64,000 nucleotides of DNA, taken from the NCBI GenBank assembly GCA_965232515.1, contig CBDDPY010000002.1, forward strand, positions 5,226,193 to 5,290,192, given 5' to 3'. The position numbers were made by a program, and so were the translations under genes. The notes beneath the pieces were generated by a model, which did not search any database, was not told the origin of the DNA, and worked only from the letters and a program-made list of their open reading frames with translations. The DNA comes from Alphaproteobacteria bacterium. Lineage in GTDB: Bacteria > Pseudomonadota > Alphaproteobacteria > GCA-2731375. Shown piece by piece: positions 1 to 64,000 of the stretch. The stretch's first letter is position 1. The number at the start of each line of letters is the position of its first letter.

Positions 1-506
1 CGCCAGGCTGTCAGTTTGGCCTCGGCCGCCTCGAACACGGGGCCCGTGATGTCGCGCGGCACGAAGGCGTCGGCCAACTCGACATAGCCGGGGTTTTCCG
101 GCGCCGGCTGATCGAAATCGATGTGATTGCGGTTCAGGTCGACGCCTTCCTCCGTCACCCGGCGCAGCCAGGCGAAGCCATAGGGATTGATGGCGTGGAT
201 CATCAGCGCCGCCATGCCGTCCGTGAGGCGCGCCGGCCCGCCGGCGGTCAGCCAGTCGATCTGCGCGCCAGAGCCACAGAAACCCTCGACGCCATGCGTC
301 GCCGACACGGTCGCCAGCACCAGTTTGGCGTCCGTCGGGCCGATCCAGGCGACATCCGTCGCCAGCTCCTCGCCCGCCGGCCCCTGGTTGGGGTTCACAT
401 AGGTCTTGATCGTGCCGCCGGCCGCGTCGACGGCGGCGGCGAAACGCGTGCGCGCTTCGGTATAGTCGGCCGAAAAGCAGGCCGACAGCTCCATCCCATG
501 GTCCAT
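1..506 (-). CDS. DUF2817 / M14 zinc-carboxypeptidase-like protein (3' end runs off window)
   Basis: Absent from the ORF track because it is open to the window edge. ATG at 506 (complement) follows GGGAAAG. My translation MDHGMELSACFSADYTEARTRF...ATHGVEGFCGSGAQ...INPYGFAWLRRVTEEGVDLNRNH carries motifs typical of this family. Confidence 0.7.
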   Translation of the reverse strand, partial: MDHGMELSACFSADYTEARTRFAAAVDAAGGTIKTYVNPNQGPAGEELATDVAWIGPTDAKLVLATVSATHGVEGFCGSGAQIDWLTAGGPARLTDGMAALMIHAINPYGFAWLRRVTEEGVDLNRNHIDFDQPAPENPGYVELADAFVPRDITGPVFEAAEAKLTAW

Positions 507-607
507 TTTTCTTTCCCGTAAATGACAGGCTGAGCCGCACACTATATTTTCGAGTGCGGGCGGCTTTCAAAGCCAATCGTCGGTTATTGCATTCGGGAGT
601 GGCCGAT

Positions 608-1321
608 ATGGGCGCGGCGGACATCAAGGCCTGTCTATTCGACGTGTTCGGCACCGTGGTCGATTGGCGCGGCAGCATCACGCGCGAGGGCGAGGCGTTG
701 GGCCGCGCCAAGGGCATCGAGGCGGACTGGGCCGCCTTCGCCGACGGTTGGCGCGGGCTCTACCAGCCAGCGATGGAGAAGGTGCGCAGCGGCGGCATGG
801 ATTGGGTCGCGCTCGACGTGCTGCACCGCATGAACCTGGACGAGATGCTGGCGAAACACGGCATCGACAATCTCACGGAAGACGAGATCGACCACTTCAA
901 CCGGGCCTGGCACCGGCTCGATCCGTGGCCGGATTCCGTCGTTGGCCTGACCCGGCTGAAAGCCAAGTTCATCATCGCCACGCTGTCGAACGGCAATATC
1001 GCGCTGATGGTCAACATGGCGAAGCGCGCCGGCTTGCCCTGGGACATGGTGCTCGGCGCCGAGATCGCCCGGGCCTACAAGCCGCAACCGGAGGCCTATC
1101 TCCGCTCCTGCGCCGCGCTCGGCCTCGACCCCGGCCAATGCATGCTGGTCGCCGCGCACAACAGCGACCTGGTCGCCGCCGGCGATTGCGGCATGCGCAC
1201 CGCCTTCGTCTCCCGTCCGACAGAATACGGCCCGCACCAGGACAGAGATTTCGAAGCCGAGCACGATTTCGACTATGTCGCGCGGGATTTCCTCGACCTG
1301 GCCGACCAGTTGGGGTGTTGA
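608..1321 (+). CDS. haloacid dehalogenase type II (HAD superfamily)
   Basis: Internal ATG of ORF 554..1321. N-terminal DVFGTVVDW (HAD motif I) and the TLSNG and AAHNSDL motifs. Confidence 0.85.
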   Translation: MGAADIKACLFDVFGTVVDWRGSITREGEALGRAKGIEADWAAFADGWRGLYQPAMEKVRSGGMDWVALDVLHRMNLDEMLAKHGIDNLTEDEIDHFNRAWHRLDPWPDSVVGLTRLKAKFIIATLSNGNIALMVNMAKRAGLPWDMVLGAEIARAYKPQPEAYLRSCAALGLDPGQCMLVAAHNSDLVAAGDCGMRTAFVSRPTEYGPHQDRDFEAEHDFDYVARDFLDLADQLGC

Positions 1322-1332
1322 GGCGTATTCTG

Positions 1333-1362
1333 CTGGATGCCCGCGTCAAGCGCGGGCATGAC
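1333..1362. repeat. REP-like 30-bp palindromic element (family GTCAT-stem-loop-stem-ATCCAG), inverted orientation
   Basis: ctggATGCCCGCGtcaagCGCGGGCATgac; same family as the copies at 1392, 9945, 22106 and 22166. Confidence 0.75.
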
Positions 1363-1391
1363 GAGTAAGCTATTGAAATTATTGCGACACC

Positions 1392-1421
1392 GTCATTGCC
1401 GGGCTTGACCCGGCAATCCAG
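1392..1421. repeat. REP-like 30-bp palindromic element
   Basis: GTCATTGCCGGGcttgaCCCGGCAATCCAG, a perfect 9-bp stem in intergenic DNA. Confidence 0.75.
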
Positions 1422-1457
1422 CCATAGATGCGACGGCGCAGATAACTCGGCGCTACG

Positions 1458-3800
1458 CTAACTGCACTTCGAATAGCCGCAGCTGATGCAGGTGTCGCAG
1501 TTCTCCTGCCGGATCAGGCTGGGCGAGCCGCATTTCGGGCAGCCGCGCAGGCGCGGCCGCTGGTCGTCGCCGGCACTGTCGCCGGCCGCGGCCGCGAGCG
1601 CCACGACGTCGCTCTCGGCGTCCCCGCTTTCGGCCTTCGGATCGGGGATGAAGCCGATGGCGATCATGTGCCGCTCGATAACCTCGCCGATCGCCGCCAG
1701 CAGCGACGGCACGTAGTGGCCGGAGACCCAGTGGCCGCCGCGCGGATCGAACACCGCCTTCAACTCGTCGACCACGAAGGAAACATCGCCGCCGCGCCGG
1801 AACACGGCCGAGATCATCCGCGTCAGCGCCACGGTCCAGGCGAAGTGCTCCATATTCTTGGAGTTGATGAACACCTCGAAGGGCCGCCGCCGGCCATCTT
1901 GAATCACGTCATTGACGGTGATGTACATGGCGTGGTCGCTTTCCGGCCACTTCACCTTGTAGGTGCTGCCGGGCAGCGCCTCCGGCCGGTCCAGCGGTCG
2001 GGTCATGTAGACGACACCGCCGGCCTCGAATTCATCCCGCGGTTTCGGCGGCGGCGCCTCGAACGGCAGTTCCGGTTCGCCCGCCTTGGCCGCGGCGTCG
2101 GCCGCGTCCTTCACCGACAGCACTGCGCCGGTCACATCGTTCGGCCGATAGGTCGTGCAGCCCTTGCAGCCGGTGTCGTAGGCCTGCATGTAGACGTCCT
2201 TGAAGGCCTCGAACGAGATGTCCTCGGGGCAGTTGATGGTCTTCGAGATCGAGCTGTCGATGTATTTCTGCACCGCCGCCTGCATGCGCACATGGTCCGC
2301 CGGCTGCAGGGTCTGGGCGTCGACGAAATAGTCCGGCAGCTGCGCCGCCTCGCCGAATTTCGCCCGGAACAGGCGGTAGGCGTAGTCGGTGACCGGCTCT
2401 TCCTGTCGGCTGCCGTCGGGCAGCGTGACGTAGCGGTTGTAGGTGAAGCTGAACACCGGCTCCAGGCCGCTGGAGACGTTGTCGGCGAACAGCGAGATCG
2501 TACCGGTCGGCGCCACCGAAGTGATCAGCGCGTTGCGCACGCCATGTTTGCGGATGGCGGCGCGCACATCGTCGTCCAAGCCGGCCACCGTCTCGCCGGC
2601 GAGAAACTTCTCGGCGTCATAGAGCGGGAAGGCGCCTTTTTCGGCGGCAAGGTCGGCGCTGGCGAGATAGGCCGCGCGCTGCAGCGCCTTCAGCCAGCTC
2701 TCGGTCAGCGCGATGGCCCGTTCGGCGCCGTAGCGCGCCTTGCAGAAGATCAGCGCGTCGGCGAGCCCGGTGACGCCGAGCCCGATGCGCCGCTTGGCCA
2801 AGGCCTCATGCTGCTGCTGCGGCAGCGGAAAGCGCGACACGTCGGTCACGTTGTCCATCATCCGCACGGCCGTGCGCACCAGCTCGTCCAGCGCCGTGAG
2901 GTCCACATGCGGATCCTCGCCGAACGGATCCACCACCAGCCGCGCCAGATTCACCGACCCCAGCAGACAGGCGCCATAGGGCGGCAATGGCTGTTCGCCG
3001 CAAGGATTGGTTGAATGAATTTCTTCGCAATAATGGAGATTGTTGCGGCGGTTGATGCGGTCGATGAAGATCACGCCGGGCTCGGCATAGGCGTAGGTCG
3101 CCTGCATGATCCGGTCCCACAGCGCGCGGGCCCGCACGGTCTTGTAGACCCGGCCATCGAAGACCAGGTCCCAGGCGTCGTCGGCCTTGACCGCGGCCAT
3201 GAATGGATCGGTCGCCAGCACCGACAGGTTGAACATGCGTAAGCGCCCCGGCTCCTGCTTCGAGTCGATGAACGCCTCGATGTCCGGATGGTCGCAGCGC
3301 ATGGTCGCCATCATGGCGCCGCGGCGGTGGCCGGCGCTCATGATCGTGCGGCACATGGCGTCCCAGACGTCCATGAAGGTGAGCGGGCCCGAGGCGTCGG
3401 CGCCGACGCCCTTCACCGGCGCGCCCTTAGGCCTGAGCGTCGAGAAGTCGTAGCCGATGCCGCCGCCCTGCTGCATGGTCAGCGCGGCCTCTTTCAAATG
3501 CTCGAAGATGCCGCCCATGTCGTCCGGGATCGTGCCCATGACGAAGCAGTTGAACAGCGTCACGTTCCGGTCCGTGCCGGCGCCGGCGACGATGCGCCCG
3601 GCGGGCAGGAACTTGAAATCCTGCAACGCCGTCTGAAACCGGGGCGCCCATGCGTCCGGCTCGGTCTCGACCGCGGCCAGCGCCTTGGCGATCCGCGCCC
3701 AGGTCTCGTCGATCGTGTTGTCGACCGGCGTCCCGTCCGGCGTTTTCAGCCGGTACTTCATGTCCCAGATCTGCTGCGAAATCGGTGCGACGGTGGACAT
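1458..3800 (-). CDS. nrdJ: adenosylcobalamin-dependent (class II) ribonucleotide reductase
   Basis: 780-aa ORF with MDVWDAMC, STNPCGEQPL, TSVAPTGTISL and a C-terminal CPKCG...CDTCISCG zinc ribbon, as in class II RNRs. Confidence 0.95.
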   Translation of the reverse strand: MSTVAPISQQIWDMKYRLKTPDGTPVDNTIDETWARIAKALAAVETEPDAWAPRFQTALQDFKFLPAGRIVAGAGTDRNVTLFNCFVMGTIPDDMGGIFEHLKEAALTMQQGGGIGYDFSTLRPKGAPVKGVGADASGPLTFMDVWDAMCRTIMSAGHRRGAMMATMRCDHPDIEAFIDSKQEPGRLRMFNLSVLATDPFMAAVKADDAWDLVFDGRVYKTVRARALWDRIMQATYAYAEPGVIFIDRINRRNNLHYCEEIHSTNPCGEQPLPPYGACLLGSVNLARLVVDPFGEDPHVDLTALDELVRTAVRMMDNVTDVSRFPLPQQQHEALAKRRIGLGVTGLADALIFCKARYGAERAIALTESWLKALQRAAYLASADLAAEKGAFPLYDAEKFLAGETVAGLDDDVRAAIRKHGVRNALITSVAPTGTISLFADNVSSGLEPVFSFTYNRYVTLPDGSRQEEPVTDYAYRLFRAKFGEAAQLPDYFVDAQTLQPADHVRMQAAVQKYIDSSISKTINCPEDISFEAFKDVYMQAYDTGCKGCTTYRPNDVTGAVLSVKDAADAAAKAGEPELPFEAPPPKPRDEFEAGGVVYMTRPLDRPEALPGSTYKVKWPESDHAMYITVNDVIQDGRRRPFEVFINSKNMEHFAWTVALTRMISAVFRRGGDVSFVVDELKAVFDPRGGHWVSGHYVPSLLAAIGEVIERHMIAIGFIPDPKAESGDAESDVVALAAAAGDSAGDDQRPRLRGCPKCGSPSLIRQENCDTCISCGYSKCS

Positions 3801-3904
3801 GTCGAAGACTACCGTGGTTCAGGTTGCGGCGGCCGGATTGTAATGCCGGCAGGCGCTGACGGAAACAAACGATGTCCGCGCTCGAAGGTGATATGAATTT
3901 CGAT

Positions 3905-3938
3905 CATACATCGATGTTCTTGTTTTGTACATATGCGC
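3905..3938 (-). promoter_or_regulatory. candidate NrdR-box pair upstream of nrdJ
   Basis: Perfect palindrome ACATCGATGT (3908-3917) and a second palindromic core CATATG inside tgtACATATGcg (3930-3935). Their centres are about 20 bp apart, in the AT-richer 5' region of nrdJ. Confidence 0.3.
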
Positions 3939-4092
3939 CTGTTCGTGTTATCGACCGGACGAGATCATTTGTGCCCGTGATTCCCGATATCAACAGCCCT
4001 GCCATCTGGTTTGCGCGTACAGTCGGCCGTTATCCAACAACAATCCACAGGATGTGCAGCAATCGGTTCGCCGGCGGGCCGGTGATTAGGGC

Positions 4093-4842
4093 CTAAAACC
4101 CACCACCGACCGGCAGAATAGCCCCCGTGAGATAGTCCGGCGCGTCGCAGATCAGCCAGACAATGCTCTGGGCGATCTCGTCGGCGGTGCCGGCGCGCTT
4201 GACCGGGATCCGTTCGGCCAGCGCCGCGACCCGGTCCGGTGCGCCCGCCCGGGCATGGATTTCGGTGTCGACCAGGCCCGGCGCCAGCGCGTTCACGCGG
4301 ATGCCCTCGTCTGCCACTTCCAGCGCCAGGCCCTTGGTGAAGGTGTCGATGGCGGCCTTCGAGGCGGCATAGTCGACCCAGTCGTTCGGGCTGCCGCGAC
4401 CAGCGGCGGTCGACGAGACGTTGACGATGCGGCCGCCGGCGCCGCCACGCGCGGTCGACATGCGGCGCACGGCCTCGCGGGCGCAAAGGAACGGCCCCGC
4501 GACATTGACCCGCAGCACCCGGTCCAGGATGTCGGCGTCCTGATCCACCACCCGGCGGCCGTTCGGGCCGGTATAGCCGGCATTGTTGACAAGCGCCGTT
4601 ATGGACCCGAGGTCGCGGTCGACGGTCTCGAACAGGGCGACGATGTCGGCCTCGCGCGCCATGTCGGCCTGCGCGGCGATGGCCCGGCCGCCCGATCCCT
4701 CGATCTCGGCGACGATCGCGGCCGCTTCGGCGGCGCTGTCGCGGTGATTGACACAGACGGCATGGCCGCGGGCGGCCAGCAATCGGGCCGTCGCAGCGCC
4801 AATGCCACGGCTGGCGCCGGTGATGAGTGCGATCCCGGTCAT
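4093..4842 (-). CDS. SDR-family oxidoreductase
   Basis: Internal ATG of ORF 4093..5601. MTGIALITGASRGIGAATA (TGxxxGIG), NNAG and YAASKAA motifs. Confidence 0.9.
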   Translation of the reverse strand: MTGIALITGASRGIGAATARLLAARGHAVCVNHRDSAAEAAAIVAEIEGSGGRAIAAQADMAREADIVALFETVDRDLGSITALVNNAGYTGPNGRRVVDQDADILDRVLRVNVAGPFLCAREAVRRMSTARGGAGGRIVNVSSTAAGRGSPNDWVDYAASKAAIDTFTKGLALEVADEGIRVNALAPGLVDTEIHARAGAPDRVAALAERIPVKRAGTADEIAQSIVWLICDAPDYLTGAILPVGGGF

Positions 4843-5603
4843 GCGGTCTCCTCTCGCGCCTGGGCGACGGCGGTCGCGGCCTGCGCTTCCGCCTCCAGCC
4901 GCGCCGTACCGCCTTCGATGCGCTCGGTCAACATGGCCATGAAGCCGCGCCGGTCGAGGCCGGGCGGGATCGGTTCCTGATATTCCAGTACGATTGTGCC
5001 CGGCTGCTTCAGGAAGCTGCGCCGGGCCCAGAACAGACCGGAATTCAGCGACACCGGCACCACCGGTATGTCGAGCGCGCGATAAAGCGCGGCGACGCCC
5101 GGCTGATAGGGCGTCGCCTCGACCGGCGCGCCGGGCGCGGTCCGCGTGCCCTGCGGGAAGATCACGATCGGCCGGCCGGCGGCGATCTCGGCCCGGGCGT
5201 CGGCGACCATGGCCTTCAGGGCCGACGGTCCGCCGGCACGGTCGACGGCGATCATCCGGCTCTTGCGGCACATCTGGCCGTAAATCGGGATCGACAGCAG
5301 CTCCTTCTTCAGCACGATGGCCGGATCGTCCAGCTCGGTGTGCCAGATCAGCGTGTCCCAGGCGGACTGGTGCTTGGCCGCGGCGATGAACGGCCCGGCC
5401 GGCAGCCGGTCCCTGCCGCGGATTTCGACCCGGATGCCGACGATTGTCCGCAACAGCGCGTTGACGTGGTTGGTCCAGCGGCGCTGGCCGCCGACCAGAA
5501 TATGCCGTGGCATGAACAGCGACGGCGCGTAATAGAGCACCAGCACCGCCGACCATACGAAGAACGCCGTATTGAACGCCAGTGCGCGGACTTTGGTCCA
5601 CAT
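4839..5603 (-). CDS. plsC: 1-acyl-sn-glycerol-3-phosphate acyltransferase
   Basis: Internal ATG of ORF 4839..6200. HQSAWD (HX4D) and FPQGTR acyltransferase motifs. ATGA overlap with the downstream SDR gene. Confidence 0.8.
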   Translation of the reverse strand: MWTKVRALAFNTAFFVWSAVLVLYYAPSLFMPRHILVGGQRRWTNHVNALLRTIVGIRVEIRGRDRLPAGPFIAAAKHQSAWDTLIWHTELDDPAIVLKKELLSIPIYGQMCRKSRMIAVDRAGGPSALKAMVADARAEIAAGRPIVIFPQGTRTAPGAPVEATPYQPGVAALYRALDIPVVPVSLNSGLFWARRSFLKQPGTIVLEYQEPIPPGLDRRGFMAMLTERIEGGTARLEAEAQAATAVAQAREETA

Positions 5604-5617
5604 GCCGGGCGGGCCGG

Positions 5618-6274
5618 TCACGTGGTGCCGTTGGCGGCGAGACCGGGGCCGGCCTGAACCCGCAGCAGGCTGACCAGATACTTGTTGAACTCGACGGCCA
5701 ACAGCTTCGCCGTGCCGGGCCACAGCCACCAGCGCGCTTGCTTCACATGGGCCGGGAACACCGGATTGGCGACCAGTTCGACGTCGGGCATGTAGTGGCG
5801 GAACAGCAGCAGGCTGCGCGGCATATGATAGCTGGCCGTGACCACCCGCAACGAGCGGTAGCCGCCGCTCTTGACCCACATGGCGGTCTCGACGGCGTTG
5901 CCCACGGTGTCGACGGCCTCGTGACCGAGATCGACGCAACAGGCGAAGCGCTCCGGCGTCGTCGGGCTTTGCGCGCGCAAGGCCTCGGCCGTGGTCGCCC
6001 GGTCGACGCCAGATATCAACAGTCGCTTGGCGCGGTCCTGCACCAGCAGCGCCAGGCCCACGTCCAGCCGCTCGGCGCCGCCGGTCAGCACGACGATGGC
6101 GTCGGTGATGCCGTCGGGATCGTCCACTGCCTGCGGCAGGCTGTTGGCGAAATAGATCAACCCGCCCAGCCAGATGCAGACGAGGCCGCCGATCAGCCAC
6201 AACAGCGACGGCAGAATCGGCCGCCGCATGGCGGCCTCTGATTTGCGCAGCTTGGCTTCCTTGTAGTCGTTCAT
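5618..6274 (-). CDS. YdcF/ElyC-family (DUF218) protein
   Basis: 218 aa with an N-terminal TM helix and the DAIVVLTGG...ISG pattern of DUF218. Confidence 0.75.
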   Translation of the reverse strand: MNDYKEAKLRKSEAAMRRPILPSLLWLIGGLVCIWLGGLIYFANSLPQAVDDPDGITDAIVVLTGGAERLDVGLALLVQDRAKRLLISGVDRATTAEALRAQSPTTPERFACCVDLGHEAVDTVGNAVETAMWVKSGGYRSLRVVTASYHMPRSLLLFRHYMPDVELVANPVFPAHVKQARWWLWPGTAKLLAVEFNKYLVSLLRVQAGPGLAANGTT

Positions 6275-6336
6275 CTCAACCTCACGCCGCGGTCAGGCGT
6301 CCGGTCGGACACAATTCTCGCCGTCATGGTGCGGTC

Positions 6337-7212
6337 CTACGGCATCCGCGACAGGGCCCGCAACACCGTCGTGCGCGCAGTGACCAATGCGATCAGCGCG
6401 GCCGACGCCGGGATCAGCAACAAGAGCGCCGCCTGCAAGGGTGGCAGCAGCAGTTCCGGCAGGACCAGCATGCCGAGATCGTTGGCGGCGTAGCCGAGCG
6501 GCAGCAGGGTCAACGCGGCCAAGACCAACCCCACCAGACCGCCGCGCAGCCCCATGGCCAGCGCGTGATTCTGGAAATGCCGGGCAATATAGGCGTCGCG
6601 GGCGCCGATCAGATGCAACACCTCGATCACATCGTGATGCGCGGCGAAAGCGGCGCGGGTGGCGAACACGATCACGCAGATCATGGCGAGGCCGATCAGC
6701 AGCACGATACCGGCGGCCAGCAGCTGCAGGCTGCGCGCGAGATGCACCAGCCGGTCGAGCCAGGCCGTGTGATTGTCGATGCGGGCGCCCGGCACGCGCT
6801 CGGCCAGCCGTTCGGCCAGCCGGTCGATGTCGAGGCCTTGCGCGCTGTCCAACTGCACGTCGATCAGGCGCGGCACCGGCAGATCGTCGATCAAGTTGTT
6901 CTGGCCCAGCCATGGCTCCAGCAACAGCGCGATCTCGTCGCGCGCCAGCGGCCGGGCGTCCCGCACGCCGGCGGTCGCGCGCAGCAGCCCGACGGCGTCC
7001 TCGACGCGGGCGCTCATGTCGGCGTCCGGATCGGCGGCGATCTCGACGGTCAGCGTGCCGGTCAGCGATGTGTTCCAGCCGCGGATCGCCGTGTCGGTCG
7101 CCAGCGCGCCCGCCATCATCAACGTCGCCAGGAAGGTCATGACCGCGATCACCCAGGGCAGGAAACGGCCGGCGCCTTCGCTGTCGGGAACCAGGACGGG
7201 CTGCTTCGCCAT
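6337..7212 (-). CDS. ftsX: cell-division ABC transporter permease FtsX
   Basis: 291 aa, four-TM FtsX-like layout, immediately downstream of ftsE. Confidence 0.85.
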   Translation of the reverse strand: MAKQPVLVPDSEGAGRFLPWVIAVMTFLATLMMAGALATDTAIRGWNTSLTGTLTVEIAADPDADMSARVEDAVGLLRATAGVRDARPLARDEIALLLEPWLGQNNLIDDLPVPRLIDVQLDSAQGLDIDRLAERLAERVPGARIDNHTAWLDRLVHLARSLQLLAAGIVLLIGLAMICVIVFATRAAFAAHHDVIEVLHLIGARDAYIARHFQNHALAMGLRGGLVGLVLAALTLLPLGYAANDLGMLVLPELLLPPLQAALLLLIPASAALIALVTARTTVLRALSRMP

Positions 7213-7215
7213 TTC

Positions 7216-7893
7216 TCAGCCCACCCGGCTGACGCCGCTGACGTCGCTCAACTCGCCGTTCTCGATCACCAGCCGCGGATGCTGGAAGCGGTTGACTAGC
7301 GACTTGTTGTGTGTCGCCACCACGACCGTGGTGCCGGTTTTGTGCAATTCCTCGAACAGGCGCACCAGTCGATAGCCGACATGGTCATCGACATTGCCGG
7401 TGGGCTCGTCGGCCAACAGCAGGTTGGGCTTGCTGATCACTGCGCGGGCGATGGCGACGCGTTGCTGCTCGCCGCCGGACAGCGTCGTCGGCCGGGCCTG
7501 CAGTTTCTCGCCCAGCCCAACCCATTCCAGCAGCTCGACCGCGTTGTCGCGCACCCGCGGTCCGTCATCGCCGGCGATTCGCATCGGCAATGCGACATTG
7601 TCCAGCACGCTCAAGTGATTCAGCAGGCGGAAGTCTTGAAACACGATGCCGATCTGCCGCCGCAGCGCCGGCAGATCGGCGCGCGTCATTGTCGACACGT
7701 CATGGCCCAGCAGCGTGACCAAACCGCGCGACGGCCGTTGCGCCAGATAGAGCAGCTTCAGCAGCGACGACTTGCCGGCGCCGCTCGGACCGGTCAGGAA
7801 GCTGAAGGTGCCAGCATTGAGCGTAAAGCTGATATCGCGCAACACTTCCGGGCCGCGGCCGTAGCGCATGCCGACATTCTCGAATCGGACCAC
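7216..7893 (-). CDS. ftsE: cell-division ATP-binding protein FtsE
   Basis: GPSGAGKSS Walker A, LSGGEQQR signature, LLLADEPTG Walker B. The GTG at 7893 ([11 protein letters not shown]) is preferred over the ATG at 7935 because GGAGGA lies upstream; the start remains uncertain. Confidence 0.9.
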
Positions 7894-8112
7894 CGAGATT
7901 GAGATCCTCCAACTGCGGCGGCGCGAGCATGCCATGGCCCGGCGCCGTCAGTCCAGCAACACGGAACCACACGATCTTGCCGAAAGGTAAACAAACGCCT
8001 ACAACTCGGCGAAGATGCAAGCCAAAACAGGATCATCAACGGGGTCGGCGTGTGAAGGGCGGATGAGTGGGGATACCTTCGTGAGACAACCCGCTGGGCC
8101 GACGCGCATGGC

Positions 8113-8964
8113 ATGATCCTGACTTGTCCTTCCTGTGCCACCCGGTACATGGTCGACGCGACAGCGTTGGGCGACGGTGGTCGGACCGTGAAATGCGTGC
8201 GCTGCGGTCACCGATGGCATCAGACACCGGTCGACGAAGAGGTGCCGGCGGCCGAGGTCGCGTCAGCTGTGGCCGAACCCGCGCCGGAACCGGAACCCGC
8301 GGCCGAAGCCGAACCGGAATCGGGCGTCGACTCCGAGCCCGACGCGTCGGCCATGGCCGCCGCGATGACCGAGGCCATGGAGACGGCCGATGCGGCGTCC
8401 GAACCCGCCGAATCTACGCCCGAACCCGCCGCACCGGCCGAATCGGTGCCGGAAACGCCTGCGGATCCGCCGGCAGCGCCACCGCCGCCGTCTGTCGCGG
8501 CCAGTGCGACAGGCGGTGGCCGCTGGCTGTGGGTCGGCTGGGTGATGCTTGTGGTTTTCGTGGCCGGTATCGTCGGCGGCGTCGTAATGTTCCGCGAACC
8601 GTTGGTCGCGTTCTGGCCGCCGGCATCGCAGCTCTACGAGATCGTCAAGCTGCCCGAGGAACCGCCGCCGCCGGAGGAGTTCGCGCTCGATATCGGCAAT
8701 GTCACGTTCGAGCGCGCGCGCGAGGGCGGTCAGCCCGTATTGCTGGTCGGTGGCGAGATATCGAACACCAGCGAGATCGCGCAGGAGGTGCCGCGCCTGC
8801 GCGTGGCGCTCAGCGACGAGGCGGGCGAGGAAATCTTCCATTGGACCGTGACGTTGGCGGCCAGCGAGCTTGCCGCCGGCCAGCAGGTGCCGTTCAATAC
8901 GCGCCTGCCGAATCCGCCGGCGAATGCCCGCAGCCTTGCCGTCACGTTCATTGTCGAACCCTAG
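8113..8964 (+). CDS. MJ0042-type zinc-ribbon / DUF3426 protein
   Basis: N-terminal CPSCATRY...KCVRCGH zinc ribbon, a Pro/Glu/Ala-rich linker and one TM helix. It sits at the usual position beside ftsEX. Confidence 0.8.
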   Translation: MILTCPSCATRYMVDATALGDGGRTVKCVRCGHRWHQTPVDEEVPAAEVASAVAEPAPEPEPAAEAEPESGVDSEPDASAMAAAMTEAMETADAASEPAESTPEPAAPAESVPETPADPPAAPPPPSVAASATGGGRWLWVGWVMLVVFVAGIVGGVVMFREPLVAFWPPASQLYEIVKLPEEPPPPEEFALDIGNVTFERAREGGQPVLLVGGEISNTSEIAQEVPRLRVALSDEAGEEIFHWTVTLAASELAAGQQVPFNTRLPNPPANARSLAVTFIVEP

Positions 8965-9010
8965 GGCGCGGTCGCATGCCGGTCCGCGCGCAAAAACGTT
9001 GAGGTAGGTT

Positions 9011-9559
9011 GTGAGCAGGCCGGAAGCGCAGGTCGAGATCCTTTATTCCGCCGGCGAGATCGACGCACGGGTCACCGCGTTGGCCGAGGAGATCGCCGAA
9101 TCGCTCGGCGACGACCTGATGATTATCGCGGTGCTCAAGGGCAGCTTCGTGTTCGCCGCCGATCTGCTGCGGGCGCTGCACCATACCGGCGCGCACCCGC
9201 AGGTCGACTTCATGTCGCTGTCGAGCTACGGCAAGGGCATGAAAAGCAGCGGCACGGTCACTGTCCTGCGCGACATCACCGACGACGTTGCCGGCCGCAA
9301 CGTCCTGCTCGTCGACGATATCCTCGAATCCGGCCGGACGCTCGCGTTCGCCCGCGACCTGATCCGCGACCGCGGCGCCGCCCGGGTCGAGATCTGCGTG
9401 CTGCTGGAGAAGCCGGGCAAGCGCAAGGCCGAGGTCACCGCCGATCATATCGGCTTCGAAACGCCCGATCTGTTCGTGGTCGGCTATGGCCTGGACTATG
9501 CCAACTTCTATCGCGAACTGCCGTATATCGGCGTCGTCCAGAATGGCAACGCGGACTGA
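9011..9559 (+). CDS. hpt: hypoxanthine phosphoribosyltransferase
   Basis: GTG start after GAGGTAGG. VLLVDDILESGRTL PRPP-binding motif. Confidence 0.9.
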   Translation: MSRPEAQVEILYSAGEIDARVTALAEEIAESLGDDLMIIAVLKGSFVFAADLLRALHHTGAHPQVDFMSLSSYGKGMKSSGTVTVLRDITDDVAGRNVLLVDDILESGRTLAFARDLIRDRGAARVEICVLLEKPGKRKAEVTADHIGFETPDLFVVGYGLDYANFYRELPYIGVVQNGNAD

Positions 9560-9567
9560 GGCTCGGC

Positions 9568-9942
9568 ATGGCGCGCATTCTGGTCGCCGACGACGAGGAA
9601 TCGGTCCGCAGCTTCGTCACCCGCGCGCTCGAGGCGCACGGCCATGAGGCCGAGGGTGTTGCCGACGGCGCCCAGGCGCTGGAGGCGCTGGCGCGGGAAC
9701 GCTTCGATCTGCTGCTGACCGATATCGTCATGCCGATCATGGACGGCATCGCGCTGGCGCTGAAAGCGGCGCGCGACTATCCGGATCTGCGCATCCTGAT
9801 GATGACCGGCTTCGCCGAGCAGAAAAAGCGCGCCTACAACCTCGACACGCTGATCCATGACGTGATCTCGAAGCCGTTCAACCTGGAACAGATCGTCGCC
9901 GCCGTCGATGCGGCGCTGGCAGCCGAAAAATCGCGTGATTGA
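9568..9942 (+). CDS. cpdR: single-domain response regulator, CpdR-like
   Basis: 124-aa receiver domain (LVADDE...LLLTDIVMP...SKPF). It closely resembles my recollection of Caulobacter CpdR. Confidence 0.7.
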   Translation: MARILVADDEESVRSFVTRALEAHGHEAEGVADGAQALEALARERFDLLLTDIVMPIMDGIALALKAARDYPDLRILMMTGFAEQKKRAYNLDTLIHDVISKPFNLEQIVAAVDAALAAEKSRD

Positions 9943-9944
9943 CC

Positions 9945-9974
9945 GTCATGCCCGCGCCTGACGCGGGCATCCAG
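9945..9974. repeat. REP-like 30-bp palindromic element
   Basis: GTCATGCCCGCGcctgaCGCGGGCATCCAG directly after the cpdR stop codon; it may double as a terminator hairpin. Confidence 0.75.
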
Positions 9975-10006
9975 GAACGTTTGGGCAGGACGCGGCCAGA
10001 AGACCC

Positions 10007-12487
10007 CTAAAACTGCTCCAGCAGGCGGTCGATATAGTCGTGCTCGGCCGGCGCGCGGGTGCGGTCGGCGGCGCGGCGGCGCAACTCGTCCAGGATTTCG
10101 CGGGCCCGCTGCAGATCGGCCTCCTCGGGGATCGCCACGTCGCTGGTGTTGAGGCCGCCCTGCGGGTTGTTGCGGCCCAGCGGATCCTCGTCGGTCACGC
10201 CCATCTGCTCACCGTTCTGCTGGGCGTTGCCGAACTGCTGCGCCATCTCCTCCGCGAGCGACCGCATGCCCTCCGCCAATTGATCGAGGGCGCGGGTCTG
10301 GGCCTCGGCCGACGGCGATGCCTGGCCCTGCTGCAGCGCGTCGCGGGAATCGCGCATCGCCTGCTCGGCGCGGCCGAAGGGGCGCGGAATGTCGCCCAGG
10401 CTTTCGCCCATCTGCCGCATGATGTCGAACAGCTGCCGGCGCAGCGCTTCCTGCTCGGCCGACATGCCGGGCATGGGCTGGCCCTGCTGGCCGAACTGCT
10501 GCTGTCCCGGTTGCTGGCCGCGTTGTCCCGGCTGCGGCATCTGACCGCGCTGGCCCATTTGCGGCATCTGCCCGCGTTGGCCTTGCTGTTGCTGACCGCG
10601 CTGACCTTGCTGGGATTGGCGGAAGGTCTCGTCCAGCAGGCGCTGCTGCTGGCGCATCAGGTCGTTCAGCTCGCGCATGGCGCGCTCGGCGCCCTGCATC
10701 TGCTGCGGCATGGCCATCATCTGGCCGTTACGCATGTTCTCGAGCATTTCTTGCAGCTGGCGCAGCATCTCGCGGGCCGCGTCCTTGGCGCCCATGCGGC
10801 TCAGCTCGCGGGCCCGCTCGATCATGTCCTGCAGGTCCTGGGATTCGACCATCTGGCTGTTCGGATCCATCTGCTGCGGCTGCTCGCCGTTCTGGGCCTG
10901 CCGCATCGCCTGCTCGGCCATGGCCTGCAGATATTCCTGCAGCGCCCGGCTCAACTCGTCCATCAGACGCTCGATCTCGGCGTCGTCGGCGTCGCGGGCC
11001 AGCGCGTCCATCAGTGCCTGCTGGGCGTCGCGCAAGGCCCGTTCGGCCAGCGACACCTTGCCGTCCTCGATCCGGAGCGCGGTATCCCACAGCAGATCCT
11101 GCACGCTGGCGATGTCCTGTTTCTCGCCACTCCGGCGCAGCCGCGACACCGCGCTGTTCAGCGACAGATAGACGACGACGTCCTCATCGTAGGTTTCCGG
11201 GCCAGAGGCGATGCCGGCCAGCGCCAGCGCGATGATCCGCCGCCGCTCGGGCGCGCGCGACAGCTCCTTGCGCTGCTCGATAATGGCTTTCGCGACCGGA
11301 TGGTTGAAGGTGCGTTCCGGCAGCACGAAATCGATCTGCTCGCTATAGCCGTCCTGCTCGATGCCGTCGGTCGCGATCAATTCGAGCGTGACCGGCAGGC
11401 CGGCCCATGGATGCGGCGTCAGGTCGTGAAAGGCGGTGTCGGTCGCCGTCTGCAGGCCGATGCCCGGCAGCGGCATGTCCAGCGCCAGCACGTCGTCATT
11501 TTCGCTGTCACGCAGCCGGATTTCGGCGCGCACGGAGGCAATGCCGTAGTCGTCGGCGGCCTCGTAGTCGATCTTCAGCGCGTTGCGCAGCGTGACCGAC
11601 AGCTCTTCGCTGAGTGCGATCTCCGGCGGCAGGTCGGGCACCAGCGAGATCGGCCAGGCCGCCAGCTCGGTCTCGCCCTGGGACACCGACAGGCGCTGGC
11701 CCTCGGTCAGTTCCCGGCTCAGTTCGTGGTTCAGGGCATCGACGGTCTCGAACGGCTGGGCCGCCTCGTCGACCTTCAGGACCGGCTGGGCGTCGCCGCC
11801 GAAGACTCGGGCCAGTACCGTGCTGCCGACGGGCACGTGCACGACGCTATCGCTGCCCTGCGGCGGCAACTGGGTCGGCGCGATACGGGTATAGGCGGGC
11901 GGGTTGATCCAGACGTCGATCTCGGCCGCGACCGGCGCGGGGCCCGAAAAATCGGGCGTCACGGCGCGGGCAATGCGGTCGGCGCCGTCGCCGATACCGA
12001 CGGCGAGGCCGATGATCAGGGCCAGAAACACCACCGCGCGGGTCGCGAACCGGTCGCGGATGGCCAGGCCGGGATGCGGCAGTCCGACCTTCAGGCGCGC
12101 CACGGTCTCGCGCATGCGGCGCTGGTGGGTCTGCCACAGGATTTGCGCGGCGCTGTCGCGTTCACTCGACAGCGTGTCTTCGATGGCCGTCAGGGGGCGG
12201 TGCGGCAGCTCGCTGACCCGCTCGACCCGGCGCTGCGCCAGCGGGAAGTCCGGCAGCCGCAGGTTCCGCAGGCCCCGCCAGAGCAGGACGCCGAATGCGG
12301 CGAGCGCGCCCAGCAGCAGGATGGCGTGCAGCCAGCCCGGCAGCGCCGGCAGCAGGTCGGTCAGCGCCAACGCGACGAAGCCCGCCGCCACGGCGGTCGC
12401 CGGCCAAAGCGCCGGCCACAGCCGCTCCCAGCACAGGGCCAGCCAGGCCAGGACCAACCGACGTCCGATATAGGCTTTGTCGTGCAC
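10007..12487 (-). CDS. TIGR02302 / DUF4175 family membrane protein with a Gln-rich repeat region
   Basis: 826 aa with N-terminal TM helices, a long helical C-terminal part and a QGQRGQ repeat block, the usual look of this alphaproteobacterial family. Confidence 0.7.
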   Translation of the reverse strand: MHDKAYIGRRLVLAWLALCWERLWPALWPATAVAAGFVALALTDLLPALPGWLHAILLLGALAAFGVLLWRGLRNLRLPDFPLAQRRVERVSELPHRPLTAIEDTLSSERDSAAQILWQTHQRRMRETVARLKVGLPHPGLAIRDRFATRAVVFLALIIGLAVGIGDGADRIARAVTPDFSGPAPVAAEIDVWINPPAYTRIAPTQLPPQGSDSVVHVPVGSTVLARVFGGDAQPVLKVDEAAQPFETVDALNHELSRELTEGQRLSVSQGETELAAWPISLVPDLPPEIALSEELSVTLRNALKIDYEAADDYGIASVRAEIRLRDSENDDVLALDMPLPGIGLQTATDTAFHDLTPHPWAGLPVTLELIATDGIEQDGYSEQIDFVLPERTFNHPVAKAIIEQRKELSRAPERRRIIALALAGIASGPETYDEDVVVYLSLNSAVSRLRRSGEKQDIASVQDLLWDTALRIEDGKVSLAERALRDAQQALMDALARDADDAEIERLMDELSRALQEYLQAMAEQAMRQAQNGEQPQQMDPNSQMVESQDLQDMIERARELSRMGAKDAAREMLRQLQEMLENMRNGQMMAMPQQMQGAERAMRELNDLMRQQQRLLDETFRQSQQGQRGQQQQGQRGQMPQMGQRGQMPQPGQRGQQPGQQQFGQQGQPMPGMSAEQEALRRQLFDIMRQMGESLGDIPRPFGRAEQAMRDSRDALQQGQASPSAEAQTRALDQLAEGMRSLAEEMAQQFGNAQQNGEQMGVTDEDPLGRNNPQGGLNTSDVAIPEEADLQRAREILDELRRRAADRTRAPAEHDYIDRLLEQF

Positions 12488-13776
12488 TAGGCCGCTCCGC
12501 GTTCGGCGCCGTCGTCCGCCGCCAGCCAGGGCGGCAGATTGTCGAGCGTCAGCAGTTCATCGAGGGTCTGGCGCGACCGCACCACGGCGAAGTCGCTGCC
12601 GTTCACCAACACCTCGGCCGCCAGCGGCCGGCTGTTGTAGGTCGAGGACATCACCGCACTATAGGCGCCGGCGGACCGGACCGCGATCAAATCGTCGGGA
12701 TCGAGCGGCGGTGCCGGCCGGTTCGAGGCCAGCACGTCGCCGGATTCGCAGACCGGGCCGACATAGTCGACCGCGCCGAGCGTGGCGTCGGACGCGGCCT
12801 GCCGGACCGGCACGATATCGTGCCAGGCGTCGTAGAGCGACGGCCGGATCAGATCGTTCATGGCGGCGTCGAGGATCACGAAGCGCCGGCCCTCGTCCTT
12901 CACATAGATGACCTTGGCCACCAGCACGCCGGCATTGCCGACCAGCATGCGGCCTGGTTCGAATATAAGGCGGCAATCGGTATTGCCAACGACCCGCCGT
13001 ACCATGGCGGCGTATTCGGCCGGCGTCGGCGGCGTCTCGCCGCCGTAAGGAATGCCCAGGCCGCCGCCCAGGTCGATGCGGGCGATGTCGTGGCCCTCGG
13101 CCCTGAGCGCGCCGGCCAGATCGACGATGCGGCCGAACGCGGTCTCATAGGGCGCCAGATCCGTCAGTTGCGAGCCGATATGCAGCGACACGCCGACCAC
13201 CTCGATGCCCGGCAGCCTGGCGGCCATCCCGTAGATATCGTGCGCCCGGTTCCAGGGAATGCCGAACTTGTTGTCGAACTTGCCGGTTGTGATCTTTGCG
13301 TGTGTTTTGGCATCGACGTCAGGGTTGACCCGGACCGTCACCGGCGCGGCGACTCCGCGGCCCGCCGCCACCTCGCTCAAGGCCTTCAGTTCGGGCTCGC
13401 TCTCGACGTTGAACTGGTAGATGCCGGCGTCCAGCGCTTCGGCCATCTCGACCCTGGTCTTACCGACGCCGGCGAAGACGATGCGGTCGGCCGGGATGCC
13501 GGCGGTCAGCGCGCGCCGCAGCTCGCCGCCGGAGACGACGTCGGCGCCGGCGCCCATCTCGCCGAAGGTGCGGATCACGGCCTGGTTCGAATTCGCCTTC
13601 AGCGCATAGCAGACCAGCGCGTCGCGGTCGGCGAATTCGCCGGCGAAGACCTGATAGTGCCGGGCCATGGTGGCGGTCGAATAGCAGAAGAACGGCGTGC
13701 CGACGTCAGCCGCGATGCGGGCCAGCGGCACATCCTCGGCATACATCTCGCCGTCGCGATAACTGAAATGGTCCAT
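12487..13776 (-). CDS. lysA: diaminopimelate decarboxylase
   Basis: 429 aa with YALKAN (PLP lysine), HIGSQ, GGGLGIPY and CESGD motifs. Confidence 0.95.
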   Translation of the reverse strand: MDHFSYRDGEMYAEDVPLARIAADVGTPFFCYSTATMARHYQVFAGEFADRDALVCYALKANSNQAVIRTFGEMGAGADVVSGGELRRALTAGIPADRIVFAGVGKTRVEMAEALDAGIYQFNVESEPELKALSEVAAGRGVAAPVTVRVNPDVDAKTHAKITTGKFDNKFGIPWNRAHDIYGMAARLPGIEVVGVSLHIGSQLTDLAPYETAFGRIVDLAGALRAEGHDIARIDLGGGLGIPYGGETPPTPAEYAAMVRRVVGNTDCRLIFEPGRMLVGNAGVLVAKVIYVKDEGRRFVILDAAMNDLIRPSLYDAWHDIVPVRQAASDATLGAVDYVGPVCESGDVLASNRPAPPLDPDDLIAVRSAGAYSAVMSSTYNSRPLAAEVLVNGSDFAVVRSRQTLDELLTLDNLPPWLAADDGAERGAA

Positions 13777-13780
13777 GGCC

Positions 13781-13927
13781 TCAGTTCGTCGTTGCCGGAC
13801 GCCGCTTCTTCGCGTCCTCCTCGTCCGCGGCCTTCGGCGGATCCTCCAACGGTCCCTTCTTGCCGCAGGCGGACAGTCCGGCCGTGGCCGCGAAAGCGAA
13901 CAGAATAGCGAAAATCAGCCGGGTCAT
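13781..13927 (-). CDS. small lipoprotein, LptM(YifL)-like
   Basis: Too short for the ORF track. My translation is [48 protein letters not shown], with lipobox LSAC followed by GKKGPL. Its ATG overlaps the argH stop (ATGA), at the conserved argH-lysA position. Confidence 0.7.
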
Positions 13928-15324
13928 GCCAGCCGCGCCTTCGCCGCCGCGATCGCCTGCAGCACCTGGCTCGGCGCCGTGCCGCCATAGCTCGTGCGGC
14001 TGCGCACCGAATTCTCGACGCCCAGCACCTCGAACACCTCCGATGTGATCGCCGGCTCGACGCCCGTCATGTCGTCGAGCGACAGCTCGGCGAGGTCGCA
14101 GCCGCGCTGTTCGGCAATCGCCACCAGCCGGCCCGTGACATGGTGCGCCTGCCGGAACGGCAGTCCGGCCGCGCGCACCAGCCAGTCGGCGAGATCGGTC
14201 GCCGTGCTGAAGCCGGCGCCGGCGGCGCTCGCCATGGCATCTCGGTTGACGCCCATGTCCCGCACCATGCCGGCCATGGCGGCGAGCGTCAGCGCCATCG
14301 TGTCGGCGACCTCGAAAACCGGTTCCTTGTCTTCCTGCATGTCCTTCGAATAAGTCATCGGCAGGCCTTTCATGACAATCAGCAGCGCGTTCAGATCGCC
14401 GATCACCCGGCCGGCCTTGGCGCGGATCAGCTCGGCGGCATCCGGATTGCGTTTCTGCGGCATGATCGACGAGCCGGTGCTGAAGGCGTCGCTCAACTGC
14501 ACGAAGCCGAACTGTGCCGACGACCAGTTAACGATTTCTTCAGCGAGCCGCGACAGGTGCGTCGCGCAGATCGCCGCCGCCGCGAGATATTCGATCGCGA
14601 AGTCGCGCGACGCGACCGCGTCCATCGAGTTCGCCATCGGCCGGTCGAAACCGAGCGCCTTGCTGGTCGCCTCGCGGTCGATCGGAAACGACGTGCCGGC
14701 CAGCGCCGCCGCGCCCAGCGGACATTCGTTCATGCGCCGCCGGCAATCGGCGGCTCGGCCGGCGTCGCGCGCAAACATCTCGACATAGGCCATCATGTGG
14801 TGGCCGAAGGTGACGGGCTGGGCCGCCTGCAGGTGCGTGAAACCCGGCATCACCGCATCCACATGGGCCTCGGCCTGGCTCAACAGCGCCCGTTGCAGGT
14901 CGTCCAGCCCGGCGATCAGCTCGTCGAGCGCGCCGCGCACCCAGATCCGGAAGTCGGTCGCCACCTGGTCGTTGCGCGACCGCCCCGTATGCAGCCGGCC
15001 GGCCGGCTCGCCGATGATCTCGGCCAGGCGCGCCTCGACATGCATGTGAATATCCTCGCGCGCCGCCGAATAGGTGAACGTGCCGGCCCGGATCTCGTCT
15101 TCGACCTGGTCAAGCCCTTTCAAGATCGCGTGACCGTCGTCCTCGGTCAGGATTCCCTGGGCGACCAGCATGTTACAATGCGCGCGGCTGCCGGCGATGT
15201 CTTCGGCATAAAAACGGCGGTCGAAGTCGATGGAGGCGTTGATCCGCTCCATGATCTCCGCGTGGCCTCCGGCGAAGCGGCCGCCCCAGAGCGCATTGGC
15301 GTCGCGACGCGGCTTGTCGGTCAT
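13924..15324 (-). CDS. argH: argininosuccinate lyase
   Basis: 466 aa with [12 protein letters not shown] (fumarate-lyase signature) and HTGRSRNDQ. Confidence 0.95.
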
Positions 15325-15383
15325 ATCTTGAACTCCTACCTAACGAAGTGCGTTTACAAAGCAGGCGCGTGCAAAGGGTGACG

Positions 15384-15965
15384 ATGTCGAAACTACGGTC
15401 GAAGTTGCGCATTCTCCGGACCGGCCTGATCGGCTTCTGCCTGGGCATCGCGCTCACGTTGCCAGCGGCGGCCGAACCGCCGGCCGATCTCGCCTCCGGC
15501 GCGATGGCGAACTTTACAATTTTGCCCGAGCCCAAGCCAGGGCCCGAGGTCAGTTTCGTCAACGGCGACGGCAAGGAACTCAGTCTGGCTGATTTCCGCG
15601 GCAAGGTGCTGCTGGTCAACCTGTGGGCCACCTGGTGCGGACCGTGCCGGCGCGAGATGCCGGATCTCGACGCTCTGCAGGCGGAATTCGGCGGCGACAA
15701 GTTCGAGGTCGTGGCGATCTCGGCCGACCGGCAGGGACCGTCGGTAATCGGCCCGTTCTATGACGAGGTCGGCGTCAAGAACCTGGTGCACTACAACGAC
15801 AAGACCATGAAGACGCACCGCGCGATGCGGTCGCTCGGCCTGCCCACCACGATCATGTACGATGCCAAGGGCCGCGAGGTCGGGCGCCTGATCGGCCCGG
15901 CCCACTGGGCCGCGCCCGAGGCCTTCCGTCTGGTCCGATACTTCGTCGACGCGGCGGGTTCCTAG
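15384..15965 (+). CDS. TlpA-family thiol:disulfide oxidoreductase
   Basis: Internal ATG of ORF 15348..15965. Signal/TM segment followed by the WATWCGPC thioredoxin motif. Confidence 0.85.
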   Translation: MSKLRSKLRILRTGLIGFCLGIALTLPAAAEPPADLASGAMANFTILPEPKPGPEVSFVNGDGKELSLADFRGKVLLVNLWATWCGPCRREMPDLDALQAEFGGDKFEVVAISADRQGPSVIGPFYDEVGVKNLVHYNDKTMKTHRAMRSLGLPTTIMYDAKGREVGRLIGPAHWAAPEAFRLVRYFVDAAGS

Positions 15966-15988
15966 ATCGAATTCGATGCCGCTCGGCT

Positions 15989-16288
15989 TCAGCCGTCGTC
16001 GTCGATCTGATCGGTCAGCCAGTCGATCACGCGGTTGACGTTCGGCTGGGTCATGTCGAAGGTCAGCGCCAGGCCGTCCGGCATCGACCGCACCACGGTG
16101 ACCTGAAAGCGGTTGTCGGCGTCGATCACCAGGGCGCCGATGCTGCCGGCGCCGGCCTTCAGCGTGGTCTTCACGCAAACCCCGCCCATCGACAGGTTGC
16201 ACAGGGTGCAAGGCGCCGAATCCTTGCCGATCACCAGCTCGTATTGGCCGGACGCATCTCGTCGCGTGTGTTCGCGTCGTTCGTTCAC
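15989..16288 (-). CDS. PilZ-domain protein
   Basis: 99 aa with N-terminal RREHTRR and a later NLSMGG motif (RxxxR ... D/NxSxxG pattern). The GTG start overlaps the hbd stop (GTGA). Confidence 0.65.
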   Translation of the reverse strand: MNERREHTRRDASGQYELVIGKDSAPCTLCNLSMGGVCVKTTLKAGAGSIGALVIDADNRFQVTVVRSMPDGLALTFDMTQPNVNRVIDWLTDQIDDDG

Positions 16289-17157
16289 CGGGTCGGCATC
16301 GGCGTGTCGCCGCTATAATCGTAGAAACCGCGTCCGGTCTTGCGGCCAAGCCAGCCGGCCTCGACGTATTTCACCAGCAGCGGACAGGGGCGGTATTTGC
16401 TGTCGGCCAGACCCTCGTACAGCACCTGCATGATCGACAGGCAGGTATCGAGGCCGATGAAGTCGGCGAGCTGCAATGGGCCCATGGGATGATGCGCGCC
16501 GAGCCGCATGCTGGTGTCGATCGCCTCGACGCTGCCGACGCCCTCATAAAGCGTGTAGATCGCCTCGTTGATCATCGGCAGCAGGATCCGGTTGACGATG
16601 AAGGCCGGGAAATCCTCGGCGTTCGCCGGCGTCTTGCCCAACTTGACGACGATCTCCCGGATCGCGTCGAAGGTCGCTTGATCCGTGGCGATGCCGCGGA
16701 TCAGCTCGACCAGCTCCATCGCCGGCACCGGGTTCATGAAATGCATGCCCATGAACTTCTCGGGCCGATCGGTGGCGGCGGCGAGGCGGGTGATCGAAAT
16801 CGACGAGCTGTTGGTCGTGATCAGCGCGGTCTCGGACAATTGCGGGCACAGCTCGGCGAAGATCTGGCGTTTGACCTGCTCGTCCTCGGTCGCCGCTTCG
16901 ACCGCCAGGTCGACCTTGTCGAAGGCCTCCAGGCTGTCGACCTCCTGAATGCGGCCGAGGGCCGCGTTCATTTCGTCCTCGCTGATCTTTTCGCGCGCGA
17001 CCTGTCGCTTCAGGTTGCCGTGGATTGTCGCCATGGCGCGGTCGCGCTGATCGGCGTTGCTGTCGTAGAGCAGAATGTCGTACCCGGCGAGCGAGCAGAC
17101 ATGGGCGATGCCGTTGCCCATCTGGCCGGCGCCGATAATGCCGATCGTATTTATCAT
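16285..17157 (-). CDS. hbd: 3-hydroxybutyryl-CoA dehydrogenase
   Basis: 290 aa with IGIIGAGQMGNGIA NAD fold and the HFMNPVP and GFYDY motifs. Confidence 0.9.
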   Translation of the reverse strand: MINTIGIIGAGQMGNGIAHVCSLAGYDILLYDSNADQRDRAMATIHGNLKRQVAREKISEDEMNAALGRIQEVDSLEAFDKVDLAVEAATEDEQVKRQIFAELCPQLSETALITTNSSSISITRLAAATDRPEKFMGMHFMNPVPAMELVELIRGIATDQATFDAIREIVVKLGKTPANAEDFPAFIVNRILLPMINEAIYTLYEGVGSVEAIDTSMRLGAHHPMGPLQLADFIGLDTCLSIMQVLYEGLADSKYRPCPLLVKYVEAGWLGRKTGRGFYDYSGDTPMPTR

Positions 17158-17185
17158 CTCGCTACCTCGGGGCCGGCCGCGCGGC

Positions 17186-18133
17186 TCAGGCCGGCGGCAG
17201 CTTTTCCAGCTCCTGCTCGAGTTCGGGCACCGCGTTGAACAGGTCGGCGACCAGGCCGTAATCGGCGACCTGGAAAATCGGCGCCTCCTCGTCCTTGTTG
17301 ATGGCGACGATCACCTTGCTGTCCTTCATGCCGGCCAGATGCTGAATGGCGCCGGAGATGCCGACGGCGATATAGAGCTCCGGCGCGACCACCTTGCCGG
17401 TCTGGCCGACCTGGTAATCGTTCGGCACGAAGCCGGCGTCGACCGCGGCCCGGCTGGCGCCGACGGCGGCGCCCAGCTTGTCGGCGACCTTCTCGATCAG
17501 ATGGAAGTTATCGCCGGACTGCATGCCGCGACCGCCCGAAATCACCACTCGGGCGCTGGTCAGCTCGGGCCGTTCCGACTTCGACAGCTCGGCGCCGACG
17601 AAGCTCGACAGGCCCGGATCGTTCGCCGCGCCGACGGTCTTGACCGCCGCCGAGCCGCCGGTCGCTTCGGCCTTGGCGAAGGTCGTGGTGCGTACGGTGA
17701 TGGCCTTGAAGCCATCGCTCGACTGCACCGTCGCCATGGCGTTGCCGGCATAGATCGGCCGCACGAAGGTATCGGCGGACTCGACGGCGGTGATGTCGGA
17801 GATCTGGCTCACGTCCTTCAGCGCGGCGACGCGGGGCATGTAGTTCTTGCCCGTGGTCGTGGCCGCGGCCAGCACGGCGCCGTAATTGTCGGCCAACGAC
17901 ACCAGCAGATCGGCCATCGGCTCGGCCAGCGCGTGCTCGTAGTGCGGCGCGTCGGCGACCAGCACTTTCGACACACCGGCGATCTGCGCCGCGGCTTCGG
18001 CCACCGCGCCGCAACCGGCCCCGGCGACCAGGACATGCACGTCGCTGTCGATGGCGGCGGCGGCGGTGACAACGTTCAACGTGGCCGGCTTCAGCTCGGC
18101 ATTGTCGTGTTCGGCAACGACCAGGACGGCCAT
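17186..18133 (-). CDS. etfA: electron transfer flavoprotein alpha subunit
   Basis: 315 aa with C-terminal [22 protein letters not shown]-binding signature. Confidence 0.95.
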
Positions 18134-18882
18134 CAGATCACTCCCGCTTCGTTACGCAGTTTGTCGACCAGTTCGGCGATGGTCTCGACCTTGACGCCGG
18201 CCTGGCGCTTCGGCGGCTCCTCGACCTTCAGCGTGGTCTGGCGCGGCGCCGTGTCGACGCCCAGATCCGCCGGCGCGCTCTCGTCGATTGGCTTCTTCTT
18301 CGCCTTCATGATGTTCGGCAGCGAGGCATAGCGCGGCTCGTTCAGGCGCAGGTCCGTTGTGACCACGGCCGGCATGTTCAATGCCACCGTCTGCAGCCCG
18401 CCGTCGACCTCGCGGGTGACGTTCAGCTTGCCGTCGGCCAGCTCCAGCTTCGAGGCGAACGTGCCCTGCGACCAGTTCAACAGCGCGCCAAGCATCTGGC
18501 CGGTCTGGTTGCAGTCGTCGTCGATCGCCTGCTTGCCCATGATGATCAGGTCGGGGCTTTCCTTCTCGACCAACGCCTTCAGGATCTTCGCCACGTGCAG
18601 CGGCTCCAGCGCGTCCTCGGTCTTCACCAGAATGCCGCGGTCGGCGCCCATGGCCAGTGCCGTGCGGATCGTCTCCTGGCATTGCTGCACGCCGATGCTG
18701 ACGGCGACGATCTCTTCAGCCTGGCCGGCCTCCTTCAGGCGGATGGCCTCCTCGACGGCGATCTCGTCGAACGGATTCATCGACATTTTGACGTTGTTCA
18801 GGTCGACGCCGGTGCCGTCCGCCTTGACGCGGATCTTCACGTTGTAGTCGACCACCCGTTTGACGGGGACCAGGATCTTCAT
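18133..18882 (-). CDS. etfB: electron transfer flavoprotein beta subunit
   Basis: 249 aa, [13 protein letters not shown]...[12 protein letters not shown]. 1-nt overlap with etfA. Confidence 0.95.
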
Positions 18883-19032
18883 TCTTGACGCGCTCCGGGT
18901 GAGTAGCGGGACCGCCGTCCGGGCTCGGAAAATCGGCGGCGGTATTGGAAATTCGTTCGAAAATCGAGCGGCAAAATAGTTCTCCGGTCAGGGCAAGTCA
19001 ACGAATCGCGTGCAGTGCAGCATGGATCGCCG

Positions 19033-19596
19033 TCAGCGGTTCGCCCCCGGCGTCCACAGCACGTCGCGGGCGCCGTCATCGTTGAGGTGCCGGCCCAGGA
19101 CGAACAGGTGGTCCGACAGCCGGTTGATGTATTTCATCGCCTGCTCGTTGACCGGCTCGGCCGCGGCCAGCTCGACCATCAGCCGCTCGGCCCGGCGGCT
19201 AACGGTGCGGGCGAGATGCAGGTGCGCCGCGGCCGCCGTGCCGCCCGGCAGGATGAAGGATTTCAACGGCGCCAGTTTTTCGTTCATGGCGTCGATCTCG
19301 GCCTCGAGCCGGGTCACCTGCGGCGCGACGATGCGCAATGCGCCGGCGCTGCGTTCGTTGCCTTCCGGCGTGCAGAGATCGGCGCCCAGGTCGAACAGGT
19401 CGTTCTGGATCCGCGCCAGCATGGCGTCGGCCTCGCCGTCGGTATGCAGGCGTGCGAGGCCGATGGCGGCGTTGGCCTCATCGACGGTGCCGTAGGCGGC
19501 GATGCGCACATCCGTCTTCGGCCGGCGGCTGCCGTCGCCCAGGCCGGTCTCGCCGGCATCGCCGGTGCGCGTATAGATCTTCGACAGCGTCACCAT
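19033..19596 (-). CDS. PduO-type ATP:cob(I)alamin adenosyltransferase
   Basis: 187 aa, KIYTRTGDAGETGL...YGTVDEANA. Confidence 0.9.
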   Translation of the reverse strand: MVTLSKIYTRTGDAGETGLGDGSRRPKTDVRIAAYGTVDEANAAIGLARLHTDGEADAMLARIQNDLFDLGADLCTPEGNERSAGALRIVAPQVTRLEAEIDAMNEKLAPLKSFILPGGTAAAAHLHLARTVSRRAERLMVELAAAEPVNEQAMKYINRLSDHLFVLGRHLNDDGARDVLWTPGANR

Positions 19597-19608
19597 GATC
19601 GATGTTTC

Positions 19609-19803
19609 CTAACCCCGGTTGGCCAGGTAGATCAGCAGGATGATGCCCAGCGCCACGGCCTGCAGGATCACGCGCCAGCGCATCAGCGCATTGCCGTGCT
19701 TGCGGTTGAAGTCGCCGCCTTTCGCCATGCTGACCACGCCAAACAGCAGCACGCCGGTAATCGCGATCAGCGCGGCGACCAGCAGGATATTCAGAAATGC
19801 CAT
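19609..19803 (-). CDS. twin-transmembrane-helix small protein (HIG1-like)
   Basis: 64 aa with two TM helices flanking NRKHGNALMRWRV. Confidence 0.7.
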   Translation of the reverse strand: MAFLNILLVAALIAITGVLLFGVVSMAKGGDFNRKHGNALMRWRVILQAVALGIILLIYLANRG

Positions 19804-19866
19804 GCGTCAACATATACGCCGGCCGTCCGGCGCAGCCAGCCTAATTTAGCGAGGCGCGTTGGTGCG

Positions 19867-20676
19867 CTAGCTCTGGTCGCCAACCGCCAGCCAGTAACGC
19901 CGGTTCAGCTCCCACATGGCGTAGTCGTGCGCGTGCTCCAGACAGCGCCGCAGGCTGAAGGGGCCGTCCGACGACACCTCGGCAAGACACGCGTCATAGG
20001 CGCGCTTGGCCCTGTCGCCACCGCTGTCCAGCAATGCCGTCGCTGCCGTTGCCGTGCTTCGCGACCATAGGGACTGCTGCGTCTCGTCATCGACGCGGCC
20101 CACCGTCGGCAAGGCGTTGATCAGGCCGTTCAACAGCCGCGCGGCGTCAGCGCCCGCCCCGCCATTGTCGACGATATCGGCGCCGGTGGCGCGGTTCGGC
20201 CCCAGCGCCCGAGCGATCTGCTCGGGCTTGTGCGGCCGGTGGTGGCTCGGCAGCGTCACGGGCAGCAGCGCCACGTCGGCGCCGACCTCGATCGCCAGCG
20301 CCGTCGCGTCCAGATCGGCCAGCAGGCTTTCCGGCAGGCTGATGCGCACCGCGGCATATCCGCGCAGGCTTTCGAATTGGGCGTCGTCGCCGACCTGCAG
20401 GCGCAACTCGTCGCCCGTCGATGTGCGCGCGACCAGCGTCAGGTCGCCGTTCGCCGGCGTGTCGGCCAGCCGGTAGGGGCTCTTGTGCCCCGGCCCGGCG
20501 CGGTCCGGCTCCATGCAAAAGGCGCTGAACTCGGCCGCGCAGACGCCGTCGGCGCAACTCAGCGGCGTCGCGCCGTTGGTGGTGATCAACGCCAGGATCT
20601 GCGGCGCCGCCTGGGCGGCCGTCAGCGGCGCGGTCAAAATCACTGCAAGCGACGTCAGGAATAAGCGGAAGGACAT
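19867..20676 (-). CDS. secreted hypothetical protein
   Basis: Internal ATG of ORF 19867..20910, preceded by AAGGAGG. Signal peptide MSFRLFLTSLAVILTAPLTAAQA. No family recognised. Confidence 0.55.
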   Translation of the reverse strand: MSFRLFLTSLAVILTAPLTAAQAAPQILALITTNGATPLSCADGVCAAEFSAFCMEPDRAGPGHKSPYRLADTPANGDLTLVARTSTGDELRLQVGDDAQFESLRGYAAVRISLPESLLADLDATALAIEVGADVALLPVTLPSHHRPHKPEQIARALGPNRATGADIVDNGGAGADAARLLNGLINALPTVGRVDDETQQSLWSRSTATAATALLDSGGDRAKRAYDACLAEVSSDGPFSLRRCLEHAHDYAMWELNRRYWLAVGDQS

Positions 20677-20908
20677 GGTCTGGCCTCCTTTCCCCATGGT
20701 CCCGTGCTTTGGCGCGCTTATCGGCGTGGCTTCGGGACCGGCAGCCATGACGGCGGTGCCTTCACCGCAAACCGGCATCGTTCCACCCGGTGGATCAACG
20801 GTCAACCTTGCCGGCAGCCCACTGGCGGCAACGTGATCGGGCGGAAAGGCCTTCACGCGATGCGCGTTTCGCGCTTTGATCGCCGCCTGGCATTCGGGAG
20901 GAACGGCC

Positions 20909-21271
20909 ATGTCTCAATCCCAGCCCACGCTGTTCGCCGGCGCCGAGCCCTGGCGCGCGACGCTCGACGAGGCCCGCGCGACGCCGCTGTCGGAGGGCCG
21001 GGCCAGCGCGCTGTTGATGCAGCACGGCAGCATGACCTTGCGCTACTACGCCCCGCGCGGCAGCGATCCGCAGCAGCCGCACGACCAGGACGAGGTCTAT
21101 ATCGTCGCCAACGGCAGCGGCACTTTCGTCAACGGCGACGACCGCGTGCCGTTCGGCCCTGGCGACGTATTGTTCGCGGCGGCCGGCGCCGTGCATCGGT
21201 TCGAGGATTTCAGCGACGACTTCGAGACCTGGGTCGTGTTTTATGGACCGCAAGGCGGCGAAGGCGTCTAG
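20909..21271 (+). CDS. cupin-domain protein
   Basis: Internal ATG after GGGAGG. The HDQDEVYIV...G...F..G.VH pattern is the two-motif cupin core. Confidence 0.7.
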   Translation: MSQSQPTLFAGAEPWRATLDEARATPLSEGRASALLMQHGSMTLRYYAPRGSDPQQPHDQDEVYIVANGSGTFVNGDDRVPFGPGDVLFAAAGAVHRFEDFSDDFETWVVFYGPQGGEGV

Positions 21272-21292
21272 GGCGGATAGCGAGGAGAGATC

Positions 21293-22072
21293 GTGATGGT
21301 TGTTTTGTATGAAGTGGCATTGTCGCCCTATGCGCAGAAGGTGAAGATCGCGCTGATCGAGAAGGGCATCGATTTCGAGGCGCGGGTCGCCCAGCTCGGC
21401 GGCGACGATCAGGACCTGGCGCGAGCCAATCCGCGCGGCGAGGTGCCGGCGCTGCTCGACGGCGAGGCCTGCATCTTCGATTCCAGCATCATCCTCGAAT
21501 ATCTCGAGGACAAGTGGCCGACGCCGCCGCTGCTGCCAGCCGCCGCTGCCGACCGCGCCCGCGTGCGCATGATCGAGGAGGTCTGCGACAGCCAGTTCGA
21601 GGCCGCCTGCTGGGGCATGACCGAGCTGCTGGTCTTCAAGCGCGCCGAGGGCGAGACGGCGAAGGCGATGCAGGCCCAGGCCGCGAAGGACGTCGGCGCG
21701 ATCTGCGGCTGGCTCGAGCGCCAGCTCGGCGGCCGCGACTATTTCAACGGCGCTGATTTCGGCTTCGGCGACATCGCCGTGTTCCCCTACCTGCAGATCG
21801 CGTCGCTTTACAAGCTCGGTCCGGCCGAGAGCAGTGCGCTCGCCGCCTGGCTCGACCGTGTCCGCGCCCGCGACAGCGTGCAACGCGCGATCGCCGATGC
21901 AAAGGCCGCGCTCGACGGTCTCCGCGCCGTCGCCGGCAAGATCATGTCGGGCGAGGCGCAACGGCAATACCGCGACCACCGCCTGGAATGGATGGTCCGC
22001 GCCGGCGGCCTCGACGTCGTCCGGCAAGGCATGGACAACGGCACCATCCGCTTCTCGACCCCGCCGTCCTAA
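21293..22072 (+). CDS. glutathione S-transferase with a C-terminal extension
   Basis: SPYAQKV N-terminal thioredoxin-like motif and GEVPAL...DSSIILEYL G-site. It extends about 50 aa beyond a usual GST. Confidence 0.8.
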   Translation: MMVVLYEVALSPYAQKVKIALIEKGIDFEARVAQLGGDDQDLARANPRGEVPALLDGEACIFDSSIILEYLEDKWPTPPLLPAAAADRARVRMIEEVCDSQFEAACWGMTELLVFKRAEGETAKAMQAQAAKDVGAICGWLERQLGGRDYFNGADFGFGDIAVFPYLQIASLYKLGPAESSALAAWLDRVRARDSVQRAIADAKAALDGLRAVAGKIMSGEAQRQYRDHRLEWMVRAGGLDVVRQGMDNGTIRFSTPPS

Positions 22073-22105
22073 GGCCGGGAGCTTTACGGCGACCCATCAC
22101 AAGTC

Positions 22106-22132
22106 GTCATGCTGGCGAAGGCCAGCATCCAG
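22106..22132. repeat. REP-like palindromic element
   Basis: GTCATGCTGGCgaaGGCCAGCATCCAG. Confidence 0.7.
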
Positions 22133-22165
22133 CGGCTTTAACGCTTAATTGAGCGGCAACGAAAT

Positions 22166-22190
22166 GGATCCTGGCCTTCGCCAGGATGAC
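22166..22190. repeat. REP-like palindromic element, inverted orientation
   Basis: GGATCCTGGCcttcGCCAGGATGAC. Confidence 0.7.
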
Positions 22191-22216
22191 GATCGTTCAA
22201 TTTCCCATTCAAATAT

Positions 22217-22250
22217 TTCCATTTGGAATTATTCCATTTGGAATTATAAT
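22217..22250 (+). promoter_or_regulatory. tandem 15-bp repeat (putative MarR operator) embedded in a near-consensus promoter
   Basis: TTCCATTTGGAATTA occurs twice back to back (22217-22231 and 22232-22246). Each unit holds the imperfect palindrome TTCCA-nn-TGGAA. TTGGAA (22223-28), a 16-nt spacer and TATAAT (22245-50) lie within or overlap the repeats, about 20 nt upstream of the marR GTG. Confidence 0.55.
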
Positions 22251-22270
22251 GGGCCGACACGGAGAAACGC

Positions 22271-22732
22271 GTGGACGCGCTCAAGCTCGATGAATTGCTG
22301 CCTTATCTCGTGAACCGGCTCGGGCCCAAGGTCGAGGCCGGCTTCGCGGGGCCACTGCGGGCGAACGGCATTACGCTGCCCATGTGGCGGGTGCTGGCGG
22401 TGCTGCGGGTATCGGGGCCGCAGGGCTTGAACGATCTCGGCGCCGGCACCAGCCTGCCCTTGTCGACGCTTTCGCGCCTGGTCGGCGACATGGTCTCGCG
22501 CGGCCTGTTGAGCCGCGTCCGCAAGCCGGACGACGCCCGTGCGGTCGAGGTGGATCTGACCGAGCATGGCCGCGCCGTCGCCGATGCCGTGACGCCGCTG
22601 GCGCGGCACTACGAGACCGTCATGGCCCGCGGGTTTGCACCGGCGGAGTTGGCCGAGCTCCGGCGTCTGCTGATCAAGCTCTACGCCAATATGGATGGCA
22701 TCGAGACGACTTGGCGAGCGGCCGCCGAGTAG
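22271..22732 (+). CDS. MarR-family transcriptional regulator
   Basis: 153 aa with winged-HTH segment LNDLGAGTSLPLSTLSRLVGDMVSRGLL. GTG start after GGAG. Confidence 0.85.
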   Translation: MDALKLDELLPYLVNRLGPKVEAGFAGPLRANGITLPMWRVLAVLRVSGPQGLNDLGAGTSLPLSTLSRLVGDMVSRGLLSRVRKPDDARAVEVDLTEHGRAVADAVTPLARHYETVMARGFAPAELAELRRLLIKLYANMDGIETTWRAAAE

Positions 22733-22761
22733 CGCCGCCGACCGCCGGGAGGGAGAAACCA

Positions 22762-23970
22762 ATGGCGCTCACCGAAGAAACCCGTCGGTTCGACATCTAC
22801 GATCTGACGAGAGAATTCCTCGACGACCCGTTCCCGACCTACCACTGGCTGCGCGAGACCGACTCCGTGCACCGCAACAAGGACGGCACCTACTACATCA
22901 CGCGCTATGACGATGTGACGCGGGTCTACCGCACCAAGTCGATGACCTCGGACAAGACCGAGATGTATGTCGCCAAATTCGGCGAGGGGCCGCTGTTGGA
23001 GCAGCACACCAATTCGATGCTGTTCAGCGATCCGCCCAATCACACGCGCATCCGCCGGCTGGTGGCGCACGCCTTCACGCCGCGCGCCATGCAGGTGCTG
23101 GAGCACCGCGTCATCGAGCTGGTCGACCGGCTGCTGAACGATTGCGCCGCCAACGGCGGCATGGACCTGATCAAGGATTTCGCCTTCGCGCTGCCGGTCG
23201 AGGTGGTTTGCGCAATGCTCGGCATTCCGCCGGCCGAGCGCGAGCCGCTGCAGCGCTGGTCGAACGCCATCCTGACGCCGCTGGAGCCGGTGGCGACGCC
23301 CGAGATGATCGCCAAGGGCAATGAGGCGGTGACCGAGTTCAAGGCCTACCTGAAGGATGTGCTGGCCGATCGTCGCCAGCATCCGGAACGCTATGGCGAG
23401 GACGTCATGGCCGAGCTGCTGGCGGCCGAGGAGGACGGCGACCGGCTGAGCGAAACCGAACTGGTGCAGAACTGCATCTTCCTGCTGAACGCCGGCCACG
23501 AGACTACGACCAACCTGGTCGGCAACGGCGTCAACGCGCTGCTAGACTTTCCCGACCAGCTCAAGCGCCTGCAGCAACAGCCCGAGCTGATCGACAGCGC
23601 CATCGAGGAAATGCTGCGTTTCGACAGTCCGCTGCAGATCGGCAACCGCGGCGTCTCGGAAACGATCGAGATCGGTGGCGTCACCATGCCACCCGGCACC
23701 CAGATCATGACCTCGATCGGCGGCGCCAACCGCGATCCCGCCCAGTTCCCGGAGCCCGACCGCTTCGACATCGCCCGCACGCCGAACCGCCACGTCGCCT
23801 TCGCCGCCGGCATCCACGCCTGCCTCGGCGCGCCGCTCGCCCGCATGGAGGGCCGCATCGCCATCGGCCAACTGGTCGAGCGCTTCCCCGACCTGCGCCG
23901 CGCCGGCGACATCGTCCGCGGCGGCCGCGCCCGCTTCCGCGGCCTCGCTTCGCTGCCGGTCGCGGTTTGA
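22762..23970 (+). CDS. cytochrome P450
   Basis: Internal ATG of ORF 22384..23970, after GGGAG. AGHETT I-helix, EMLR (ExxR) and heme loop FAAGIHACLG. Confidence 0.9.
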   Translation: MALTEETRRFDIYDLTREFLDDPFPTYHWLRETDSVHRNKDGTYYITRYDDVTRVYRTKSMTSDKTEMYVAKFGEGPLLEQHTNSMLFSDPPNHTRIRRLVAHAFTPRAMQVLEHRVIELVDRLLNDCAANGGMDLIKDFAFALPVEVVCAMLGIPPAEREPLQRWSNAILTPLEPVATPEMIAKGNEAVTEFKAYLKDVLADRRQHPERYGEDVMAELLAAEEDGDRLSETELVQNCIFLLNAGHETTTNLVGNGVNALLDFPDQLKRLQQQPELIDSAIEEMLRFDSPLQIGNRGVSETIEIGGVTMPPGTQIMTSIGGANRDPAQFPEPDRFDIARTPNRHVAFAAGIHACLGAPLARMEGRIAIGQLVERFPDLRRAGDIVRGGRARFRGLASLPVAV

Positions 23971-23996
23971 GGGTCACGTCGGCACGCGATGGCCGA

Positions 23997-24100
23997 CCCT
24001 TCGAGACGCGGCTTCGCCGCTCCTCAGGGTGAGGTTCGGCCCTGCTATCAAGCCTCAGCCTCATGTTGAGGAGGGCCCGAAGGGGCCGTCTCGAAACATG
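23997..24100. repeat. long (about 100 bp) REP-like compound palindrome
   Basis: cttcgagacg...ctcctcagggtgagg...cctcatgttgaggag...cgtctcgaaa. Same family as the copy split by the IS at 46833/48045. Confidence 0.65.
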
Positions 24101-24131
24101 CGATATCGGGCTCGGCGGTTGACGTGCGCCG

Positions 24132-25034
24132 CTACGCCATCGCGTCCGCATACGCGCCGCCAGCGGCCAACAACCAGTCGCGGAAGGCAGTGACGCGGTC
24201 GTCGCTGGCTGCGGCCTTGCGGTAGAGCAGGTAGATCGAGCGGCCGCCGGGGACGAAGCCGAAGGGGGCGGCGAGGCGGCCGGCGGCGAGGTCGTCGGCG
24301 ACCAGCGGGTGCGGGCCGATGGCGACGCCGAAGCCGGTGGCGGCGGCTTGCAGTAGGAAATAGAAGGTCTCGAAGCGCTGCTCGGCGACCGGCCGCACGA
24401 CCGGCGCGCCGCCCGCCGCGAACCAGTCGGTCCAGGCCGAGGGCCGTGATTCCGTGTGCAGCCAGGTCTGATTGGCCAGCTTTCCAGGGTCCGTGAGGCC
24501 GCCGCCTGCGACCAGTCCCGGCGTGCAGACCGGCCCGATCAGTTCCTCCATGAACGGCTCGGCCGCGATGTCGCGGTCGGCCTCGTCGCGGTCGGCGCGG
24601 ATCATCAGATCGACATCGGTGCGCTGAAACGGCAGCGGCGTGTCGGGCGCCGACAACCGCACCTCGATGTCGGGATGCCGGGCCGCGAAATCATGCAGCC
24701 GCGGCATCAGCCAGCGCATGCTGAAGGTGGCGATGCACGACACGACGAGGGGTCGCTTCGTCGCCGCGACGCGCGCCTCGTTGGCGCCCATCTCCAGCAC
24801 GTCGAAAGCGCCGCGCACCCGGGCATAGAGCGCCTCGCCCGCCGGGGTCAGCTCGATGCGCCGGTGCAGCCGCCGGAACACCGGCACGCCAAGATCGGCC
24901 TCCAACGCCTTCACCTGCCGGCTAACCGCGCCATGGGTGACCAGCAACTCGTCCGCAGCCGCGCTCAGGCTGATATGCCGGGCCGCGGCCTCGAAGGCGC
25001 GCAAGGCGTTCAGCGGCGGCAGACGTCGGCGCAT
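24132..25034 (-). CDS. LysR-family transcriptional regulator
   Basis: 300 aa, LNALRAFEAAARHISLSAAADELLVTHGAVSRQV HTH. Divergent from the MFS gene. Confidence 0.9.
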   Translation of the reverse strand: MRRRLPPLNALRAFEAAARHISLSAAADELLVTHGAVSRQVKALEADLGVPVFRRLHRRIELTPAGEALYARVRGAFDVLEMGANEARVAATKRPLVVSCIATFSMRWLMPRLHDFAARHPDIEVRLSAPDTPLPFQRTDVDLMIRADRDEADRDIAAEPFMEELIGPVCTPGLVAGGGLTDPGKLANQTWLHTESRPSAWTDWFAAGGAPVVRPVAEQRFETFYFLLQAAATGFGVAIGPHPLVADDLAAGRLAAPFGFVPGGRSIYLLYRKAAASDDRVTAFRDWLLAAGGAYADAMA

Positions 25035-25130
25035 CGGTCACTCGATTTGTATGAGTTTTTTTCACACGATACTGGAAGAGAACTCCTTTGTCATAGCTAT
25101 TTAGACCGGCGTAATCTGAACTCAGCTCTT

Positions 25131-26354
25131 ATGGAGGCTGAGATTCGCAAGCCCACGCATATGGTCATGGCGGTCTGCGCGGCGCAGGCTATGGGCGCCA
25201 GCGGCACGATGTATTTCCCCGCGCTGCTGCCGGCCTTTCAGGCGGAATGGCAGCTCAGCAACGTCGAGGCGGGCTGGATCACCGGCGTGTTCTATGCCGG
25301 CTATGCCGCCGCGGTGCCGGTGCTGGTCAGCCTGACCGACCGTATCGACGCGCGGCAGATCTTTCTGTTCTCCTGTGCCGCCGGTGCCGCCGCCATGCTG
25401 GGCTTTGCCTTTTTCGCCGACGGCGCCTGGAGCGCGGCGCTCTGGCGTTTGCTGGCCGGCATCGGTTTCGCCGCCGCCTACATGCCGGGCGCGCGGGCCT
25501 TGAGCGACCGGCTGGACGGCGCCGCCCAGGTGCGGGCCGTCGCCATCTACACCGCGTTCTCGGCCGTCGGTTCTGCGGCCTCGGTCGGACTCGCCGGTCT
25601 GCTCGCCGCCCTGTTGGGCTGGCGGTGGGGGGCGGCCGCGACCGCGATCGGACCACTGCTGGCGGCTGCCTCCTTCGCCGCCGTGGTGGCGCCTAAACCA
25701 CTCGCGTTCGCGGCCGACGGCCGGCTGCGCGACGTTTTCGACATCCGCCGCGTGCTACGCAATCGGCCGGCCGTCGGCTATATGCTGGCCTATGCCGTGC
25801 ACAGCTTCGAGCTGTTCGGCTACCGCGCCTGGTTGGTCGCGTTCCTGGCCGCCAGCCTCGCGCTCCAGCCGGCGAACGCGCTGCCGCTCGGCGCGCCGCT
25901 GGTGGCGACCGTGATCATGCTGGCCGGCGTGCCGGCGAGCATCCTCGGCAACGAGGGTGCCATGCGCTGGGGCCGGCGCCGTGCGATCACCGCCTATGTC
26001 GGTCTGACGGCGCTGATCGGCTGCGCGCTCGGCTTCGGCCTGACCTGGCCGTTCGCGATCGTCGCCGGCCTGGCGCTGGTCTACGGCATGGCGACCATGC
26101 TCGACAGCGGTTCGCTCACCGCCGGTCTGGTCGCCTCGGCCAACGAAGCCGAACGTGGCGTGACCATGGCGATGCATTCCTTCCTCGGCTTCGGCGCCGG
26201 CCTGTTGGCGCCGCTCGCCTTCGGCGCCGTGCTTGACGTGGCCGGCACCGGCAGCCTCGGCTGGGGGTTGGCTTTCGGCGGCCTCGCGCTCACGGCGCTG
26301 ACCGGTCCGCTCTGGCTGCGCCTGTTCGGTTCCGGAAAAGGTCGATACGCATGA
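25131..26354 (+). CDS. MFS transporter
   Basis: Internal ATG of ORF 24456..26354. About 12 hydrophobic segments. Start uncertain. Confidence 0.8.
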   Translation: MEAEIRKPTHMVMAVCAAQAMGASGTMYFPALLPAFQAEWQLSNVEAGWITGVFYAGYAAAVPVLVSLTDRIDARQIFLFSCAAGAAAMLGFAFFADGAWSAALWRLLAGIGFAAAYMPGARALSDRLDGAAQVRAVAIYTAFSAVGSAASVGLAGLLAALLGWRWGAAATAIGPLLAAASFAAVVAPKPLAFAADGRLRDVFDIRRVLRNRPAVGYMLAYAVHSFELFGYRAWLVAFLAASLALQPANALPLGAPLVATVIMLAGVPASILGNEGAMRWGRRRAITAYVGLTALIGCALGFGLTWPFAIVAGLALVYGMATMLDSGSLTAGLVASANEAERGVTMAMHSFLGFGAGLLAPLAFGAVLDVAGTGSLGWGLAFGGLALTALTGPLWLRLFGSGKGRYA

Positions 26355-26887
26355 CCCAGGACACCATCGTCATCCGCGACAGCCGCGACGACGACATCGC
26401 CGCGATCCACGAGATCTACGCGCATCACGTGCTGACCGGCACGGCCTCGTTCGAGCTGACAGCGCCGGATGCCGCGGAAATCGCGCGCCGGCGCGAGGCG
26501 ACGCTTGCCGCCGGCTATCCCTATTTCGTCGCCGAGATCGACGGCCGTATCGCCGGCTACACCTACGCCGGCCCCTACCGGCCGCGCCCGGCCTACCGAG
26601 ACACTGTGGAGAACTCGGTCTACGTCGCCGACTGGGCGCAGCGCCGCGGCGTCGCCCGGGCGCTGCTCAAGGCCCTGATCGCCGCCTGCGAGGCCGCCGG
26701 CCGCCGGCAGATGATCGCCGTCATCGGCGACAGCGCGCACACCGCCTCGATCCGTCTTCACGAGACGCTCGGCTTTGCCCATGTCGGTGTGCTTCGCAGC
26801 GTCGGCTACAAGCACGACCGCTGGCTCGACAGCGTGCTCATGCAGCGCACCCTCGGCCTCGGCGACACGGTGCCGCCGACCGTCTAG
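26351..26887 (+). CDS. GNAT-family N-acetyltransferase (phosphinothricin-acetyltransferase-like)
   Basis: 178 aa, IYAHHVLTGTASFE...RRGVARALL (Q/RxxGxA acetyl-CoA motif). ATGA overlap with the MFS gene. Confidence 0.8.
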   Translation: MTQDTIVIRDSRDDDIAAIHEIYAHHVLTGTASFELTAPDAAEIARRREATLAAGYPYFVAEIDGRIAGYTYAGPYRPRPAYRDTVENSVYVADWAQRRGVARALLKALIAACEAAGRRQMIAVIGDSAHTASIRLHETLGFAHVGVLRSVGYKHDRWLDSVLMQRTLGLGDTVPPTV

Positions 26888-26980
26888 AGCACGGGGTTTT
26901 GCGGGCGCCCCGCGCTTATTGGCCGCCTTGCCCTTGTGGCTTGACCGGATTCTCGGCGGCGATCTATTGTAAAGAAATAT

Positions 26981-26997
26981 TTTTACGCGCGGTAAGA
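26981..26997. promoter_or_regulatory. candidate LacI-family operator (upstream of the regulator gene)
   Basis: TTTTACGCGCGGTAAGA, an imperfect palindrome related to the site at 28122. Confidence 0.4.
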
Positions 26998-27070
26998 TTT
27001 TGAGGCCGTTGTCGTCAAGATCGTCTGCGCGATCGATCGGCGCGCGGCGCGAGTTTCGGGAGGTGGCGGC

Positions 27071-28102
27071 ATGGATGGGCGCAAGATCAAGAACATGGAG
27101 GAGTTCGCCGCCGTCAGCGGGATTTCCCGGCCGACCGTCTCGAAGTACTTCAACGATCCCGACAGTGTCCGTGCCTCGACGCGCAAACGCATAGAGGCGG
27201 CGCTGGCGGACTACGACTATCGCCCGAACATCTTCGCGATGAACCAGAATCGCCGCCTGACAAAGAATGTCGGAATCGTTGTCCCGTATCTGGCCGACCC
27301 GTTCTTTGCCGAGATCGCGCGAAATCTGGAACGTCGCTGCATCGACGCCGGCTTCTCGCCAATACTTTTCAGCTCCCACGGCGTGCCCGCCTACGAGAGC
27401 GACATTCTGGACAGCCTCCGTTCGCTGAAGCCGGCCGGCGTGCTTTTGGCGCCGCTCGGGCGCACCTCCAAGCGTGACGCGCTGGAGAAGTTCTGCGCCG
27501 ACGTGCCGACGGTCCTGTTCGACAGCTATGTCGAAGAGGTCGGCGACGTGTTCATCGGCTCGAACAACCAGCAGAGTATTGCCTTGATCGTGGAATATCT
27601 CAGCCGGACCGGCGAGCCGCCGTGCTTCTTCGAGATGGAGACGCCGGTGAACCCGAACGCGAAACGGCGCCGGGCCGCCTATCTGGCCGCCATGGAAAGC
27701 CTCGGCCATGCGCCGCGCATCTTTCAGGCCAAAGGCATGGACTGGGACTTCGAGAACATCGGCTACGTCGAGGGCATGCGCGCGCTTTCCGAGGGCGCCT
27801 TTTCGACGAATACGATTCTGTGCAGCAACGATCGTCTCGCCATCGGCGTCCTCGCGGCGGCGTATCACAAGGGATTGCGCGTGGGGCGGGGGCATGGGCA
27901 TGCCCTGCGGATCGCCGGGCACGACGATCATCCGTTTTCACGCTTCACCTGCCCGCCGCTGACCACAGTATCGCAGGACTATGCCGCGATCGCCGAGCGC
28001 AGCGTGGAGACGCTGTTCGAGGTCATCGAGTCCGGCGCGCGCGGCATCTCGCACAAGACGACGTTCTTCGACGGCCAGTTGGTGATGCGGGAGTCGGCAT
28101 AG
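27071..28102 (+). CDS. LacI-family transcriptional regulator
   Basis: 343 aa, N-terminal HTH MEEFAAVSGISRPTVSKYFN followed by a periplasmic-binding-protein-like core. Confidence 0.9.
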   Translation: MDGRKIKNMEEFAAVSGISRPTVSKYFNDPDSVRASTRKRIEAALADYDYRPNIFAMNQNRRLTKNVGIVVPYLADPFFAEIARNLERRCIDAGFSPILFSSHGVPAYESDILDSLRSLKPAGVLLAPLGRTSKRDALEKFCADVPTVLFDSYVEEVGDVFIGSNNQQSIALIVEYLSRTGEPPCFFEMETPVNPNAKRRRAAYLAAMESLGHAPRIFQAKGMDWDFENIGYVEGMRALSEGAFSTNTILCSNDRLAIGVLAAAYHKGLRVGRGHGHALRIAGHDDHPFSRFTCPPLTTVSQDYAAIAERSVETLFEVIESGARGISHKTTFFDGQLVMRESA

Positions 28103-28121
28103 CCACCGTCGCATTCTGATA

Positions 28122-28137
28122 TTTTACACGCGTAAAA
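28122..28137. promoter_or_regulatory. candidate LacI-family operator upstream of the polyol transporter operon
   Basis: TTTTAC-ACGC-GTAAAA, with perfect 6-bp inverted arms, 70 nt upstream of the substrate-binding-protein start. Confidence 0.45.
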
Positions 28138-28206
28138 TTATTTCTTGACACGAAGTCAGGTAGGTTACTAGGCTCCCTGAAACATCTAAGCAAAGGGAGG
28201 AAAAGC

Positions 28207-29508
28207 ATGCATTCGACGTCATCGTTCTGTGCGGCCACCGCCGTCGCCCTTCTCCTGGCGGGCGGCGCGCTGGCCGAGACCATCACGATCGCGACCGTGA
28301 ACAACGGCGACATGATCCGCATGCAGGGTCTGGCCGACGACTTCACGGCCAAGACCGGCCATCAGGTCGAATGGGTCACGCTGGAAGAAAACGTGCTTCG
28401 CCAGCGGGTGACGCAGGACATCGCCACCAAGGGCGGTCAGTTCGACATCATGACGATCGGCATGTACGAAACGCCGATCTGGGGACGCCAGGGCTGGCTG
28501 GTGCCGCTCGACGATCTGCCCGCGTCCTATGACGTCGACGATATTCTTCCCGCGATGCGGGCCGGCCTCTCGGTCGATGGCACGCTCTATGCCGCGCCGT
28601 TCTACGGCGAAAGCTCGATGATCATGTATCGGACCGATCTCATGGATGCCGCCGGGCTGCAGATGCCAAAGGCGCCGACCTGGGATTTCGTCGCCGCGGC
28701 GGCCCGCAAGATCACCGACAGGGACAAGGAGATCTACGGCATCTGTCTGCGCGGCAAGGCCGGCTGGGGCGAGAACATGGCCTTCCTGACCGCCACCTCG
28801 AACGCCTTCGGCGCGCGCTGGTTCGACGAGGACTGGACGCCGCAGTTCGACAGTCCTGAATGGAAGCAGACGCTGACCTTCTACCTCGATCTGATGAACG
28901 ATGCCGGCCCTCCGGGCGCCTCGACCAACGGCTTCAACGAAAACCTTTCGCTGTTCCAGCAGGGCAGGTGCGGCATGTGGATCGACGCCACGGTCGCCGC
29001 GTCCTTCGTGACCAACCCCAACGACTCGACCGTCGCCGACAAGGTCGGATTCGCGCTGGCGCCCGACACCGGCAAGGGCAAGCGCGGCAACTGGCTCTGG
29101 GCCTGGGCGCTGGCGATCCCGGCGGGTACGCAGAAAGAAGCCGCCGCGAAGGAGTTCATCCAATGGGCGACGTCGAAGGAATATCTCGAGCTCGTCGCCG
29201 CGAAGGAAGGCTGGGCCAACGTGCCCCCCGGCAGCCGGACCTCGCTTTACCAGAACCCGGAATACGCCAAGGTGCCGTTTGCCGCGATGACGCTCGACAG
29301 CATCAATGCGGCCGACCCGACCAATCCGACCGTGGAGCCCGTTCCCTATGTCGGCGTCCAGTTCGTGGCGATCCCTGAGTTCGCCGGCATCGCCACGCAG
29401 GTCGGTCAGGAATTCTCGGCCGCGCTCGCCGGTCAGCAGACCGCCGAGGAGGCGCTGGCGAAGGCGCAGGCGCTGACCGCCGAGGAGATGGAAGCCGCCG
29501 GCTACTGA
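28207..29508 (+). CDS. smoE: sugar-alcohol ABC transporter substrate-binding protein
   Basis: 433 aa with a signal peptide and strong RBS AAGGGAGG. First gene of a six-gene set in the same order as the Rhodobacter sphaeroides smoEFGK-smoS-mtlK operon; the symbol rests on synteny. Confidence 0.8.
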   Translation: MHSTSSFCAATAVALLLAGGALAETITIATVNNGDMIRMQGLADDFTAKTGHQVEWVTLEENVLRQRVTQDIATKGGQFDIMTIGMYETPIWGRQGWLVPLDDLPASYDVDDILPAMRAGLSVDGTLYAAPFYGESSMIMYRTDLMDAAGLQMPKAPTWDFVAAAARKITDRDKEIYGICLRGKAGWGENMAFLTATSNAFGARWFDEDWTPQFDSPEWKQTLTFYLDLMNDAGPPGASTNGFNENLSLFQQGRCGMWIDATVAASFVTNPNDSTVADKVGFALAPDTGKGKRGNWLWAWALAIPAGTQKEAAAKEFIQWATSKEYLELVAAKEGWANVPPGSRTSLYQNPEYAKVPFAAMTLDSINAADPTNPTVEPVPYVGVQFVAIPEFAGIATQVGQEFSAALAGQQTAEEALAKAQALTAEEMEAAGY

Positions 29509-29623
29509 GGCGCGCCGCTTCGACCCGGAGGGCGGCCGCGACCGCCGCCCTCCGGGATTTCCCGACACCCGCGATACCATCCGTCCGAGACGGCGTGAGT
29601 CCGTCAACAGAGGAGGTGTCTCC

Positions 29624-30490
29624 ATGGCGACCCAGCATTCCCGATCCGCCGCCAGACTGATGATGGCCCCCGCGGTCGTTCTGCTCCTGGGATGGATGCT
29701 CGTCCCGCTGACGATGACGCTGTACTTCTCGTTCAAGAAGTATCTGCCTCTGCGCGGCGGCGACCTGGGCTGGACGGGCTTCGACAACTATGTCCGCTTC
29801 GTCACCTCGAGCACTTTCTGGCCCAGCGTGCAAACCACGCTCGTCATCGTCGGCGGCGTGCTCCTGATCACCGTCGTTCTGGGCGTGCTGCTCGCCATCC
29901 TGCTCGATCAGCCGATGTGGGGACGGGGCGCCGTCCGCATTCTCGTGATCGCCCCGTTCTTCGTGATGCCCACGGTTTCGGCGCTGGTCTGGAAGAATAT
30001 GTTCATGGACCCGGTGAACGGCTTGCTGGCGCATTTATGGAAATTCTTCGGCGCGCAGCCGGTCGAGTGGCTGAGCGACGCGTCGATATTCTCGATCGTT
30101 CTGATCGTGTCCTGGCAATGGCTGCCGTTTGCGACCCTGATCTTGCTGACCGCCATTCAGTCGCTCGACAGCGAGCAGCTCGAGGCCGCGGAGATGGACG
30201 GTGCGCCGCCGCTTTCCCGCTTCGGGTTCATCATCCTGCCGCATCTCAGCCGGGCCATCACTATCGTCATCCTGATCCAGACGATCTTCCTGTTGTCGAT
30301 CTTCGCCGAGATTTTCGTCACTACCGGCGGCGCCTTCGGCACCCGCACGCTGACCTACCTGATCTTCCAGCGCGTGCTGGAAAGCCAGAATGTCGGGCTC
30401 GGCTCGGCGGGCGGGGTCTACGCCATCATCCTGGCCAATATCGTCGCGATCTTCCTGATGCGCATCGTCGGCAAGAACCTGGACAGGTGA
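29624..30490 (+). CDS. smoF: sugar ABC transporter permease
   Basis: 288 aa, MalF/UgpA-type EAA loop (EAAEMDGAPPLSRF). Confidence 0.85.
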   Translation: MATQHSRSAARLMMAPAVVLLLGWMLVPLTMTLYFSFKKYLPLRGGDLGWTGFDNYVRFVTSSTFWPSVQTTLVIVGGVLLITVVLGVLLAILLDQPMWGRGAVRILVIAPFFVMPTVSALVWKNMFMDPVNGLLAHLWKFFGAQPVEWLSDASIFSIVLIVSWQWLPFATLILLTAIQSLDSEQLEAAEMDGAPPLSRFGFIILPHLSRAITIVILIQTIFLLSIFAEIFVTTGGAFGTRTLTYLIFQRVLESQNVGLGSAGGVYAIILANIVAIFLMRIVGKNLDR

Positions 30491-30502
30491 GGAGGTAGGA
30501 AA

Positions 30503-31333
30503 ATGGCCCGCGCTGTCACGACCCGTCGGAAGACCGTCTACACGTTCGCCGCTTGGGGCATCGGCCTGCTGATCTTCTTCCCCATCCTCTGGACGATCCT
30601 GACCGGCTTCAAGACCGAAGCGCAGGCGATCGCCGGCCCGCCGGTTTTCCTGTTCTTCGACTGGACGCTGGAGAACTACACCGTGGTCCAGGAGCGGTCC
30701 GACTACATGCGGTTCCTCTGGAACTCGGTGATCATCGCCGGCGGGTCGACGGTTCTGGGCATCATCGTCGCGGTTCCCGCGGCCTGGTCCATGGCCTTCG
30801 TTCCTTCGAGGCGCACCAAGGATGTCCTGCTCTGGATGCTGTCGACCAAGATGCTGCCCGCCGTCGGGGTGCTCTATCCGATCTATCTTCTGTTCATCCA
30901 GCTCGGCCTGCTCGACACGCGGACCGGCCTGGTGATCGTGATGATGCTGATCAACCTGCCGATCATCGTCTGGATGCTCTACACCTATTTCCGGGAGATT
31001 CCGGGCGAGATCCTCGAAGCCGCGCGGATGGATGGCGCCTCGCTCAGAAGCGAGATCCTCTACGTGCTGACGCCGATGGCGGTGCCCGGCATCGCCTCGA
31101 CCGTCCTACTGAATTTCATTCTGGCCTGGAACGAAGCGTTCTGGACGCTCAACCTGACGGCGGCCAAGGCCGGACCGCTGACCGCGTTCATCGCCAGCTA
31201 CTCCAGCCCCGAAGGCCTGTTTTACGCGAAGCTCAGCGCCGCCTCGACCATGGCCATCGCGCCGATCCTGATCCTGGGCTGGTTCAGTCAGAAACAACTC
31301 GTCCGCGGCCTGACCTTCGGCGCGGTGAAGTGA
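30503..31333 (+). CDS. smoG: sugar ABC transporter permease
   Basis: 276 aa, MalG/UgpE-type EAA loop ([10 protein letters not shown]). Confidence 0.85.
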
Positions 31334-31343
31334 GGGGGATGAC

Positions 31344-32344
<1,001 letters not shown>

Positions 32345-32348
<4 letters not shown>

Positions 32349-33118
32349 ACAGGCTCGCGGGTAAGGCCGCACTGATAACGGGAGCCGCGCGCGGCATCGG
32401 TCTCGCCTTTGCCGAAGCCTATGTCCGCGAAGGCGCGCGGGTCGCCGTCGCGGATATCGATGTCGGGCGCGCCCGACAATCGGCAAGCGACATCGGCGAC
32501 GGGGCGATCGCGGTTGAGATCGACGTAACGCGACAGGACAGCATCGACCGCGCCGTGGCCGAAACGGTGGACGTTTTCGGCCGCATCGACATCCTGGTCA
32601 ACAACGCCGCGGTCTTCACCGCCGCGCCTATTGTCGACATCACGCGTGAGGACTACGAGCGAATCTTCGACATCAACGTCGCTGGCACATTGTTCACGAT
32701 GCAGGCCGTCGCCCGACACATGATCGCGCGCGGCGGCGGCGGAAAAATCATCAACATGGCCAGCCAGGCGGGGCGACGCGGCGAGGCGCTGGTCGCGGTC
32801 TATTGCGCGAGCAAGGCCGCCGTCATCAGTCTGACCCAGTCCGCGGGGCTGAACCTGATCAAACATGGCATCAACGTGAACGCCATCGCGCCTGGCGTGG
32901 TGGATGGCGAGCACTGGGATGGCGTCGACGCCTATTTCGCCAGATACGAGAACAAGGCGCCGGGACAGAAGAAAAAGGAAGTCGGCGACGCCGTGCCCTA
33001 CGGCCGCATGGGCAAAGCGGCCGACCTCACGGGCATGGCGATCTTTCTGGCCAGCGACGAGGCCGACTACATCGTCGCGCAGTGCTACAACGTGGATGGC
33101 GGCCAGTGGATGAGCTGA
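32345..33118 (+). CDS. smoS: sorbitol dehydrogenase (SDR family)
   Basis: 257 aa, [40 protein letters not shown]. Very like my recollection of R. sphaeroides SmoS. Confidence 0.85.
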
Positions 33119-34584
33119 CGCGCCTGTCGAACGCCACGCTGGGCCGGGTCCCCGACGGCATCGCGCGGCCGAATTACGACCGCGCCCTGCTCACGCCCGG
33201 CATCGTCCATATCGGCGTCGGCAACTTTCACCGGGCGCATCAGGCCTGGTACCTGCACCGCCTGATGCAGGCCGGGCAGGCGTTCGACTGGGCCATTGTC
33301 GGCGCCGGCGTGCGCGGCCAGGACGCGCGCATGCGCGAAAAGCTGCTGGCGCAGGACTGCCTTACGAACCTCATCGAACTCGAGCCCACCGGCAAATCCG
33401 CCGAGATCGTGGGGTCGATGATCGACTATCTGCCCATCGAGGACGGAAATGCACCCCTCATCGCGCGGATGGCGGATCCGGCGATCCGGATCGTCGCGCT
33501 GACCGTGACGGAAGGCGGCTACTACCTCAATCCCGCGACCAACTGTTTCGATGCGGATCACCCGGATATGCGCCACGACGCCGCAATCCCCGACACGCCG
33601 CGAACCGCGTTCGGCGCCATGGTTGCCGCGCTGAAGCTTCGGCGCGATCGGGGTGTCGGGCCGTTTACGGGACAGAGCTGCGACAATCTGTTGGGGAACG
33701 GCCGCGTCCTGCGCCAGACCGTCGTTTCGCTGGCGGGTCTGTCGGACCCGGATCTGGCCGACTGGATCGACGCAAACTGCAGCTTCCCCAACGCCATGGT
33801 CGATTGCATCGTGCCAGCGACGGGCTCGCAAGAGATCGCGCTCACCCGCGCGTTCGGCGTCGACGACCGCGCGCCCGTGACCCATGAGAGATTCCGCCAG
33901 TGGGTCATCGAGGATGACTTCTGCGCGGGCCGCCCGGATTGGGACCGCGTTGGCGCGACGTTTACCGACGATGTGCGCGCCTACGAAATGATGAAGCTCC
34001 GCATCCTCAACGCCGGACATCAGATCCTCGCCAATCCGGGCGAGATCCTCTCGATCGACACGATTGCGGGCTGCATGGCCCATCCATTGATCGCCGCATT
34101 CTTTCGAAAGGTTCTGACCGAAGAGATCGTGCCGCATGTCGAGGCAGTGCCCGGAATGACTCCACGGCAGTATGTCAACCTCATCGACCGCCGTTTCAGC
34201 AACGACGCCATCGTGGACACAACCCGGCGGGTCGCCTTCGACGGCGCGTCACGCCATGCCGGCTTTGTCCTTCCGATCGTTCGCGACGGATTGGCGTCGG
34301 ATACGCCGATAGCCGGGCTTGCGCTGGTCGAGGCCATGTGGGCGCGGATGTGCGAGGGCACGCGCGAAGACGGCGGCGCAATCGCGCCCAACGATCCGCT
34401 CTGGGACGATCTGATCGCGGCGGCGAAAGCGGCGCGGGATCGCCCGCGCGCCTGGCTCGAGCAACGGCCGTTCTATGGCGATCTGATCGACGCGCCGCGC
34501 TTCGCCGACGCATTCGGGCACTGGCTCGGCGTGATCTGGTCGCAGGGATGCGAAACCGCCCTGCGGGAATACATCGGCGAATAA
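33106..34584 (+). CDS. mtlK: mannitol 2-dehydrogenase (long-chain mannitol dehydrogenase family)
   Basis: The in-frame GTG at 33106 overlaps the smoS end. VHIGVGNFHRAHQAWY NAD motif. The upstream part of ORF 32803..34584 lies off-frame within smoS. Confidence 0.85.
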   Translation: MDELTRLSNATLGRVPDGIARPNYDRALLTPGIVHIGVGNFHRAHQAWYLHRLMQAGQAFDWAIVGAGVRGQDARMREKLLAQDCLTNLIELEPTGKSAEIVGSMIDYLPIEDGNAPLIARMADPAIRIVALTVTEGGYYLNPATNCFDADHPDMRHDAAIPDTPRTAFGAMVAALKLRRDRGVGPFTGQSCDNLLGNGRVLRQTVVSLAGLSDPDLADWIDANCSFPNAMVDCIVPATGSQEIALTRAFGVDDRAPVTHERFRQWVIEDDFCAGRPDWDRVGATFTDDVRAYEMMKLRILNAGHQILANPGEILSIDTIAGCMAHPLIAAFFRKVLTEEIVPHVEAVPGMTPRQYVNLIDRRFSNDAIVDTTRRVAFDGASRHAGFVLPIVRDGLASDTPIAGLALVEAMWARMCEGTREDGGAIAPNDPLWDDLIAAAKAARDRPRAWLEQRPFYGDLIDAPRFADAFGHWLGVIWSQGCETALREYIGE

Positions 34585-34587
34585 GCC

Positions 34588-35493
34588 TCAATCCGGGAAG
34601 TGGCGCTTGGCGTCTGCCTTGATGTGGTCGATCAGGACGCGCAGGCGTGGCGGCATCCGGCGGCGGTGCACGTAGGTGGCGGAGATCGTGCCCGGCCGGT
34701 GGTGCCAGTCCGGCAGGATGCGCACGAGGTCGCCATACTTTAATTCGTTCCGCACCGCGTAGTTCGGCAGCAGGCCGGCCGCCGCGCCCTCCAGCACGAA
34801 CTGCTTCGCCGTCAGGCCGGAATTGGTCCGGAAGGTCGAGTTCAGCCGCACGGTCAGGTGCTCGCTGTCGCCGCGGTCGAGCGTCAGCCGGTCGAAATCC
34901 GGAAAGATCGTCAGCGCCACCCAGGGCCGGTGCGCCAGATCGTAGGGCGAGCGCACGGCGCCGACGCGTGCGAGATAAGCGGGCGACGCGCAGGGGATCA
35001 TGGCGAAGTCGCAGATTTTCACCGCGTGCAGCTCGGTGTTCTTCAGCCAGCCGACGCGGAAGGCCAGATCGTAGCCGCCCTCGATCAGGTCCGTGATCGC
35101 GTCCTGCACGTCGAGCTCGACCGAGATCTTCGGATGCGCGGTATGAAACCGCGCGATGCTGCCGGTCAGATAATGCACCGCCAGATTTTGCGAGGCGGTG
35201 ATGCGGATCAGGCCAGACGGGCTCTCCTGCTGCGTTTCCAGCCGGTTCACCGCCGTCGACACCGTGTCCAGCATGGCGCTGCCGGCCTGGCACAGCTCGT
35301 CGCCCTCCTGCGTCACCGAGATCGACCGCGTCGACCGGTTCAGCAGCCGTACCTGAAGCTGCCGTTCCAGGTCCGAGACATGCTGGCTGACCACCGATTT
35401 GCTCAGGCCCAACGCCTCGGCGGCGCCGGTGAACGAGCCGGCCTCGACCACGCGCTGGAAGATGCCGATGCGGTAGAGAATCTTCAGGTCCAT
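34588..35493 (-). CDS. LysR-family transcriptional regulator, divergent from the iso-like cluster
   Basis: Internal ATG of ORF 34588..35571. FQRVVEAGSFTGAAEALGLSKSVVSQHV HTH. Confidence 0.9.
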   Translation of the reverse strand: MDLKILYRIGIFQRVVEAGSFTGAAEALGLSKSVVSQHVSDLERQLQVRLLNRSTRSISVTQEGDELCQAGSAMLDTVSTAVNRLETQQESPSGLIRITASQNLAVHYLTGSIARFHTAHPKISVELDVQDAITDLIEGGYDLAFRVGWLKNTELHAVKICDFAMIPCASPAYLARVGAVRSPYDLAHRPWVALTIFPDFDRLTLDRGDSEHLTVRLNSTFRTNSGLTAKQFVLEGAAAGLLPNYAVRNELKYGDLVRILPDWHHRPGTISATYVHRRRMPPRLRVLIDHIKADAKRHFPD

Positions 35494-35604
35494 TGTTCGA
35501 TTATACCGAACAATCCGTTTCGGCAATGGCCATAGCCGGGCCACGCGCCGCTCCCCTATCGTCTTGGGCAACGATGTTTATCGATTTCTGACGGAGTTCA
35601 GTCG

Positions 35605-36834
35605 ATGCCGGGACCGCTTGATGGCGTACGCATCATCGATCTGACGACCATGTTGTCGGGCCCCTGGGCCACCATGATCCTGGCCGACCAGGGCGCCGAT
35701 GTGATCAAGGTCGAGGTGCCAGGCGCCGGCGACCACGTGCGCTCGCTCGGCAATCAGAGCGCCGGCATGTCGGCCATGTTCCTCAACATCAACCGCAACA
35801 AGCGCTCGGTGACGCTGGACCTGAAATCGGACGCCGGCAAGGACCTGCTGCGGCGGCTGGCGAAGACGGCCGACGTGTTCGTGCAGAATTTCCGCCCCGG
35901 CGTCGTCGACCGACTCGGCATCGGCTACGACGACATCGCAGCCGTCAATCCGTCAATTCTGTATGTCTCGATCTCCGGCTTCGGCGAGGCCGGGCCCTAT
36001 GCCGGCAAGCCGGTCTACGACCCCGTGATCCAGGCGGTCTCCGGCCTGACCACCGTGCAGGCCGGCTCGGACGCGGAACGGCCGCGGCTGGTGCGCACGG
36101 TCCTGCCGGACAAGGTCTCGGCCATCACCGCCGCGCAGACCATCGCCTCGGGCCTGTTCGCGCGCGAGCGCACGGGCCAGGGCCAGCACGTCAAGCTGTC
36201 CATGCTCGACGCCGTGCTCGCCTTCCTGTGGGCGAGCGACTTCGGCGCGCAGACCTATCCCGAGCGCCCGACCACCAACCAGGCGGCCGCCAGCTTCATC
36301 GACCTGATCTACGAAACCAGCGACGGTTTCATGACCGTCGCGGTGATGAGCAACAAGGAGTGGGTGGCGCTGACCCGGGCGCTCGGCAGGCCGGAATGGC
36401 TGGAGGACGAACGGTTCGCGACGCCGTCGGCCCGCGACCGCCATGTCGACGAGCGGCTGCAGATGACGCAAGAGGTGCTGAAGACACGCACGACGGCAGA
36501 GTGGCTCGAACGTCTCGAGGCCGAGGGCGTGCCCTGCGCGCCGGCGCTGACTCGCAACGAGGTGATCGATTTTCCGCAGGTCGTCGCTGGCGACTCCATC
36601 GTCGAGTATCGGCATCATGCCGCCGGTCTGCTGCGCCAGGCGCGGCCGCCGGCGCGCTACCAGCAGACACCGGCCGAGATCCGCGTCGGCGCGCCGCTGC
36701 TGGGCGAGCACAATGAAGAGATCCTGTCCGAGATCGGTCTGTCGGAAGCCGAGATCGGGCAATTCAGGGCCAGCGGCGCGATCGGCGCCGAGCAGCAGGC
36801 CCGCGCCGCCGACATGTCCGCGGCGGACGACTAA
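35605..36834 (+). CDS. isoG: family III (CaiB/BaiF) CoA-transferase, IsoG-like
   Basis: 409 aa, IIDLTTMLSGPWATMILADQGADVIKVE. The symbol rests on position in a G-H-I-A-B-C-D-E-F arrangement. Confidence 0.65.
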   Translation: MPGPLDGVRIIDLTTMLSGPWATMILADQGADVIKVEVPGAGDHVRSLGNQSAGMSAMFLNINRNKRSVTLDLKSDAGKDLLRRLAKTADVFVQNFRPGVVDRLGIGYDDIAAVNPSILYVSISGFGEAGPYAGKPVYDPVIQAVSGLTTVQAGSDAERPRLVRTVLPDKVSAITAAQTIASGLFARERTGQGQHVKLSMLDAVLAFLWASDFGAQTYPERPTTNQAAASFIDLIYETSDGFMTVAVMSNKEWVALTRALGRPEWLEDERFATPSARDRHVDERLQMTQEVLKTRTTAEWLERLEAEGVPCAPALTRNEVIDFPQVVAGDSIVEYRHHAAGLLRQARPPARYQQTPAEIRVGAPLLGEHNEEILSEIGLSEAEIGQFRASGAIGAEQQARAADMSAADD

Positions 36835-36863
36835 GGCAAGCGCTCGGGGGGAGAGACGGACGC

Positions 36864-37544
36864 ATGGCAACCTATCTGATCGTCGGCAGCGACCGCGGCA
36901 TCGGCCTGGCCATCTGCGAGCAGTTGCACGCGCGCGGCGACGAAGTTATCGCCGCCTGTCTCGGCAACGGCGACGACCTGACCCGCCAGGGCATCCGGGT
37001 GATCCGGCAGATCGACGTGACGTCGGACGAGGCCGCCCAGCGGCTCGGAGAGACTCTGCGCGGCGACGACATAAGCCTCGACGTCGTCATTCACGTCGCA
37101 GGCGTGCTGGGGCTGGACGAGCTCGGCAACATCGATTTCGACGACGTCCGGCGGCAGATCGAGATCAACACCATCGGTCCGTTGCGCATCGCGCAGGCCG
37201 TCCTCGACCAGCTCGGCGAGGGCGCGAAGCTCGGCATCGTCACCAGCCGCGTCGGCTCGCTCGCCGACAACGGCAGCGGCGGCATGTACGCCTACCGGGT
37301 CTCGAAATGCGCTGCCAACATGGTCGGCCTCAACCTGCACCATGACCTGGCGAAGCGCGGCATCTCAGTGCTGCTGCTGCATCCCGGCATGGTCGCGACC
37401 GATCTGACCAAGGATCTGCCGGGGGACTTTGACTACATCCAGCCAACCGAAGCCGCGGCCGGCCTGATCCGCAACATGGACGAGCTGACGCCGGAGACGG
37501 CGGGCCGGTTCCGGCACGCGAACGGGGACTATCTGCCGTGGTGA
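36864..37544 (+). CDS. isoH: short-chain dehydrogenase, IsoH-like
   Basis: 226 aa, YLIVGSDRGIG (TGxxxGxG variant), YRVSKCA catalytic Y-x3-K. Confidence 0.6.
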   Translation: MATYLIVGSDRGIGLAICEQLHARGDEVIAACLGNGDDLTRQGIRVIRQIDVTSDEAAQRLGETLRGDDISLDVVIHVAGVLGLDELGNIDFDDVRRQIEINTIGPLRIAQAVLDQLGEGAKLGIVTSRVGSLADNGSGGMYAYRVSKCAANMVGLNLHHDLAKRGISVLLLHPGMVATDLTKDLPGDFDYIQPTEAAAGLIRNMDELTPETAGRFRHANGDYLPW

Positions 37545-37640
37545 GGTGCGGAACGTAAAGCCGTTTGATCCGCCAAGAAAACGCCCGGCCGGCAACGCAT
37601 TCGGTTATCGGGGTCGAAAAACGAAGGGGAGGACGATCAC

Positions 37641-38393
37641 ATGATGAAGGTCTATCAATACGTGCCAGGCTGGACCGTCGCCTGCATCAGTCCCTATGTC
37701 TCCAAGCTCGCGAACTATCTGCGCATGGTCGGACATCCGTTCGAGCTGGTACAGCAGGACCTGTCGCGCCTGCAGGAAGACGCGCCGCGCGGCAAGCTGC
37801 CGTTCATCATCGACGATGACGGCACCAAGGTGGCGGATTCCAACGAGATCATCGCCTATCACAAGGCGAAATACGGCGACAAACTCGACGCCGACCTGAC
37901 GCGGGAAGAAAAGGCCGTGGCCACGGCCTGGATGCGGCTGATCGACGAGCACCTCTACTGGTCCGGCGTCATTCAGCCGCGCTGGCGCATGGACGACGGC
38001 TGGGAAACCTATGTGCCGATCATCTGCGGCGGCGCCACCGAGATTCCGGCCGAGGTCCGCGAAGGCCTCGACGCCTTCCGCGTCCATATCCGCGACGAGT
38101 TCGTGCATCAGGGCATGGGCCTCAAGACCGACGAGGAAGTCCTCGAGACCTTCAAGGTCGATGTCGACGCCATGGAAGACTTCCTGCACCACAAGAGCTT
38201 CTTCATGGGTCCGAACCCGACCTCGATCGACGCGGCCGTGTTTTCGATCCTGACGCATATGATCGAAAGCCCGTTTGCCTGGCCGGGGCGCGATTACATC
38301 CGCGGCAAGCAGTCGTTCGTCGACTACATGGCGCGCATGCGAGAACGCTTCGATCTTGATTTCGGCATTGCGCCGGGGGCCGAAGCCGCCTGA
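37641..38393 (+). CDS. isoI: glutathione S-transferase (GST_N_4 / metaxin-like), IsoI-like
   Basis: 250 aa, VYQYVPGW...ISPYVSKL...GKLPFIIDDDGTKVADSNEII. Strong RBS AAGGGGAGG. Resembles my recollection of IsoI from isoprene degraders. Confidence 0.6.
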   Translation: MMKVYQYVPGWTVACISPYVSKLANYLRMVGHPFELVQQDLSRLQEDAPRGKLPFIIDDDGTKVADSNEIIAYHKAKYGDKLDADLTREEKAVATAWMRLIDEHLYWSGVIQPRWRMDDGWETYVPIICGGATEIPAEVREGLDAFRVHIRDEFVHQGMGLKTDEEVLETFKVDVDAMEDFLHHKSFFMGPNPTSIDAAVFSILTHMIESPFAWPGRDYIRGKQSFVDYMARMRERFDLDFGIAPGAEAA

Positions 38394-38518
38394 CGGCGGG
38401 CCATCGGCCATGCGCGGGCCGCAGCCCGCATCTCCACTTTTTGCCGCCGCACCGCACGTGCCGGCCGGCCCGCGCGCGGCCGGCCGCAGCGGGCGAGGTC
38501 ATCTCGAAAGGACCTGAT

Positions 38519-40015
38519 ATGGCATTGCTTAATCGCGACGACTGGTACGACATCGCCCGCGACGTCGACTGGACCTTCAGCTACGTCGACCGGGACGAGG
38601 CCTTCCCCGAGGAATGGGTCGGCGCCAAGGGCATTCCGCTCGAAGCCTGGGAGGATTGGGAGGAGCCGTTCCGGGTCTCCTACCGCGACTACGTCAAGGT
38701 CCAGCGCGAGAAGGAAACCGGCGTCGGCGCTATTCGCGACGCCATGATGCGGGCCAATCTCTACGCCCATCTCGATGCCGGCCACCAGGCTTCGTCGCAT
38801 CTGCACATGGGCACGACCTGCATGGTCGAGCAGATGGCCGTCACCATGCAGAGCCGCTTCTGCCGTTTCGCCCCGTCGCCGAAATGGCGCAGCCTCGGCG
38901 TGTTCGGCATGCTCGACGAGATCCGCCACGCCCAGCTCGACATGCGTTTCTCGCACGACCTGTTGAAGGACGAGCCGCGGTTCGACTGGTGTCAAAAGGC
39001 GTTCCACACCAACGAGTGGGGCGTGATCGCGGTCCGGAACTTCTTCGACGACGTCATGCTGAACGCCGACTGCATCGAGGCGGCGCTCGCCACCAGTCTC
39101 ACCGTCGAGCACGGCTTCACCAACATTCAGTTCGTGGCGCTGGCGTCGGACGCCATGGACGCCGGCGACATCAACTTCTCGAACCTGCTGTCCAGCATCC
39201 AGACCGACGAGGCGCGTCACGCCCAGGTCGGCTTCCCGACGCTCGACGTGATCATCAAGCACGATCCCGCCCGCGCGCAGCGGATCATCGACATCGCCTT
39301 CTGGCGCTCGGTCCGGCTGTTCCAGACGCTGACCGGCACGGCCATGGACTATTACACGCCGGTCGAGAAGCGGAAGATGTCGTTCAAGGAGTTCATGCTC
39401 GAGTGGATCGTCAAGCACCACGAACGCATCCTGCGCGACTACGGCCTGAAGCTGCCGTGGTACTGGGACAAGTTCCTGCTGGCCCTCGACCACGGCCACC
39501 ATGCGCTGCAGATCGGCACCTGGTTCTGGCGCCCGACGCTGTTCTGGAAGCCGAACGGCGGTATCTCCAAGGCCGAGCGCCGCTGGCTGAATGAGAAGTA
39601 CCCGTCCTGGGAAGACAGCTGGGGCGTGCTCTGGGACGAGATCATCAAGAACATCCGCGCCGGCCGAATGGAAAAGACCCTGCCGGAGACGCTGCCGGCA
39701 CTCTGCAACCTGACGCAGTTGCCGCTCGGTTCGGCTATCGACCGGCATCACCTGGCCAAACACCAGGTCGAGTACCAGGGCCGCGTCTATCACTTCGATT
39801 CCGACGTCTCGCGCTGGATCTTCGAACTCGAGCCTGATCGCTATGCCGGCCACATGAACGTCGTCGACCGCTTTATCGCCGGTCAGATCCAGCCGATGAA
39901 CCTGGAAGGCGGCCTCAACTGGATGGGCCTGACGCCCGATGTGATGGGCGATGACGCCCACGACTATCGCTGGGCTCTGGACGAGGCCGAGCAGCCGTTG
40001 CAGGCGGCCGAATGA
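38519..40015 (+). CDS. isoA: soluble diiron monooxygenase alpha (oxygenase large) subunit, IsoA/TmoA/XamoA type
   Basis: Internal ATG of ORF 38441..40015. Two diiron motifs are present, MLDEIRHAQ and QTDEARHAQ (E...ExxH twice). Confidence 0.85.
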   Translation: MALLNRDDWYDIARDVDWTFSYVDRDEAFPEEWVGAKGIPLEAWEDWEEPFRVSYRDYVKVQREKETGVGAIRDAMMRANLYAHLDAGHQASSHLHMGTTCMVEQMAVTMQSRFCRFAPSPKWRSLGVFGMLDEIRHAQLDMRFSHDLLKDEPRFDWCQKAFHTNEWGVIAVRNFFDDVMLNADCIEAALATSLTVEHGFTNIQFVALASDAMDAGDINFSNLLSSIQTDEARHAQVGFPTLDVIIKHDPARAQRIIDIAFWRSVRLFQTLTGTAMDYYTPVEKRKMSFKEFMLEWIVKHHERILRDYGLKLPWYWDKFLLALDHGHHALQIGTWFWRPTLFWKPNGGISKAERRWLNEKYPSWEDSWGVLWDEIIKNIRAGRMEKTLPETLPALCNLTQLPLGSAIDRHHLAKHQVEYQGRVYHFDSDVSRWIFELEPDRYAGHMNVVDRFIAGQIQPMNLEGGLNWMGLTPDVMGDDAHDYRWALDEAEQPLQAAE

Positions 40016-40034
40016 ACCGGACAGGGAGGATGTA

Positions 40035-40301
40035 ATGGCCTTGTTTCCCATTATCGGCCGCTTCGACGGCGACTTCGTGCCGCACCTGGTGGCGGTCGAC
40101 ACCGAGGACTCGATGGATCAGATCGCCGAGAAGGTGGCGGTCCATAGCGTCGGCCGCCGCATGCCGGTCAACCCTGACGCCAGCGGCTACGAAGTGCTGC
40201 TGGACGACCGGGTGCTGGACGGCGGCCAGACGCTCGAGGCGCTGATGGGCGAGACGCCTGTGCCGCCGCTGCAATGGTTCGACGTCAGGTGGAAGACGTG
40301 A
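40035..40301 (+). CDS. isoB: monooxygenase gamma subunit (TmoB/IsoB-like)
   Basis: 88 aa after GGGAGGA, at the second position of the six-gene set. Confidence 0.7.
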   Translation: MALFPIIGRFDGDFVPHLVAVDTEDSMDQIAEKVAVHSVGRRMPVNPDASGYEVLLDDRVLDGGQTLEALMGETPVPPLQWFDVRWKT

Positions 40302-40651
40302 CGGACGCCGCTACGGTCGTTCCAATCAGCGACGTCACATACGTCGAGATCTGCGCCGAGGACGAGCTGTGGGATGGCGAGATGGACGCCTTCGATGTCG
40401 GCGAGCACGAGGTGCTGCTGATCCGTCTCGACGGCCGCTATCACGCCTACGACGGCATCTGCCCGCATCAGAGCGTGTCGCTGGTCGACGGTGAGCTGAC
40501 CGAAGCCGGCGTGCTGATCTGCAGCGCCCACCAATGGCAGTTCGACGCCGCCTCCGGCAACGGGGTCAATCCGGCGACGGCCTGCCTGAAGCGCTTTCCC
40601 GTGAAAGTCGAGGACGGCCGCGTGTTCGTCGGCGATCAGCCGTTGGGCTGA
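40298..40651 (+). CDS. isoC: Rieske-type [2Fe-2S] ferredoxin (TmoC/IsoC-like)
   Basis: CPHQ...CSAHQWQF Rieske motifs. The GTG at 40298 (GTGA overlap, AGGTGGA RBS) is preferred over the ATG at 40274. Confidence 0.85.
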   Translation: MTDAATVVPISDVTYVEICAEDELWDGEMDAFDVGEHEVLLIRLDGRYHAYDGICPHQSVSLVDGELTEAGVLICSAHQWQFDAASGNGVNPATACLKRFPVKVEDGRVFVGDQPLG

Positions 40652-40680
40652 CGCCGCGGACCGCGAAAAGGGAGAACGAC

Positions 40681-40992
40681 ATGAACGAAACAGCCGATGC
40701 CGCTGAGGGTATGAACGAAGACTTGGTCGGCCCGGTGATCCGCGCCGGCGATCTGGCCGAGGCCGTGATCGACGCCGTGGCCGAGGACAACCCGCACAGC
40801 GAGGTGACCGTCGTGGACCGCGGCGACTACGTGCGCATCCACACCGAGCGCGAATGCCGGCTGACAAAATCGTCGCTGGAAAAGCATCTCGGCCGGGACT
40901 TCGATCTCGCGCTCCTGGAAGCGGAGATGCCGTCCTTCAAGGGCCGCATGCGCTCCAAATGGGACGAGATGGTCTGGTTCTACAGCAACTGA
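40681..40992 (+). CDS. isoD: MmoB/DmpM-family effector (coupling) protein (TmoD/IsoD-like)
   Basis: 103 aa after AAGGGAGA. Size and position match the effector protein. Confidence 0.75.
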   Translation: MNETADAAEGMNEDLVGPVIRAGDLAEAVIDAVAEDNPHSEVTVVDRGDYVRIHTERECRLTKSSLEKHLGRDFDLALLEAEMPSFKGRMRSKWDEMVWFYSN

Positions 40993-41025
40993 CGCGGCCG
41001 TTGACCGGCCCGAGGAGAGGAAGAC

Positions 41026-42051
41026 ATGGCACAGCCAGCCGGCAACCGGCGCGAACGGCGCCGCAAGACCTGGAGCGCGCTGGGCGATCTCGGCCGCAAG
41101 CCGACGGAATACGAGATCGTCACGCACGGCATGAACCATACCGGCGGCGAGACGCCGCTGGAGATGGGCCCCGACGTCCACGGCAATGCCTGGCTGAAGA
41201 AGTATCGCGACGACATCGCGCTGAAGGTCGGCAACTGGGACGAATTCCGCGATCCCGACCAGCTCACCTACGGCAAATACGTCCGCCTGCAGGACGAGCA
41301 GGAGGCCTATATCGACAACCTGCTCGAGGAGTACACCGAGCGCAAGCCGTCGGACGAAAAGCTGTCGAGCACGGCGCTGGCGTTTCTCGGTTCATGCCTC
41401 ACGCCCGGCCGCTATCTGGTGCACGGCCAGCAGATGATGTCGGCCTATATTCAGCAGATCGCGGCTTCGAGCTACGTCGCCAACGGCGCCTCGTTCCAGG
41501 CCGCCGATCAGCTGCGCCGGGTGCAGCGCATCGCCTACCGCACCAAGCAGCTCGATCTCGCGCATCCGACCCACGGCTTCGGCAGCAGCGAGCGCGGGAT
41601 CTGGGAGAACGAGCCGCTCTGGCAGCCCATGCGCCAGGCGGTCGAACGGTTGCTCGTCACCTTCGCCTGGGACGAGGCGCTGATCGCCACCAATCTCGTG
41701 GTAAAGCCGATCTGCGACGACATCTTCCTGCGGCAGTTTGCCCGGGTCGCCTGGTCGCTCGACGACGGCCTCGACGCGCTGATCGCCGACAACCTCTATC
41801 GCGATGCCGAGCGGCACCAGCGCTTTATCGTCGCCGCCTGCCAGCACGCTATCGCCGCCGACCGGGCGAATCGCGACGTGATCTGGGGCCATGTCGAGGC
41901 CTGGCAGGAGACTGGCGAGGCCATCATCGTATCCGGCGCCAAGCTGATCACGCAGCACGCTGACGGCATGGTCGCGGGCGAGATCGAGGCCGAATTGCGA
42001 AGCGCTTGGCAGCAGCTGCTACGGGACGCCGGCCTGACCCACGATGCCTGA
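41026..42051 (+). CDS. isoE: soluble diiron monooxygenase beta subunit (TmoE/IsoE-like)
   Basis: 341 aa, helical ferritin-like protein lacking the full diiron ligand set. RBS GAGGAGAGG. Confidence 0.8.
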   Translation: MAQPAGNRRERRRKTWSALGDLGRKPTEYEIVTHGMNHTGGETPLEMGPDVHGNAWLKKYRDDIALKVGNWDEFRDPDQLTYGKYVRLQDEQEAYIDNLLEEYTERKPSDEKLSSTALAFLGSCLTPGRYLVHGQQMMSAYIQQIAASSYVANGASFQAADQLRRVQRIAYRTKQLDLAHPTHGFGSSERGIWENEPLWQPMRQAVERLLVTFAWDEALIATNLVVKPICDDIFLRQFARVAWSLDDGLDALIADNLYRDAERHQRFIVAACQHAIAADRANRDVIWGHVEAWQETGEAIIVSGAKLITQHADGMVAGEIEAELRSAWQQLLRDAGLTHDA

Positions 42052-43075
42052 CGGCGGCGCCGGGGCACGGTCGTATCGGATCACGCTGTCGGGCAGCGGC
42101 GCGACGTTCGATTGTCGGTCCGACGAGACGTTGCTGCGGGCCGGTCTCGCCGCCGGTCTGGCCATGCCGTATGAATGCGCCAGCGGCGCCTGCGGTTCCT
42201 GCAAGGCGCGGCTGGTCGACGGCGAGGTGAACATGCGCTGGCCGGACGCCCCCGGCCTGTCGGCGCGCGACCGGGCGAAGGGCAACCGTATCCTCTGCTG
42301 TCAGTCCCTGCCGACCGAGGACTGCACCATCAACGTGCGGGCCGAGGCCGGCAGTCCGGAACCGGCGCCCCGTCCGATATCGGCCGAGGTCGCGGAGATC
42401 GCCGACCTCTGCGACGGCGTGCGCCGGATCGTGCTGACCACCGCGACGCCGATTGATTTCCTTGCCGGTCAGTTCGTGCTGCTACGCCTGCCGGGCGACG
42501 GCGGCTACCGCGCCTATTCCATGGCCAACGCGCCGGCGGGCACGACAGACCTGATTCTCCTGATCAAGGCCAAGCCGGGCGGCCAGGCAACGGCGCATTT
42601 GTTCGATCGCATGGCCGTTGGCGACGGCGTCGATCTCGAGGGTCCCTATGGGCGGGGCTATTTGCGCGAGGACAGCGACCGGCCGCTGATCGCCGTTGCC
42701 GGCGGTTCGGGGTTGGCGCCGATGCTGTCGATCGTGCGCCGCGCGGTCGGTCTGTGGCCGGACAGGCCGGTGCATCTCTATTTCGGCGCCGACACGCGGG
42801 CGGCGCTGTTCTGCCTCGACGAAATCGCCGCACTGGCGGCGCTGTTTCCCCGCTTCCGTCCGACGCTGGCGTTGCGCGATGGCCGGCCGGACGCCGGTTC
42901 GCTGCCTGTCGAGACCGGCCTGGTCGGCGACGTCATGTTGCGCGGCGAACCCGACCCGCAGGGAGCGGACCTCTATCTCGCCGGGCCCGGCGGCATGGTC
43001 GATGCCGTGCTGGCCCAGACCGTCCGCGCCAACGCCATCCCCGCCGACCGCGTGTTCTTCGATCGCTTCGTTTGA
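42044..43075 (+). CDS. isoF: NADH:ferredoxin oxidoreductase with plant-type [2Fe-2S] domain (TmoF/IsoF-like)
   Basis: CASGACGSCK...C ferredoxin motif, RAYSMAN (RxYS FAD motif), GGSGLAP (NAD motif). 8-nt overlap with isoE. Confidence 0.85.
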   Translation: MPDGGAGARSYRITLSGSGATFDCRSDETLLRAGLAAGLAMPYECASGACGSCKARLVDGEVNMRWPDAPGLSARDRAKGNRILCCQSLPTEDCTINVRAEAGSPEPAPRPISAEVAEIADLCDGVRRIVLTTATPIDFLAGQFVLLRLPGDGGYRAYSMANAPAGTTDLILLIKAKPGGQATAHLFDRMAVGDGVDLEGPYGRGYLREDSDRPLIAVAGGSGLAPMLSIVRRAVGLWPDRPVHLYFGADTRAALFCLDEIAALAALFPRFRPTLALRDGRPDAGSLPVETGLVGDVMLRGEPDPQGADLYLAGPGGMVDAVLAQTVRANAIPADRVFFDRFV

Positions 43076-43085
43076 GCAAACCGCC

Positions 43086-44231
43086 GTGACCCACGATCCG
43101 GATCGCTTCGAGCGCAACTTCATCGGCGGCCATTGGGTCTTCACCCGCGAGGGCTACGACTTCGACATCTACGATCCGTCCAACAGCCGGGTCATCGGAA
43201 CCGTGCCGCTGTCGTCGCGCTTCGACGTCGCCCGCGCCGTCGCCGCGGCCGAGGCGGCGCTGCCGGACTGGTCGGGACGCGCGGCCGCCGACCGCGCCGC
43301 CATCGTCTTCCGCGCCATATCGCTGATGGAGGCGGATCTCGACGCCATCGCCGCGCTCGAAGCCCGCGACACCGGCCTGCCGGTCATCCAGGCTCGCGCC
43401 GAGATCGCGGCCGCGCTGGCCCGGGCCGGCACGACGCGGCAAGCCGCGTCGCGGCCCGCCGGCGTGGTCGGCCAGATTCTGTCCTGGAGTGGCCCGTTCG
43501 CGCATGCCTGCCGCACGCTGCTGCCGGCGCTCGCCGATGGCGACGCGGTCGTCGTCAAACCGTCGCTGCGGGCGCCCCTGTCGCTCGTCCGGTTCGCCGA
43601 AAGCCTGCAGGCGACCGGCCTCCCGGCCGGCGTTCTCAATCTGGTGCAGGGCACGGGCATCGACGTGGGCGCCGCGCTCGCCGCGCATGCCGGCCTGTCC
43701 GAGCTCGGTTTCCAGGGCTCGCGCCAGACCGGCAGGAGCGTCACGCGCGCCGCGGCAAACAACGACACACCCTTGCAGTCCGCCTTCCGCCACCCTGTCC
43801 GGACAATCGTGCAGGCCGACACCGACCTCGATGCGACGATCGGTGACATCGCCGACAGAACTCTGGGCCACGCCGCGCGTGCCGGCTATGGCGGCCAGAT
43901 CGTCCAGATCGCGCCATCCCGCATTGATGACCTGATGACCGGGCTAACAGGGATCTTCGATGCCGTGCGCTACGACACCGCGTCGCAAGGATCGGGCTCG
44001 ATCGCGCCCATGATCGCCGAGACCTACCGCGACGCGCGGCGGGCGCTGTTGGACGAATTCCGCGAGGCGGGCGTCGAAACGCTACATACCGGCCCGGAAC
44101 CGTCGGCCCGGATCGCGCGCATGGGCTGGTTCGTGCCGCCGGTGATCCTGCGCGACGACGCGCAAACCATCGACATCGACGGCGATCAGCCTCTTGGGCC
44201 CACCGTGATCCTACGAGTGCTCGCCGGTTAG
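43086..44231 (+). CDS. aldehyde-dehydrogenase-like protein that is short and appears to lack the catalytic residues
   Basis: The GTG at 43086 is the only plausible start. ALDH landmarks are recognisable (NFIGGHWV, VVVKPS, GLPAGVLNLVQG, FQGS, QADTDLD, LGPTV). In my by-eye alignment the ELGG Glu, the GQxC Cys and the PWN Asn positions read SAFRH, GQIV and SWS. Confidence 0.6.
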   Translation: MTHDPDRFERNFIGGHWVFTREGYDFDIYDPSNSRVIGTVPLSSRFDVARAVAAAEAALPDWSGRAAADRAAIVFRAISLMEADLDAIAALEARDTGLPVIQARAEIAAALARAGTTRQAASRPAGVVGQILSWSGPFAHACRTLLPALADGDAVVVKPSLRAPLSLVRFAESLQATGLPAGVLNLVQGTGIDVGAALAAHAGLSELGFQGSRQTGRSVTRAAANNDTPLQSAFRHPVRTIVQADTDLDATIGDIADRTLGHAARAGYGGQIVQIAPSRIDDLMTGLTGIFDAVRYDTASQGSGSIAPMIAETYRDARRALLDEFREAGVETLHTGPEPSARIARMGWFVPPVILRDDAQTIDIDGDQPLGPTVILRVLAG

Positions 44232-45895
44232 TTCCGGCTTTCCAGCAGGCGGCGGGCGATGACCTGGGCCTGGATCTCGCCGGCGCCCTCGAAGATGTTG
44301 AGGATGCGGGCGTCGCAGAGCACGCGGCTGATCGGGTATTCCAGCGCGAAGCCGTTGCCGCCGTGGATCTGCAGCGCGTTGTCGGCCGACGACCAGGCGA
44401 CCCGCGCGGCCAGCAGCTTGGCCATGCCGGCCTCCAGATCGCAGCGTCGGTCCTGATCCTTCTCGCGGGCCGAGAAATAGACGAGTTGGCGCGCCATCAT
44501 GGTCTCGACCGCCATCCAGGCGAGCTTGCCGTGCACGCGCGGGAACTCGAAGATGGCGCCGCCGAACTGCTGCCGCTCGTTGGCGTAGGCGAGCCCTAAA
44601 TCGATGGCGCTCTGAGCAACGCCGACGGCGCGCGCCGCGGTCTGGATGCGGGCCGACTCGAAGGTCGCCATCAGCTGCTTGAAGCCGTGGCCCTCCTGGC
44701 CGCCCAGCAAGTTTTCGGCTTTCACTTCGAATCCGTCGAAGCCGAGCTCGTATTCCTTCATGCCGCGATAGCCCAGCACCTCGATCTCGCCGCCCGTCAT
44801 GCCGGCGGCCGGGAACGGCTCGGCGTCGGTGCCGCGCGGCTTCTCGGCCAGGAACATCGACAGGCCGCGATAGCCGGCCTCGTCCGGATCGGTCCGGGCC
44901 AGCAACGTCATCAGGTCGGCGCGCGCCGCGTGCGTGATCCAGGTCTTGTTGCCGGTGACCTTGTAGACCTCGCCGTCGCGCACCGCGCGCGTGCGCAGGC
45001 TGGCGAGATCCGAGCCGGTATTGGGCTCGGTGAACACTGCCGTCGGCAGGATCTCGCCGCTGGCGATCTTCGGCAGCCATTTTTGCTTCTGTTCCTCGGT
45101 GCCGCCGCACATGATCAGCTCGGCGGCGATCTCCGAGCGGGTGCCCAGCGAGCCGACGCCGATATAGCCGCGGCAGAGCTCCTCCGAGACCACGCACATC
45201 GCCATCTTGCCCATGCCGTGGCCGCCATAAGCTTCCGGGATCGTCAGGCCGAACACGCCGAGTTCATTCATCCGCTCGATCACGTCCATGGGGATCAGCT
45301 TGTCGCCCAGGTGCCAGTCGTGCGCGTCGGGGGTGACGTGGTCGACGGTGAAGCGGCGGAACTGGTCGCGCACCATGACCATGGTGTCGTCGAGGCCGTC
45401 CTCGCCGAAATGGCCGTCGCGGATCAACTCGCCGATGCGGCCGCGGACCGCCGCCGTGTTGCCGTTGCGGATCAGCTCGGCCACCGCCTCGGTCCAGAAG
45501 GCGTGGATCTCGTCGTCGCTCAGGCCCAGGTCGGCCGGACGCACGACCTCGACCTGGCTCATCGCGATGCCGCCGGCCATCTCGGCCAGATAGCCTCCGA
45601 AGCCGGCCCGCAGCATCAGGCTCTCCAGCTCGCCGAACCGGCCCTCAGCCTGCAGGCGCTCGGCCCAGGCCAGCGACTGACGCAGCGCTTCGAGATAGGT
45701 CGCGTACCAGGCGAAGCCGTGTACGGCGAACTGCTGCTGGTTGATCAGGCCCGCGTCGATCCGGCCGTCGCGGCCGACCAGCGTGCGCAGCCGCTGGCGC
45801 GCAGCCTCGACCAGCCGCTCGGCCGCGTTCAGCACCTCGCGATAGGTGGCGGGAATGTCGTGCGCGTGCGTGTCCGAGGCCGGTTGGAGCGACAT
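44228..45895 (-). CDS. acyl-CoA dehydrogenase family protein (long form with an extra N-terminal domain)
   Basis: 555 aa, FTEPNTGSDL, KTWITHA, QIHGGNGFALEYPISR. Confidence 0.9.
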   Translation of the reverse strand: MSLQPASDTHAHDIPATYREVLNAAERLVEAARQRLRTLVGRDGRIDAGLINQQQFAVHGFAWYATYLEALRQSLAWAERLQAEGRFGELESLMLRAGFGGYLAEMAGGIAMSQVEVVRPADLGLSDDEIHAFWTEAVAELIRNGNTAAVRGRIGELIRDGHFGEDGLDDTMVMVRDQFRRFTVDHVTPDAHDWHLGDKLIPMDVIERMNELGVFGLTIPEAYGGHGMGKMAMCVVSEELCRGYIGVGSLGTRSEIAAELIMCGGTEEQKQKWLPKIASGEILPTAVFTEPNTGSDLASLRTRAVRDGEVYKVTGNKTWITHAARADLMTLLARTDPDEAGYRGLSMFLAEKPRGTDAEPFPAAGMTGGEIEVLGYRGMKEYELGFDGFEVKAENLLGGQEGHGFKQLMATFESARIQTAARAVGVAQSAIDLGLAYANERQQFGGAIFEFPRVHGKLAWMAVETMMARQLVYFSAREKDQDRRCDLEAGMAKLLAARVAWSSADNALQIHGGNGFALEYPISRVLCDARILNIFEGAGEIQAQVIARRLLESRN

Positions 45896-46236
45896 GGGCG
45901 GAATCCTTTTTGAACAACTGTTTTCTAATTTACCGCCATGGACTGGTGTCGCACCAGGGACGCGGCAACGATGAGTCTAATATAGGGCAAACGAGCGCGC
46001 GACCGCACGAACCCGGGCATTTGGTTAAAAAATCGCAAAAAACCGGGATTGTTGTGACGGGTGTCACTGGCCGCGAGGATTGCTTGCGCCAATCTACCAA
46101 GCGTACCCGATGAGTGTCGTCAAGCGGTCCCCGAGGGACCCCCCAACCCCGAAGGGGACCGTCAGAGTAAGCGTAAAATTGCGTACCCCGATAGTAAGTT
46201 GATCGCGAGCGCATGACCTCCGCGCCCGTGTGTAAA

Positions 46237-46304
46237 GCGCCGAAGAGATCCCTCCCTCGGCGCGCGTACAGCCCGGCCGTTCCCCCCAAGGCGGCCGGGC
46301 TTTT
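46237..46304 (+). ncRNA. candidate small RNA 3' module: C-rich-loop hairpin plus intrinsic terminator (5' end undefined)
   Basis: Hairpin GCGCCGA-agagatCCCTCCC-TCGGCGC (46237-46263), then GCCCGGCCG-ttccccccaag-gCGGCCGGGC followed by TTTT. No credible + strand ORF lies upstream. Confidence 0.35.
46271..46304 (+). terminator. rho-independent terminator
   Basis: 9-bp GC stem (46271-79 / 46292-300) followed by TTTT (46301-04). Confidence 0.6.
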
Positions 46305-46467
46305 CATTGCCTCCTGACCACCGATCTCGACTTCTCGGGCCGATTCTGCTAGTATTCATCCATGCTTTTGGACCACAGCCCCGTGGGCGCGATTGCGCGA
46401 ATTACGGGCCCGGCCATGTCAGGTGGCCGGGACGTTTTCGTTCGCCGCAATTCCAGCCCCACGGAGT

Positions 46468-46797
46468 ATGTCGTCCATGTCGTTGCAATCGGCTGAGTAC
46501 AGCCCCAACCCACCCTCTCTGAACCCGACCGAGCCGGCCTATCGCTTTTGCGTGCGTTCGGCCGTCGATCCGTCCGTGCTGTCGCGCGTCGTCGAGCTGT
46601 TCGCGCTGCGCAATCTCGTGCCGCACGCCGTTTCAAGCCGCCTCGACGGCCGGCGCGAGCCGGAGCTGCGCATCGATGTCGATGTCTGCGGCCTGGCCGA
46701 CAACGAGGCCGAACACATCGCCCGGCGCATCGACCAGTTCATGCCGGTGATCAGCGTCCTGCTGGAACGCGACGAGGCGGTCCGGGCCAGCGCCTGA
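46468..46797 (+). CDS. hypothetical protein
   Basis: Part of ORF 46393..46797. ATGs at 46468 and 46477 follow GGAG (46463-66). No family recognised. Confidence 0.45.
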   Translation: MSSMSLQSAEYSPNPPSLNPTEPAYRFCVRSAVDPSVLSRVVELFALRNLVPHAVSSRLDGRREPELRIDVDVCGLADNEAEHIARRIDQFMPVISVLLERDEAVRASA

Positions 46798-46832
46798 CGC
46801 TTTGCCACCACGTCGCGGGTCGATATCGCATG

Positions 46833-46865
46833 CTTCGAGACGGGTCCTTCGGACCCTCCTCAGGA
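46833..46865. repeat. left half of a long REP-like compound palindrome interrupted by the IS
   Basis: cttcgagacgggtccttcggaccctcctcagga matches the left arm of the copy at 23997. Confidence 0.6.
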
Positions 46866-48044
46866 TGGAGACCTTTGCACGGTTTTGGGAAGCGTGATTC
46901 ACTGACGGTATAGGGGCTGTCGGTGAGGGTTTGAGATGTCTCGCAAGCGTGTTGGTCAGCTGGGGTTTGAGGACGCGGTTGTCGAGGCGCGGCTTGGCGC
47001 TCGGTTCGATCGGCTGTCGAAGATCAATGATCTTGTGGACTGGCGGCCGTTTGAGGCGCTGCTGGAGGGGCTTTATCCGTCGCGTCGGGGCGAGCCGTCT
47101 TATCCGGCGCTGATCATGTTCAAGGTGCTGCTGTTGCAGCGCTGGTACAATCTGTCGGATCCGATGATGGAGGAGGCGTTGGCGGACCGGATCTCGTTCC
47201 GTCGGTTTGTCGGTCTGAGCCTGAGCGATCCGGTTCCCGATCACTCGACGATCCACCGTTTCCGGGACCGTCTACGCGGGGCGGCGCGTCTTGAGGCGCT
47301 GATGGGGGAGTTGTCGCGTCAGCTCGAAGCGCACCAGGTCGTGCTCAAACAAGGCACGTTGATTGATGCCAGCCTGGTGAGCAGCGCGGCGCGGCGGCCT
47401 CGGATCAAGGAAGGCCGGACCAGCCGGACCGATCCGGATGCGCGCTTTGGCACCAACAACGAGCGCCGGCGCTATAGCTTTGGCTACAAGCTGCATGTGG
47501 CCGTGGATCAGGGCTCGGCGCTGATCCGCGGCCTGTTTCTGACGCCGGCCAATCGCCAGGAGATCGACTTTGCCGCCGATTTGGTTCAGGGCGACGAGCA
47601 GGCCGTCTATGCCGACCGTGGTTATGACGCCCGGCGCCTGCGCGATCATCTGGCGGCGCTCGGCATCGCCGACGGGGTCATGCGCCATGCCCGTAAAGGC
47701 AGGCCGCTCAACGCCGAAGAGACCGCCCGGAACCACCGGCTGGTGGCCCGGCGCCGACCGGTCGAGAAGATCTTCGGCACCCTCAAACGAAGCTACCGCC
47801 TCAGCCGCCTGCCGCATTTCAGCCAAGCACGCAACGAAGTCACCGTCACGCTCGCCTGTTTCGCCTACAACCTGCGACGCCTCGCCGTCCTCTGCGCAAC
47901 TTGAGGCCGCTCGATATCGACCTCATCGACAGCAAACAGGCCTCAAGCCGGTCAGCGGCTCGAAAACAGGCGCGATCGCCGCTAACAACCCAGCGCCAAG
48001 CTCGAACATAGCGACAAACAACACCTACCGTGCAAAGGTCTCCA
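46866..48044 (+). mobile_element. IS5-family insertion sequence
   Basis: 18-bp perfect terminal inverted repeats TGGAGACCTTTGCACGGT (46866-46883) and ACCGTGCAAAGGTCTCCA (48027-48044) flank a single DDE transposase gene. Confidence 0.85.
46936..47904 (+). CDS. IS5-family DDE transposase
   Basis: 322 aa, N-terminal DUF4096-like region (PALIMFKVLLLQRWYNLSD), YADRGYD, VEKIFGTLKR. Confidence 0.9.
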   Translation: MSRKRVGQLGFEDAVVEARLGARFDRLSKINDLVDWRPFEALLEGLYPSRRGEPSYPALIMFKVLLLQRWYNLSDPMMEEALADRISFRRFVGLSLSDPVPDHSTIHRFRDRLRGAARLEALMGELSRQLEAHQVVLKQGTLIDASLVSSAARRPRIKEGRTSRTDPDARFGTNNERRRYSFGYKLHVAVDQGSALIRGLFLTPANRQEIDFAADLVQGDEQAVYADRGYDARRLRDHLAALGIADGVMRHARKGRPLNAEETARNHRLVARRRPVEKIFGTLKRSYRLSRLPHFSQARNEVTVTLACFAYNLRRLAVLCAT

Positions 48045-48116
48045 GCATGAGGTAAGGCATTGATGTCAAACCCAAACCTCATCCTGAGGAACGCCCGTCA
48101 GGGCGTGTCTCGAAGG
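48045..48116. repeat. right half of the interrupted REP-like compound palindrome
   Basis: gcatgaggtaagg...cctcatcctgaggaacgcccgtcagggcgtgtctcgaagg. Confidence 0.6.
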
Positions 48117-48144
48117 ATGCGCTATCGGGTTCCGATCTGAGTCG

Positions 48145-48996
48145 TTAACCCAGGCCGGCCATCCGCCTGACGTCGTCGGCGCTGGCGCCGGCGGCGCGCA
48201 ACTCCTGCAAGGTTTGCGCGCGGTCACGCTTCGACAACCGCTGTCCCTCGGCGTTGGTCAGCAGGGCGTGGTGCCGGTAGGCCGGTGTCGGCAGGTCCAG
48301 CAGCGCCTGCAGCAGCCGATGCACGTGCGTCGCATGGAACAGGTCGCGGCCGCGGATCACGTGCGAGATGCCTTGCAACGCATCGTCCACCGTCACCGAT
48401 AGATGATAGCTGGTCGGCGTGTCCTTGCGGGCCAGCACCACATCACCCAGGGGACGCGGATCGCAGGCCATCATGCCGGCATCGACATCGTGCCAGGTCA
48501 GGCCGTCGCCGGCCGTCTCGAGCGCCATTTCCAGGTCCAGCCGCAAGGCGAAGGCGTTGCCGGCCGCGATCCGCAGCGCCCGTTCCTCGGCTGAGCGCTG
48601 CCGGCAGGTGCCCGGATAGATCGGTCCATCGGGCCCATGCGGCGCGTTTGCGCTGCGGGCGATCTCGGCGGCGATGTCCTTGCGCGTGCAGAAGCAGGGA
48701 TAGAGCAGCCCCATGGCGTCCAGCCGGTCCAGACGCTCGGCGAAATCCGCGAAATGATCGGACTGCCGGCGCACCGGCTCTTCCCATGTCAGACCGAGCC
48801 AGGCGAGGTCATCGAAGATGGCCTGCTCGAATTCCGGCCGGCAGCGGCCGGCATCGATATCCTCGATCCGCAGCAGGAACCGGCCATCCGACGCCCGCGC
48901 CGCATTGAAGGCGGTGAGCGCCGAGAAGGCGTGGCCCAGATGCAGATAGCCCGTCGGGCTGGGGGCGAAGCGGGTGACGAAAGCGGTATCCGACAT
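48145..48996 (-). CDS. gluQ: tRNA glutamyl-Q(34) synthetase
   Basis: Truncated GluRS-like protein: RFAPSPTGYLHLGHA (HIGH) and LSKR (KMSKS-like). ATG at 48996 chosen (MSDTAFVTRF). Confidence 0.85.
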   Translation of the reverse strand: MSDTAFVTRFAPSPTGYLHLGHAFSALTAFNAARASDGRFLLRIEDIDAGRCRPEFEQAIFDDLAWLGLTWEEPVRRQSDHFADFAERLDRLDAMGLLYPCFCTRKDIAAEIARSANAPHGPDGPIYPGTCRQRSAEERALRIAAGNAFALRLDLEMALETAGDGLTWHDVDAGMMACDPRPLGDVVLARKDTPTSYHLSVTVDDALQGISHVIRGRDLFHATHVHRLLQALLDLPTPAYRHHALLTNAEGQRLSKRDRAQTLQELRAAGASADDVRRMAGLG

Positions 48997-49056
48997 AGGG
49001 TGACAGACTAGCAAAGGCTGGCTATGTCTTCAGGCACGCTAGTGTCAGGAGTAGGC

Positions 49057-49950
49057 ATGCCGACAGACAAGATCCAGGTTTTGGTCGCGGGCTCGGGGGT
49101 CATGGGCCGCGGCATTGCCGCGACGTTCGCCCGCGCCGGCATGGCGACCGCCGTGCTGTCCCGCAACCCCGGTGGCGTCAGCGGTCTCGATCCGGCCGTG
49201 CAGGTGATCGCCGATCTGCCGGCGGACGCGCCGGAGCTGATTGTCGAGTCCGTGCCGGAAGTCGTCGACACCAAGCGCGAACTCTATGACCGCATCGAGA
49301 CCGCCTATGACGGCGCGGCGATCCTCGGCTCGAACACCTCGGGCCTGCCGTTGCAGGATCTCGCCGACGGCCTCACGCATCCCGAACGCTTTCTCGGTCT
49401 GCACTACATGCAGCCGGCGGACGTCATGCCCGTGGTCGAGGTGGCGCGGGTCGGGCAAACGCGGCCAGAGGTCCTGAACCGGGCGGTCGCGCTCGTCGAG
49501 GCCAGCGGCCGCGACGCGATCGTGCTGCAGCGGCCGGTGCCCGGCCTGCTGATCAACCGCATTCAGCACGCCATCCTGCACGAGGCCTACAGCCTGATCG
49601 AAGCCGGGATCGTCACCGCGGCCGACGTCGACCGGGTCGCGAAGGAACTGCTCGGCCCGCGCATGGCCGTCACCGGCCTGATTCAGCAAAAGGACATCAG
49701 CGGCCTCGATACGCACGCGCTGGCGCAGGCGGCGATCGTGCCGGATCTGCACCACGGCGATGCGCCGCTCGCCGTGGTCCAGGACAAGGCGCGCGACAAC
49801 CGCCTTGGGGTCAAGACCGGCACCGGCTTCTACGACTGGCGTAACATCGACGTCGACGCGCACCGCAGCCAGGCCGCCGAACTGCTGACCCGGATCATCG
49901 ATCTGGCGGCGCGGCAACGACCCACATCGCCGCCGCTGGCCGGCGACTGA
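49057..49950 (+). CDS. 3-hydroxyacyl-CoA dehydrogenase family protein
   Basis: Internal ATG after AGGAG. VLVAGSGVMGRGIA Rossmann motif, HYMQPADVMP, GFYDW. Confidence 0.8.
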   Translation: MPTDKIQVLVAGSGVMGRGIAATFARAGMATAVLSRNPGGVSGLDPAVQVIADLPADAPELIVESVPEVVDTKRELYDRIETAYDGAAILGSNTSGLPLQDLADGLTHPERFLGLHYMQPADVMPVVEVARVGQTRPEVLNRAVALVEASGRDAIVLQRPVPGLLINRIQHAILHEAYSLIEAGIVTAADVDRVAKELLGPRMAVTGLIQQKDISGLDTHALAQAAIVPDLHHGDAPLAVVQDKARDNRLGVKTGTGFYDWRNIDVDAHRSQAAELLTRIIDLAARQRPTSPPLAGD

Positions 49951-50023
49951 ACCCCGTCGGTTTGAAAAATTTACCGCCAATCGGCTATGAAGGCGGCCTG
50001 GTAAGGCTCGGAGGGAAAGCTTT

Positions 50024-50692
50024 ATGGCCAGCATGGTCAAAATCGACGGCCCGCGCCGCCCGCCCGCGAATGGGCAGCCGGCGGCGAAGCTGGTCATTCT
50101 GCTGCACGGCTATGGGGCCGACGGTGAGGATCTGATCGGCCTGGCGCCGCATCTGGCCCGCGTTCTGCCCGACGCCGTCTTCGTCTCGCCGCACGCGCCC
50201 GAGCCCTGCGGCATGAATCCGGCCGGCCGGCAGTGGTTCGGTATCTCCACCTTCGCGCAGGACGAGCGCATCGCCGGCGCGGAGCGCGCTGCGCCGATTT
50301 TGAACGCCTTCATCGATGCCGAGCTTGCCCGCTATGGCCTGAGCGACCGGGATCTGGCGCTGATCGGCTTCAGTCAGGGCACCATGATGTCGCTGCACGT
50401 TGCGCTCAGGCGCGAACGGCCGATCGCCGGCGTGCTCGGCTATTCCGGCGCGCTGGTCGGCCCGGACACGCTCGCCGACGAAATCACCGCCCGGCCGCCG
50501 GTGCTGCTGGTGCATGGCGACCGCGACGAGATGCTGCCCGTCGAGTCGCTGTTCGAGGCGGTGCAGGGGCTCGGCGCCGCCGACGTCAAGACCGAGTGGC
50601 ACATCAGCCAGGGCGTCGGCCATTCCATCGCCCAGGACGGCCTGGTGCTGGGCGCACAGTTCCTGAAGCGCGTGTTGACCAGGCCGGCCTGA
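50024..50692 (+). CDS. alpha/beta hydrolase (phospholipase/carboxylesterase family)
   Basis: 222 aa, LLHGYGADG, nucleophile elbow GFSQG, HGDRDEMLP. Confidence 0.8.
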   Translation: MASMVKIDGPRRPPANGQPAAKLVILLHGYGADGEDLIGLAPHLARVLPDAVFVSPHAPEPCGMNPAGRQWFGISTFAQDERIAGAERAAPILNAFIDAELARYGLSDRDLALIGFSQGTMMSLHVALRRERPIAGVLGYSGALVGPDTLADEITARPPVLLVHGDRDEMLPVESLFEAVQGLGAADVKTEWHISQGVGHSIAQDGLVLGAQFLKRVLTRPA

Positions 50693-50728
50693 GCGCCGCG
50701 TCGAATAAGAGAAACGCAGGACAGCGTC

Positions 50729-51616
50729 ATGAGCAGCTCGATCCCCGGCCCAACCTCGCACTCATACTATTCGCAGCGCCTGCGCCTGCACTATGTCGAC
50801 TGGGGCAACGAGGGGGCGCCGCCGCTGCTGATGGTGCATGGCGGGCGCGACCATTGCCGCAACTGGGACTGGGTCGCAGAAGCCATGCGCGACGACTATC
50901 ACATCATCGCGCCCGACCTGCGCGGTCATGGCGACTCGCAATGGATGCTCGGCGGCACCTACGGCCAGCTCGACTTCGTCTACGACATCGCCCAGCTCGT
51001 GCATCAGAAAAACCTGGCGCCGGTCACCATCCTCAGCCATTCGCTGGGCGGCATGATCAGCCTGCAATATGCCGGCCTCTATCCCGAGAACGTGAAGAAG
51101 CTCGTCGCTATCGAAGGCCTCGGCTTCTCGCCCAAACGGTTGGCCGAACGCGAGGCCAAGCCGCTTTCCGACCGGCTCGAAGAATGGGTCGACACCATGC
51201 GCGGCCTGTCGGGCCGGGTGCCGCGCCGCTACGTCAGCCTGGAAGAGGCGTTCCAGCGTATGCAGACCGAAAACCCGCATCTGACCCCGGATCAGGCCCG
51301 GCATCTGACCATCCACGGCAGCAGCCAGAACGAGGACGGCAGCTATAGCTGGAAGTTCGACAACTACGTGCGGGCCTGGCCGCCCTACGGCCTCAGCCAG
51401 GACGAGCTGCACGGGCTGTGGTCGCGCATCGCCTGCCCGACGCTGCTGATCCGCGGTACCGAGAGCTGGGCCAGCGACCCGGTCGAGGACGGCCGGGCGG
51501 CGCACTTCCGCAACGCCACCGTCGTCAACGTCGAGGAGGCCGGCCACTGGGTGCACCACGACAAGCTCGACGAGTTCCTCGGCCTGGTCCGCGATTTCCT
51601 GGCCGACGACGGCTGA
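50729..51616 (+). CDS. alpha/beta hydrolase
   Basis: 295 aa, MVHGGRDH, SHSLGG nucleophile elbow, C-terminal GHWVHHD. Confidence 0.8.
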   Translation: MSSSIPGPTSHSYYSQRLRLHYVDWGNEGAPPLLMVHGGRDHCRNWDWVAEAMRDDYHIIAPDLRGHGDSQWMLGGTYGQLDFVYDIAQLVHQKNLAPVTILSHSLGGMISLQYAGLYPENVKKLVAIEGLGFSPKRLAEREAKPLSDRLEEWVDTMRGLSGRVPRRYVSLEEAFQRMQTENPHLTPDQARHLTIHGSSQNEDGSYSWKFDNYVRAWPPYGLSQDELHGLWSRIACPTLLIRGTESWASDPVEDGRAAHFRNATVVNVEEAGHWVHHDKLDEFLGLVRDFLADDG

Positions 51617-51697
51617 TCGAAGCCGTTTCGGGGCGGACGTCAGGCAAGCAAGTGGCCGCGTCGGCGACGATCCGGCCTCGCGCGATGCCGCGACGGA

Positions 51698-52294
51698 TCA
51701 GCCGAACGACGTCGTCTCCGATTCCAGGATATGCCGGGTGAGATCGCCGGTCTTAAGCAAGGCCGCCTCGCGGAGCTTCCACCAGGCCGCGAAGTAGGTC
51801 TGAAACGACTCGTTGGTCGTCCAAATCTGCTCGTGGTCCAGCATCACGGACCAATCCGTTGCCTGCTCAGAAAAGAAGCTCCGCAATTCATCGAGGACCT
51901 GACCGCGATACGGCTGGCTGAATGTGCCGGAAAGGCGATACAGCGCCGACACGGCCTCGGAAAGAGACGCCCATTCCGTTGCGATACCGGGGTTACGGAA
52001 TTGACCGCGAAGCTCACTCGCCAACGTCGCTCGCCGGACCTCCCATTCCTGATACGCCGCGTCATAGGTGTCTTGCTCGATGGATTTTCGTTCCGCGAGC
52101 TGGACGGTCAGCAGGAACTTCACGACGGCTTCGGTGACCTCACTGGCAAATCGGGTCTTTGACTCAACGGCTTTCTGGTGGTCCTGCCAGCGCTTGGTGA
52201 AGCGGGGTATCAGATAGGCGGAGACCAATCCCGTCGCCAGCACCAGAAACAGCGGATGCCGCAGAATTTCGTCAATGGTCTGAAACGCTTGCAT
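51698..52294 (-). CDS. hypothetical membrane-anchored protein (lower G+C than its neighbours)
   Basis: Internal ATG of ORF 51698..52534. One N-terminal TM helix (LFLVLATGLVSAYLI), then a helical domain. No family recognised. Confidence 0.45.
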   Translation of the reverse strand: MQAFQTIDEILRHPLFLVLATGLVSAYLIPRFTKRWQDHQKAVESKTRFASEVTEAVVKFLLTVQLAERKSIEQDTYDAAYQEWEVRRATLASELRGQFRNPGIATEWASLSEAVSALYRLSGTFSQPYRGQVLDELRSFFSEQATDWSVMLDHEQIWTTNESFQTYFAAWWKLREAALLKTGDLTRHILESETTSFG

Positions 52295-52672
52295 TTGTCC
52301 CTTGTCCTCTGCTGCTGACAAACAACAAGGCAAATGCCGGCGATGCCGGCGCAACCGATATCGGACGTTGCCGCTGGGCTGGTACATGCTCAAGCCGTGC
52401 CCCAGGGGCAGGACGGTCATCATAAACCCTTCGTGGTCCCAAAAGCGATTTGCGGCAATTTTAGGCACGCGATCGACCGCAATCGCGTTCAGCCGCGCAT
52501 CATGACCGGCACCGCCGGATATGATGCGCCGCAAAAACGAGATGCGGTAATGTCATGTTAACGACATACTTGATTTAGTATTTTGTCGCGCGTCGCCGCC
52601 GCGCTATCTTCTTGTCTATCAGCGTCACCGGCGGTGCGACGGTGTGAGGACAGTCAAGAAGGGCCGAGATCG

Positions 52673-53218
52673 ATGTCTCAGGATGCCAGCCCGGCATTGG
52701 TACTGAACGCCGATTATCGGCCGCTCAGCTACTATCCGCTGTCCGTCTGGCCGTGGCAGGAGGTGGTGAAGGCGGTGTTCCTGAACCGCGTCAACGTGGT
52801 CTCGGAATACGAGCGCAAGGTGCGTTCGCCCGGCTTCGAGATGGCGCTGCCCAGCGTCGTCTCGCTGAAGCGCTACGTGACGCCGGCGAAGTATCCGGCC
52901 TTCACCCGGTTCAACCTGTTCCTGCGCGACCGGTTCAGCTGTCAGTATTGCGGCGACAAGAACGACCTGACCTTCGATCACGTGACGCCGCGGCGCTGCG
53001 GCGGCCGCACCACGTGGGAGAACGTCGTCACGGCCTGCGCCTCGTGCAACCTGTTGAAGGGCGGGCGGCTGCCGCACGAATGCAAGATGCACCCGGCGCA
53101 CAAGCCGCACCGGCCGACCGTGCACGAGCTGCACCAGGCCGGCCGGGCGTTCCCGCCGAACTACCTGCACGAAAGCTGGAGCGATTTCCTCTACTGGGAT
53201 ACCGAGCTGGAGCCGTAA
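52673..53218 (+). CDS. HNH endonuclease
   Basis: Internal ATG of ORF 52583..53218. CQYCG...DHVTPRRCGGRTTWENVVTACASCN (CxxC...H-N...CxxC HNH core). Confidence 0.8.
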   Translation: MSQDASPALVLNADYRPLSYYPLSVWPWQEVVKAVFLNRVNVVSEYERKVRSPGFEMALPSVVSLKRYVTPAKYPAFTRFNLFLRDRFSCQYCGDKNDLTFDHVTPRRCGGRTTWENVVTACASCNLLKGGRLPHECKMHPAHKPHRPTVHELHQAGRAFPPNYLHESWSDFLYWDTELEP

Positions 53219-53348
53219 GCACGGCTGGCCATCGGATCCGTCCGGACTTCGGCCGCCGAAGTCTGCTTGAGCGCGTATTAGCACTCCCTACATCTCCAAT
53301 TGACGGTCGCCGCGTCTGGCGGCCGTGCGAGAGGGGAGATGACAACAG

Positions 53349-53675
53349 ATGTCCGAGCAGGTTTTCGACGAGACCCGCCGGCGGCACATGACCTCGAAGG
53401 ACACGTGGCTGCGCGGCTTTTTCATGCTGGTGGTCGCGTTTATCTACGGGATTGCCAAGGCGCTGGTGCTGGTCGTGGCGTTGTTCCAGTTCGTGGCCAC
53501 GCTCCTGAACGGCACGCCGAACCGGCAGTTGCTCGATTTCGGCCGCAACTTGAGCACCTACACCTACGAGATCGCGCTGTACCTGACGTTTAACCGCGAT
53601 GTCCGGCCCTGGCCGTTCAGCCCCTGGCCCAGCCAGACCGCAGTCGCCCCGACGTCGGATCCGAACCGCGATTGA
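53349..53675 (+). CDS. DUF4389-domain membrane protein
   Basis: 108 aa, WLRGFFMLVVAFIYGIAKALVLVVALFQFV pattern. Confidence 0.65.
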   Translation: MSEQVFDETRRRHMTSKDTWLRGFFMLVVAFIYGIAKALVLVVALFQFVATLLNGTPNRQLLDFGRNLSTYTYEIALYLTFNRDVRPWPFSPWPSQTAVAPTSDPNRD

Positions 53676-53689
53676 GTTTGAACCGGTAA

Positions 53690-53716
53690 GGCAGTTCCCA
53701 CCGAACGGGAACTGCC
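53690..53716. terminator. 10-bp perfect hairpin between convergent genes (no U-tract)
   Basis: GGCAGTTCCC-accgaac-GGGAACTGCC. Confidence 0.35.
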
Positions 53717-53802
53717 TCCCAGGCCGCGACTGCGGTCCGCCGGCTTATCCGGCGCGCCCGCGCAGGCGCGATCCGTCAGGATCGCTGCCGTGAGCGCAAA
53801 AC

Positions 53803-54363
53803 TCAGATCCGTTCCGACAGCCAGATGGCGAGCCGCGTGCCGGCCTTGATGCCGCGGCTCAGCACCGGGTAGGCGGGCGCCTGCTCGGCGTCGTGTTCGA
53901 GTGCCGTTTTCCGGTGCTCTTCTTCTTCCGCGCCGAAGGACTCAATGGTTTTTTTCAGCGCCGGCTCGTCGTCGCCGAGTGCGTCCGCCTGTTTCTTGTA
54001 GTGCTCGACGATCACCTCTTCGACCGCCTCCGTGCAGGCCATGGCGGCCTTCTCGCCGATCAGCGCCGTGCCCGCGCCCAGCATGAACCCGGCCGCGCGC
54101 CACAGCGGTGTCAGCGCCGTCGGCCGCACCCGCCGCTCCACCAGCAGGCGGTTGAACTCGGCCAGGTGCACGTCCTCGGCCGCGGCCATTTCGGCCACCA
54201 CCGGCTCGGATTTCGTGCCGGCCAGGACGGCCAGCTGTCCTTTGTAGATCTGCACCGCGCCGAACTCGCCGGCCTGGTCGACGCGGATGATGCGTTCGAT
54301 CAGCGCCCGGTCCGACGGGTCGCCGGGCAGGCGTTTGCGGGGCGCGCGCTTTTTCGCCGTCAT
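53803..54363 (-). CDS. coq7: demethoxyubiquinone hydroxylase (Coq7 family)
   Basis: Internal ATG of ORF 53803..55014. RVDQAGEFGAVQIY, diiron motifs EDVHL and EEEHR. Confidence 0.85.
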   Translation of the reverse strand: MTAKKRAPRKRLPGDPSDRALIERIIRVDQAGEFGAVQIYKGQLAVLAGTKSEPVVAEMAAAEDVHLAEFNRLLVERRVRPTALTPLWRAAGFMLGAGTALIGEKAAMACTEAVEEVIVEHYKKQADALGDDEPALKKTIESFGAEEEEHRKTALEHDAEQAPAYPVLSRGIKAGTRLAIWLSERI

Positions 54364-54860
54364 GCCGATCGTCCGGCGCGCCGCGCCATGCTGAGGCTGA
54401 AGCCGGCCAGCGCCAGCGAGGCCAGCAGGTTGTAGCCGGCCATAGAGATCCCGAACAGCGACCAGGCGACCTCGTCGCAGCGCACCACCGGCGTCGCCTG
54501 GATCTGCGCCAGCAGCTCCTGCACCGAGCCGGCCGCGCCCGATGGGCCCGTGCAGGCCTCGGTGCCGGCCCACCAATGCTGCTCGATGCCGACGTGATAG
54601 CCGGCGATGCCGGCATTGACCATGAACGCGAGCGCGCACAGACCCAGCAGAATGGTCAGCGGCGCCCGGCGCCCAGCGAGCACGAGCGCCAGCAGGCTGA
54701 TAGCCAGCGCCACGCCGTAAGGCCAGCGCTGGTAGATGCAGAGGACACAGGGCTGAAGATCGAAGCCGTATTGCGCCAGAAACGCCGCCGCGAGCGCGCC
54801 GGCGCTGGCGAGTGCGATCAGGACCGGCGACCGTGCCGGTGTGGCCATGGCCATCAGCAT
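54360..54860 (-). CDS. dsbB: disulfide bond formation protein B family
   Basis: 166 aa, four TM helices, CVLC redox pair in the first loop and C...C in the second. ATGA overlap with coq7. Confidence 0.8.
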   Translation of the reverse strand: MLMAMATPARSPVLIALASAGALAAAFLAQYGFDLQPCVLCIYQRWPYGVALAISLLALVLAGRRAPLTILLGLCALAFMVNAGIAGYHVGIEQHWWAGTEACTGPSGAAGSVQELLAQIQATPVVRCDEVAWSLFGISMAGYNLLASLALAGFSLSMARRAGRSA

Positions 54861-54902
54861 GGAGAGAGATATAGCGCTTGGACGGGGGTCGCGAAACCCG
54901 CG

Positions 54903-55481
54903 TCAGAGCAGTTTCAGTGCGGCGAAACCGCCCACCAGCAGGATCACGAACAGCACGAACAGCAGGTTCAGCCGCTTCTCGATGAAGCCGCGGATCGGTT
55001 CGCCGAACTTCCACAGCAGCCCGGCGACGACGAAAAAGCGCAAGCCCCGGCCGATCACCGACGCGGCGAAGAACGCGCCCAGGCTGAGCGCTGTGACGCC
55101 GCTGGTAATGGTGATCACCTTGTAGGGAAAGAAGGTCAGCGCGAAGATGAACACGGCCCAGGCGCCGTATTCGTTATAGCCGGCCTGGAAGCTGTCGAAC
55201 TTGGCCGCGGCGCCGTAGAAATCGATGATCGCCTGGCCCACGGTCTCGAACAGGAAGAAGCCGATGGCGTAGCCCGCGAACCCGCCCAGCACCGAGGCGA
55301 TGGTGCAGATCGTGGCGATCTTCCAGGCCTGCCGGCGGTTTGCCAGCACCATGGGCATCAGCATGACGTCGGGTGGAATGGGAAAGAACGAGCTCTCGAT
55401 AAAGCTGATCGCGGCCAGCGCCCAGTTGGCGCGCCGGTGGCCGGCCAGGCGCATGGTCCAGTCGTAAAGCGGGCGGATCAT
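54903..55481 (-). CDS. yqaA: YqaA/DedA-type (VTT-domain) membrane protein
   Basis: 192 aa, SFIESSFFPIPPDVML motif. Confidence 0.8.
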   Translation of the reverse strand: MIRPLYDWTMRLAGHRRANWALAAISFIESSFFPIPPDVMLMPMVLANRRQAWKIATICTIASVLGGFAGYAIGFFLFETVGQAIIDFYGAAAKFDSFQAGYNEYGAWAVFIFALTFFPYKVITITSGVTALSLGAFFAASVIGRGLRFFVVAGLLWKFGEPIRGFIEKRLNLLFVLFVILLVGGFAALKLL

Positions 55482-55574
55482 CGGTGACGGGCCTGTGCGA
55501 TTGCCAGGTCGGCGGGACGTGACGGCCTCTTATCAGCAAGGCCGCCTGCGTTCAACGGCAAAGGCCCACGCATA

Positions 55575-55602
55575 TTGACGGCGGCCGGGGCCGCTCTATG
55601 AT
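55575..55602 (+). promoter_or_regulatory. sigma70-like promoter of the truncated tRNA-Leu gene
   Basis: TTGACG (55575-80), 16-nt spacer, TATGAT (55597-602), 20 nt upstream of the tRNA 5' end, in high-G+C context. Confidence 0.45.
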
Positions 55603-55621
55603 GCCGCTCGCTGCAACCGCT

Positions 55622-55662
55622 GCCCCCGTGGCGGAATTGGTAGGCGGGCGTGACTCAAAATC
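55622..55662 (+). pseudogene. 5' half of a tRNA-Leu(CAA) gene, truncated just after the anticodon loop (island junction)
   Basis: GCCCCCG-TG-GCGGAATTGGTAG...CGTGA-CTCAAAA-TC shares GTGGCGGAATTGGTAG and the CTCAAAA loop with the intact gene at 57006. No variable arm, T arm or 3' acceptor strand follows; the sequence turns AT-rich. Confidence 0.75.
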
Positions 55663-55780
55663 GGCTTAAAAGACCCAAAACCGGTTTCATAATTCATATA
55701 AAACAATAGGTTATTGACGATCCCGGCTGATGTGATACCTTACACAGGTCTTTCACATTCTGGCCATTCGGGAGGGGTCA

Positions 55781-56959
55781 ATGGCCGATGCGAACATCAG
55801 CCTGATGGGCGGCAAGCTCCACGTCTACAAGCGGGAGAACAGCCGCTACTGGCAGTGCTCCACCTACCTGGCCGGCAGGAACCGGCGGGTCAGCACGAAG
55901 GAAGAAAGCCTGGCCAACGCGAAGCTCTTCGCGGAGGACTGGTATCTTGAACTACGCGGCAAATACCGCCGCGGCGAGGTCAAGAACGAGAAGACCTTCC
56001 GCGAGGCGGCGAAGGTGTTTGAGCGCGAGTTCGAGATCATCACCGAGGGCGAGCGCAGCCCCCGCTATGTGCAGGGCCACAAGGAGCGCCTGCGGGTGCA
56101 TCTAAACCCGTTCTTCGGCAACAAAGGCCTTTCGGAGATCACGCCCGGTCTGGTCCAGGAATACCGGCTACATCGCCGCGAGACGTCGCGCACAGGCAAG
56201 CCGCCGGCGCGCAGCACGATTCATCAGGAAATCGTGTGCCTGCGACAGGTGCTTAAGACAGCCATCCGTCATGGCTGGTTGCAGCATCTGCCGGACCTGT
56301 CGATGCCTTACAAGACATCGGGAAAACTGGAGCATCGAGCGTGGTTCTCACCAGATGAATACCGCAAGCTTTACGAGGCGACGCGCCGCCGTGCCCAACA
56401 GGCAAAGGGCCGCCGCTGGCAATGGAATTGCGAACAGCTGCATGATTTTGTGCTGTTCATGGCCAACACGGGCCTGCGGCCGGACGAAGCCCGTCGTCTT
56501 CAATACCGCGATGTGGAGATTGTCGAGGATGACGCCACCGGCGAAACCATCCTTGAAATCGAGGTCCGGGGTAAGCGCGGCTTTGGCTACTGCAAGAGCA
56601 TGGCCAATGCGGTGCGTCCGTTTGAGCGCCTGGTCAGGCGCAACGACCCGGAGCCGTCAGACCTGATCTTTCCGGGCAACCACCGGGAGCTGCTGAACAC
56701 CATCCTCGAGGAAGAGGGCCTGAAGTTTGACCGGGATGGCCGGCGACGCACGGCGTATAGCCTGCGCCACACCTACATCTGCTTTCGCCTCATGGAAGGG
56801 GCGGATATTTACCAGATCGCCAAAAACTGCCGTACCAGCGTCGAGATGATCGAGAAGTTTTATGCCTCTCACATCAAGACCAGCCTCGACGCCGCTGCGA
56901 TCAACGTCCGCCGCCAGCGGCCGAACCGCAACAGCCGACAACCGGCCAGTCCTGCCTAA
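55781..56959 (+). CDS. tyrosine-type site-specific integrase
   Basis: 392 aa after GGGAGG. C-terminal catalytic pattern RPDEARRL...LRHTYICF...IEKFYASH (R...HxxR...Y). Confidence 0.9.
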   Translation: MADANISLMGGKLHVYKRENSRYWQCSTYLAGRNRRVSTKEESLANAKLFAEDWYLELRGKYRRGEVKNEKTFREAAKVFEREFEIITEGERSPRYVQGHKERLRVHLNPFFGNKGLSEITPGLVQEYRLHRRETSRTGKPPARSTIHQEIVCLRQVLKTAIRHGWLQHLPDLSMPYKTSGKLEHRAWFSPDEYRKLYEATRRRAQQAKGRRWQWNCEQLHDFVLFMANTGLRPDEARRLQYRDVEIVEDDATGETILEIEVRGKRGFGYCKSMANAVRPFERLVRRNDPEPSDLIFPGNHRELLNTILEEEGLKFDRDGRRRTAYSLRHTYICFRLMEGADIYQIAKNCRTSVEMIEKFYASHIKTSLDAAAINVRRQRPNRNSRQPASPA

Positions 56960-57005
56960 CGACGGACTTGGCCGTTGCGCTGCCAACGGTTATGTATGGC
57001 CCCGT

Positions 57006-57092
57006 GCGGGCGTGGCGGAATTGGTAGACGCGACGGCCTCAAAAGCCGTTCTTCGAAAGAAGGTGTCGGTTCGACTCCGACCGCCCGCACCA
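57006..57092 (+). tRNA. tRNA-Leu(CAA), intact, class II with long variable arm
   Basis: Acceptor GCGGGCG/CGCCCGC, anticodon stem ACGGC/GCCGT with loop CTCAAAA, T arm GTCGG-TTCGACT-CCGAC, encoded CCA. Possible promoter TTGGCC-17-TATGTA at 56968-56996. Confidence 0.9.
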
Positions 57093-57193
57093 ACAAAAGG
57101 GCCTGTCCCGTTCATGTTATGGGCGAATCAGCCACGCGGATATATTGTGGTGGTTCATGTTCATTAGTCCTTAGATAATGATAGGTAGCCGCA

Positions 57194-58327
57194 ATGGCAC
57201 ACGATTCCTCCCAAGTAGTTCTTCCGGATTTGGACTACGAAATGTGGGAGACAATTCGGGCGGAAATTGCAGCCGAGTACGCGGAACCTCACAACAAGCC
57301 CTGGATTTTGGGCTTCTCAGGCGGCAAGGACAGCACCGTCGTCGCCCACCTGGTTATCGAGCATTTGTTGTCGCTGCCGCGCAGCGAAAGAATCCGTGAG
57401 GTTCATATCGTTGCCAACGATACGCTCGTGGAGAGCCCGTTGGTCATCTCGCATATCTGCAAGGTCCAGGACGATATCCGCAAGGCCGTCGATGCGTTTC
57501 AGCTGCCTGTCGTTGTCGAGACAACGTCACCGGACCCTGAGCATACCTTTTGGGTAAACCTCATCGGACGCGGATATCCATCGCCGAATCGGTCCTTCCG
57601 CTGGTGCACGGATCGGATGAAGATTCAGCCGACCAGCACTTACGTCAAAAAGCGCGCCCATGAATCCGGTGAAGTGATCTTGCTCCTGGGTGTAAGGCGC
57701 GACGAAAGCGCAACGCGCGCCGGGAGTGTCGCCCGCTATGACAACGGTGAGCGCCTGAACCGCCATAATGACCTTCTGGGCTGCTGGGTTTTTCGTCCGA
57801 TCGTTGACGTGACAACGGATGAGGTTTGGGAGTTGCTGGCGACGGAGGTTCCGCCGTGGGGTGGGTCGCACGACGACCTTATAAAGCTGTACCGCAATGC
57901 CGGTGGTGGTGAGTGCCCGGTCGTGACCAGCCAGAGGGATGCGCCGTCATGCGGCACGACGTCGTCCCGGTTCGGTTGCTGGACATGTACGGTGGTCGAA
58001 AAGGACCGAAGCTTGCAGGGCTTCGTTGATGCGGGTTTTGGAGAGTTTACACCCCTGCTCGACTTTAGGGACTGGCTCGTATCGATCCGCAATGACCCGG
58101 AGAGACGGTTGGCGCGTCGCCGCGATGGACGCGTTACGATTGCATCAAATGGTATTCACATACCTGGCCCCTTTACACTCGCTACCCGAGCAGAAATACT
58201 GGAGAGACTACTGAAGCTACAGCAGGAAGTCGGGCGAGAGCTTATTTCAGAAGCGGAGATAGAACGTATCCGAAGCCTTTGGGCGGAGGATGCTCTCAGC
58301 GCTGCGGCACGGTCCGCAGCACAATAA
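57194..58327 (+). CDS. DndC/SspD-like PAPS-reductase-fold ATP pyrophosphatase (DNA sulfur-modification type)
   Basis: 377 aa with PP-loop GFSGGKDS (aa 40-47), SFRWCTDRMKIQP and Cys cluster GGECPVV...SCG...SRFGCWTCTVV. Confidence 0.8.
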   Translation: MAHDSSQVVLPDLDYEMWETIRAEIAAEYAEPHNKPWILGFSGGKDSTVVAHLVIEHLLSLPRSERIREVHIVANDTLVESPLVISHICKVQDDIRKAVDAFQLPVVVETTSPDPEHTFWVNLIGRGYPSPNRSFRWCTDRMKIQPTSTYVKKRAHESGEVILLLGVRRDESATRAGSVARYDNGERLNRHNDLLGCWVFRPIVDVTTDEVWELLATEVPPWGGSHDDLIKLYRNAGGGECPVVTSQRDAPSCGTTSSRFGCWTCTVVEKDRSLQGFVDAGFGEFTPLLDFRDWLVSIRNDPERRLARRRDGRVTIASNGIHIPGPFTLATRAEILERLLKLQQEVGRELISEAEIERIRSLWAEDALSAAARSAAQ

Positions 58328-58357
58328 ATACTAGCTCCGCTGTATCGGGGGTCTTCG

Positions 58358-58564
58358 ATGCCGAAAAACGTTGTCGTGTTGCTGCAAAGCGACGAAGGGC
58401 GCTCTTTGGTTCGTAAGAAGTGCCGCGCAGCAAGTGTGCGCATGAGTACGGTCGAAGAATTGATAGAGGCTGAGCTGGATCAGCAGGGCAAGATGCGGAA
58501 GGCCGGTCTTTGGGAAGAATTTGACCGGGTATTCGACGAAGCCGCTCCGGAGGATGCAGAGTAA
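58358..58564 (+). CDS. small hypothetical protein (68 aa) inside the dnd-like operon
   Basis: Its stop overlaps the ATG of the next gene (TAATG at 58562-58566). It has a basic N-terminal half and an acidic C-terminal tail. No family recognised. Confidence 0.5.
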   Translation: MPKNVVVLLQSDEGRSLVRKKCRAASVRMSTVEELIEAELDQQGKMRKAGLWEEFDRVFDEAAPEDAE

Positions 58565-60630
58565 TGCATTTGCGTGCCGTGGATCTCCGGGACTGGCGCT
58601 CTTACCGACACGCTCGATTTGAGTTTCCCACACCAAACGACGGCCGCAACGTCATTCTGGTTCGAGCACCCAATGAATACGGCAAGACGTCGTTCTTCGA
58701 GGCGATCGCTCTCGGTCTGTTCGGTCGAGAGGGGTTGTTCCTGGTGCCGCGCGCACGTGTCGCGACCAATGGTGATCTTTCCGAACGACAGGCCGTCACC
58801 TACAGCCAGTTCCTGGCCGGTACGCTCCACAGGCGTGCGCTTGCCCAGGGGCGGCAGAGCTGTTCCGTCACGCTTGAGTTAGAAGACGAAGACGGTGAAC
58901 CCGTCGAATTAACGCGCAAATGGCACTTCGCGTCGAATGGCCAGCACAAGCCTTACGACGATGAACTTCTGATTTTTGAAGGCCACGGCCGTCGCCCGGT
59001 GGCGCCGCCTGCTACGGTGACTGATCGCGACGGCTGGTACCGGGAATACATTGCCAACACCTTTATCCCTGCGCCGCTGGCTGAGTTCTTTCTCTTCGAC
59101 GGAGAGCAGGTTCAGCGATACGCCAACCGGGGCATGTCGGGGCAAATTCGCATCGGCATTGAAGGCCTGCTTGGTCTTCCTGTTCTCCGAAGCCTGAAGG
59201 ATTCGCTCCTGCGATATGCGCAGGCACGCCGGTCCAGTGCCGCGTCGCCCTCCGATGAAAAGGTCCGGGCAGTGGAGCTTGATATCGATCGCCTGAAACA
59301 GGATATCGCAAGCAAGGAGAAGGTGCTCGAAGACGTGGATTCGCTCCTTCCGGGATTGCAGTCGGAAAGCGATGAACTTGCGCAGCGTCTCGGCGGCGGC
59401 GGTGAAGGCACAATGGCCATGGTCGCCGACCTTATCCGCGAGGAAGAACGCTTTAGGTCGGAGGCGGGCAGGCAAACTGAAGCTCTTATGAAGCTGCTTG
59501 CCGAGGATGTTTCGCTGGCGCTGGCTGGTTCCGCGCTCCGTGAACAAACGGTCAAGCGCTTGCAAGCGGAAGAGTTGCGCGAAAGCTGGGAGTCCGGCCG
59601 TAACCAGGGGAATGTCAATCTGGACCGCTACATCGCAGACCTGTCTGGTCGCGTTGCGAGTCTGGAACCGCCCATTGAAGGACAGCAGCGTGATGATGTT
59701 CTCGATGCGGCCCGCACGGCCTGGGAAGCGCTTTGGCACCCACCGCCGGAGGGATGTGCCGACGACTATCTCCACAAGGGACTGACTGGATCGGCGCGAT
59801 CACAGGCAATTGAGCGGCTGACCGCAATCGGTGAGCGCTCGGGCAGCGAACTGGCAAAGCTGATTGCCCAGCGACGATCATTCGTGGAAATGGCGGAAGC
59901 GAAGAAACGCGAATGGTTGTCTGTCGAACAGAATGCCCCTGAGGCGGAGCGCCTGAGTGAACGCCTGAAGGAGGTCAGCGAAGAGATCGGTGAACTCAAG
60001 ACCCGGCGCGACACGGCGAAGCGGGAGATTGAGTCTCTGCAAGGCGAGCTGGCTGCGCGCCTGCAGGAGTTTGGCCGCTATACCGACAGCATCGGACGCG
60101 GGGCGCCGGCGCTTCGTCGGGCTTCTCAAGCCGAAGCGGCCGCCAAGCTCATTGACGATATTCTCAGGGATGCAGTGCCGACGCAGGTGAATGCTGTGGC
60201 CGATGCGATGACGAAAGCGTGGAAGTCGATGGCGCACATGGACTTCCGTGTCGATCGCATCGAGATCACTGCGGACTGTGAAGTGAAGATGCTCAATAAG
60301 AAGGATGAAAACCTGCACGACGTCGAAAAGTCTGCCGGTGCCAGCCAGATTTTTACCCAGGCACTGATTTGGGCGATCAACCATGTGAGCGGTCAGGAGT
60401 TCCCGTTCATTGTTGATACGCCTTTGGCCCGGCTAAGCCGGGATCATCGTCTCGGCGTATTGAAAACCTTCCCTGATCGAAACGGCCAGGTGATCCTGCT
60501 TTCGACTGACGAAGAGGTGGTAGACGACAAGCTTGAGGCGATTGAGAAGCGGATCGCGGCTGCCTATCAGCTGCGTGTGCGTGACGATGATGGCGTGGCG
60601 GTGACCACTATCGAAGAAGACAAGCTGTAG
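58564..60630 (+). CDS. DndD/SspC-like SMC/ABC-type ATPase
   Basis: 688 aa, Walker A APNEYGKTS, long coiled-coil middle, signature KSAGASQ, Walker B/D-loop FPFIVDTPLARLSRDHR, LLSTDEEV. Confidence 0.8.
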   Translation: MHLRAVDLRDWRSYRHARFEFPTPNDGRNVILVRAPNEYGKTSFFEAIALGLFGREGLFLVPRARVATNGDLSERQAVTYSQFLAGTLHRRALAQGRQSCSVTLELEDEDGEPVELTRKWHFASNGQHKPYDDELLIFEGHGRRPVAPPATVTDRDGWYREYIANTFIPAPLAEFFLFDGEQVQRYANRGMSGQIRIGIEGLLGLPVLRSLKDSLLRYAQARRSSAASPSDEKVRAVELDIDRLKQDIASKEKVLEDVDSLLPGLQSESDELAQRLGGGGEGTMAMVADLIREEERFRSEAGRQTEALMKLLAEDVSLALAGSALREQTVKRLQAEELRESWESGRNQGNVNLDRYIADLSGRVASLEPPIEGQQRDDVLDAARTAWEALWHPPPEGCADDYLHKGLTGSARSQAIERLTAIGERSGSELAKLIAQRRSFVEMAEAKKREWLSVEQNAPEAERLSERLKEVSEEIGELKTRRDTAKREIESLQGELAARLQEFGRYTDSIGRGAPALRRASQAEAAAKLIDDILRDAVPTQVNAVADAMTKAWKSMAHMDFRVDRIEITADCEVKMLNKKDENLHDVEKSAGASQIFTQALIWAINHVSGQEFPFIVDTPLARLSRDHRLGVLKTFPDRNGQVILLSTDEEVVDDKLEAIEKRIAAAYQLRVRDDDGVAVTTIEEDKL

Positions 60631-60642
60631 AGACCGTCCGCC

Positions 60643-62175
60643 ATGCCTCTGAGCATCATGGATGTCGTGAATTCGCAGTACCGTACGACAAAGGCGGCGG
60701 ACGATCAGTGCGACCAGCTTCTTCGGCGATTGGGTTACAGGGTGCGGTACCTGCCGGCGCGCTTGGCAATTGCGCGGTCGCTGTCTCTACTTGAACAACC
60801 GGAGCCGCTTGGCTCGGGCGAAGAGGAAGAGATGGCCGTTGGTATCCGCGGTCAGCAGCTCTTCGGAGACGGTAGCGACCCTGCGGCCTGGATGGCGCTG
60901 ATTTCCCAGCGATCAGGCACCAGCGACCTCGAACGCCGTGAGTTTCAGAATATTGTCGGCGCACACTGGCAACGCGGCGCGGACTTGTTGGCGAGGGATT
61001 GGGAGGAATCGGCTGAGAGCCTTGGCACATTCGTGTCGCGTCTGGCTGAGCTTGCCAATCTCGCCATAGATGATGGTGGCAAGTCCTTCGGTGGAGAGTT
61101 TGTTGAGTCCCCGGCACCGCTTGCGACAAACGTGACGCTGCCAGTCGGGCCTGTTGCCGAGGACGCCGAAACGGGCGAGCCGGTGGAGTTTCCGCTGAAC
61201 GCTCCCGGCGGCAGTCCGCACATGGCAATCATGGGTGGCACCAACTCCGGCAAGACATATACGGCGGTGACGATGCTGAAGCGGCTTAGGTCCATCGGGC
61301 CGGTGCCGATTCTTGCGTTTGACTTCAAGGGTGACCTGTCCGAGCGGCTTGCGCCTGACATAGGTGCGGACGTGGTGTCGCCGCCCAGATCGCCGGTACC
61401 GTTGGACGTCCTTGCGGTGCAGCTGCAGGACGAAGTTGGACTGCGTGAGGCGGCGGGGCGCATTCGCGAGTCGATCGGTCGCGTAAAGAGTTCAAGAATC
61501 AGCGGCGTTCAGTCTGATGCCCTGCGCGAGGCGGTGTTTCAGACGCTGCGAACACGGAGGGATGATACACCGTCAACGCTGAGCAACGTGTCGCGCGCAC
61601 TGGAAGCCGAGTACCAGCGGCGAAACCGCCGCCCTGACGAATTGACGGCGACCCTCAACGAGCTGAATCAGTTTTCCCTCTTCGATCCTCAAATGAGGCC
61701 GGAGGAGTTTTTTAGCCGGAGCTGGATTATCCGGCTGCCGCAGGATAGTACGGCTGAAGTGCGCCGCCTGATCATCAACCTGACGCTCGATGCGCTTGAT
61801 CGGTGGCTAAACTCGCAAGAGGACGCCCCTGAGGTGGACGGCCGACGTGCATTGCGCCACGTGTGTATGCTCGATGAAGCGCATGTGATTCTGGCGACGA
61901 AGCTGCCGGCCCTGACAAACCTGATCCGAATGAGCCGGTCCAAGGGCGGGGTCATTATGCTCGTCTCGCAATCGCCGGACGATTTTGAAGGCGAGGAAGA
62001 AGGCTTTTTAGACAACATGGGGCTGGTGCTAGCTTTCAATACGCAGGCGAAAGCCGGACCGACGCGTCGGATTTTCGGTGCCGGTGCCTCTCTCCCTGAC
62101 CTGACAGTCGGTGAAGCCCTGTGCCGAATTAGGTCGGAAGCCCGGACGCGCAGGATAACAGCGTGGCGGGCGTGA
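60643..62175 (+). CDS. fusion protein: DndE-like N-terminal domain plus FtsK/HerA-type P-loop ATPase
   Basis: 510 aa. The N-terminal roughly 130 aa (YRTTKAADDQCDQLLRRLG...LPARLAIARSLSL...GIRGQQLFG...AHWQRGADLL) follows my recollection of the DndE pattern. The C-terminal part has Walker A GGTNSGKT, AFDFKGDL, Walker B CMLDEAH and LVSQSPDDF. Confidence 0.55.
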   Translation: MPLSIMDVVNSQYRTTKAADDQCDQLLRRLGYRVRYLPARLAIARSLSLLEQPEPLGSGEEEEMAVGIRGQQLFGDGSDPAAWMALISQRSGTSDLERREFQNIVGAHWQRGADLLARDWEESAESLGTFVSRLAELANLAIDDGGKSFGGEFVESPAPLATNVTLPVGPVAEDAETGEPVEFPLNAPGGSPHMAIMGGTNSGKTYTAVTMLKRLRSIGPVPILAFDFKGDLSERLAPDIGADVVSPPRSPVPLDVLAVQLQDEVGLREAAGRIRESIGRVKSSRISGVQSDALREAVFQTLRTRRDDTPSTLSNVSRALEAEYQRRNRRPDELTATLNELNQFSLFDPQMRPEEFFSRSWIIRLPQDSTAEVRRLIINLTLDALDRWLNSQEDAPEVDGRRALRHVCMLDEAHVILATKLPALTNLIRMSRSKGGVIMLVSQSPDDFEGEEEGFLDNMGLVLAFNTQAKAGPTRRIFGAGASLPDLTVGEALCRIRSEARTRRITAWRA

Positions 62176-62183
62176 CGGTGAAG

Positions 62184-63242
62184 TCAGGTTCCGCCGTAGG
62201 CTAATTGGAAGGCGTGCCAGGTTACTTCTGGACGCCCAAGAAGGTCGGGCTTCTGGCCCAGATCCTTCACAATCAGACCGTTCACTTCGGCAAGGTACCG
62301 TATTTCGTCGGCTGTGACGCTGTAGATGCCGCGTTCAAGCTGCGCCGGTCCATGCCGCAGGCTCACGTAAATCTTTCCAGCAGGCTTCAGAAGAGATGAA
62401 AGTACGGTCAGGGCCTTCGGTCGGTCCTCGGGATGCAGGTGCATCCAGACAGCACTGACGAGAATATAGTCATATTTTTGCTCGAAATTCAGGACTTTGT
62501 TCAGCTCAGGGAGTGCATCCTTTATCCATCGGATGCCTGATTTCGGATGCTGATTGCGCGCGAGAGCGAGCATCTTCTCGGAAGGCTCCACGGCAACGAC
62601 ATCTGCGCCGTGTAAAGCCATCCATGCTGCATCTCTCCCGGAGCCGGTGCCTACATCGAGCACATTCGGTTTCTTGTCTGCTGATTTGGTTATCTCGGCT
62701 GCGAGGTCGGGGTGAATATCCTCGAACTGGACGGACTCGTAGTTGTCAGCGAGGTCACGCGCGTAGGTGTCGTAATAGGCCAAAGATCGCAGGCTACGGT
62801 CTGTATCGGATGGTTTGGCCTCATTATTCACTAATAACGCTCCAAAGAGACCAAGGCTGATGGCAGCCGCTGCGCCGAGCAGGCATTGAAATACAGTTCT
62901 GACCAGCCTGGACCGGGTAAAGAAACCCGTCCCTTCGCCTGACACGTACCCTGCTGCGTTGTAGGCCTCGATCCAGTCGAGATACTTCTGCATGAGGTAC
63001 CGAAGGCGGGTCAGCACAAGTATCAAGCCGATATTGCCCACCGCCGCGAGGAAGAGCAGTGCAAGCTTGAACAGAGCGAAATCGCCAACCTTGGTGACGC
63101 CGAACCATAGGCCGCCGGTGAGGGTCATGGCAATCAGCGGGATTTGCCACATCAACTGGTTCAAAGACCTGAAGGTGATGCAATTCTGTTCGTATGCGAC
63201 CTGCATCCGCTCGAATTCCATATCTTCAGGCGATTTGGTCAT
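62184..63242 (-). CDS. membrane-anchored class I SAM-dependent methyltransferase
   Basis: The N-terminal roughly 140 aa carries three hydrophobic helices. The C-terminal part has motif I VLDVGTGSGRD and ILVSAVWMHL. ATG at 63242 (or GTG at 63245). Convergent with the ATPase gene, with 8 bp between the stops. Confidence 0.75.
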   Translation of the reverse strand: MTKSPEDMEFERMQVAYEQNCITFRSLNQLMWQIPLIAMTLTGGLWFGVTKVGDFALFKLALLFLAAVGNIGLILVLTRLRYLMQKYLDWIEAYNAAGYVSGEGTGFFTRSRLVRTVFQCLLGAAAAISLGLFGALLVNNEAKPSDTDRSLRSLAYYDTYARDLADNYESVQFEDIHPDLAAEITKSADKKPNVLDVGTGSGRDAAWMALHGADVVAVEPSEKMLALARNQHPKSGIRWIKDALPELNKVLNFEQKYDYILVSAVWMHLHPEDRPKALTVLSSLLKPAGKIYVSLRHGPAQLERGIYSVTADEIRYLAEVNGLIVKDLGQKPDLLGRPEVTWHAFQLAYGGT

Positions 63243-63400
63243 CACTCCACCGGATCAAAGATGTGCAGGAATGGCTGAATGTGGCGGCAGCATTGGGACT
63301 GACCATCAGGCTCCGATCGGCACCGGATCGGCTAGCTGTGTCATATCTGTGTCATGGATTTTACTCGGGCGTGGAAACTTCTCATAACCCTTTGAAATAA

Positions 63401-63445
63401 TGGCGACGATGAGAAGATTCGAACTTCCGACCTACGCATTACGAA
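63401..63445 (-). pseudogene. 3' half of a tRNA-Thr(CGT)-like gene (anticodon loop to CCA), att-type remnant
   Basis: The reverse complement reads TTCGTAA-TGCGT-AGGTC-GGAAG-TTCGAAT-CTTCT-CATCGTC-G-CCA. No matching 5' acceptor or D arm lies to the right. Confidence 0.65.
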
Positions 63446-63645
63446 CGTTGTCCGGCTGATTTTCAATAATTAAATAAATCAACAAGTTAAAAGTTCCTGA
63501 CGCACTGCTCTAATAAGCAATATTGTATACTTTGAAGCATTTTTGGATTTTACTGTATCATAACTGTGTCACGGGTTATATTCAGAATGCCGCACGAACA
63601 AAAACATATAAGACGATGAATACAAAATAAACGAAGATTTGACGC

Positions 63646-64000
63646 ATGGCAAATATTAGAAAGCACGTTGGGAAGAACGGAGAGGTTAGTTACAAGGTTC
63701 AGATTCGCATGGCCGGTACCAAGCCGAGATATGCGAGTTTCAGGAGGCTGTCGGACGCAAAAGAATGGGCGCGGGAGGAAGAGACGAAGCTCCAGCGTCG
63801 TCGTGGCGGGTTGCAGCCGCAGGACCGCCATACGCTTGCCGAAGCCATCGATAAGTTCATTGCAGAGGAGATGGCGCGGCGGCCGGAGCGCGACCAGTAC
63901 TGGTTCAAGTGCGGCCTTGCATGGTGGCGCAGGGAGCTTGGCCCGATGCAGTTGCGCTCGATTACACCGGCTGACCTCGAGCGCGGGCGGGATATGTTGG
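63646..64000 (+). CDS. tyrosine integrase, N-terminal part (runs off window)
   Basis: Absent from the ORF track because it is open-ended. My translation MANIRKHVGKNGEVSYKVQIRMAGTKPRYASFRRLSDAKEWAREEE...ITPADLERGRDML has the typical arm-binding/SAM-like integrase N-terminus, preceded by AT-rich DNA. Confidence 0.65.
   Translation, partial: MANIRKHVGKNGEVSYKVQIRMAGTKPRYASFRRLSDAKEWAREEETKLQRRRGGLQPQDRHTLAEAIDKFIAEEMARRPERDQYWFKCGLAWWRRELGPMQLRSITPADLERGRDML

Follow-up and report, generated by a model that had tools for sequence, protein, structure and literature searches.

The locus described here is best read against two characterised systems, the isoprene cluster of Variovorax WS11 and the propene-oxidising monooxygenase (XAMO) of Xanthobacter Py2, whose alpha subunits belong to one clade; in Py2 that clade serves propene, and the epoxide is processed by a coenzyme M (CoM) route. 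Canonical isoprene clusters carry isoJ and aldH1 (about 2.2 kb) between isoI and isoA, the IsoJ proteins being YfcG/YghU-like, glutathione-dependent disulfide-bond oxidoreductases. Deletion of isoJ or aldH in WS11 abolishes growth on isoprene, although co-oxidation persists (PMC9804861). Both oxidations that follow ring opening are catalysed by IsoH, and AldH merely accelerates them (PMC10057887). Isoprene itself is emitted by marine algae and coral symbionts (PMC6874547).

The locus lies on a chromosome of an uncultured marine alphaproteobacterium, in a 64-kb stretch of DNA that was analysed as a whole (the window). Whereas isoJ and aldH1 are both essential in the model isoprene degrader WS11, both are absent from this operon, and an intact, selected operon has been kept despite the loss of two such genes. 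We believe that it is a functional, LysR-controlled operon that probably serves the oxidation of small alkenes, most plausibly isoprene, with the epoxide processed via glutathione.

Gene content and integrity of the cluster

The sequence-only reading had described ten genes behind a divergent LysR regulator, and the ORF list places them there, all on the forward strand with LysR on the reverse (35605-44231; Table 1). Its gene families (CoA-transferase, SDR, GST, four-component soluble diiron monooxygenase (SDIMO) and an ALDH-like protein) were matched by Pfam and NCBIfam, and the iso-type layout it recognised, with isoGHI directly upstream of an SDIMO in tmo order and LysR divergent, was recovered as well. 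Genes are separated by gaps of 10-125 bp or overlap slightly throughout the operon, and each of the ten ORFs is full length and retains its catalytic motifs, the exception being the catalytic Glu and Cys of the ALDH-like protein. Logan contigs from runs X1 and X2 cover positions 34000-44318 without a single difference or gap, and the isoI-isoA junction without an insert is also spanned by contigs of X3 and X5, which come from related strains. The junction is thus crossed by independent contigs, which rules out an assembly artefact.

Table 1. Features of the cluster, in window coordinates
Feature	Position	Strand	Basis
LysR-type transcriptional regulator, 301 aa counted from the MDLKIL start	34588-35493	-	Pfam HTH_1 + LysR_substrate
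Candidate LysR binding site, inverted repeat TTGTTCG-N7-CGAACAA	35494-35514	.	Abuts lysR start; read from sequence
isoG, family III CoA-transferase, 409 aa	35605-36834	+	Pfam CoA_transf_3, E 1e-113, full length
isoH, SDR, 1-hydroxy-2-glutathionyl-2-methyl-3-butene dehydrogenase type, 226 aa	36864-37544	+	Pfam adh_short; NCBIfam NF049951
isoI, glutathione S-transferase of isoprene-epoxide type, 250 aa	37641-38393	+	Pfam GST_N_4/GST_C_6; NCBIfam NF049950
isoI-isoA spacer, 125 bp	38394-38518	+	Sequence
isoA/xamoA-type oxygenase alpha subunit, 498 aa	38519-40015	+	Pfam Phenol_Hydrox + YHS
isoB, gamma subunit, TmoB family, 88 aa	40035-40301	+	Pfam TmoB, E 8e-25
isoC, Rieske ferredoxin, 125 aa; alternative GTG start 40289	40274-40651	+	Pfam Rieske
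isoD, effector/coupling protein, 103 aa	40681-40992	+	Pfam MmoB_DmpM, E 4e-26
isoE, oxygenase beta subunit, 341 aa	41026-42051	+	Pfam Phenol_Hydrox, E 2e-59
isoF, NADH:ferredoxin reductase, 343 aa	42044-43075	+	Pfam Fer2 + FAD_binding_6 + NAD_binding_1
aldH2/Xaut_4863-type ALDH-like protein, 381 aa	43086-44231	+	Pfam Aldedh, positions 7-373 of 461 only

A monooxygenase of the IsoA/XamoA clade

The alpha subunit is 76.6% identical to Py2 XamoA and 77% to WS11 IsoA. Alpha subunits of aromatic monooxygenases are at most 53% identical to it, and the IsoA/XamoA clade spans 63-97%, a clean gap, and alpha trees split the two groups at 100%. By identity and by tree, then, the alpha subunit clusters with IsoA/XamoA; a place among the aromatic enzymes, named beforehand as what would count against an isoprene-type locus, is not what it takes. 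Within its group it joins XamoA and alphaproteobacterial MAGs at 99% bootstrap (the alphaproteobacterial XamoA subclade), and by tree the propene enzyme of Py2 is its nearest characterised relative. In subunits B, C, D and F the module also resembles Py2 XAMO (57-72% identity) more than it does Variovorax IsoMO (47-55%); IsoB, for example, is 72% identical to Py2 XamoB versus 51% to WS11 IsoB, and IsoF is 57% identical to Py2 XamoF. The diiron ligands (E..EXXH..E..EXXH) are invariant in alignment A1, the IsoC translation shows the Rieske motifs CPH...CSAH, [2Fe-2S] motifs are intact in the cluster proteins, and IsoE is equal in length to its counterparts in the related loci L010 and L008.

Accessory enzymes and the missing isoJ and aldH1

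IsoI scores 350 bits against the IsoI equivalog model NF049950 (cut-off 300), which upholds the earlier assignment of this GST to the IsoI type; it shares 56-57% identity with Rhodococcus IsoI and 76% with the IsoI of L090, a metagenomic contig with a complete cluster. IsoH reaches 371 bits against the equivalog NF049951 (cut-off 350) over its full length (1-226), with intact SDR motifs including YxxxK (YRVSK), and IsoG shares 76% identity with L090 IsoG and 71% with that of WS11. Close kin of this IsoH/IsoI lineage are also found without any monooxygenase (L003, L004, L005 and L092), so the lineage is not tied to isoprene.

The sequence-only reading had also noted that isoJ is missing, with 125 bp between a single GST gene and isoA; the spacer length is exact, the cluster holds no second GST, and the spacer occupies the position of isoJ and aldH1 in canonical clusters. 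No isoJ or aldH remnant was detected in it by tblastn at E 1e-2, and neither isoJ nor a full-length aldH1 occurs anywhere in the 64-kb window, nor do gor/garB or gshAB. The sole other GST gene in the window (21293-22072) is SspA/MaiA-like, of a different class and 27% identical to IsoJ.

The gene trailing isoF had been called aldH-like. It belongs to the ALDH family by its Pfam match, but it is a different gene from the aldH that iso clusters carry: in alignments with active AldH1 and PDB 4ywe, ELGG is replaced by SAFR and GQxC by ARAG, and the protein lacks the catalytic Glu and Cys together with about 90 C-terminal residues. A role as an aldehyde dehydrogenase is therefore rejected. Being of the aldH2/Xaut_4863 type, the gene leaves the operon without the essential aldH1 as well. 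It groups at 90% bootstrap with other ALDH-like genes downstream of monooxygenase genes (20 in the clade, directly after isoF or, in clusters that lack isoF, after isoE); both catalytic residues are absent in 20/20 members and kept in all upstream AldH1 genes. Py2 carries the same trailing dead ALDH (Xaut_4863, 43% identical, compared with 77% for L010), and the protein probably acts as a partner to the monooxygenase without catalysis of its own.

Origin of the reduced layout and selection

The reduced layout is derived, having arisen by deletion of isoJ-aldH1 from a complete LysR | isoGHIJ-aldH-isoABCDEF-aldH2 cluster, since L090, which carries the full canonical set with isoJ-aldH between isoI and isoA, is sister to the window and L010 for every marker: IsoBCDEF (93%), IsoI (82%) and IsoG (95%, neighbour joining, with betaproteobacterial IsoG joining next at 99%). 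The MAG GCA_028281075.1 has the same layout, as do several marine and coral runs. Elsewhere among the relatives there have been independent losses of isoJ or aldH1: L007 has a fragmented isoJ pseudogene beside an intact aldH1, and L011 has isoJ and no aldH1 within 21 kb.

The reduced operon is under purifying selection. Compared with an equally reduced relative, a pair in which both lineages already lack isoJ-aldH1, dN/dS is 0.085-0.35 across all ten genes at dS 0.22-0.46 (isoG 0.11, isoH 0.17, isoI 0.085, isoA-F 0.10-0.24 with isoF at 0.24, ALDH-like 0.35).

Proposed pathway and alternatives

Isoprene itself is a plausible substrate, and the chemistry we infer by homology. Consider a cell in which IsoABCDEF oxidises the alkene to its epoxide: IsoI would open the ring with glutathione, IsoH would take the hydroxy-conjugate to the acid in two NAD+ steps, and IsoG would convert the acid to its CoA thioester. 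The helper step of AldH1 may be dispensable, IsoH performing both oxidations, or may be supplied from elsewhere in the genome. With isoJ deleted, the reductive removal of glutathione, normally the task of this YfcG-like Nu-class GST, would have to come from an unlinked GST elsewhere in the genome. Selection on isoG counts for a functional pathway, since the gene would serve no purpose if no step came after it.

The same enzymes might instead act on another small alkene (propene, butenes, 1,3-butadiene or isobutene), as an XAMO-type system in which glutathione replaces coenzyme M. The kinship with Py2 speaks for this, in the alpha subunit, in B, C, D and F and in the shared dead ALDH, as does a clade that includes Mycobacterium ELW1, an isobutylene degrader whose alpha subunit is 72% identical and is not accompanied by isoGHIJ. 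Group 1 SDIMOs moreover accept propene, isoprene and isobutene, the last supporting growth, and their names are unreliable for function (PMC11825192). On the other hand, IsoH and IsoI exceed cut-offs derived from isoprene-pathway enzymes, the sister L090 and the subclade member L008 hold the full isoGHIJ-aldH set, as in proven isoprene degraders, the CoM-pathway gene xecA was not found in the window, and isoprene is a known volatile of the marine and coral habitats that yielded this sequence; we regard this alternative as possible, if rather doubtful. We think it unlikely that the operon serves co-metabolism or detoxification only, epoxides that are encountered or made by fortuitous alkene oxidation being conjugated with glutathione, the conjugate being excreted or stored and growth on isoprene failing because isoJ and aldH1, both absent from the 64 kb, are gone. 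WS11 isoJ and aldH mutants do behave in this way, consuming isoprene when given pyruvate (PMC9804861), and isoGHI or isoHI modules without a monooxygenase in other Alphaproteobacteria fit general epoxide detoxification. Against this, a six-gene monooxygenase that consumes NADH and makes a toxin is costly and yet constrained, as is isoG, whose product channels the acid into CoA-linked catabolism. Alphaproteobacteria tend to have several GST genes, so supply from elsewhere would be easy.

Decay after the isoJ-aldH1 deletion, with the remaining genes becoming pseudogenes, might be suspected from the loss of two genes that the model degrader cannot do without, from an IS5 element 2.6 kb downstream, and from erosion in relatives, where isoF is lost in L007 and L011, the L007 isoJ is broken and L003 retains isoH-isoI only. 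Ten full-length ORFs, low dN/dS accrued between two lineages already lacking both genes, and recurrence of the intact reduced layout across several environmental samples make it very improbable. Hardly credible is an aromatic (toluene, benzene or phenol) monooxygenase that neighbours GST, SDR and CoA-transferase genes by chance: the tmoABCDEF order and the frequent public annotation of homologues as 'toluene monooxygenase' invite it, and Py2 XAMO also hydroxylates benzene, toluene and phenol, but the alpha identity gap and trees and the specific IsoH and IsoI equivalogs disfavour it, and no catechol or ring-cleavage genes were found flanking the cluster.

Regulation and noncoding elements

The glutathione-dependent operon that we favour would be controlled by its LysR, which is 58-64% identical to the regulators beside the iso clusters L090, L007, L008 and L011 and 43% to that adjoining isoG in WS11. 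No promoter-like site was found at the cluster, and expression is seen as low-depth RNA-library contigs only, from related strains. The isoI-isoA spacer holds a GC-rich palindrome (38460-38487) and an AAGGA ribosome-binding site, both kept in the L010 alignment; the fold is no more stable than that of shuffled sequences (z = -0.75). The candidate LysR dyad sits within the 111-bp lysR-isoG intergenic region, and comparable dyads are found at the corresponding place in L004 (TCGTATG-N7-CATACGA) and L005 (GTTTG-N7-CAAAC).

Layout and gene content of the cluster

The region 34588-44231 holds one minus-strand LysR gene and ten plus-strand genes, arranged with intergenic gaps of 10-125 bp and two small overlaps, and the Pfam assignments of the ten products are listed below together with the selection estimates discussed later. 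The six genes isoABCDEF follow the alpha-gamma-ferredoxin-effector-beta-reductase order of a four-component soluble diiron monooxygenase (SDIMO). In NCBIfam, the SDR exceeds the trusted cut-off of the IsoH equivalog NF049951 (371 versus 350 bits) and the GST that of the IsoI equivalog NF049950 (350 versus 300 bits), which points to enzymes of these two types. The CoA-transferase matches CoA_transf_3 and, in a neighbour-joining (NJ) tree, falls in a 99% clade with betaproteobacterial IsoG and with the IsoG of L090, a JGI metagenome contig that carries a complete cluster. The sequence-only reading is supported and sharpened: with isoGHI directly before isoABCDEF, the locus is a member of the iso/xamo family of alkene-oxidation loci, in reduced form.

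Plus-strand genes of the cluster, in order, with dN/dS between the window and the corresponding locus (L010) of MAG GCA_028281075.1
Order	Gene	Product by Pfam	dN/dS
1	isoG	Family III CoA-transferase	0.11 (partial)
2	isoH	SDR	0.17
3	isoI	GST (GST_N_4/GST_C_6)	0.085
4	isoA	Diiron hydroxylase alpha subunit + YHS domain	0.10
5	isoB	TmoB	0.14
6	isoC	Rieske ferredoxin	0.18
7	isoD	MmoB/DmpM effector	0.11
8	isoE	Hydroxylase beta subunit	0.16
9	isoF	Fer2-FAD-NAD reductase	0.24
10	ALDH-like	ALDH-family protein	0.35

As first described, 125 bp separate the isoI stop (38393) from the isoA start (38519). Independent Logan assemblies of two runs match 34000-44318 with zero differences, and related-strain contigs in two other runs cross the isoI-isoA junction without an insert. 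The layout is therefore real, and not an artefact of assembly.

Relationships of the monooxygenase

The diiron ligands of the alpha subunit (E..EXXH..E..EXXH) are invariant across a 40-sequence alignment. The protein is 76.6% identical to XamoA of Xanthobacter Py2, 77% to IsoA of Variovorax WS11 and 72% to the "isoA" product of Mycobacterium ELW1, and at most 53% identical to toluene/benzene-type enzymes, with the range from 63% to 53% empty among the database matches. In an NJ tree with 100 bootstraps, the IsoA/XamoA group stands apart from the aromatic enzymes with 100% support, and the window sequence lies within it, grouped at 99% with Py2 XamoA and a number of alphaproteobacterial sequences from MAGs and metagenomes; the clustering with aromatic monooxygenases that would have spoken against the first assignment is not seen. 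The alphaproteobacterial clade has 100% support in a concatenated IsoBCDEF tree, and the gamma, ferredoxin, effector and reductase subunits are 57-72% identical to those of Py2, versus 47-55% to those of Variovorax.

By tree, the nearest characterised monooxygenase is Py2 XamoABCDEF with Xaut_4863, encoded on plasmid pXAUT01 (99-100% clade; identities of 76.6% for alpha, 72% gamma, 63% ferredoxin, 68% effector, 53% beta and 57% reductase). Py2 likewise has a short (387 aa) ALDH-like gene after the reductase gene, with the catalytic residues gone. In contrast to the window, Py2 lacks isoGHI and handles its epoxide by the coenzyme M pathway (xecA and other genes about 2 kb downstream); no xecA homologue was found in the window by tblastn with Py2 XecA at E 1e-8. 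The TmoABCDEF/TbuA1 type shares the six-gene order, the Pfam families and the diiron ligands, but its alpha subunit is at most 53% identical, it forms a separate clade, and it has no associated glutathione module.

Absence of isoJ and aldH1

The order isoG-H-I-J-aldH-isoABCDEF, or the visible part of it on cut contigs, is present in 12 genome-survey loci (Variovorax WS11, Ramlibacter WS9, Rhodococcus WS4, Gordonia OPL2, Kineosporia sp. and seven MAGs), and isoGHIJ and aldH are said to "nearly always" adjoin isoABCDEF (PMC10057887). The proposal that isoJ is missing between isoI and isoA is borne out by the 125-bp spacer and by the 64-kb window, where tblastn with four IsoJ proteins (E 1e-2) found no isoJ. 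The same search with three AldH1 proteins (E 1e-2) found no competent aldH1 in the window, where the sole ALDH-family gene is the one after isoF, 25-27% identical to AldH1. With no isoJ and only an aldH2-type ALDH, the type that trails isoF, the locus is without both genes, and within the window the cluster fails two defining features of iso loci.

Besides isoI, the only GST gene in the window is the ORF at 21293-22072. As a displaced isoJ it was rejected: its product is 26-28% identical to IsoJ and its best models are SspA, FzlA and MaiA, whereas IsoJ proteins match the YfcG/YghU models of glutathione-dependent disulfide-bond oxidoreductases.

Measured against the canonical iso clusters of Variovorax sp. 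WS11, Ramlibacter WS9 and Rhodococcus sp. AD45, which include the isoJ and aldH1 absent here, the window cluster shares the divergent LysR gene (as in WS11) and the isoG-isoH-isoI order directly upstream of isoABCDEF. Identity to WS11 is 77% for IsoA, 71% for IsoG, 66% for IsoH and 49% for IsoI, the last being 56-57% identical to Rhodococcus IsoI. Unlike in the canonical clusters, no garB/gor gene adjoins the cluster, and a dead ALDH of the aldH2 type is present in the window and in AD45 but absent in WS11.

The glutathione module also occurs in other settings. In Gordonia rubripertincta CWB2 epoxidation is carried out by a flavin styrene monooxygenase rather than an SDIMO, and StyJ and AldH1 are present; no flavin monooxygenase occurs in the annotated flanks of the window cluster, where the monooxygenase is by Pfam a diiron SDIMO. 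By description, the styGHIJ and aldH1 genes of CWB2 share the epoxide logic of GST, then SDR, then CoA-transferase (PMC8552685). Stand-alone LysR-isoGHI(J-aldH) modules of marine and other Alphaproteobacteria (L003, L004, L005 and L092) share the divergent LysR gene and the isoG-isoH-isoI order, and their IsoI proteins, the nearest relatives of the window IsoI, belong to the same lineage as it (64-86% identity, 74% bootstrap clade); none of these four modules has a monooxygenase gene within 10 kb in either direction. The modules vary in content: those of Pelagibius (L005/L006) also hold isoJ and aldH, and L003 holds only isoH-isoI. Annotated fungal proteins of Zasmidium cellare and Cyphellophora europaea, IsoI-like GSTs, are unexpectedly close to the window IsoI, at 51-55% identity.

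The trailing ALDH-like gene

The last gene of the cluster had been called ALDH-like and likened to the aldH of iso clusters. The family membership stands; the role does not, as the catalytic Glu and Cys are both gone. Its match to the Pfam model PF00171 is confined to positions 7-373 of 461, and in alignments with active AldH1 proteins and a residue-by-residue comparison with the solved ALDH 4ywe, the general-base Glu of ELGG and the nucleophile Cys of GQxC are replaced (…LQSAFRHP… and …HAARAGYGG…), the catalytic columns holding Gly for Cys and Ala/Ser for Glu. The nucleotide-binding motifs KPS and GSxxxG are kept.

Among 43 ALDH-family genes of the fetched loci, those lying just 3' of the monooxygenase genes, after isoF or after isoE where isoF is absent, form one clade (90% bootstrap) that takes in Py2 Xaut_4863 and the genes of Rhodococcus WS4, Gordonia OPL2 and ELW1. 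Both catalytic residues are absent in every clade member with both columns covered (20 of 20), and they are kept in every upstream AldH1 and other true ALDH with these columns covered. The branching inside the clade parallels the IsoA tree. Five of the clade loci (L007, L011, L018, L030 and L032) lack isoF, the dead ALDH-like gene following isoE directly.

The window gene is the "aldh2" of Rhodococcus AD45, where aldh2 is strongly induced by isoprene and its role is unexplained (PMC4676930, PMC7143210); we found no statement in the literature consulted that it is catalytically dead. Since genes of this type accompany the monooxygenase under the glutathione route, under the coenzyme M route (Py2) or under neither (ELW1), we infer that the role of the protein is non-catalytic and bound up with the monooxygenase as such. 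Such a tie would give a previously unexplained isoprene-induced gene of AD45 a concrete, testable role.

Origin of the reduced layout

An uncultured relative of the window cluster is L010, a 9-kb contig of "Alphaproteobacteria bacterium PL25a_bin.159" (GCA_028281075.1), which has the identical isoG-H-I-ABCDEF-aldH2-like layout at 88-92% nucleotide identity (IsoA 94%). This MAG also has the same acyl-CoA dehydrogenase gene after the cluster. The first trees suggested a mosaic, with IsoH and IsoI from stand-alone modules, IsoG of betaproteobacterial type and IsoA of XAMO type. The mosaic was rejected in favour of simple deletion because, once L090 was added, every marker placed it as sister to the window. 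L090 is a 14-kb contig with the full order LysR / isoGHIJ-aldH-isoABCDEF-aldH2-like; it is 84% (IsoA), 76% (IsoG) and 76% (IsoI) identical to the window, and it is sister to the window plus L010 with 93% support for IsoBCDEF, 82% for IsoI and 95% for IsoG. It differs in having isoJ and aldH1 between isoI and isoA and a longer trailing ALDH-like gene (429 aa). In the simplest history, the reduced cluster would derive from a complete one of this kind that lost a segment of about 2.2 kb holding isoJ and aldH1; the 125-bp isoI-isoA spacer holds no isoJ or aldH1 remnant detectable by tblastn at E 1e-2.

Other members of the subclade depart from the canonical order in their own ways. L007 has an intact aldH1 beside an isoJ broken into out-of-frame fragments, L011 keeps isoJ in inverted orientation and has no aldH1 within 21 kb, and L008 keeps both genes, relocated beside isoG. 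The losses in L007 and L011 were independent.

All ORFs of the cluster are full length. Between the window and L010, both of which already lack isoJ-aldH1 (dS 0.22-0.46), dN/dS lies at 0.085-0.35; selection has therefore maintained the reduced operon ever since isoJ-aldH1 was lost.

Regulatory sites and the isoI-isoA spacer

The perfect dyad TTGTTCG-N7-CGAACAA in the lysR-isoG intergenic region is a candidate LysR site, and comparable dyads occur at the same position in the stand-alone modules L004 and L005. A consensus scan of 34.4-46.4 kb found no sigma-70-like promoter, and terminator-like sites there are at chance level, both scans being uninformative at 65% G+C. A regulatory RNA or terminator in the isoI-isoA spacer was considered and rejected: the spacer folds no better than shuffled sequences (z = -0.75), and no T-run follows the GC-only palindrome found there.

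Host, habitat and expression

The window also encodes ribonucleotide reductase (RNR), lysA, argH, ETF and cobalamin adenosyltransferase, and an operon for a polyol ABC transporter and mannitol dehydrogenase lies directly upstream of the cluster. Given these housekeeping genes, the locus appears to be chromosomal, in contrast to the plasmid-borne clusters of AD45, WS11 and Py2; that of WS11 lies on a megaplasmid, whereas that of the window sits among lysA, argH, RNR and ETF. No described plasmid carries the cluster: in a megablast of the plasmid collection, the sole match was Py2, at 75% across the monooxygenase genes.

For ArgH, a single metagenome protein matches at 96% identity and everything else at 78% or less, the best named matches (about 70%) being Caenispirillum, Telmatospirillum and Rhodospirillales MAGs. 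Runs labelled as marine, coral and marine-sediment metagenomes, and as a few coded organisms, hold near-identical sequence. Marine microalgae, coral symbionts included, are reported isoprene producers (PMC6874547), and isoprene is an ecologically sensible substrate, short of proof. RNA-library contigs from related strains cover the cluster, one across isoG-isoH-isoI and another across isoF and the ALDH-like gene, at about the same depth as its flanks; at this low depth, and with DNA possibly included, they are a weak sign of expression.

Discussion

Isoprene emissions are of similar size to those of methane, and isoA and the 11-gene iso cluster serve to trace the bacterial sink. In the comparative literature consulted, all genome-characterised isoprene degraders have isoGHIJ and aldH, and Sphingopyxis is the only Alphaproteobacterium with a sequenced iso cluster. 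Here, an uncultured marine alphaproteobacterial lineage keeps a reduced, apparently chromosomal version under purifying selection, one without isoJ and aldH1, both of which have been shown to be essential in the model organism.

Overall, we believe it somewhat probable that the locus specifies a functional route that epoxidises an alkene and processes the epoxide with glutathione, the missing steps being supplied from other parts of the genome and glutathione being removed by something other than IsoJ. The retention of isoG argues in this direction: a step after the CoA thioester would still exist, and some other enzyme would then remove glutathione. Housekeeping YfcG/YghU-like GSTs are common in Proteobacteria, and some cleave alpha-glutathionyl carbonyl compounds. 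The loss of aldH1 is biochemically tolerable in principle, because IsoH alone does both conjugate oxidations and AldH merely accelerates them (PMC10057887).

Whether isoprene is the physiological substrate of this pathway is a nearly even call, which we would tip slightly against. One main rival is another small alkene as substrate. The alpha-subunit clade spans enzymes working with the glutathione route (isoprene degraders), the coenzyme M route (Py2, propene) and neither (ELW1), so placement in it does not fix the substrate, and a 2025 review finds SDIMO names and relatedness poor predictors of function (PMC11825192); on the side of isoprene stand the isoGHI genes and the marine, coral-linked occurrence. 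The other main rival is a co-metabolic, detoxification-only role. In Variovorax WS11, isoG, isoJ and aldH are each required for growth on isoprene, and the mutants, given pyruvate, still consume it (PMC9804861); to be weighed with this are the retained isoG and the later step that it would serve. If the lineage does not grow on isoprene, the locus would be a natural case of co-metabolic oxidation; if it does, the glutathione-removing enzyme of the accepted pathway would need re-examination, and gene-based surveys should relax their requirement for the full set.

More tentative, and in our view unlikely, is a pair of linked readings in which isoGHI plus isoABCDEF is a minimal set sufficient for growth on isoprene and aldH2 is an accessory subunit of the monooxygenase. 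The hosts would be marine, coral- or alga-associated Alphaproteobacteria, in which housekeeping Nu-class GSTs and IsoH would stand in for IsoJ and AldH1. The aldH2/Xaut_4863-type protein would serve XAMO/IsoMO as a reductase partner, assembly factor or stabilising factor, the dead ALDH having evolved alongside the monooxygenase in Alpha- and Gammaproteobacteria and in Actinobacteria, and persisting whichever epoxide route lies downstream. If this were true, the 11-gene iso cluster regarded as "essential" would have exceptions, and searches that insist on all of its genes would underestimate marine isoprene sinks.

Flanking features

Coordinates of sites, flanking features and the L007 remnant (window positions unless L007 is named)
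Feature	Position	Strand	Remarks
Perfect dyad TTGTTCG-N7-CGAACAA	35494-35514		Opens the 111-bp lysR-isoG intergenic region
28-nt GC-only palindrome GCCGGCCGGCCCGCGCGCGGCCGGCCGC	38460-38487		isoI-isoA spacer; conserved in L010
Acyl-CoA dehydrogenase, 555 aa	44228-45895	-	N-terminal extension of ~165 residues
IS5-family insertion sequence	46858-48052		26-bp terminal inverted repeats, 92% complementary; 2.6 kb downstream of cluster
DDE_Tnp_1/DUF772 transposase of the IS5-family element	46936-47904
tRNA-Leu(CAA)	57006-57092		Lower G+C after it (0.54-0.60 versus ~0.65), in the stretch to 64000
PAPS-reductase-like (DndC-like) protein	57194-58327
AAA_23 (DndD-like) protein	58564-60630
DndE-HerA fusion	60643-62175
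Methyltransferase	62184-63245	-
isoJ remnant of L007	5244-5737 of L007		Between isoG and aldH1; four fragments in different frames

The acyl-CoA dehydrogenase gene is convergent with the ALDH-like gene, with a 4-bp overlap, and this neighbourhood is kept in L010 (92% nucleotide identity, dN/dS 0.085). The segment 57006-64000 resembles a defence island of the DNA-phosphorothioation type, inserted at the tRNA-Leu(CAA). A tRNA-Val(GAC) at 54068-54149, on the minus strand, is called by ARAGORN and is not reported by the Rfam tRNA model at its gathering score. A cupin gene, the GST gene considered as isoJ and a cytochrome P450 gene (22384-23970) lie co-directionally at 20876-23970, 14 kb upstream of the iso locus, and form a small gene group of their own, oxidative or detoxifying.

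Follow-up and report, generated by a model that had tools for sequence, protein, structure and literature searches.

A Predicted Phosphorothioate Modification Cassette with a Split DndC and a DndE-HerA/FtsK Fusion on a tRNA-Leu Island

Introduction

The fusion of DndE to a HerA/FtsK ATPase, encoded beside a DndD-related ATPase, is described for phosphorothioate (PT) modification as HerA/FtsK "clade-3" by Rakesh, Aravind & Krishnan (NAR 2024; PMC10853773), in which a paper of NAR 2020 (ref. 24) is given as an earlier source for this fusion. In DndEi, DndE is combined with an added helicase/ATPase domain, and this domain is reported to be essential for phosphorothioation (Zheng et al. JBC 2016, reviewed in PMC6435447).

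The locus presented here consists of four genes, and an initial annotation had regarded their architecture as undescribed. Judged from its sequence, it is a real and intact PT modification cassette, whose layout has already been described and is widespread.

Results

Layout of the Cassette and Its Island

The window, that is, the whole stretch of 64,000 nt that was analyzed, ends 1.8 kb past gene 4, and the remaining genome lies outside it. All four genes are located on the same strand (table 1). Gene 1 and orf68 are separated by 30 nt, the start of dndD overlaps the stop of orf68 by 1 nt (gagTAATGcat), and 12 nt lie between gene 3 and gene 4. The GC content of the cassette DNA is 0.57-0.60, compared with 0.64-0.70 across most of the window, and the low-GC segment carrying the cassette has the tRNA-Leu(CAA) gene at its left edge. 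An integrase, with a Phage_integrase match below the Pfam cutoff (20.2 bits) in addition to the domain listed in table 1, is placed between the intact tRNA-Leu and a remnant of its 5′ half, which neither ARAGORN nor Rfam calls as a tRNA. The co-directional genes, their gaps and the lower-GC island with an integrase and a tRNA, all of them reported in the initial annotation, were thus confirmed by the ORF list, GC content, ARAGORN, and Pfam.

In the 1.8 kb beyond gene 4, a convergent methyltransferase is followed by a tRNA-like 3′ fragment and by the first part of a second integrase. A search for direct repeats of the 3′ end of tRNA-Leu, which would set the right boundary of the island, found none.

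Table 1. Coordinates in the window of the cassette genes and of the features around them
Feature	Position	Strand	Length (aa)	Evidence
tRNA-Leu 5′ half remnant	55622-55662	+		Direct repeat of 57011-57044 (34 nt, 82% identity)
Tyrosine-recombinase-like integrase	55781-56959	+		Pfam Phage_int_SAM_5, 25.3 bits (cutoff 22.3)
tRNA-Leu(CAA)	57006-57092	+		ARAGORN; Rfam tRNA, 60.8 bits
Gene 1, predicted DndC core (PP-loop ATP pyrophosphatase/[4Fe-4S] sulfurtransferase) without the usual C-terminal tail	57194-58327	+	377	TIGR03183, PADLOC
orf68, predicted Sp-DndD small protein, counterpart of the C-terminal segment of DndC as a gene of its own	58358-58564	+	68	Family profiles
Gene 3, predicted DndD-related ABC ATPase	58564-60630	+	688	Pfam AAA_23, TIGR03185, PADLOC
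Gene 4, predicted DndE fused to HerA/FtsK-superfamily ATPase, DndEi-type	60643-62175	+	510	Pfam, AlphaFold, Foldseek
Membrane-anchored class I SAM methyltransferase (predicted), convergent with gene 4	62184-63245	-		Pfam, AlphaFold
tRNA-like 3′ fragment in AT-rich stretch before second integrase	~63398-63460	-		Sequence, by eye
Second integrase-like ORF, N-terminus only, exits window end	63646-64000	+		Six-frame translation, by eye, without HMM

The DndC Core and the Small Protein

Gene 1 matches the DndC model TIGR03183 with 360 bits (cutoff 290; profile positions 4-364 of 447) and the PADLOC DndC model with 390 bits (positions 12-374 of 481), and the rival models SspD and BrxP score only 51 and 48 bits. 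It carries the SGGKDS PP-loop and the cysteines of RWCTDRMK, GECPVV, PSCG, and RFGCWTC, that is, both the PP-loop of the PAPS-reductase-family sulfurtransferases and the Cys cluster which characterize DndC. The earlier assignment of this gene as DndC-like is thereby upheld. Searches of PDB sequences found no solved relative of gene 1 or of gene 3.

The 68-aa gene, which had been left as an unexplained extra between C and D, is predicted through its family to belong to Sp-DndD (PF20306), the detached C-terminal segment of DndC. The sequence of the window gives no match to PF20306 by itself, and 10 of the 39 family members do (best E 4.5e-7). Moreover, 27 of the 39 match the PADLOC DndC model at profile positions ~408-457 of 481, and 13-14 match TIGR03183 at positions 393-446 of 447. 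In profile comparisons by hhalign, the family is related to the flavobacterial Sp-DndD (probability 94%), to the RefSeq "DNA modification system-associated small protein" (92%), and to residues 404-448 of a full-length DndC of 493 aa (E 8.8e-5). The split is colinear, as gene 1 aligns with residues 26-365 of the same 493-aa RefSeq protein at 44% identity. Like other Sp-DndD, orf68 is a small protein gene beside a DndD-type ATPase. In the AlphaFold3 model of the E. coli DndC-DndD pair, the DndD interfaces are formed by DndC residues 433-482 and the C-terminal helix (PMC12193691).

Gene 1 and orf68 are in one reading frame with a single TAA between them, a point missing from the initial annotation, and the DGQHR genes of many relatives are missing from the window. 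Both facts would fit a decaying remnant, in which a nonsense codon has broken DndC and the cassette is no longer functional. This is extremely unlikely, and a nonsense-mutated DndC was rejected, since the small ORF is conserved as a gene of its own in 72 loci, where its frame relative to dndC varies and all three frames are seen. It has its own start (MPRN...) and conserved residues, and the small protein is a recognized family in both RefSeq and Pfam. In addition, all four ORFs have the full length of their homologues, with intact motifs.

A separate Sp-DndD with a split DndC occurs in both kinds of DndE-ATPase cassettes examined (80 HerA/DndH-like loci fetched and one FtsK-like locus from RefSeq), and DndC is full length in the single canonical cluster with a short DndE that was examined. 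The split which accompanies the DndE-ATPase fusion suggests how the contact of DndC and DndD is organized.

The DndD-Related ATPase

Gene 3 aligns with TIGR03185 (DndD) over its full length (23-673) at 216.7 bits, which is under the cutoff of 245.85, and with the PADLOC DndD model at 250 bits. It contains a Walker A (NEYGKTS), the signature SAGASQ, and a Walker B (FIVDTP). The proposal of a DndD-like protein therefore holds at the level of a DndD-like ABC ATPase, for which the term "DndD-related" of the literature is suitable.

The highest score of gene 3 (712 bits) is with a PADLOC model named "PbeC". PbeC and DndD are reported as sister clades in PMC10853773, and thus the label is a matter of naming. 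The CxC motif was sought in the sequence of gene 3 and is absent; membership in PbeC was rejected on this ground and on the lack of PbeA in the island.

DndE Fused to a HerA/FtsK-Type ATPase

The fusion of DndE to a translocase-type ATPase, proposed for gene 4 from the sequence, is borne out by Pfam: DndE (PF08870) matches residues 14-120 with 30.1 bits (cutoff 25), and DUF87/HerA, TrwB, and HerA_C match residues 184-470. PADLOC gives no DndE match for this protein. The AlphaFold model (pLDDT 89) shows a strand-helix-helix arrangement twice (within residues 11-91), followed by long helices and a RecA-like domain, with a disordered linker (140-154) between them. The protein is accordingly divided into a DndE part with the two tandem ribbon-helix-helix units typical of DndE (~1-137) and an ATPase (~160-510). 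With both parts in one polypeptide, beside a DndD-related ATPase, it has the composition of the fusion subgroup. The Walker A (GGTNSGKT) and Walker B (LDEAH) motifs are invariant across 77 relatives.

Gene 4 is also related to a "DndE family protein" of Aequorivita, one of the flavobacterial 508-aa fusions (26% identity over most of the length, E 5e-30). In two genomes these flavobacterial fusions are found in a locus without DndC, and therefore the fusion alone is no proof of PT.

The closest structure in Foldseek is the DndH C-domain (7es4, E 8e-16, TM 0.79 relative to the target); VirB4, HerA, and TrwB come next. The ATPase also matches the PADLOC models of DndH and mad8. Since the DndH C-domain is the motor of the DndFGH restriction complex, these matches speak for the suggestion that the fused ATPase supplies a sensing or effector function and that the four genes alone constitute a new PT-based defence. 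Such a function is, however, very improbable. Pfam, AlphaFold, and Foldseek reveal no nuclease or other effector domain in gene 4, whose 510 residues are all accounted for by DndE, linker, and ATPase. In DndEi, the corresponding added domain is reported to be needed for modification itself, and the literature places the fusion in modification systems. Furthermore, the relatives often have separate downstream candidates (DGQHR proteins or, by the equivalent FtsK-type cassette, an HNH gene), and this argues against the four genes being enough by themselves for restriction.

Absent Partners and Recurrence of the Cassette

By homology, the locus is shown to encode a predicted DndC, Sp-DndD, DndD-related ATPase, and DndE::HerA/FtsK fusion; the C-D-E order is kept, as had been noticed, and the catalytic motifs are all intact. 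A tblastn search of the window with an approximate E. coli IscS query gave no cysteine desulfurase (best E 0.09). Among the island genes, no match was found to the PADLOC models of DndB, SspB, DndFGH, PbeA, and SspE, or to DGQHR proteins in profile searches. The initial annotation was thus correct in stating that the window lacks DndA, DndB, and the catalogued restriction modules. DndA and DndB are frequent in the cluster but not obligatory (32% and 51% of taxa, respectively), most Dnd loci lack DndA, for which IscS substitutes, and DndFGH is reported to be commonly uncoupled from the modification genes.

Relatives of gene 4 were found in 115 species. The same four-gene order is kept in ~72 of the 80 loci that were fetched, with the identity of gene 4 falling to 40%, which is an indication of selection on the whole cassette. 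The survey of genomes that had been recommended as a check therefore reveals a widespread architecture, and the claim that it was undescribed does not stand: the fusion is in PMC10853773, DndEi dates from 2016 (PMC6435447), and RefSeq contains an equivalent cassette on plasmid pRphaN831b of Rhizobium phaseoli, i.e., dndC (379 aa), "DNA modification system-associated small protein", dndD, and a 508-aa DndE-FtsK fusion. The genera found here have no match in the supplement of Rakesh et al. (2024), and no mention of a split DndC in fusion systems was found in the main text of that paper.

The Convergent Membrane Methyltransferase

The methyltransferase convergent with gene 4 matches Methyltransf_25 (58 bits), TehB (42.9 bits, cutoff 20.4), and TPMT (29.6 bits, cutoff 26) in Pfam. 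Its AlphaFold model (pLDDT 92.7) consists of three long hydrophobic N-terminal helices and a Rossmann methyltransferase domain. The (D/N/S)PP(Y/F/W) motif is absent, and Foldseek matches are with small-molecule and peptide methyltransferases and not with DNA methyltransferases.

Within the family, the membrane motif is invariant and the SAM-binding motif is intact. Dnd or Ssp genes are located at 35 of the 52 informative metagenomic loci of the methyltransferase (19 Dnd-type and 14 Ssp-type), and the association appears again at 10 of the 80 DndE-ATPase genome loci and on RefSeq plasmids. In many relatives, the methyltransferase is accompanied by a small protein and a DGQHR (DndB-like) protein, the latter being TIGR04172, "DNA phosphorothioation-associated DGQHR protein 1". 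The identity among methyltransferases (42-49%) is similar to that of gene 4 (~44%) in the same loci, which suggests joint descent.

These associations, with Dnd and Ssp being two unrelated DNA-targeting machineries, could mean that the cassette makes up one half of a larger system linked to PT. The membrane methyltransferase, in many relatives together with the DGQHR and small proteins, would then be the other half, acting to sense, control, or make use of the PT mark or the sulfur relay, and the locus would be one of defence or regulation and not of modification only. This is considered unlikely for the window, as 70 of the 80 DndE-ATPase loci have no methyltransferase, the DGQHR pair is absent from the window, which would leave a module of this kind incomplete, the fold resembles that of small-molecule methyltransferases with no clue to a substrate, and the link could come from shared island backbones. 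It is likewise doubtful, though conceivable from these neighborhoods, that the family is a dedicated and so far unnamed accessory of Dnd and Ssp PT systems. If so, the enzyme may have the PT sulfur or the persulfide relay as its target, or it may be an effector or regulator at the membrane whose activity is tied to the PT state, and it would be the "missing partner" of loci like the one in the window.

An HNH protein is also encoded in the window (52583-53218); its likeness to the HNH genes that go with the methyltransferase at other loci is confined to the generic HNH motif.

Discussion

The locus is probably a DndEi-type Dnd PT modification module on a tRNA-Leu island, with no dedicated restriction partner within the window and dependent on a housekeeping cysteine desulfurase. 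The homology of the genes, the colinear split of DndC, the intact catalytic motifs, and the recurrence of the four-gene order favor this explanation, as do the published accounts of the fusion, of DndEi, of IscS in place of DndA, and of DndFGH uncoupled from modification. It had been one of those first offered (a minimal modification-only module using housekeeping IscS/SufS). Counted against it are the score of gene 3 under the TIGR03185 cutoff and the lack of a PADLOC DndE match for gene 4. Two further points on that side are that the gene 4 ATPase has its nearest structural neighbor in DndH, whose motor serves restriction, and that the flavobacterial fusion can occur without DndC.

For a DndEi-type module, established Dnd biochemistry suggests that a cysteine desulfurase encoded elsewhere (IscS, SufS, or NifS) would load sulfur on the DndC core, whose PP-loop and [4Fe-4S] center would place it in the DNA backbone. 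According to the model of a co-evolving DndD-DndE pair (PMC10853773), the DndD-related ATPase and the ribbon-helix-helix units of DndE may scan the DNA and pick the target motif. By analogy with DndEi (PMC6435447), the fused HerA/FtsK ATPase would drive the unwinding or translocation needed for modification. Sp-DndD probably docks on DndD in trans, as the E. coli model (PMC12193691) suggests. The PT mark may have an epigenetic, antioxidant, or protective function, or may cooperate with partners encoded at other places in the genome.

The value of this analysis is mainly corrective: a locus of exotic appearance is a widespread, described variant of Dnd and its "extra" small gene finds an explanation. 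The methyltransferase beside Dnd and Ssp genes is a more interesting lead than the cassette, being a concrete candidate for an unstudied PT-linked function.

Comparison with Known Systems

Several catalogued systems were considered and rejected. The PbeABCD/CxC-ATPase system is defined by a CxC zinc hook, a PbeA with HKD-nuclease/SF2-helicase, and a small disordered PbeB; gene 3 has no CxC, and the island has no PbeA-like gene. In the case of SspABCD, gene 1 scores 51 bits as SspD against 390 as DndC, and neither SspB (DUF4007) nor SspC was found. Of the DndFGH module, only the C-terminal ATPase of DndH is matched by gene 4 and not its multidomain N-terminal part, and neither DndF nor DndG was found. 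For MADS, an eight-gene system (mad1-mad8) with an N6 DNA methyltransferase, the matches are limited to partial domain hits, mad8 on the gene 4 ATPase and mad2 on the Rossmann domain of the methyltransferase, the other mad genes being absent.

The canonical DndBCDE with DndA/IscS (Salmonella enterica Cerro 87, E. coli B7A, and Streptomyces lividans) shares with the locus the predicted DndC chemistry, the DndD-DndE core, and the C-D-E order. Unlike in the window, however, its DndC is full length (~490-540 aa), its DndE (~110-125 aa) lacks an ATPase, and the cluster includes DndB and often DndFGH as well.

The R. phaseoli pRphaN831b cassette has the same gene order and an adjoining membrane-anchored methyltransferase of the same family. 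Its ATPase, on the contrary, is of the true FtsK type (NF007615, 150 bits), and the likeness to gene 4 is limited to the DndE part. This plasmid also carries a TusA-family sulfur carrier, which follows the equivalent fusion gene and fits sulfur chemistry, as well as DGQHR protein 1 and an HNH gene, whereas the window has none of the three.

DndEi of Riemerella anatipestifer, Flavobacterium indicum, and Kordia algicida (PMC6435447) is likewise a DndE lengthened by an ATPase/helicase domain and encoded among PT modification genes. The subgroup is characterized by helicase activity and by an ATPase activity that the target motif stimulates; of this, gene 4 shows the conserved Walker A and B motifs. 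Gene 4 was compared with it through the flavobacterial 508-aa fusions (~26% identity), and its orthology to the Riemerella DndEi and its helicase activity are thus presumed.

From the description given in PMC10853773, no defining difference separates the locus from the DndE-HerA/FtsK systems; the instance in the window is placed on a tRNA-Leu island and is without DndB. What the two have in common is the fusion in one polypeptide, the DndD-related neighbor, the DndH-related ATPase, and the Sp-DndD.

Gene Content of the Cassette

The four ORFs of the cassette were recovered from the ORF list and the sequence at the positions and spacings of the initial annotation: 30 nt separate gene 1 from orf68, orf68 overlaps gene 3 at TAATG, and 12 nt precede gene 4. 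The GC content of the cassette is 0.57-0.60, versus 0.64-0.70 over most of the window.

Positions of the cassette genes and of the features surrounding them in the window
Feature	Position	Strand	Size, basis or remark
HNH-motif protein	52583-53218	+	211 aa
tRNA-Val call	54068-54149	-	ARAGORN
tRNA-Leu 5′ half copy	55622-55662		82% identical over 34 nt (55627-55660)
Integrase-like ORF	55781-56959		Pfam
tRNA-Leu(CAA)	57006-57092		ARAGORN, Rfam
Gene 1 (dndC-like)	57194-58327	+	377 aa, ORF list
orf68	58358-58564	+	68 aa, ORF list
Gene 3 (dndD-like)	58564-60630	+	688 aa, ORF list
Gene 4 (DndE::ATPase)	60643-62175	+	510 aa, ORF list
Membrane-anchored class I SAM methyltransferase	62184-63245	-	Pfam, structure model; convergent with cassette
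tRNA-like 3′ end	63398-63460	-	…GGTTCGAATC…CGCCA read on minus strand
Second integrase-like ORF, N-terminus	63646-64000	+	continues past window end

Gene 1 is a DndC, with 360 bits for TIGR03183 (cutoff 290) and PADLOC scores of 390 bits for DndC versus 51 for SspD and 48 for BrxP. The TIGR03183 match covers positions 4-364 only of the 447 of the profile.

Gene 3 is a putative DndD-related ABC ATPase, scoring 250 bits with PADLOC DndD and 216.7 bits, slightly below the cutoff, with TIGR03185. Its top PADLOC model, matched over the full length with 712 bits, is named "PbeC". The name PbeC belongs to a sister clade of DndD that has a CxC hook (PMC10853773), and the CxC motif is absent from the gene 3 sequence; the protein was therefore grouped with DndD and its identification as PbeC was rejected. 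Another PADLOC model, named "MTase_II", matches DndC with 242 bits. Both names (the models concerned are PDLC02736 and PDLC03333) can mislead automatic calls.

Gene 4 matches DndE in Pfam at residues 14-120 and HerA, TrwB and DUF87 at residues 184-470. Its AlphaFold model (pLDDT 89) consists of two strand-helix-helix units, a helical extension and then a RecA-like ATPase, with a disordered linker at residues 140-154; Pfam and the model together account for all residues by parts other than a nuclease. Among the structural matches, the DndH C-domain (7es4, E 8e-16) ranks first, above VirB4, HerA and TrwB.

The Small ORF and the Split of DndC

Orf68 had been regarded as an extra gene between C and D. 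It is indeed a separate ORF, but its family matches Sp-DndD and the C-terminal end of DndC. A single TAA lies between gene 1 and orf68 in the same frame, as if a DndC had been broken; this reading was rejected, since a homologous ORF of approximately 66 aa is separate in 72 of the fetched loci, where each of the three possible frames with respect to dndC occurs. Members of the family have their own start and end at the dndD start.

In detail, among 39 family members scanned, 27 matched the C-terminal end of the PADLOC DndC models, 13-14 matched positions 393-446 of the 447 of TIGR03183, and 10 matched PF20306 (best E 4.5e-7), which is described in Pfam as [quoted passage not shown]. The family profile was compared with three independent targets: the flavobacterial Sp-DndD (94% probability), a Rhizobium phaseoli protein labeled "DNA modification system-associated small protein" by RefSeq (92%), and a full-length DndC of 493 aa, where it aligned to residues 404-448 (E 8.8e-5). 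Since the alignment of gene 1 with the same DndC spans residues 26-365, the two genes are a colinear and evolutionarily fixed split of DndC. In an AlphaFold3 study of the E. coli DndC-DndD pair, DndD is contacted by DndC residues 433-482 and the C-terminal helix (PMC12193691), and Sp-DndD is thus probably the piece that docks on DndD.

Genomic Context and Partner Genes

The integrase and the tRNA beside the low-GC cassette were both borne out. The integrase is flanked by the 5′ half of tRNA-Leu on its upstream side and by the intact tRNA-Leu on its downstream side, so the 1.4-kb integrase segment looks like a separate insertion in which the tRNA was rebuilt from the 5′ side. Past the methyltransferase, an AT-rich spacer holds a tRNA-like 3′ end, and a further integrase-like ORF begins after it, which suggests that another island abuts the dnd module. 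The cassette and the methyltransferase form a module of ~6.3 kb within an integration hotspot of mosaic structure at tRNA-Leu; no direct repeat of the tRNA-Leu 3′ end was found that would mark its right boundary.

The HNH-motif protein is encoded outside the island, 4 kb to its left, in DNA of higher GC and shares just the generic HNH motif with the methyltransferase-linked HNH genes found elsewhere. The tRNA-Val is probably a false call, placed inside a region that reads by eye as protein-coding (a Coq7-like ORF ending at 53803).

A cysteine desulfurase was not found in the window, and none of the island genes was identified by PADLOC models as DndB, DndFGH, PbeA or Ssp; within these limits, the initially noted lack of DndA, DndB and restriction modules holds. 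This absence is ordinary for Dnd loci, because DndA and DndB occur in 32% and 51%, respectively, of the taxa with modification genes, DndA is replaceable by IscS, and DndFGH is often uncoupled from the modification genes.

A Membrane Methyltransferase Associated with Phosphorothioation Genes

The methyltransferase has three long hydrophobic helices, with the invariant motif FRSLNQxMWQIPLIxMTLTGGLWFGV in the membrane part, followed by the class I SAM domain. Its fold is like that of small-molecule and peptide methyltransferases and unlike that of DNA methyltransferases (Foldseek). RefSeq labels the family only as "class I SAM-dependent methyltransferase".

Ten of the 80 loci from genomes have a homologue at the same position. 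A metagenome scan with the methyltransferase as sole seed returned 80 loci, of which 52 were informative (at least one flank of ≥4 kb), and 35 of these carry phosphorothioate (PT) modification genes beside it: 19 are Dnd-type, with DndE-ATPase or short DndE, and the Ssp type accounts for 14, with the genes arranged as SspB-SspC-SspD-SspA-methyltransferase. The link is also found on two RefSeq plasmids, and was not described in the literature searched. The association should be taken as a lead and not as a result; the methyltransferase is missing from the majority of DndE-ATPase loci.

Frequent companions of the family are a small protein and a DGQHR (DndB-like) protein. Downstream of cassette relatives, 26 loci have this pair; of its two variants, one is TIGR04172 ("DNA phosphorothioation-associated DGQHR protein 1"). 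The pair is absent from the window, where the methyltransferase stands without it.

Distribution and Comparison with Known Systems

The protein database has >120 full-length relatives of gene 4 at ≥57% identity, and NCBI gives some of them the name "DndE family protein". When the representatives of 50%-identity clusters were searched, 90 clusters had E below 1e-30. With each species represented by one genome, relatives were located in 115 species, mostly Alpha- and Gammaproteobacteria. In the 80 fetched loci, the order DndC-short, small ORF, DndD, DndE-ATPase is maintained wherever the contig permits.

The architecture had been taken as undescribed. This does not stand, because DndEi is known, relatives of gene 4 recur in these 115 species, and an equivalent cassette is already annotated by RefSeq on a Rhizobium phaseoli plasmid. 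Fusions of DndE with HerA/FtsK, located beside a DndD-related ATPase, are described by Rakesh, Aravind and Krishnan (NAR 2024, PMC10853773). DndEi, known from Riemerella and other Flavobacteriales, is an extended DndE; according to the review PMC6435447, its extra domain acts as a helicase and ATPase, and PT modification depends on it. DndEi is reported from Bacteroidales too. Flavobacterial DndE fusions of 508 aa are distant but clear homologues of gene 4, and the likeness to DndEi was judged through them.

From the initial interpretation, the Dnd gene identities and the option of modification only are retained. The locus is most likely a modification-only DndEi-type PT module relying on a housekeeping cysteine desulfurase, and any remaining novelty would lie in the methyltransferase family, not in the four cassette genes.

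Several loci show further variation. Two flavobacterial loci (Aequorivita and Myroides) with DndD/DndE-ATPase pairs have, instead of DndC, a type IIG-like N6 methyltransferase, Sp-DndD, a second ABC ATPase and an HNH nuclease; in the former (L085), a Piwi-domain (Argonaute-like) gene comes next. In Siccirubricoccus (L001), the ORF directly after DndE-ATPase (11648-12151) has a precomputed Pfam match to the ScoMcrA sulfur-binding domain PF26340, not reproduced by our own Pfam scan at E≤0.01. In a Poribacteria MAG (L014), the DndE-ATPase gene is directly followed by a second DndC-like gene (5414-6580), whose 388 aa share 50% identity with gene 1, and by a 594-aa ORF.

The DndE-ATPase fusions are of at least two independent kinds. 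The ATPase on plasmid pRphaN831b of Rhizobium phaseoli (L167, 11275-12801) is of the true FtsK type (NF007615, 150 bits), whereas that of gene 4 is HerA/DndH-like. A short DndC with a separate Sp-DndD is common to both types of fusion, in contrast to a canonical cluster with a short DndE (L168), where DndC is full-length (493 aa).

Follow-up and report, generated by a model that had tools for sequence, protein, structure and literature searches.

The 64,000-nucleotide stretch of alphaproteobacterial DNA analysed here (the window) encodes a 510-aa protein (dndEi, 60643..62175, + strand; assigned from the ORF, Pfam, AF2, and homologs) in which a DndE domain is fused to a HerA/FtsK-class ATPase. 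We consider it likely that this DndE::HerA/FtsK fusion serves as the subunit of the DndEi type in a compact and horizontally mobile phosphorothioate (PT) writer, whose other components are a DndC of short form, a small protein, and DndD. The gene is a member of an uncharacterised clade of the already described DndEi kind and brings no new activity. The preliminary description had singled out the fusion as the likely place for such an activity, an expectation that had to be given up, since fusions of this kind have already been published as DndEi (PMC6435447) and also appear in PMC10853773.

A DndE domain joined to a HerA/FtsK-class motor

The reading frame starts with ATG and is listed at 510 aa among the open reading frames of the window. 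All motifs previously pointed out in it are present at their places: the DndE-like strings YRTTK (residues 13-17), ARLAIARSLSL (39-49), GIRGQQLFG (67-75), and HWQRG (108-112), and the ATPase strings GGTNSGKT (198-205), AFDFKGDL (225-232), CMLDEAH (408-414), and LVSQSPDDF (440-448). Such a set in one frame is far above chance. Antisense ORFs that overlap the gene are without support and of the sort that GC-rich coding DNA commonly produces. A word-indexed search returned 614 homologs of the fusion protein, and nearly all of the best 120 of these are full length at about 500 to 518 aa. At E ≤ 1e-10, the exhaustive HMMER search of 1.84 billion representatives gave 251 clusters (50% identity); in many of these, the proteins measure about 500 to 520 aa and align from end to end down to 25 to 30% identity. 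An alignment of 43 fusion homologs has an average identity of 67% per column, with invariant catalytic residues; by the sequence evidence, the fusion protein is under clear selection. NCBI labels close homologs "DndE family protein," and some homolog records carry the name [quoted passage not shown]

The AF2 model of the whole protein has a mean pLDDT of 87.9 with residues 140 to 154 as the single disordered stretch (pLDDT <50). This stretch lies in a flexible linker of residues ~139-159 (61057..61119, +), delimited by the alignment and AF2, which varies in sequence and length between homologs and is found in every homolog of the 43-sequence alignment.

The part upstream of the linker, residues ~11-138 (60673..61056, +), was identified as a DndE domain by PF08870, AF2, and Foldseek. 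PF08870 scores 30.1 bits with the full protein and 34.0 bits with the N-terminal 140 aa (curated cutoff, 25), and the match aligns residues 14-120 with model positions 3-107 of 111 (E = 3.9e-8). Modelled alone, residues 1-142 reach an AF2 pLDDT of 91. Strands are predicted at residues ~12-16 and 64-69 and helices at 17-30, 36-47, 79-91, 98-122, and 127-138, in the order strand, helix, helix, linker, strand, helix, long helix (98-122, H2b), and C-terminal helix (127-138). By this model, the DndE half is made up of two tandem ribbon-helix-helix (RHH) units, as described for DndE, and its short loops and helix lengths fit the DndD-associated "clade-1" type. In a Foldseek search with the N-terminal model, the 15 best PDB matches were all DndE crystal structures, including 4lrv (TM score 0.79 normalised to the target, rmsd 2.8 Å), 7x4e, and 5wtu; RHH chains of the F-plasmid relaxosome were weaker matches and ranked after them. 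The combination of a domain-only AF2 model and Foldseek was needed for this match, as the Foldseek list of the full-length protein is dominated by the ATPase; phmmer with the N-terminal domain as a single sequence gave no relevant match in the PDB. The assignment of roughly the first 130 residues to DndE, which the preliminary description had made from a residue pattern, is thus borne out by a profile score above the cutoff and by top structural matches that are all DndE, the very comparisons it had proposed. The same two results rule out a generic helix-turn-helix or RHH domain of a mobile-element ATPase. As to its role, the domain had been described as the nicked-dsDNA binder of the Dnd system. 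The DndE identity stands, but in the current view DndE is a tandem RHH target-recognition module and not mainly a nick binder.

The second half of the protein, residues ~160-510 (61120..62172, +; Foldseek, Pfam, and PADLOC), is an ATPase of the HerA/FtsK class. According to the 43-sequence alignment, residues G198, G199, S202, G203, and K204 are invariant in the Walker A motif GGTNSGKT (residues 198-205; 61234..61257, +), as are D411, E412, A413, and H414 in the Walker B motif CMLDEAH (408-414; 61864..61884, +). Further downstream (61927..61986, +), the alignment and AF2 place RMSRSKGG (429-436), a core strand (436-442), and Q443 in LVSQSPDDF; R429, R432, and Q443 are invariant, and in the model the strand ends in Q443. 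R429 and R432 are candidates for the arginine finger and Q443 for the sensor-1 position. The HerA/FtsK signature has a sensor-1 glutamine that ends core strand 4, together with an arginine finger shortly upstream (PMC10853773), and the arrangement of R429/R432, strand 436-442, and Q443 matches it. By its motifs, the ATPase is predicted to be catalytically intact. Pfam returned the DUF87/HerA, HerA_C, TrwB, and TraG families for this half, NCBIfam returned CedB, an archaeal DNA importer, and PADLOC returned mad8, DndH, and HerA models, with the DndH models on residues 193-454. The best structural match is the C-terminal domain of DndH (7es4; E = 3e-15, TM score 0.77 normalised to the target). 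VirB4 (4ag6), HerA (4d2i), TrwB (1e9s), and FtsK (2ius) rank behind it, and all five have a Foldseek probability of 1.00. Together with the intact Walker motifs, these matches confirm the earlier assignment of the C-terminal part to the HerA/FtsK/VirB4-type ATPases. The PADLOC matches to mad2 and mad8 were also considered as a sign of a MADS system; after a check of the literature, they were set aside as domain-level similarity only.

A conserved four-gene operon in a genomic island

The fusion gene is the last of four genes in an operon, after a short dndC, a gene for a 68-aa small protein, and dndD, with intergenic gaps of 30, -1, and 12 bp. The first gene (57194..58327, +) encodes a DndC of 377 aa that matches TIGR03183 with E = 1.7e-107 over model positions 4-364 of 447; the last ~100 residues of the canonical protein are missing from it. 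It comprises the PP-loop sulfurtransferase core, in which Cys 138, 241, 253, 262, and 265 are present; compared at the sequence level with the invariant cysteines of canonical DndC, the conserved cysteines are kept in this short core. The small protein (58358..58564, +) is an ORF of the Sp-DndD type, with PF20306 found in 9 of 30 homologs, and its stop codon overlaps the start codon of dndD. The dndD gene (58564..60630, +), identified by TIGR03185 (E = 5.6e-64), the PADLOC DndD/PbeC models, and synteny, ends 12 bp upstream of the fusion gene, and this pairing is kept in related loci. The cassette contains no dndA, dndB, or dndFGH, and a scan for promoters and terminators gave nothing informative.

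The best PADLOC model for the partner ATPase DndD is PDLC02736, which is labelled PbeC. A Pbe system, which is characterised by a CxC zinc hook in its ABC ATPase and by PbeA, an HKD nuclease-SF2 helicase, as the partner, was considered and rejected: there is no CxC motif in DndD, which has cysteines solely at positions 100, 398, and 572, and no PbeA-like gene is present in the cassette or recurs nearby. For the same two reasons, the "PbeC" label looks like a naming issue.

The small protein belongs to the Pfam family Sp-DndD and is named "DNA modification system-associated small protein" at NCBI. Its sequence is similar to the end of long DndC proteins, a C-terminal part that the short DndC lacks. 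Of 30 homologs of the small protein, 17 match TIGR03183 in its last ~55 positions and 14 match PRK06850 in the corresponding part, and no other family is matched by more than one of the 30. PADLOC DndC models hit the small protein with E = 9e-4. The profile search with the small-protein alignment had other small proteins alone among the matches listed and could not show matches to full-length DndC, for which reason hhalign against seven canonical DndCs was chosen; it gave 84.8% probability and E = 6.6e-6 over columns 406-453 of 501. When three canonical DndCs were compared with a small-protein HMM, that of Aliivibrio was hit and those of P. aeruginosa and Streptomyces were not.

The operon lies directly downstream of a tRNA-Leu(CAA) gene (57006..57092, +; ARAGORN, Rfam 60.8 bits), which is preceded by a gene for a tyrosine integrase (55781..56959, +; Pfam integrase domains). 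Ahead of this integrase is a remnant of the 5' half of the tRNA-Leu (55627-55660; repeat D1, 82% identity). On the other side of the operon, the sequence was read as containing a 3'-half tRNA fragment (~63399-63455, -), followed by the putative N terminus of a second integrase that runs off the window (63646..64000, +); the latter was recognised by eye, and positions 63646..64000 gave no profile match. Across the cassette region, the GC content drops from 0.65-0.68 to 0.57-0.59. Low GC content, tRNA-Leu, tRNA fragments, and integrases together show that the cassette lies in a horizontally acquired island. A tRNA-Val call at 54068-54149 is doubtful; it falls inside a COQ7 ORF and was unconfirmed by Rfam. 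Convergent to the operon is a gene for a membrane-anchored class I SAM methyltransferase (62184..63245, -; Pfam Methyltransf_25/11, hydrophobic segments). A homolog of it lies downstream on the opposite strand in 10 related loci, and it is a recurrent accessory neighbour whose membership of the system is uncertain.

The comparison covered 80 genome loci that encode relatives of the fusion protein, mostly from Alpha- and Gammaproteobacteria and with many sponge-associated MAGs. Synteny was counted in the 72 loci that have at least 3.5 kb upstream of the gene. In 68 of these, dndC, the small ORF, and dndD are all present, and in 67 the genes are colinear; a small protein just upstream of dndD was found in 72 of the 80 loci. 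The flanking genes vary between related loci; apart from DGQHR proteins of the DndB-like kind (26 loci), two small-protein families, and the methyltransferase, none of them recurs. The megaplasmid of Methylorubrum extorquens AM1 has the same four genes at 69, 50, 40, and 45% identity. The TIGR03183 match of dndC, the TIGR03185 match of dndD, and the order kept in 67 of 72 loci establish that the fusion belongs with the dnd genes, as had been proposed. A DndD-DndEi pair without an adjacent dndC was found twice, at locus L025 and, among HNH, pAgo, and Mrr genes, in Aequorivita (L081), and these cases indicate that the pair can work in other contexts. In M. amorphae, a standard dndA-C-D-E set is followed by a second set consisting of a small protein, DndD', and DndE::FtsK.

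Relation to described DndE proteins and fusions

DndEi is the extended DndE of Riemerella anatipestifer, Flavobacterium indicum, and Kordia algicida (Barbier 2013 and Zheng 2016, as cited in the review PMC6435447). As summarised there, the helicase activity of R. anatipestifer DndEi is required for PT modification and its ATPase is stimulated by GAAC/GTTC DNA. A microbiome survey mentions a "rare dndEi" in Bacteroidales (PMC7464106). The window protein has the same makeup: DndE shares one polypeptide with an added ATPase/helicase domain, and the gene belongs to a PT modification cluster. A search from a low-GC representative led to 508-aa "DndE family proteins" of Flavobacteriales (Aequorivita, Myroides) with the same Pfam architecture, one of which aligns colinearly to residues 41-481 of the window protein (E = 5e-30). 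The identity is only ~26%, and the clade of the window protein is mostly proteobacterial, which sets it apart from the Flavobacteriales DndEi. With these Flavobacteriales proteins as proxies, we infer orthology to the assayed DndEi of R. anatipestifer.

HerA/FtsK domains fused to DndE beside DndD-related ABC ATPases have also been described by Rakesh, Aravind and Krishnan (2024, PMC10853773). The window protein shares architecture and neighbourhood with their "clade-3" fusions and differs from them in nothing substantive. In that work the fusion is mentioned in passing, and the short DndC and the origin of the small protein are not part of its analysis. The finding that DndH (7es4) is closest to the ATPase half fits their grouping of the fusions with some DndH motors in one clade. 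The likeness to DndH/DptH is confined to this C-terminal ATPase domain: DndH is a restriction protein of ~1700 aa with helicase-like, target recognition (TRD), inactive methylase, and REase domains (PMC10853773), and identity with DndH/DptH was rejected because the 510-aa window protein is without these domains and matches only the C-terminal ATPase part. Canonical DndE (E. coli B7A, 4LRV) has the same fold and the same slot after dndD in the operon, but it is a protein of 115 to 142 aa with no ATPase, whereas the ~370 extra residues of the window protein are a motor.

The same slot is occupied by yet another fusion on a plasmid of Burkholderia glumae and on pM0123d of Mesorhizobium amorphae, where DndE::FtsK-alpha::FtsK/SpoIIIE follows the small protein and dndD. 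In their DndE domain, these fusions are homologous to the window protein (30% identity, E = 7e-12). As a motor they carry a genuine FtsK/SpoIIIE domain (PF01580, E = 8e-47) along with FtsK-alpha, and no similarity of this motor to the window ATPase was detectable beyond the P-loop. Given these different motors in one operon slot, the motor appears, by sequence comparison, to have been swapped.

A proposed role in phosphorothioate modification

In our model, the DndE domain, together with the ABC ATPase DndD, would read a target motif, and binding to the motif would switch on the ATPase of the fusion protein; this step is proposed because of the published work on the DndEi of R. anatipestifer. 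The ATPase may form a ring, by analogy with HerA, FtsK, and VirB4, and the ring could locally unwind the duplex or translocate along it. The backbone would thereby be exposed to the PP-loop/Fe-S enzyme DndC for insertion of sulfur. The sulfur would come from a housekeeping cysteine desulfurase encoded elsewhere in the genome, since the cassette is without dndA. The preliminary description had expected a covalent link between DndE and a translocase that couples recognition of nicks or PT sites to DNA handling as a new activity. The link itself, in one polypeptide, is confirmed; in our model the trigger of the ATPase would be motif binding, and the claim of a new activity is not supported.

The alternative that survives best, although we regard it as unlikely, is that the DndD-DndEi pair and the small protein act mainly against invaders in a restriction-like or sensing system, in which the motor pumps foreign DNA and DndC marks self or is dispensable. 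By structure and by PADLOC, the ATPase is matched best by DndH and the MADS defence protein mad8, and the best PADLOC model of the partner ATPase bears the PbeC label. The two pairs without dndC (L081 and L025) lie in defence islands, the second pair of M. amorphae is found downstream of a complete dndA-C-D-E set, and a "HerA/FtsK capture" has been proposed for DndH and others (PMC10853773), all of which would suit such a role. Against it, we found no nuclease domain in the protein and no conserved nuclease next to the gene across the loci. Furthermore, dndC is kept in 68 of 72 loci, the CxC motif by which the Pbe-type clade is defined is missing from the ABC ATPase, and modification requires DndEi in the published case (PMC6435447).

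A conjugation or partition ATPase of an integrative element (TraD/TrwB/VirB4-like, with a TraY-like RHH domain) that came to lie beside dnd genes by chance is very improbable. This reading could draw on the Foldseek matches to VirB4 and TrwB, the weaker RHH matches to F-plasmid relaxosome chains, the type IV secretion names of some NCBI homologs, and the integrases on both flanks of the cassette. In each half of the protein, however, the Dnd match ranks first, DndE ahead of the relaxosome RHH chains and the DndH C-terminal domain ahead of VirB4 and TrwB. Synteny largely refutes it, as the order dndC-small protein-dndD-dndEi is kept in 67 of 72 loci with variable flanks, and no type IV secretion system or relaxase was found as a recurrent neighbour in the related loci. 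The fusion protein also has no transmembrane segment that could serve as an anchor (maximum 19-residue hydropathy, 1.09). A frameshift or assembly error that joined a separate dndE to an ATPase gene can practically be dismissed, for it has nothing in its favour except that stand-alone DndE is the norm, and it is contradicted by hundreds of independent full-length homologs of 500 to 518 aa from many sources with the linker in all that were aligned.

The preferred reading, a DndEi-type subunit of a compact PT writer, can be taken a step further. In this mainly proteobacterial clade, the DndC core, a small protein that looks like a detached DndC tail, DndD, and the DndE::motor fusion might together form a self-sufficient mobile PT writer. 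Its motor would be exchangeable, of the HerA type in the window and of the FtsK type in B. glumae and M. amorphae, and it would possibly have a role in defence, an extension to which we give only a slim chance. If it is true, "translocase capture" would operate in modification too and not in DndH alone, and PT marking could gain processivity from the ring motor, or else the motor could double as an anti-invader arm where DndFGH is absent.

The gene itself adds little, because a name, an assay in one species, and a catalogue by comparative genomics already exist for the fusion of DndE with a translocase. Of practical value is the compact four-gene PT module without dndA, dndB, or dndFGH, which occurs widely among Alpha- and Gammaproteobacteria and MAGs of sponge symbionts. 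The module is also found in the genetically tractable M. extorquens AM1, a strain in which the contribution of the motor to phosphorothioation, and a possible replacement of the missing DndC tail by the small protein, could be addressed.

A second type of DndE fusion in the dndEi slot

On the B. glumae plasmid (L087) and on pM0123d of M. amorphae (L082), the operon position that dndEi takes in the window (60643-62175, + strand) is occupied by a second, non-orthologous fusion, in which DndE is followed by FtsK-alpha and FtsK/SpoIIIE domains (positions 10383-11924 and 12980-14470 of the respective loci). The DndE portion of this fusion is homologous to the DndE domain of the window protein (E = 7e-12), whereas its motor is a different one. 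A homologous DndE part joined to different motors in one operon slot suggests that, on the modification side of Dnd, the motor has been exchanged or captured.

DndD-DndE pairs also occur twice in one genome. In the M. amorphae plasmid locus (5790-14470), a first set of dndA, short dndC, dndD and stand-alone dndE is directly followed by a second set of small protein, second dndD and DndE::FtsK, and a single DndC is common to both pairs. Genome OZ241893.1 likewise has two pairs (L019 and L025), only one of which is adjoined by dndC.

Short DndC, the small protein and DndD

Canonical long DndC has a C-terminal segment that is missing from the 377-aa DndC of the window (57194-58327, +), and the neighboring 68-aa ORF resembles this segment (hhalign probability 84.8%, E = 6.6e-6). 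This small protein of the Pfam Sp-DndD type is encoded between short dndC and dndD (58358-58564, +), and 17 of 30 of its homologs matched the C terminus of TIGR03183. Judged by these profile matches, it appears to be a DndC tail that was split off or has become detached.

The top PADLOC model for the window DndD (58564-60630, +) was PDLC02736, named PbeC (E = 2e-214). Pbe-type ABC ATPases, however, are defined by a CxC motif; this protein lacks it, and its partner is a clade-1-like DndE. The PbeC label thus appears to include DndD-clade proteins.

Island architecture and flanking genes

Along the window, the island is made up of a tRNA-Leu 5'-half remnant (55627-55660), an integrase and an intact tRNA-Leu(CAA) (57006-57092), then the dnd cassette and a methyltransferase, and finally a tRNA 3'-half fragment (~63399-63455, −) and an apparent second integrase, of which only the start lies within the window edge (63646-64000). 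Its GC content is 0.57 to 0.59, versus 0.65 to 0.68 in the remaining window. The 353-aa class I SAM methyltransferase (62184-63245, −) has at least two strongly hydrophobic segments in its N-terminal region and is convergent with dndEi, with 8 bp between the end of its gene and the stop codon of dndEi. Proteins homologous to it (42 to 48% identity) are encoded downstream, on the opposite strand, at 10 related loci.

In a 403-aa ORF (53803-55014, −), the C-terminal part is a COQ7 domain (E = 7e-63), which is preceded by an N-terminal extension of ~230 aa. ARAGORN placed a tRNA-Val within the ORF (54068-54149), which was not confirmed by Rfam and is, therefore, probably a false positive.

Relatives in a flavobacterium and a methylotroph

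In Aequorivita nionensis (CP130281.1, 1-13519), the DndD-DndEi pair is located in a defense island together with a type IIG R-M enzyme, an Sp-DndD small protein, an AAA_15/21 ATPase, an HNH nuclease, a Piwi (prokaryotic Argonaute) protein, a ParB-like protein and an Mrr nuclease; no recognizable DndC was found beside the pair in this region. The four-gene module of the window is present on the megaplasmid of Methylorubrum extorquens AM1 (NC_012811.1, ~1013.9-1018.8 kb), with identities of 69% (dndC), 50% (small protein), 40% (dndD) and 45% (dndEi). This model methylotroph is a ready experimental system.
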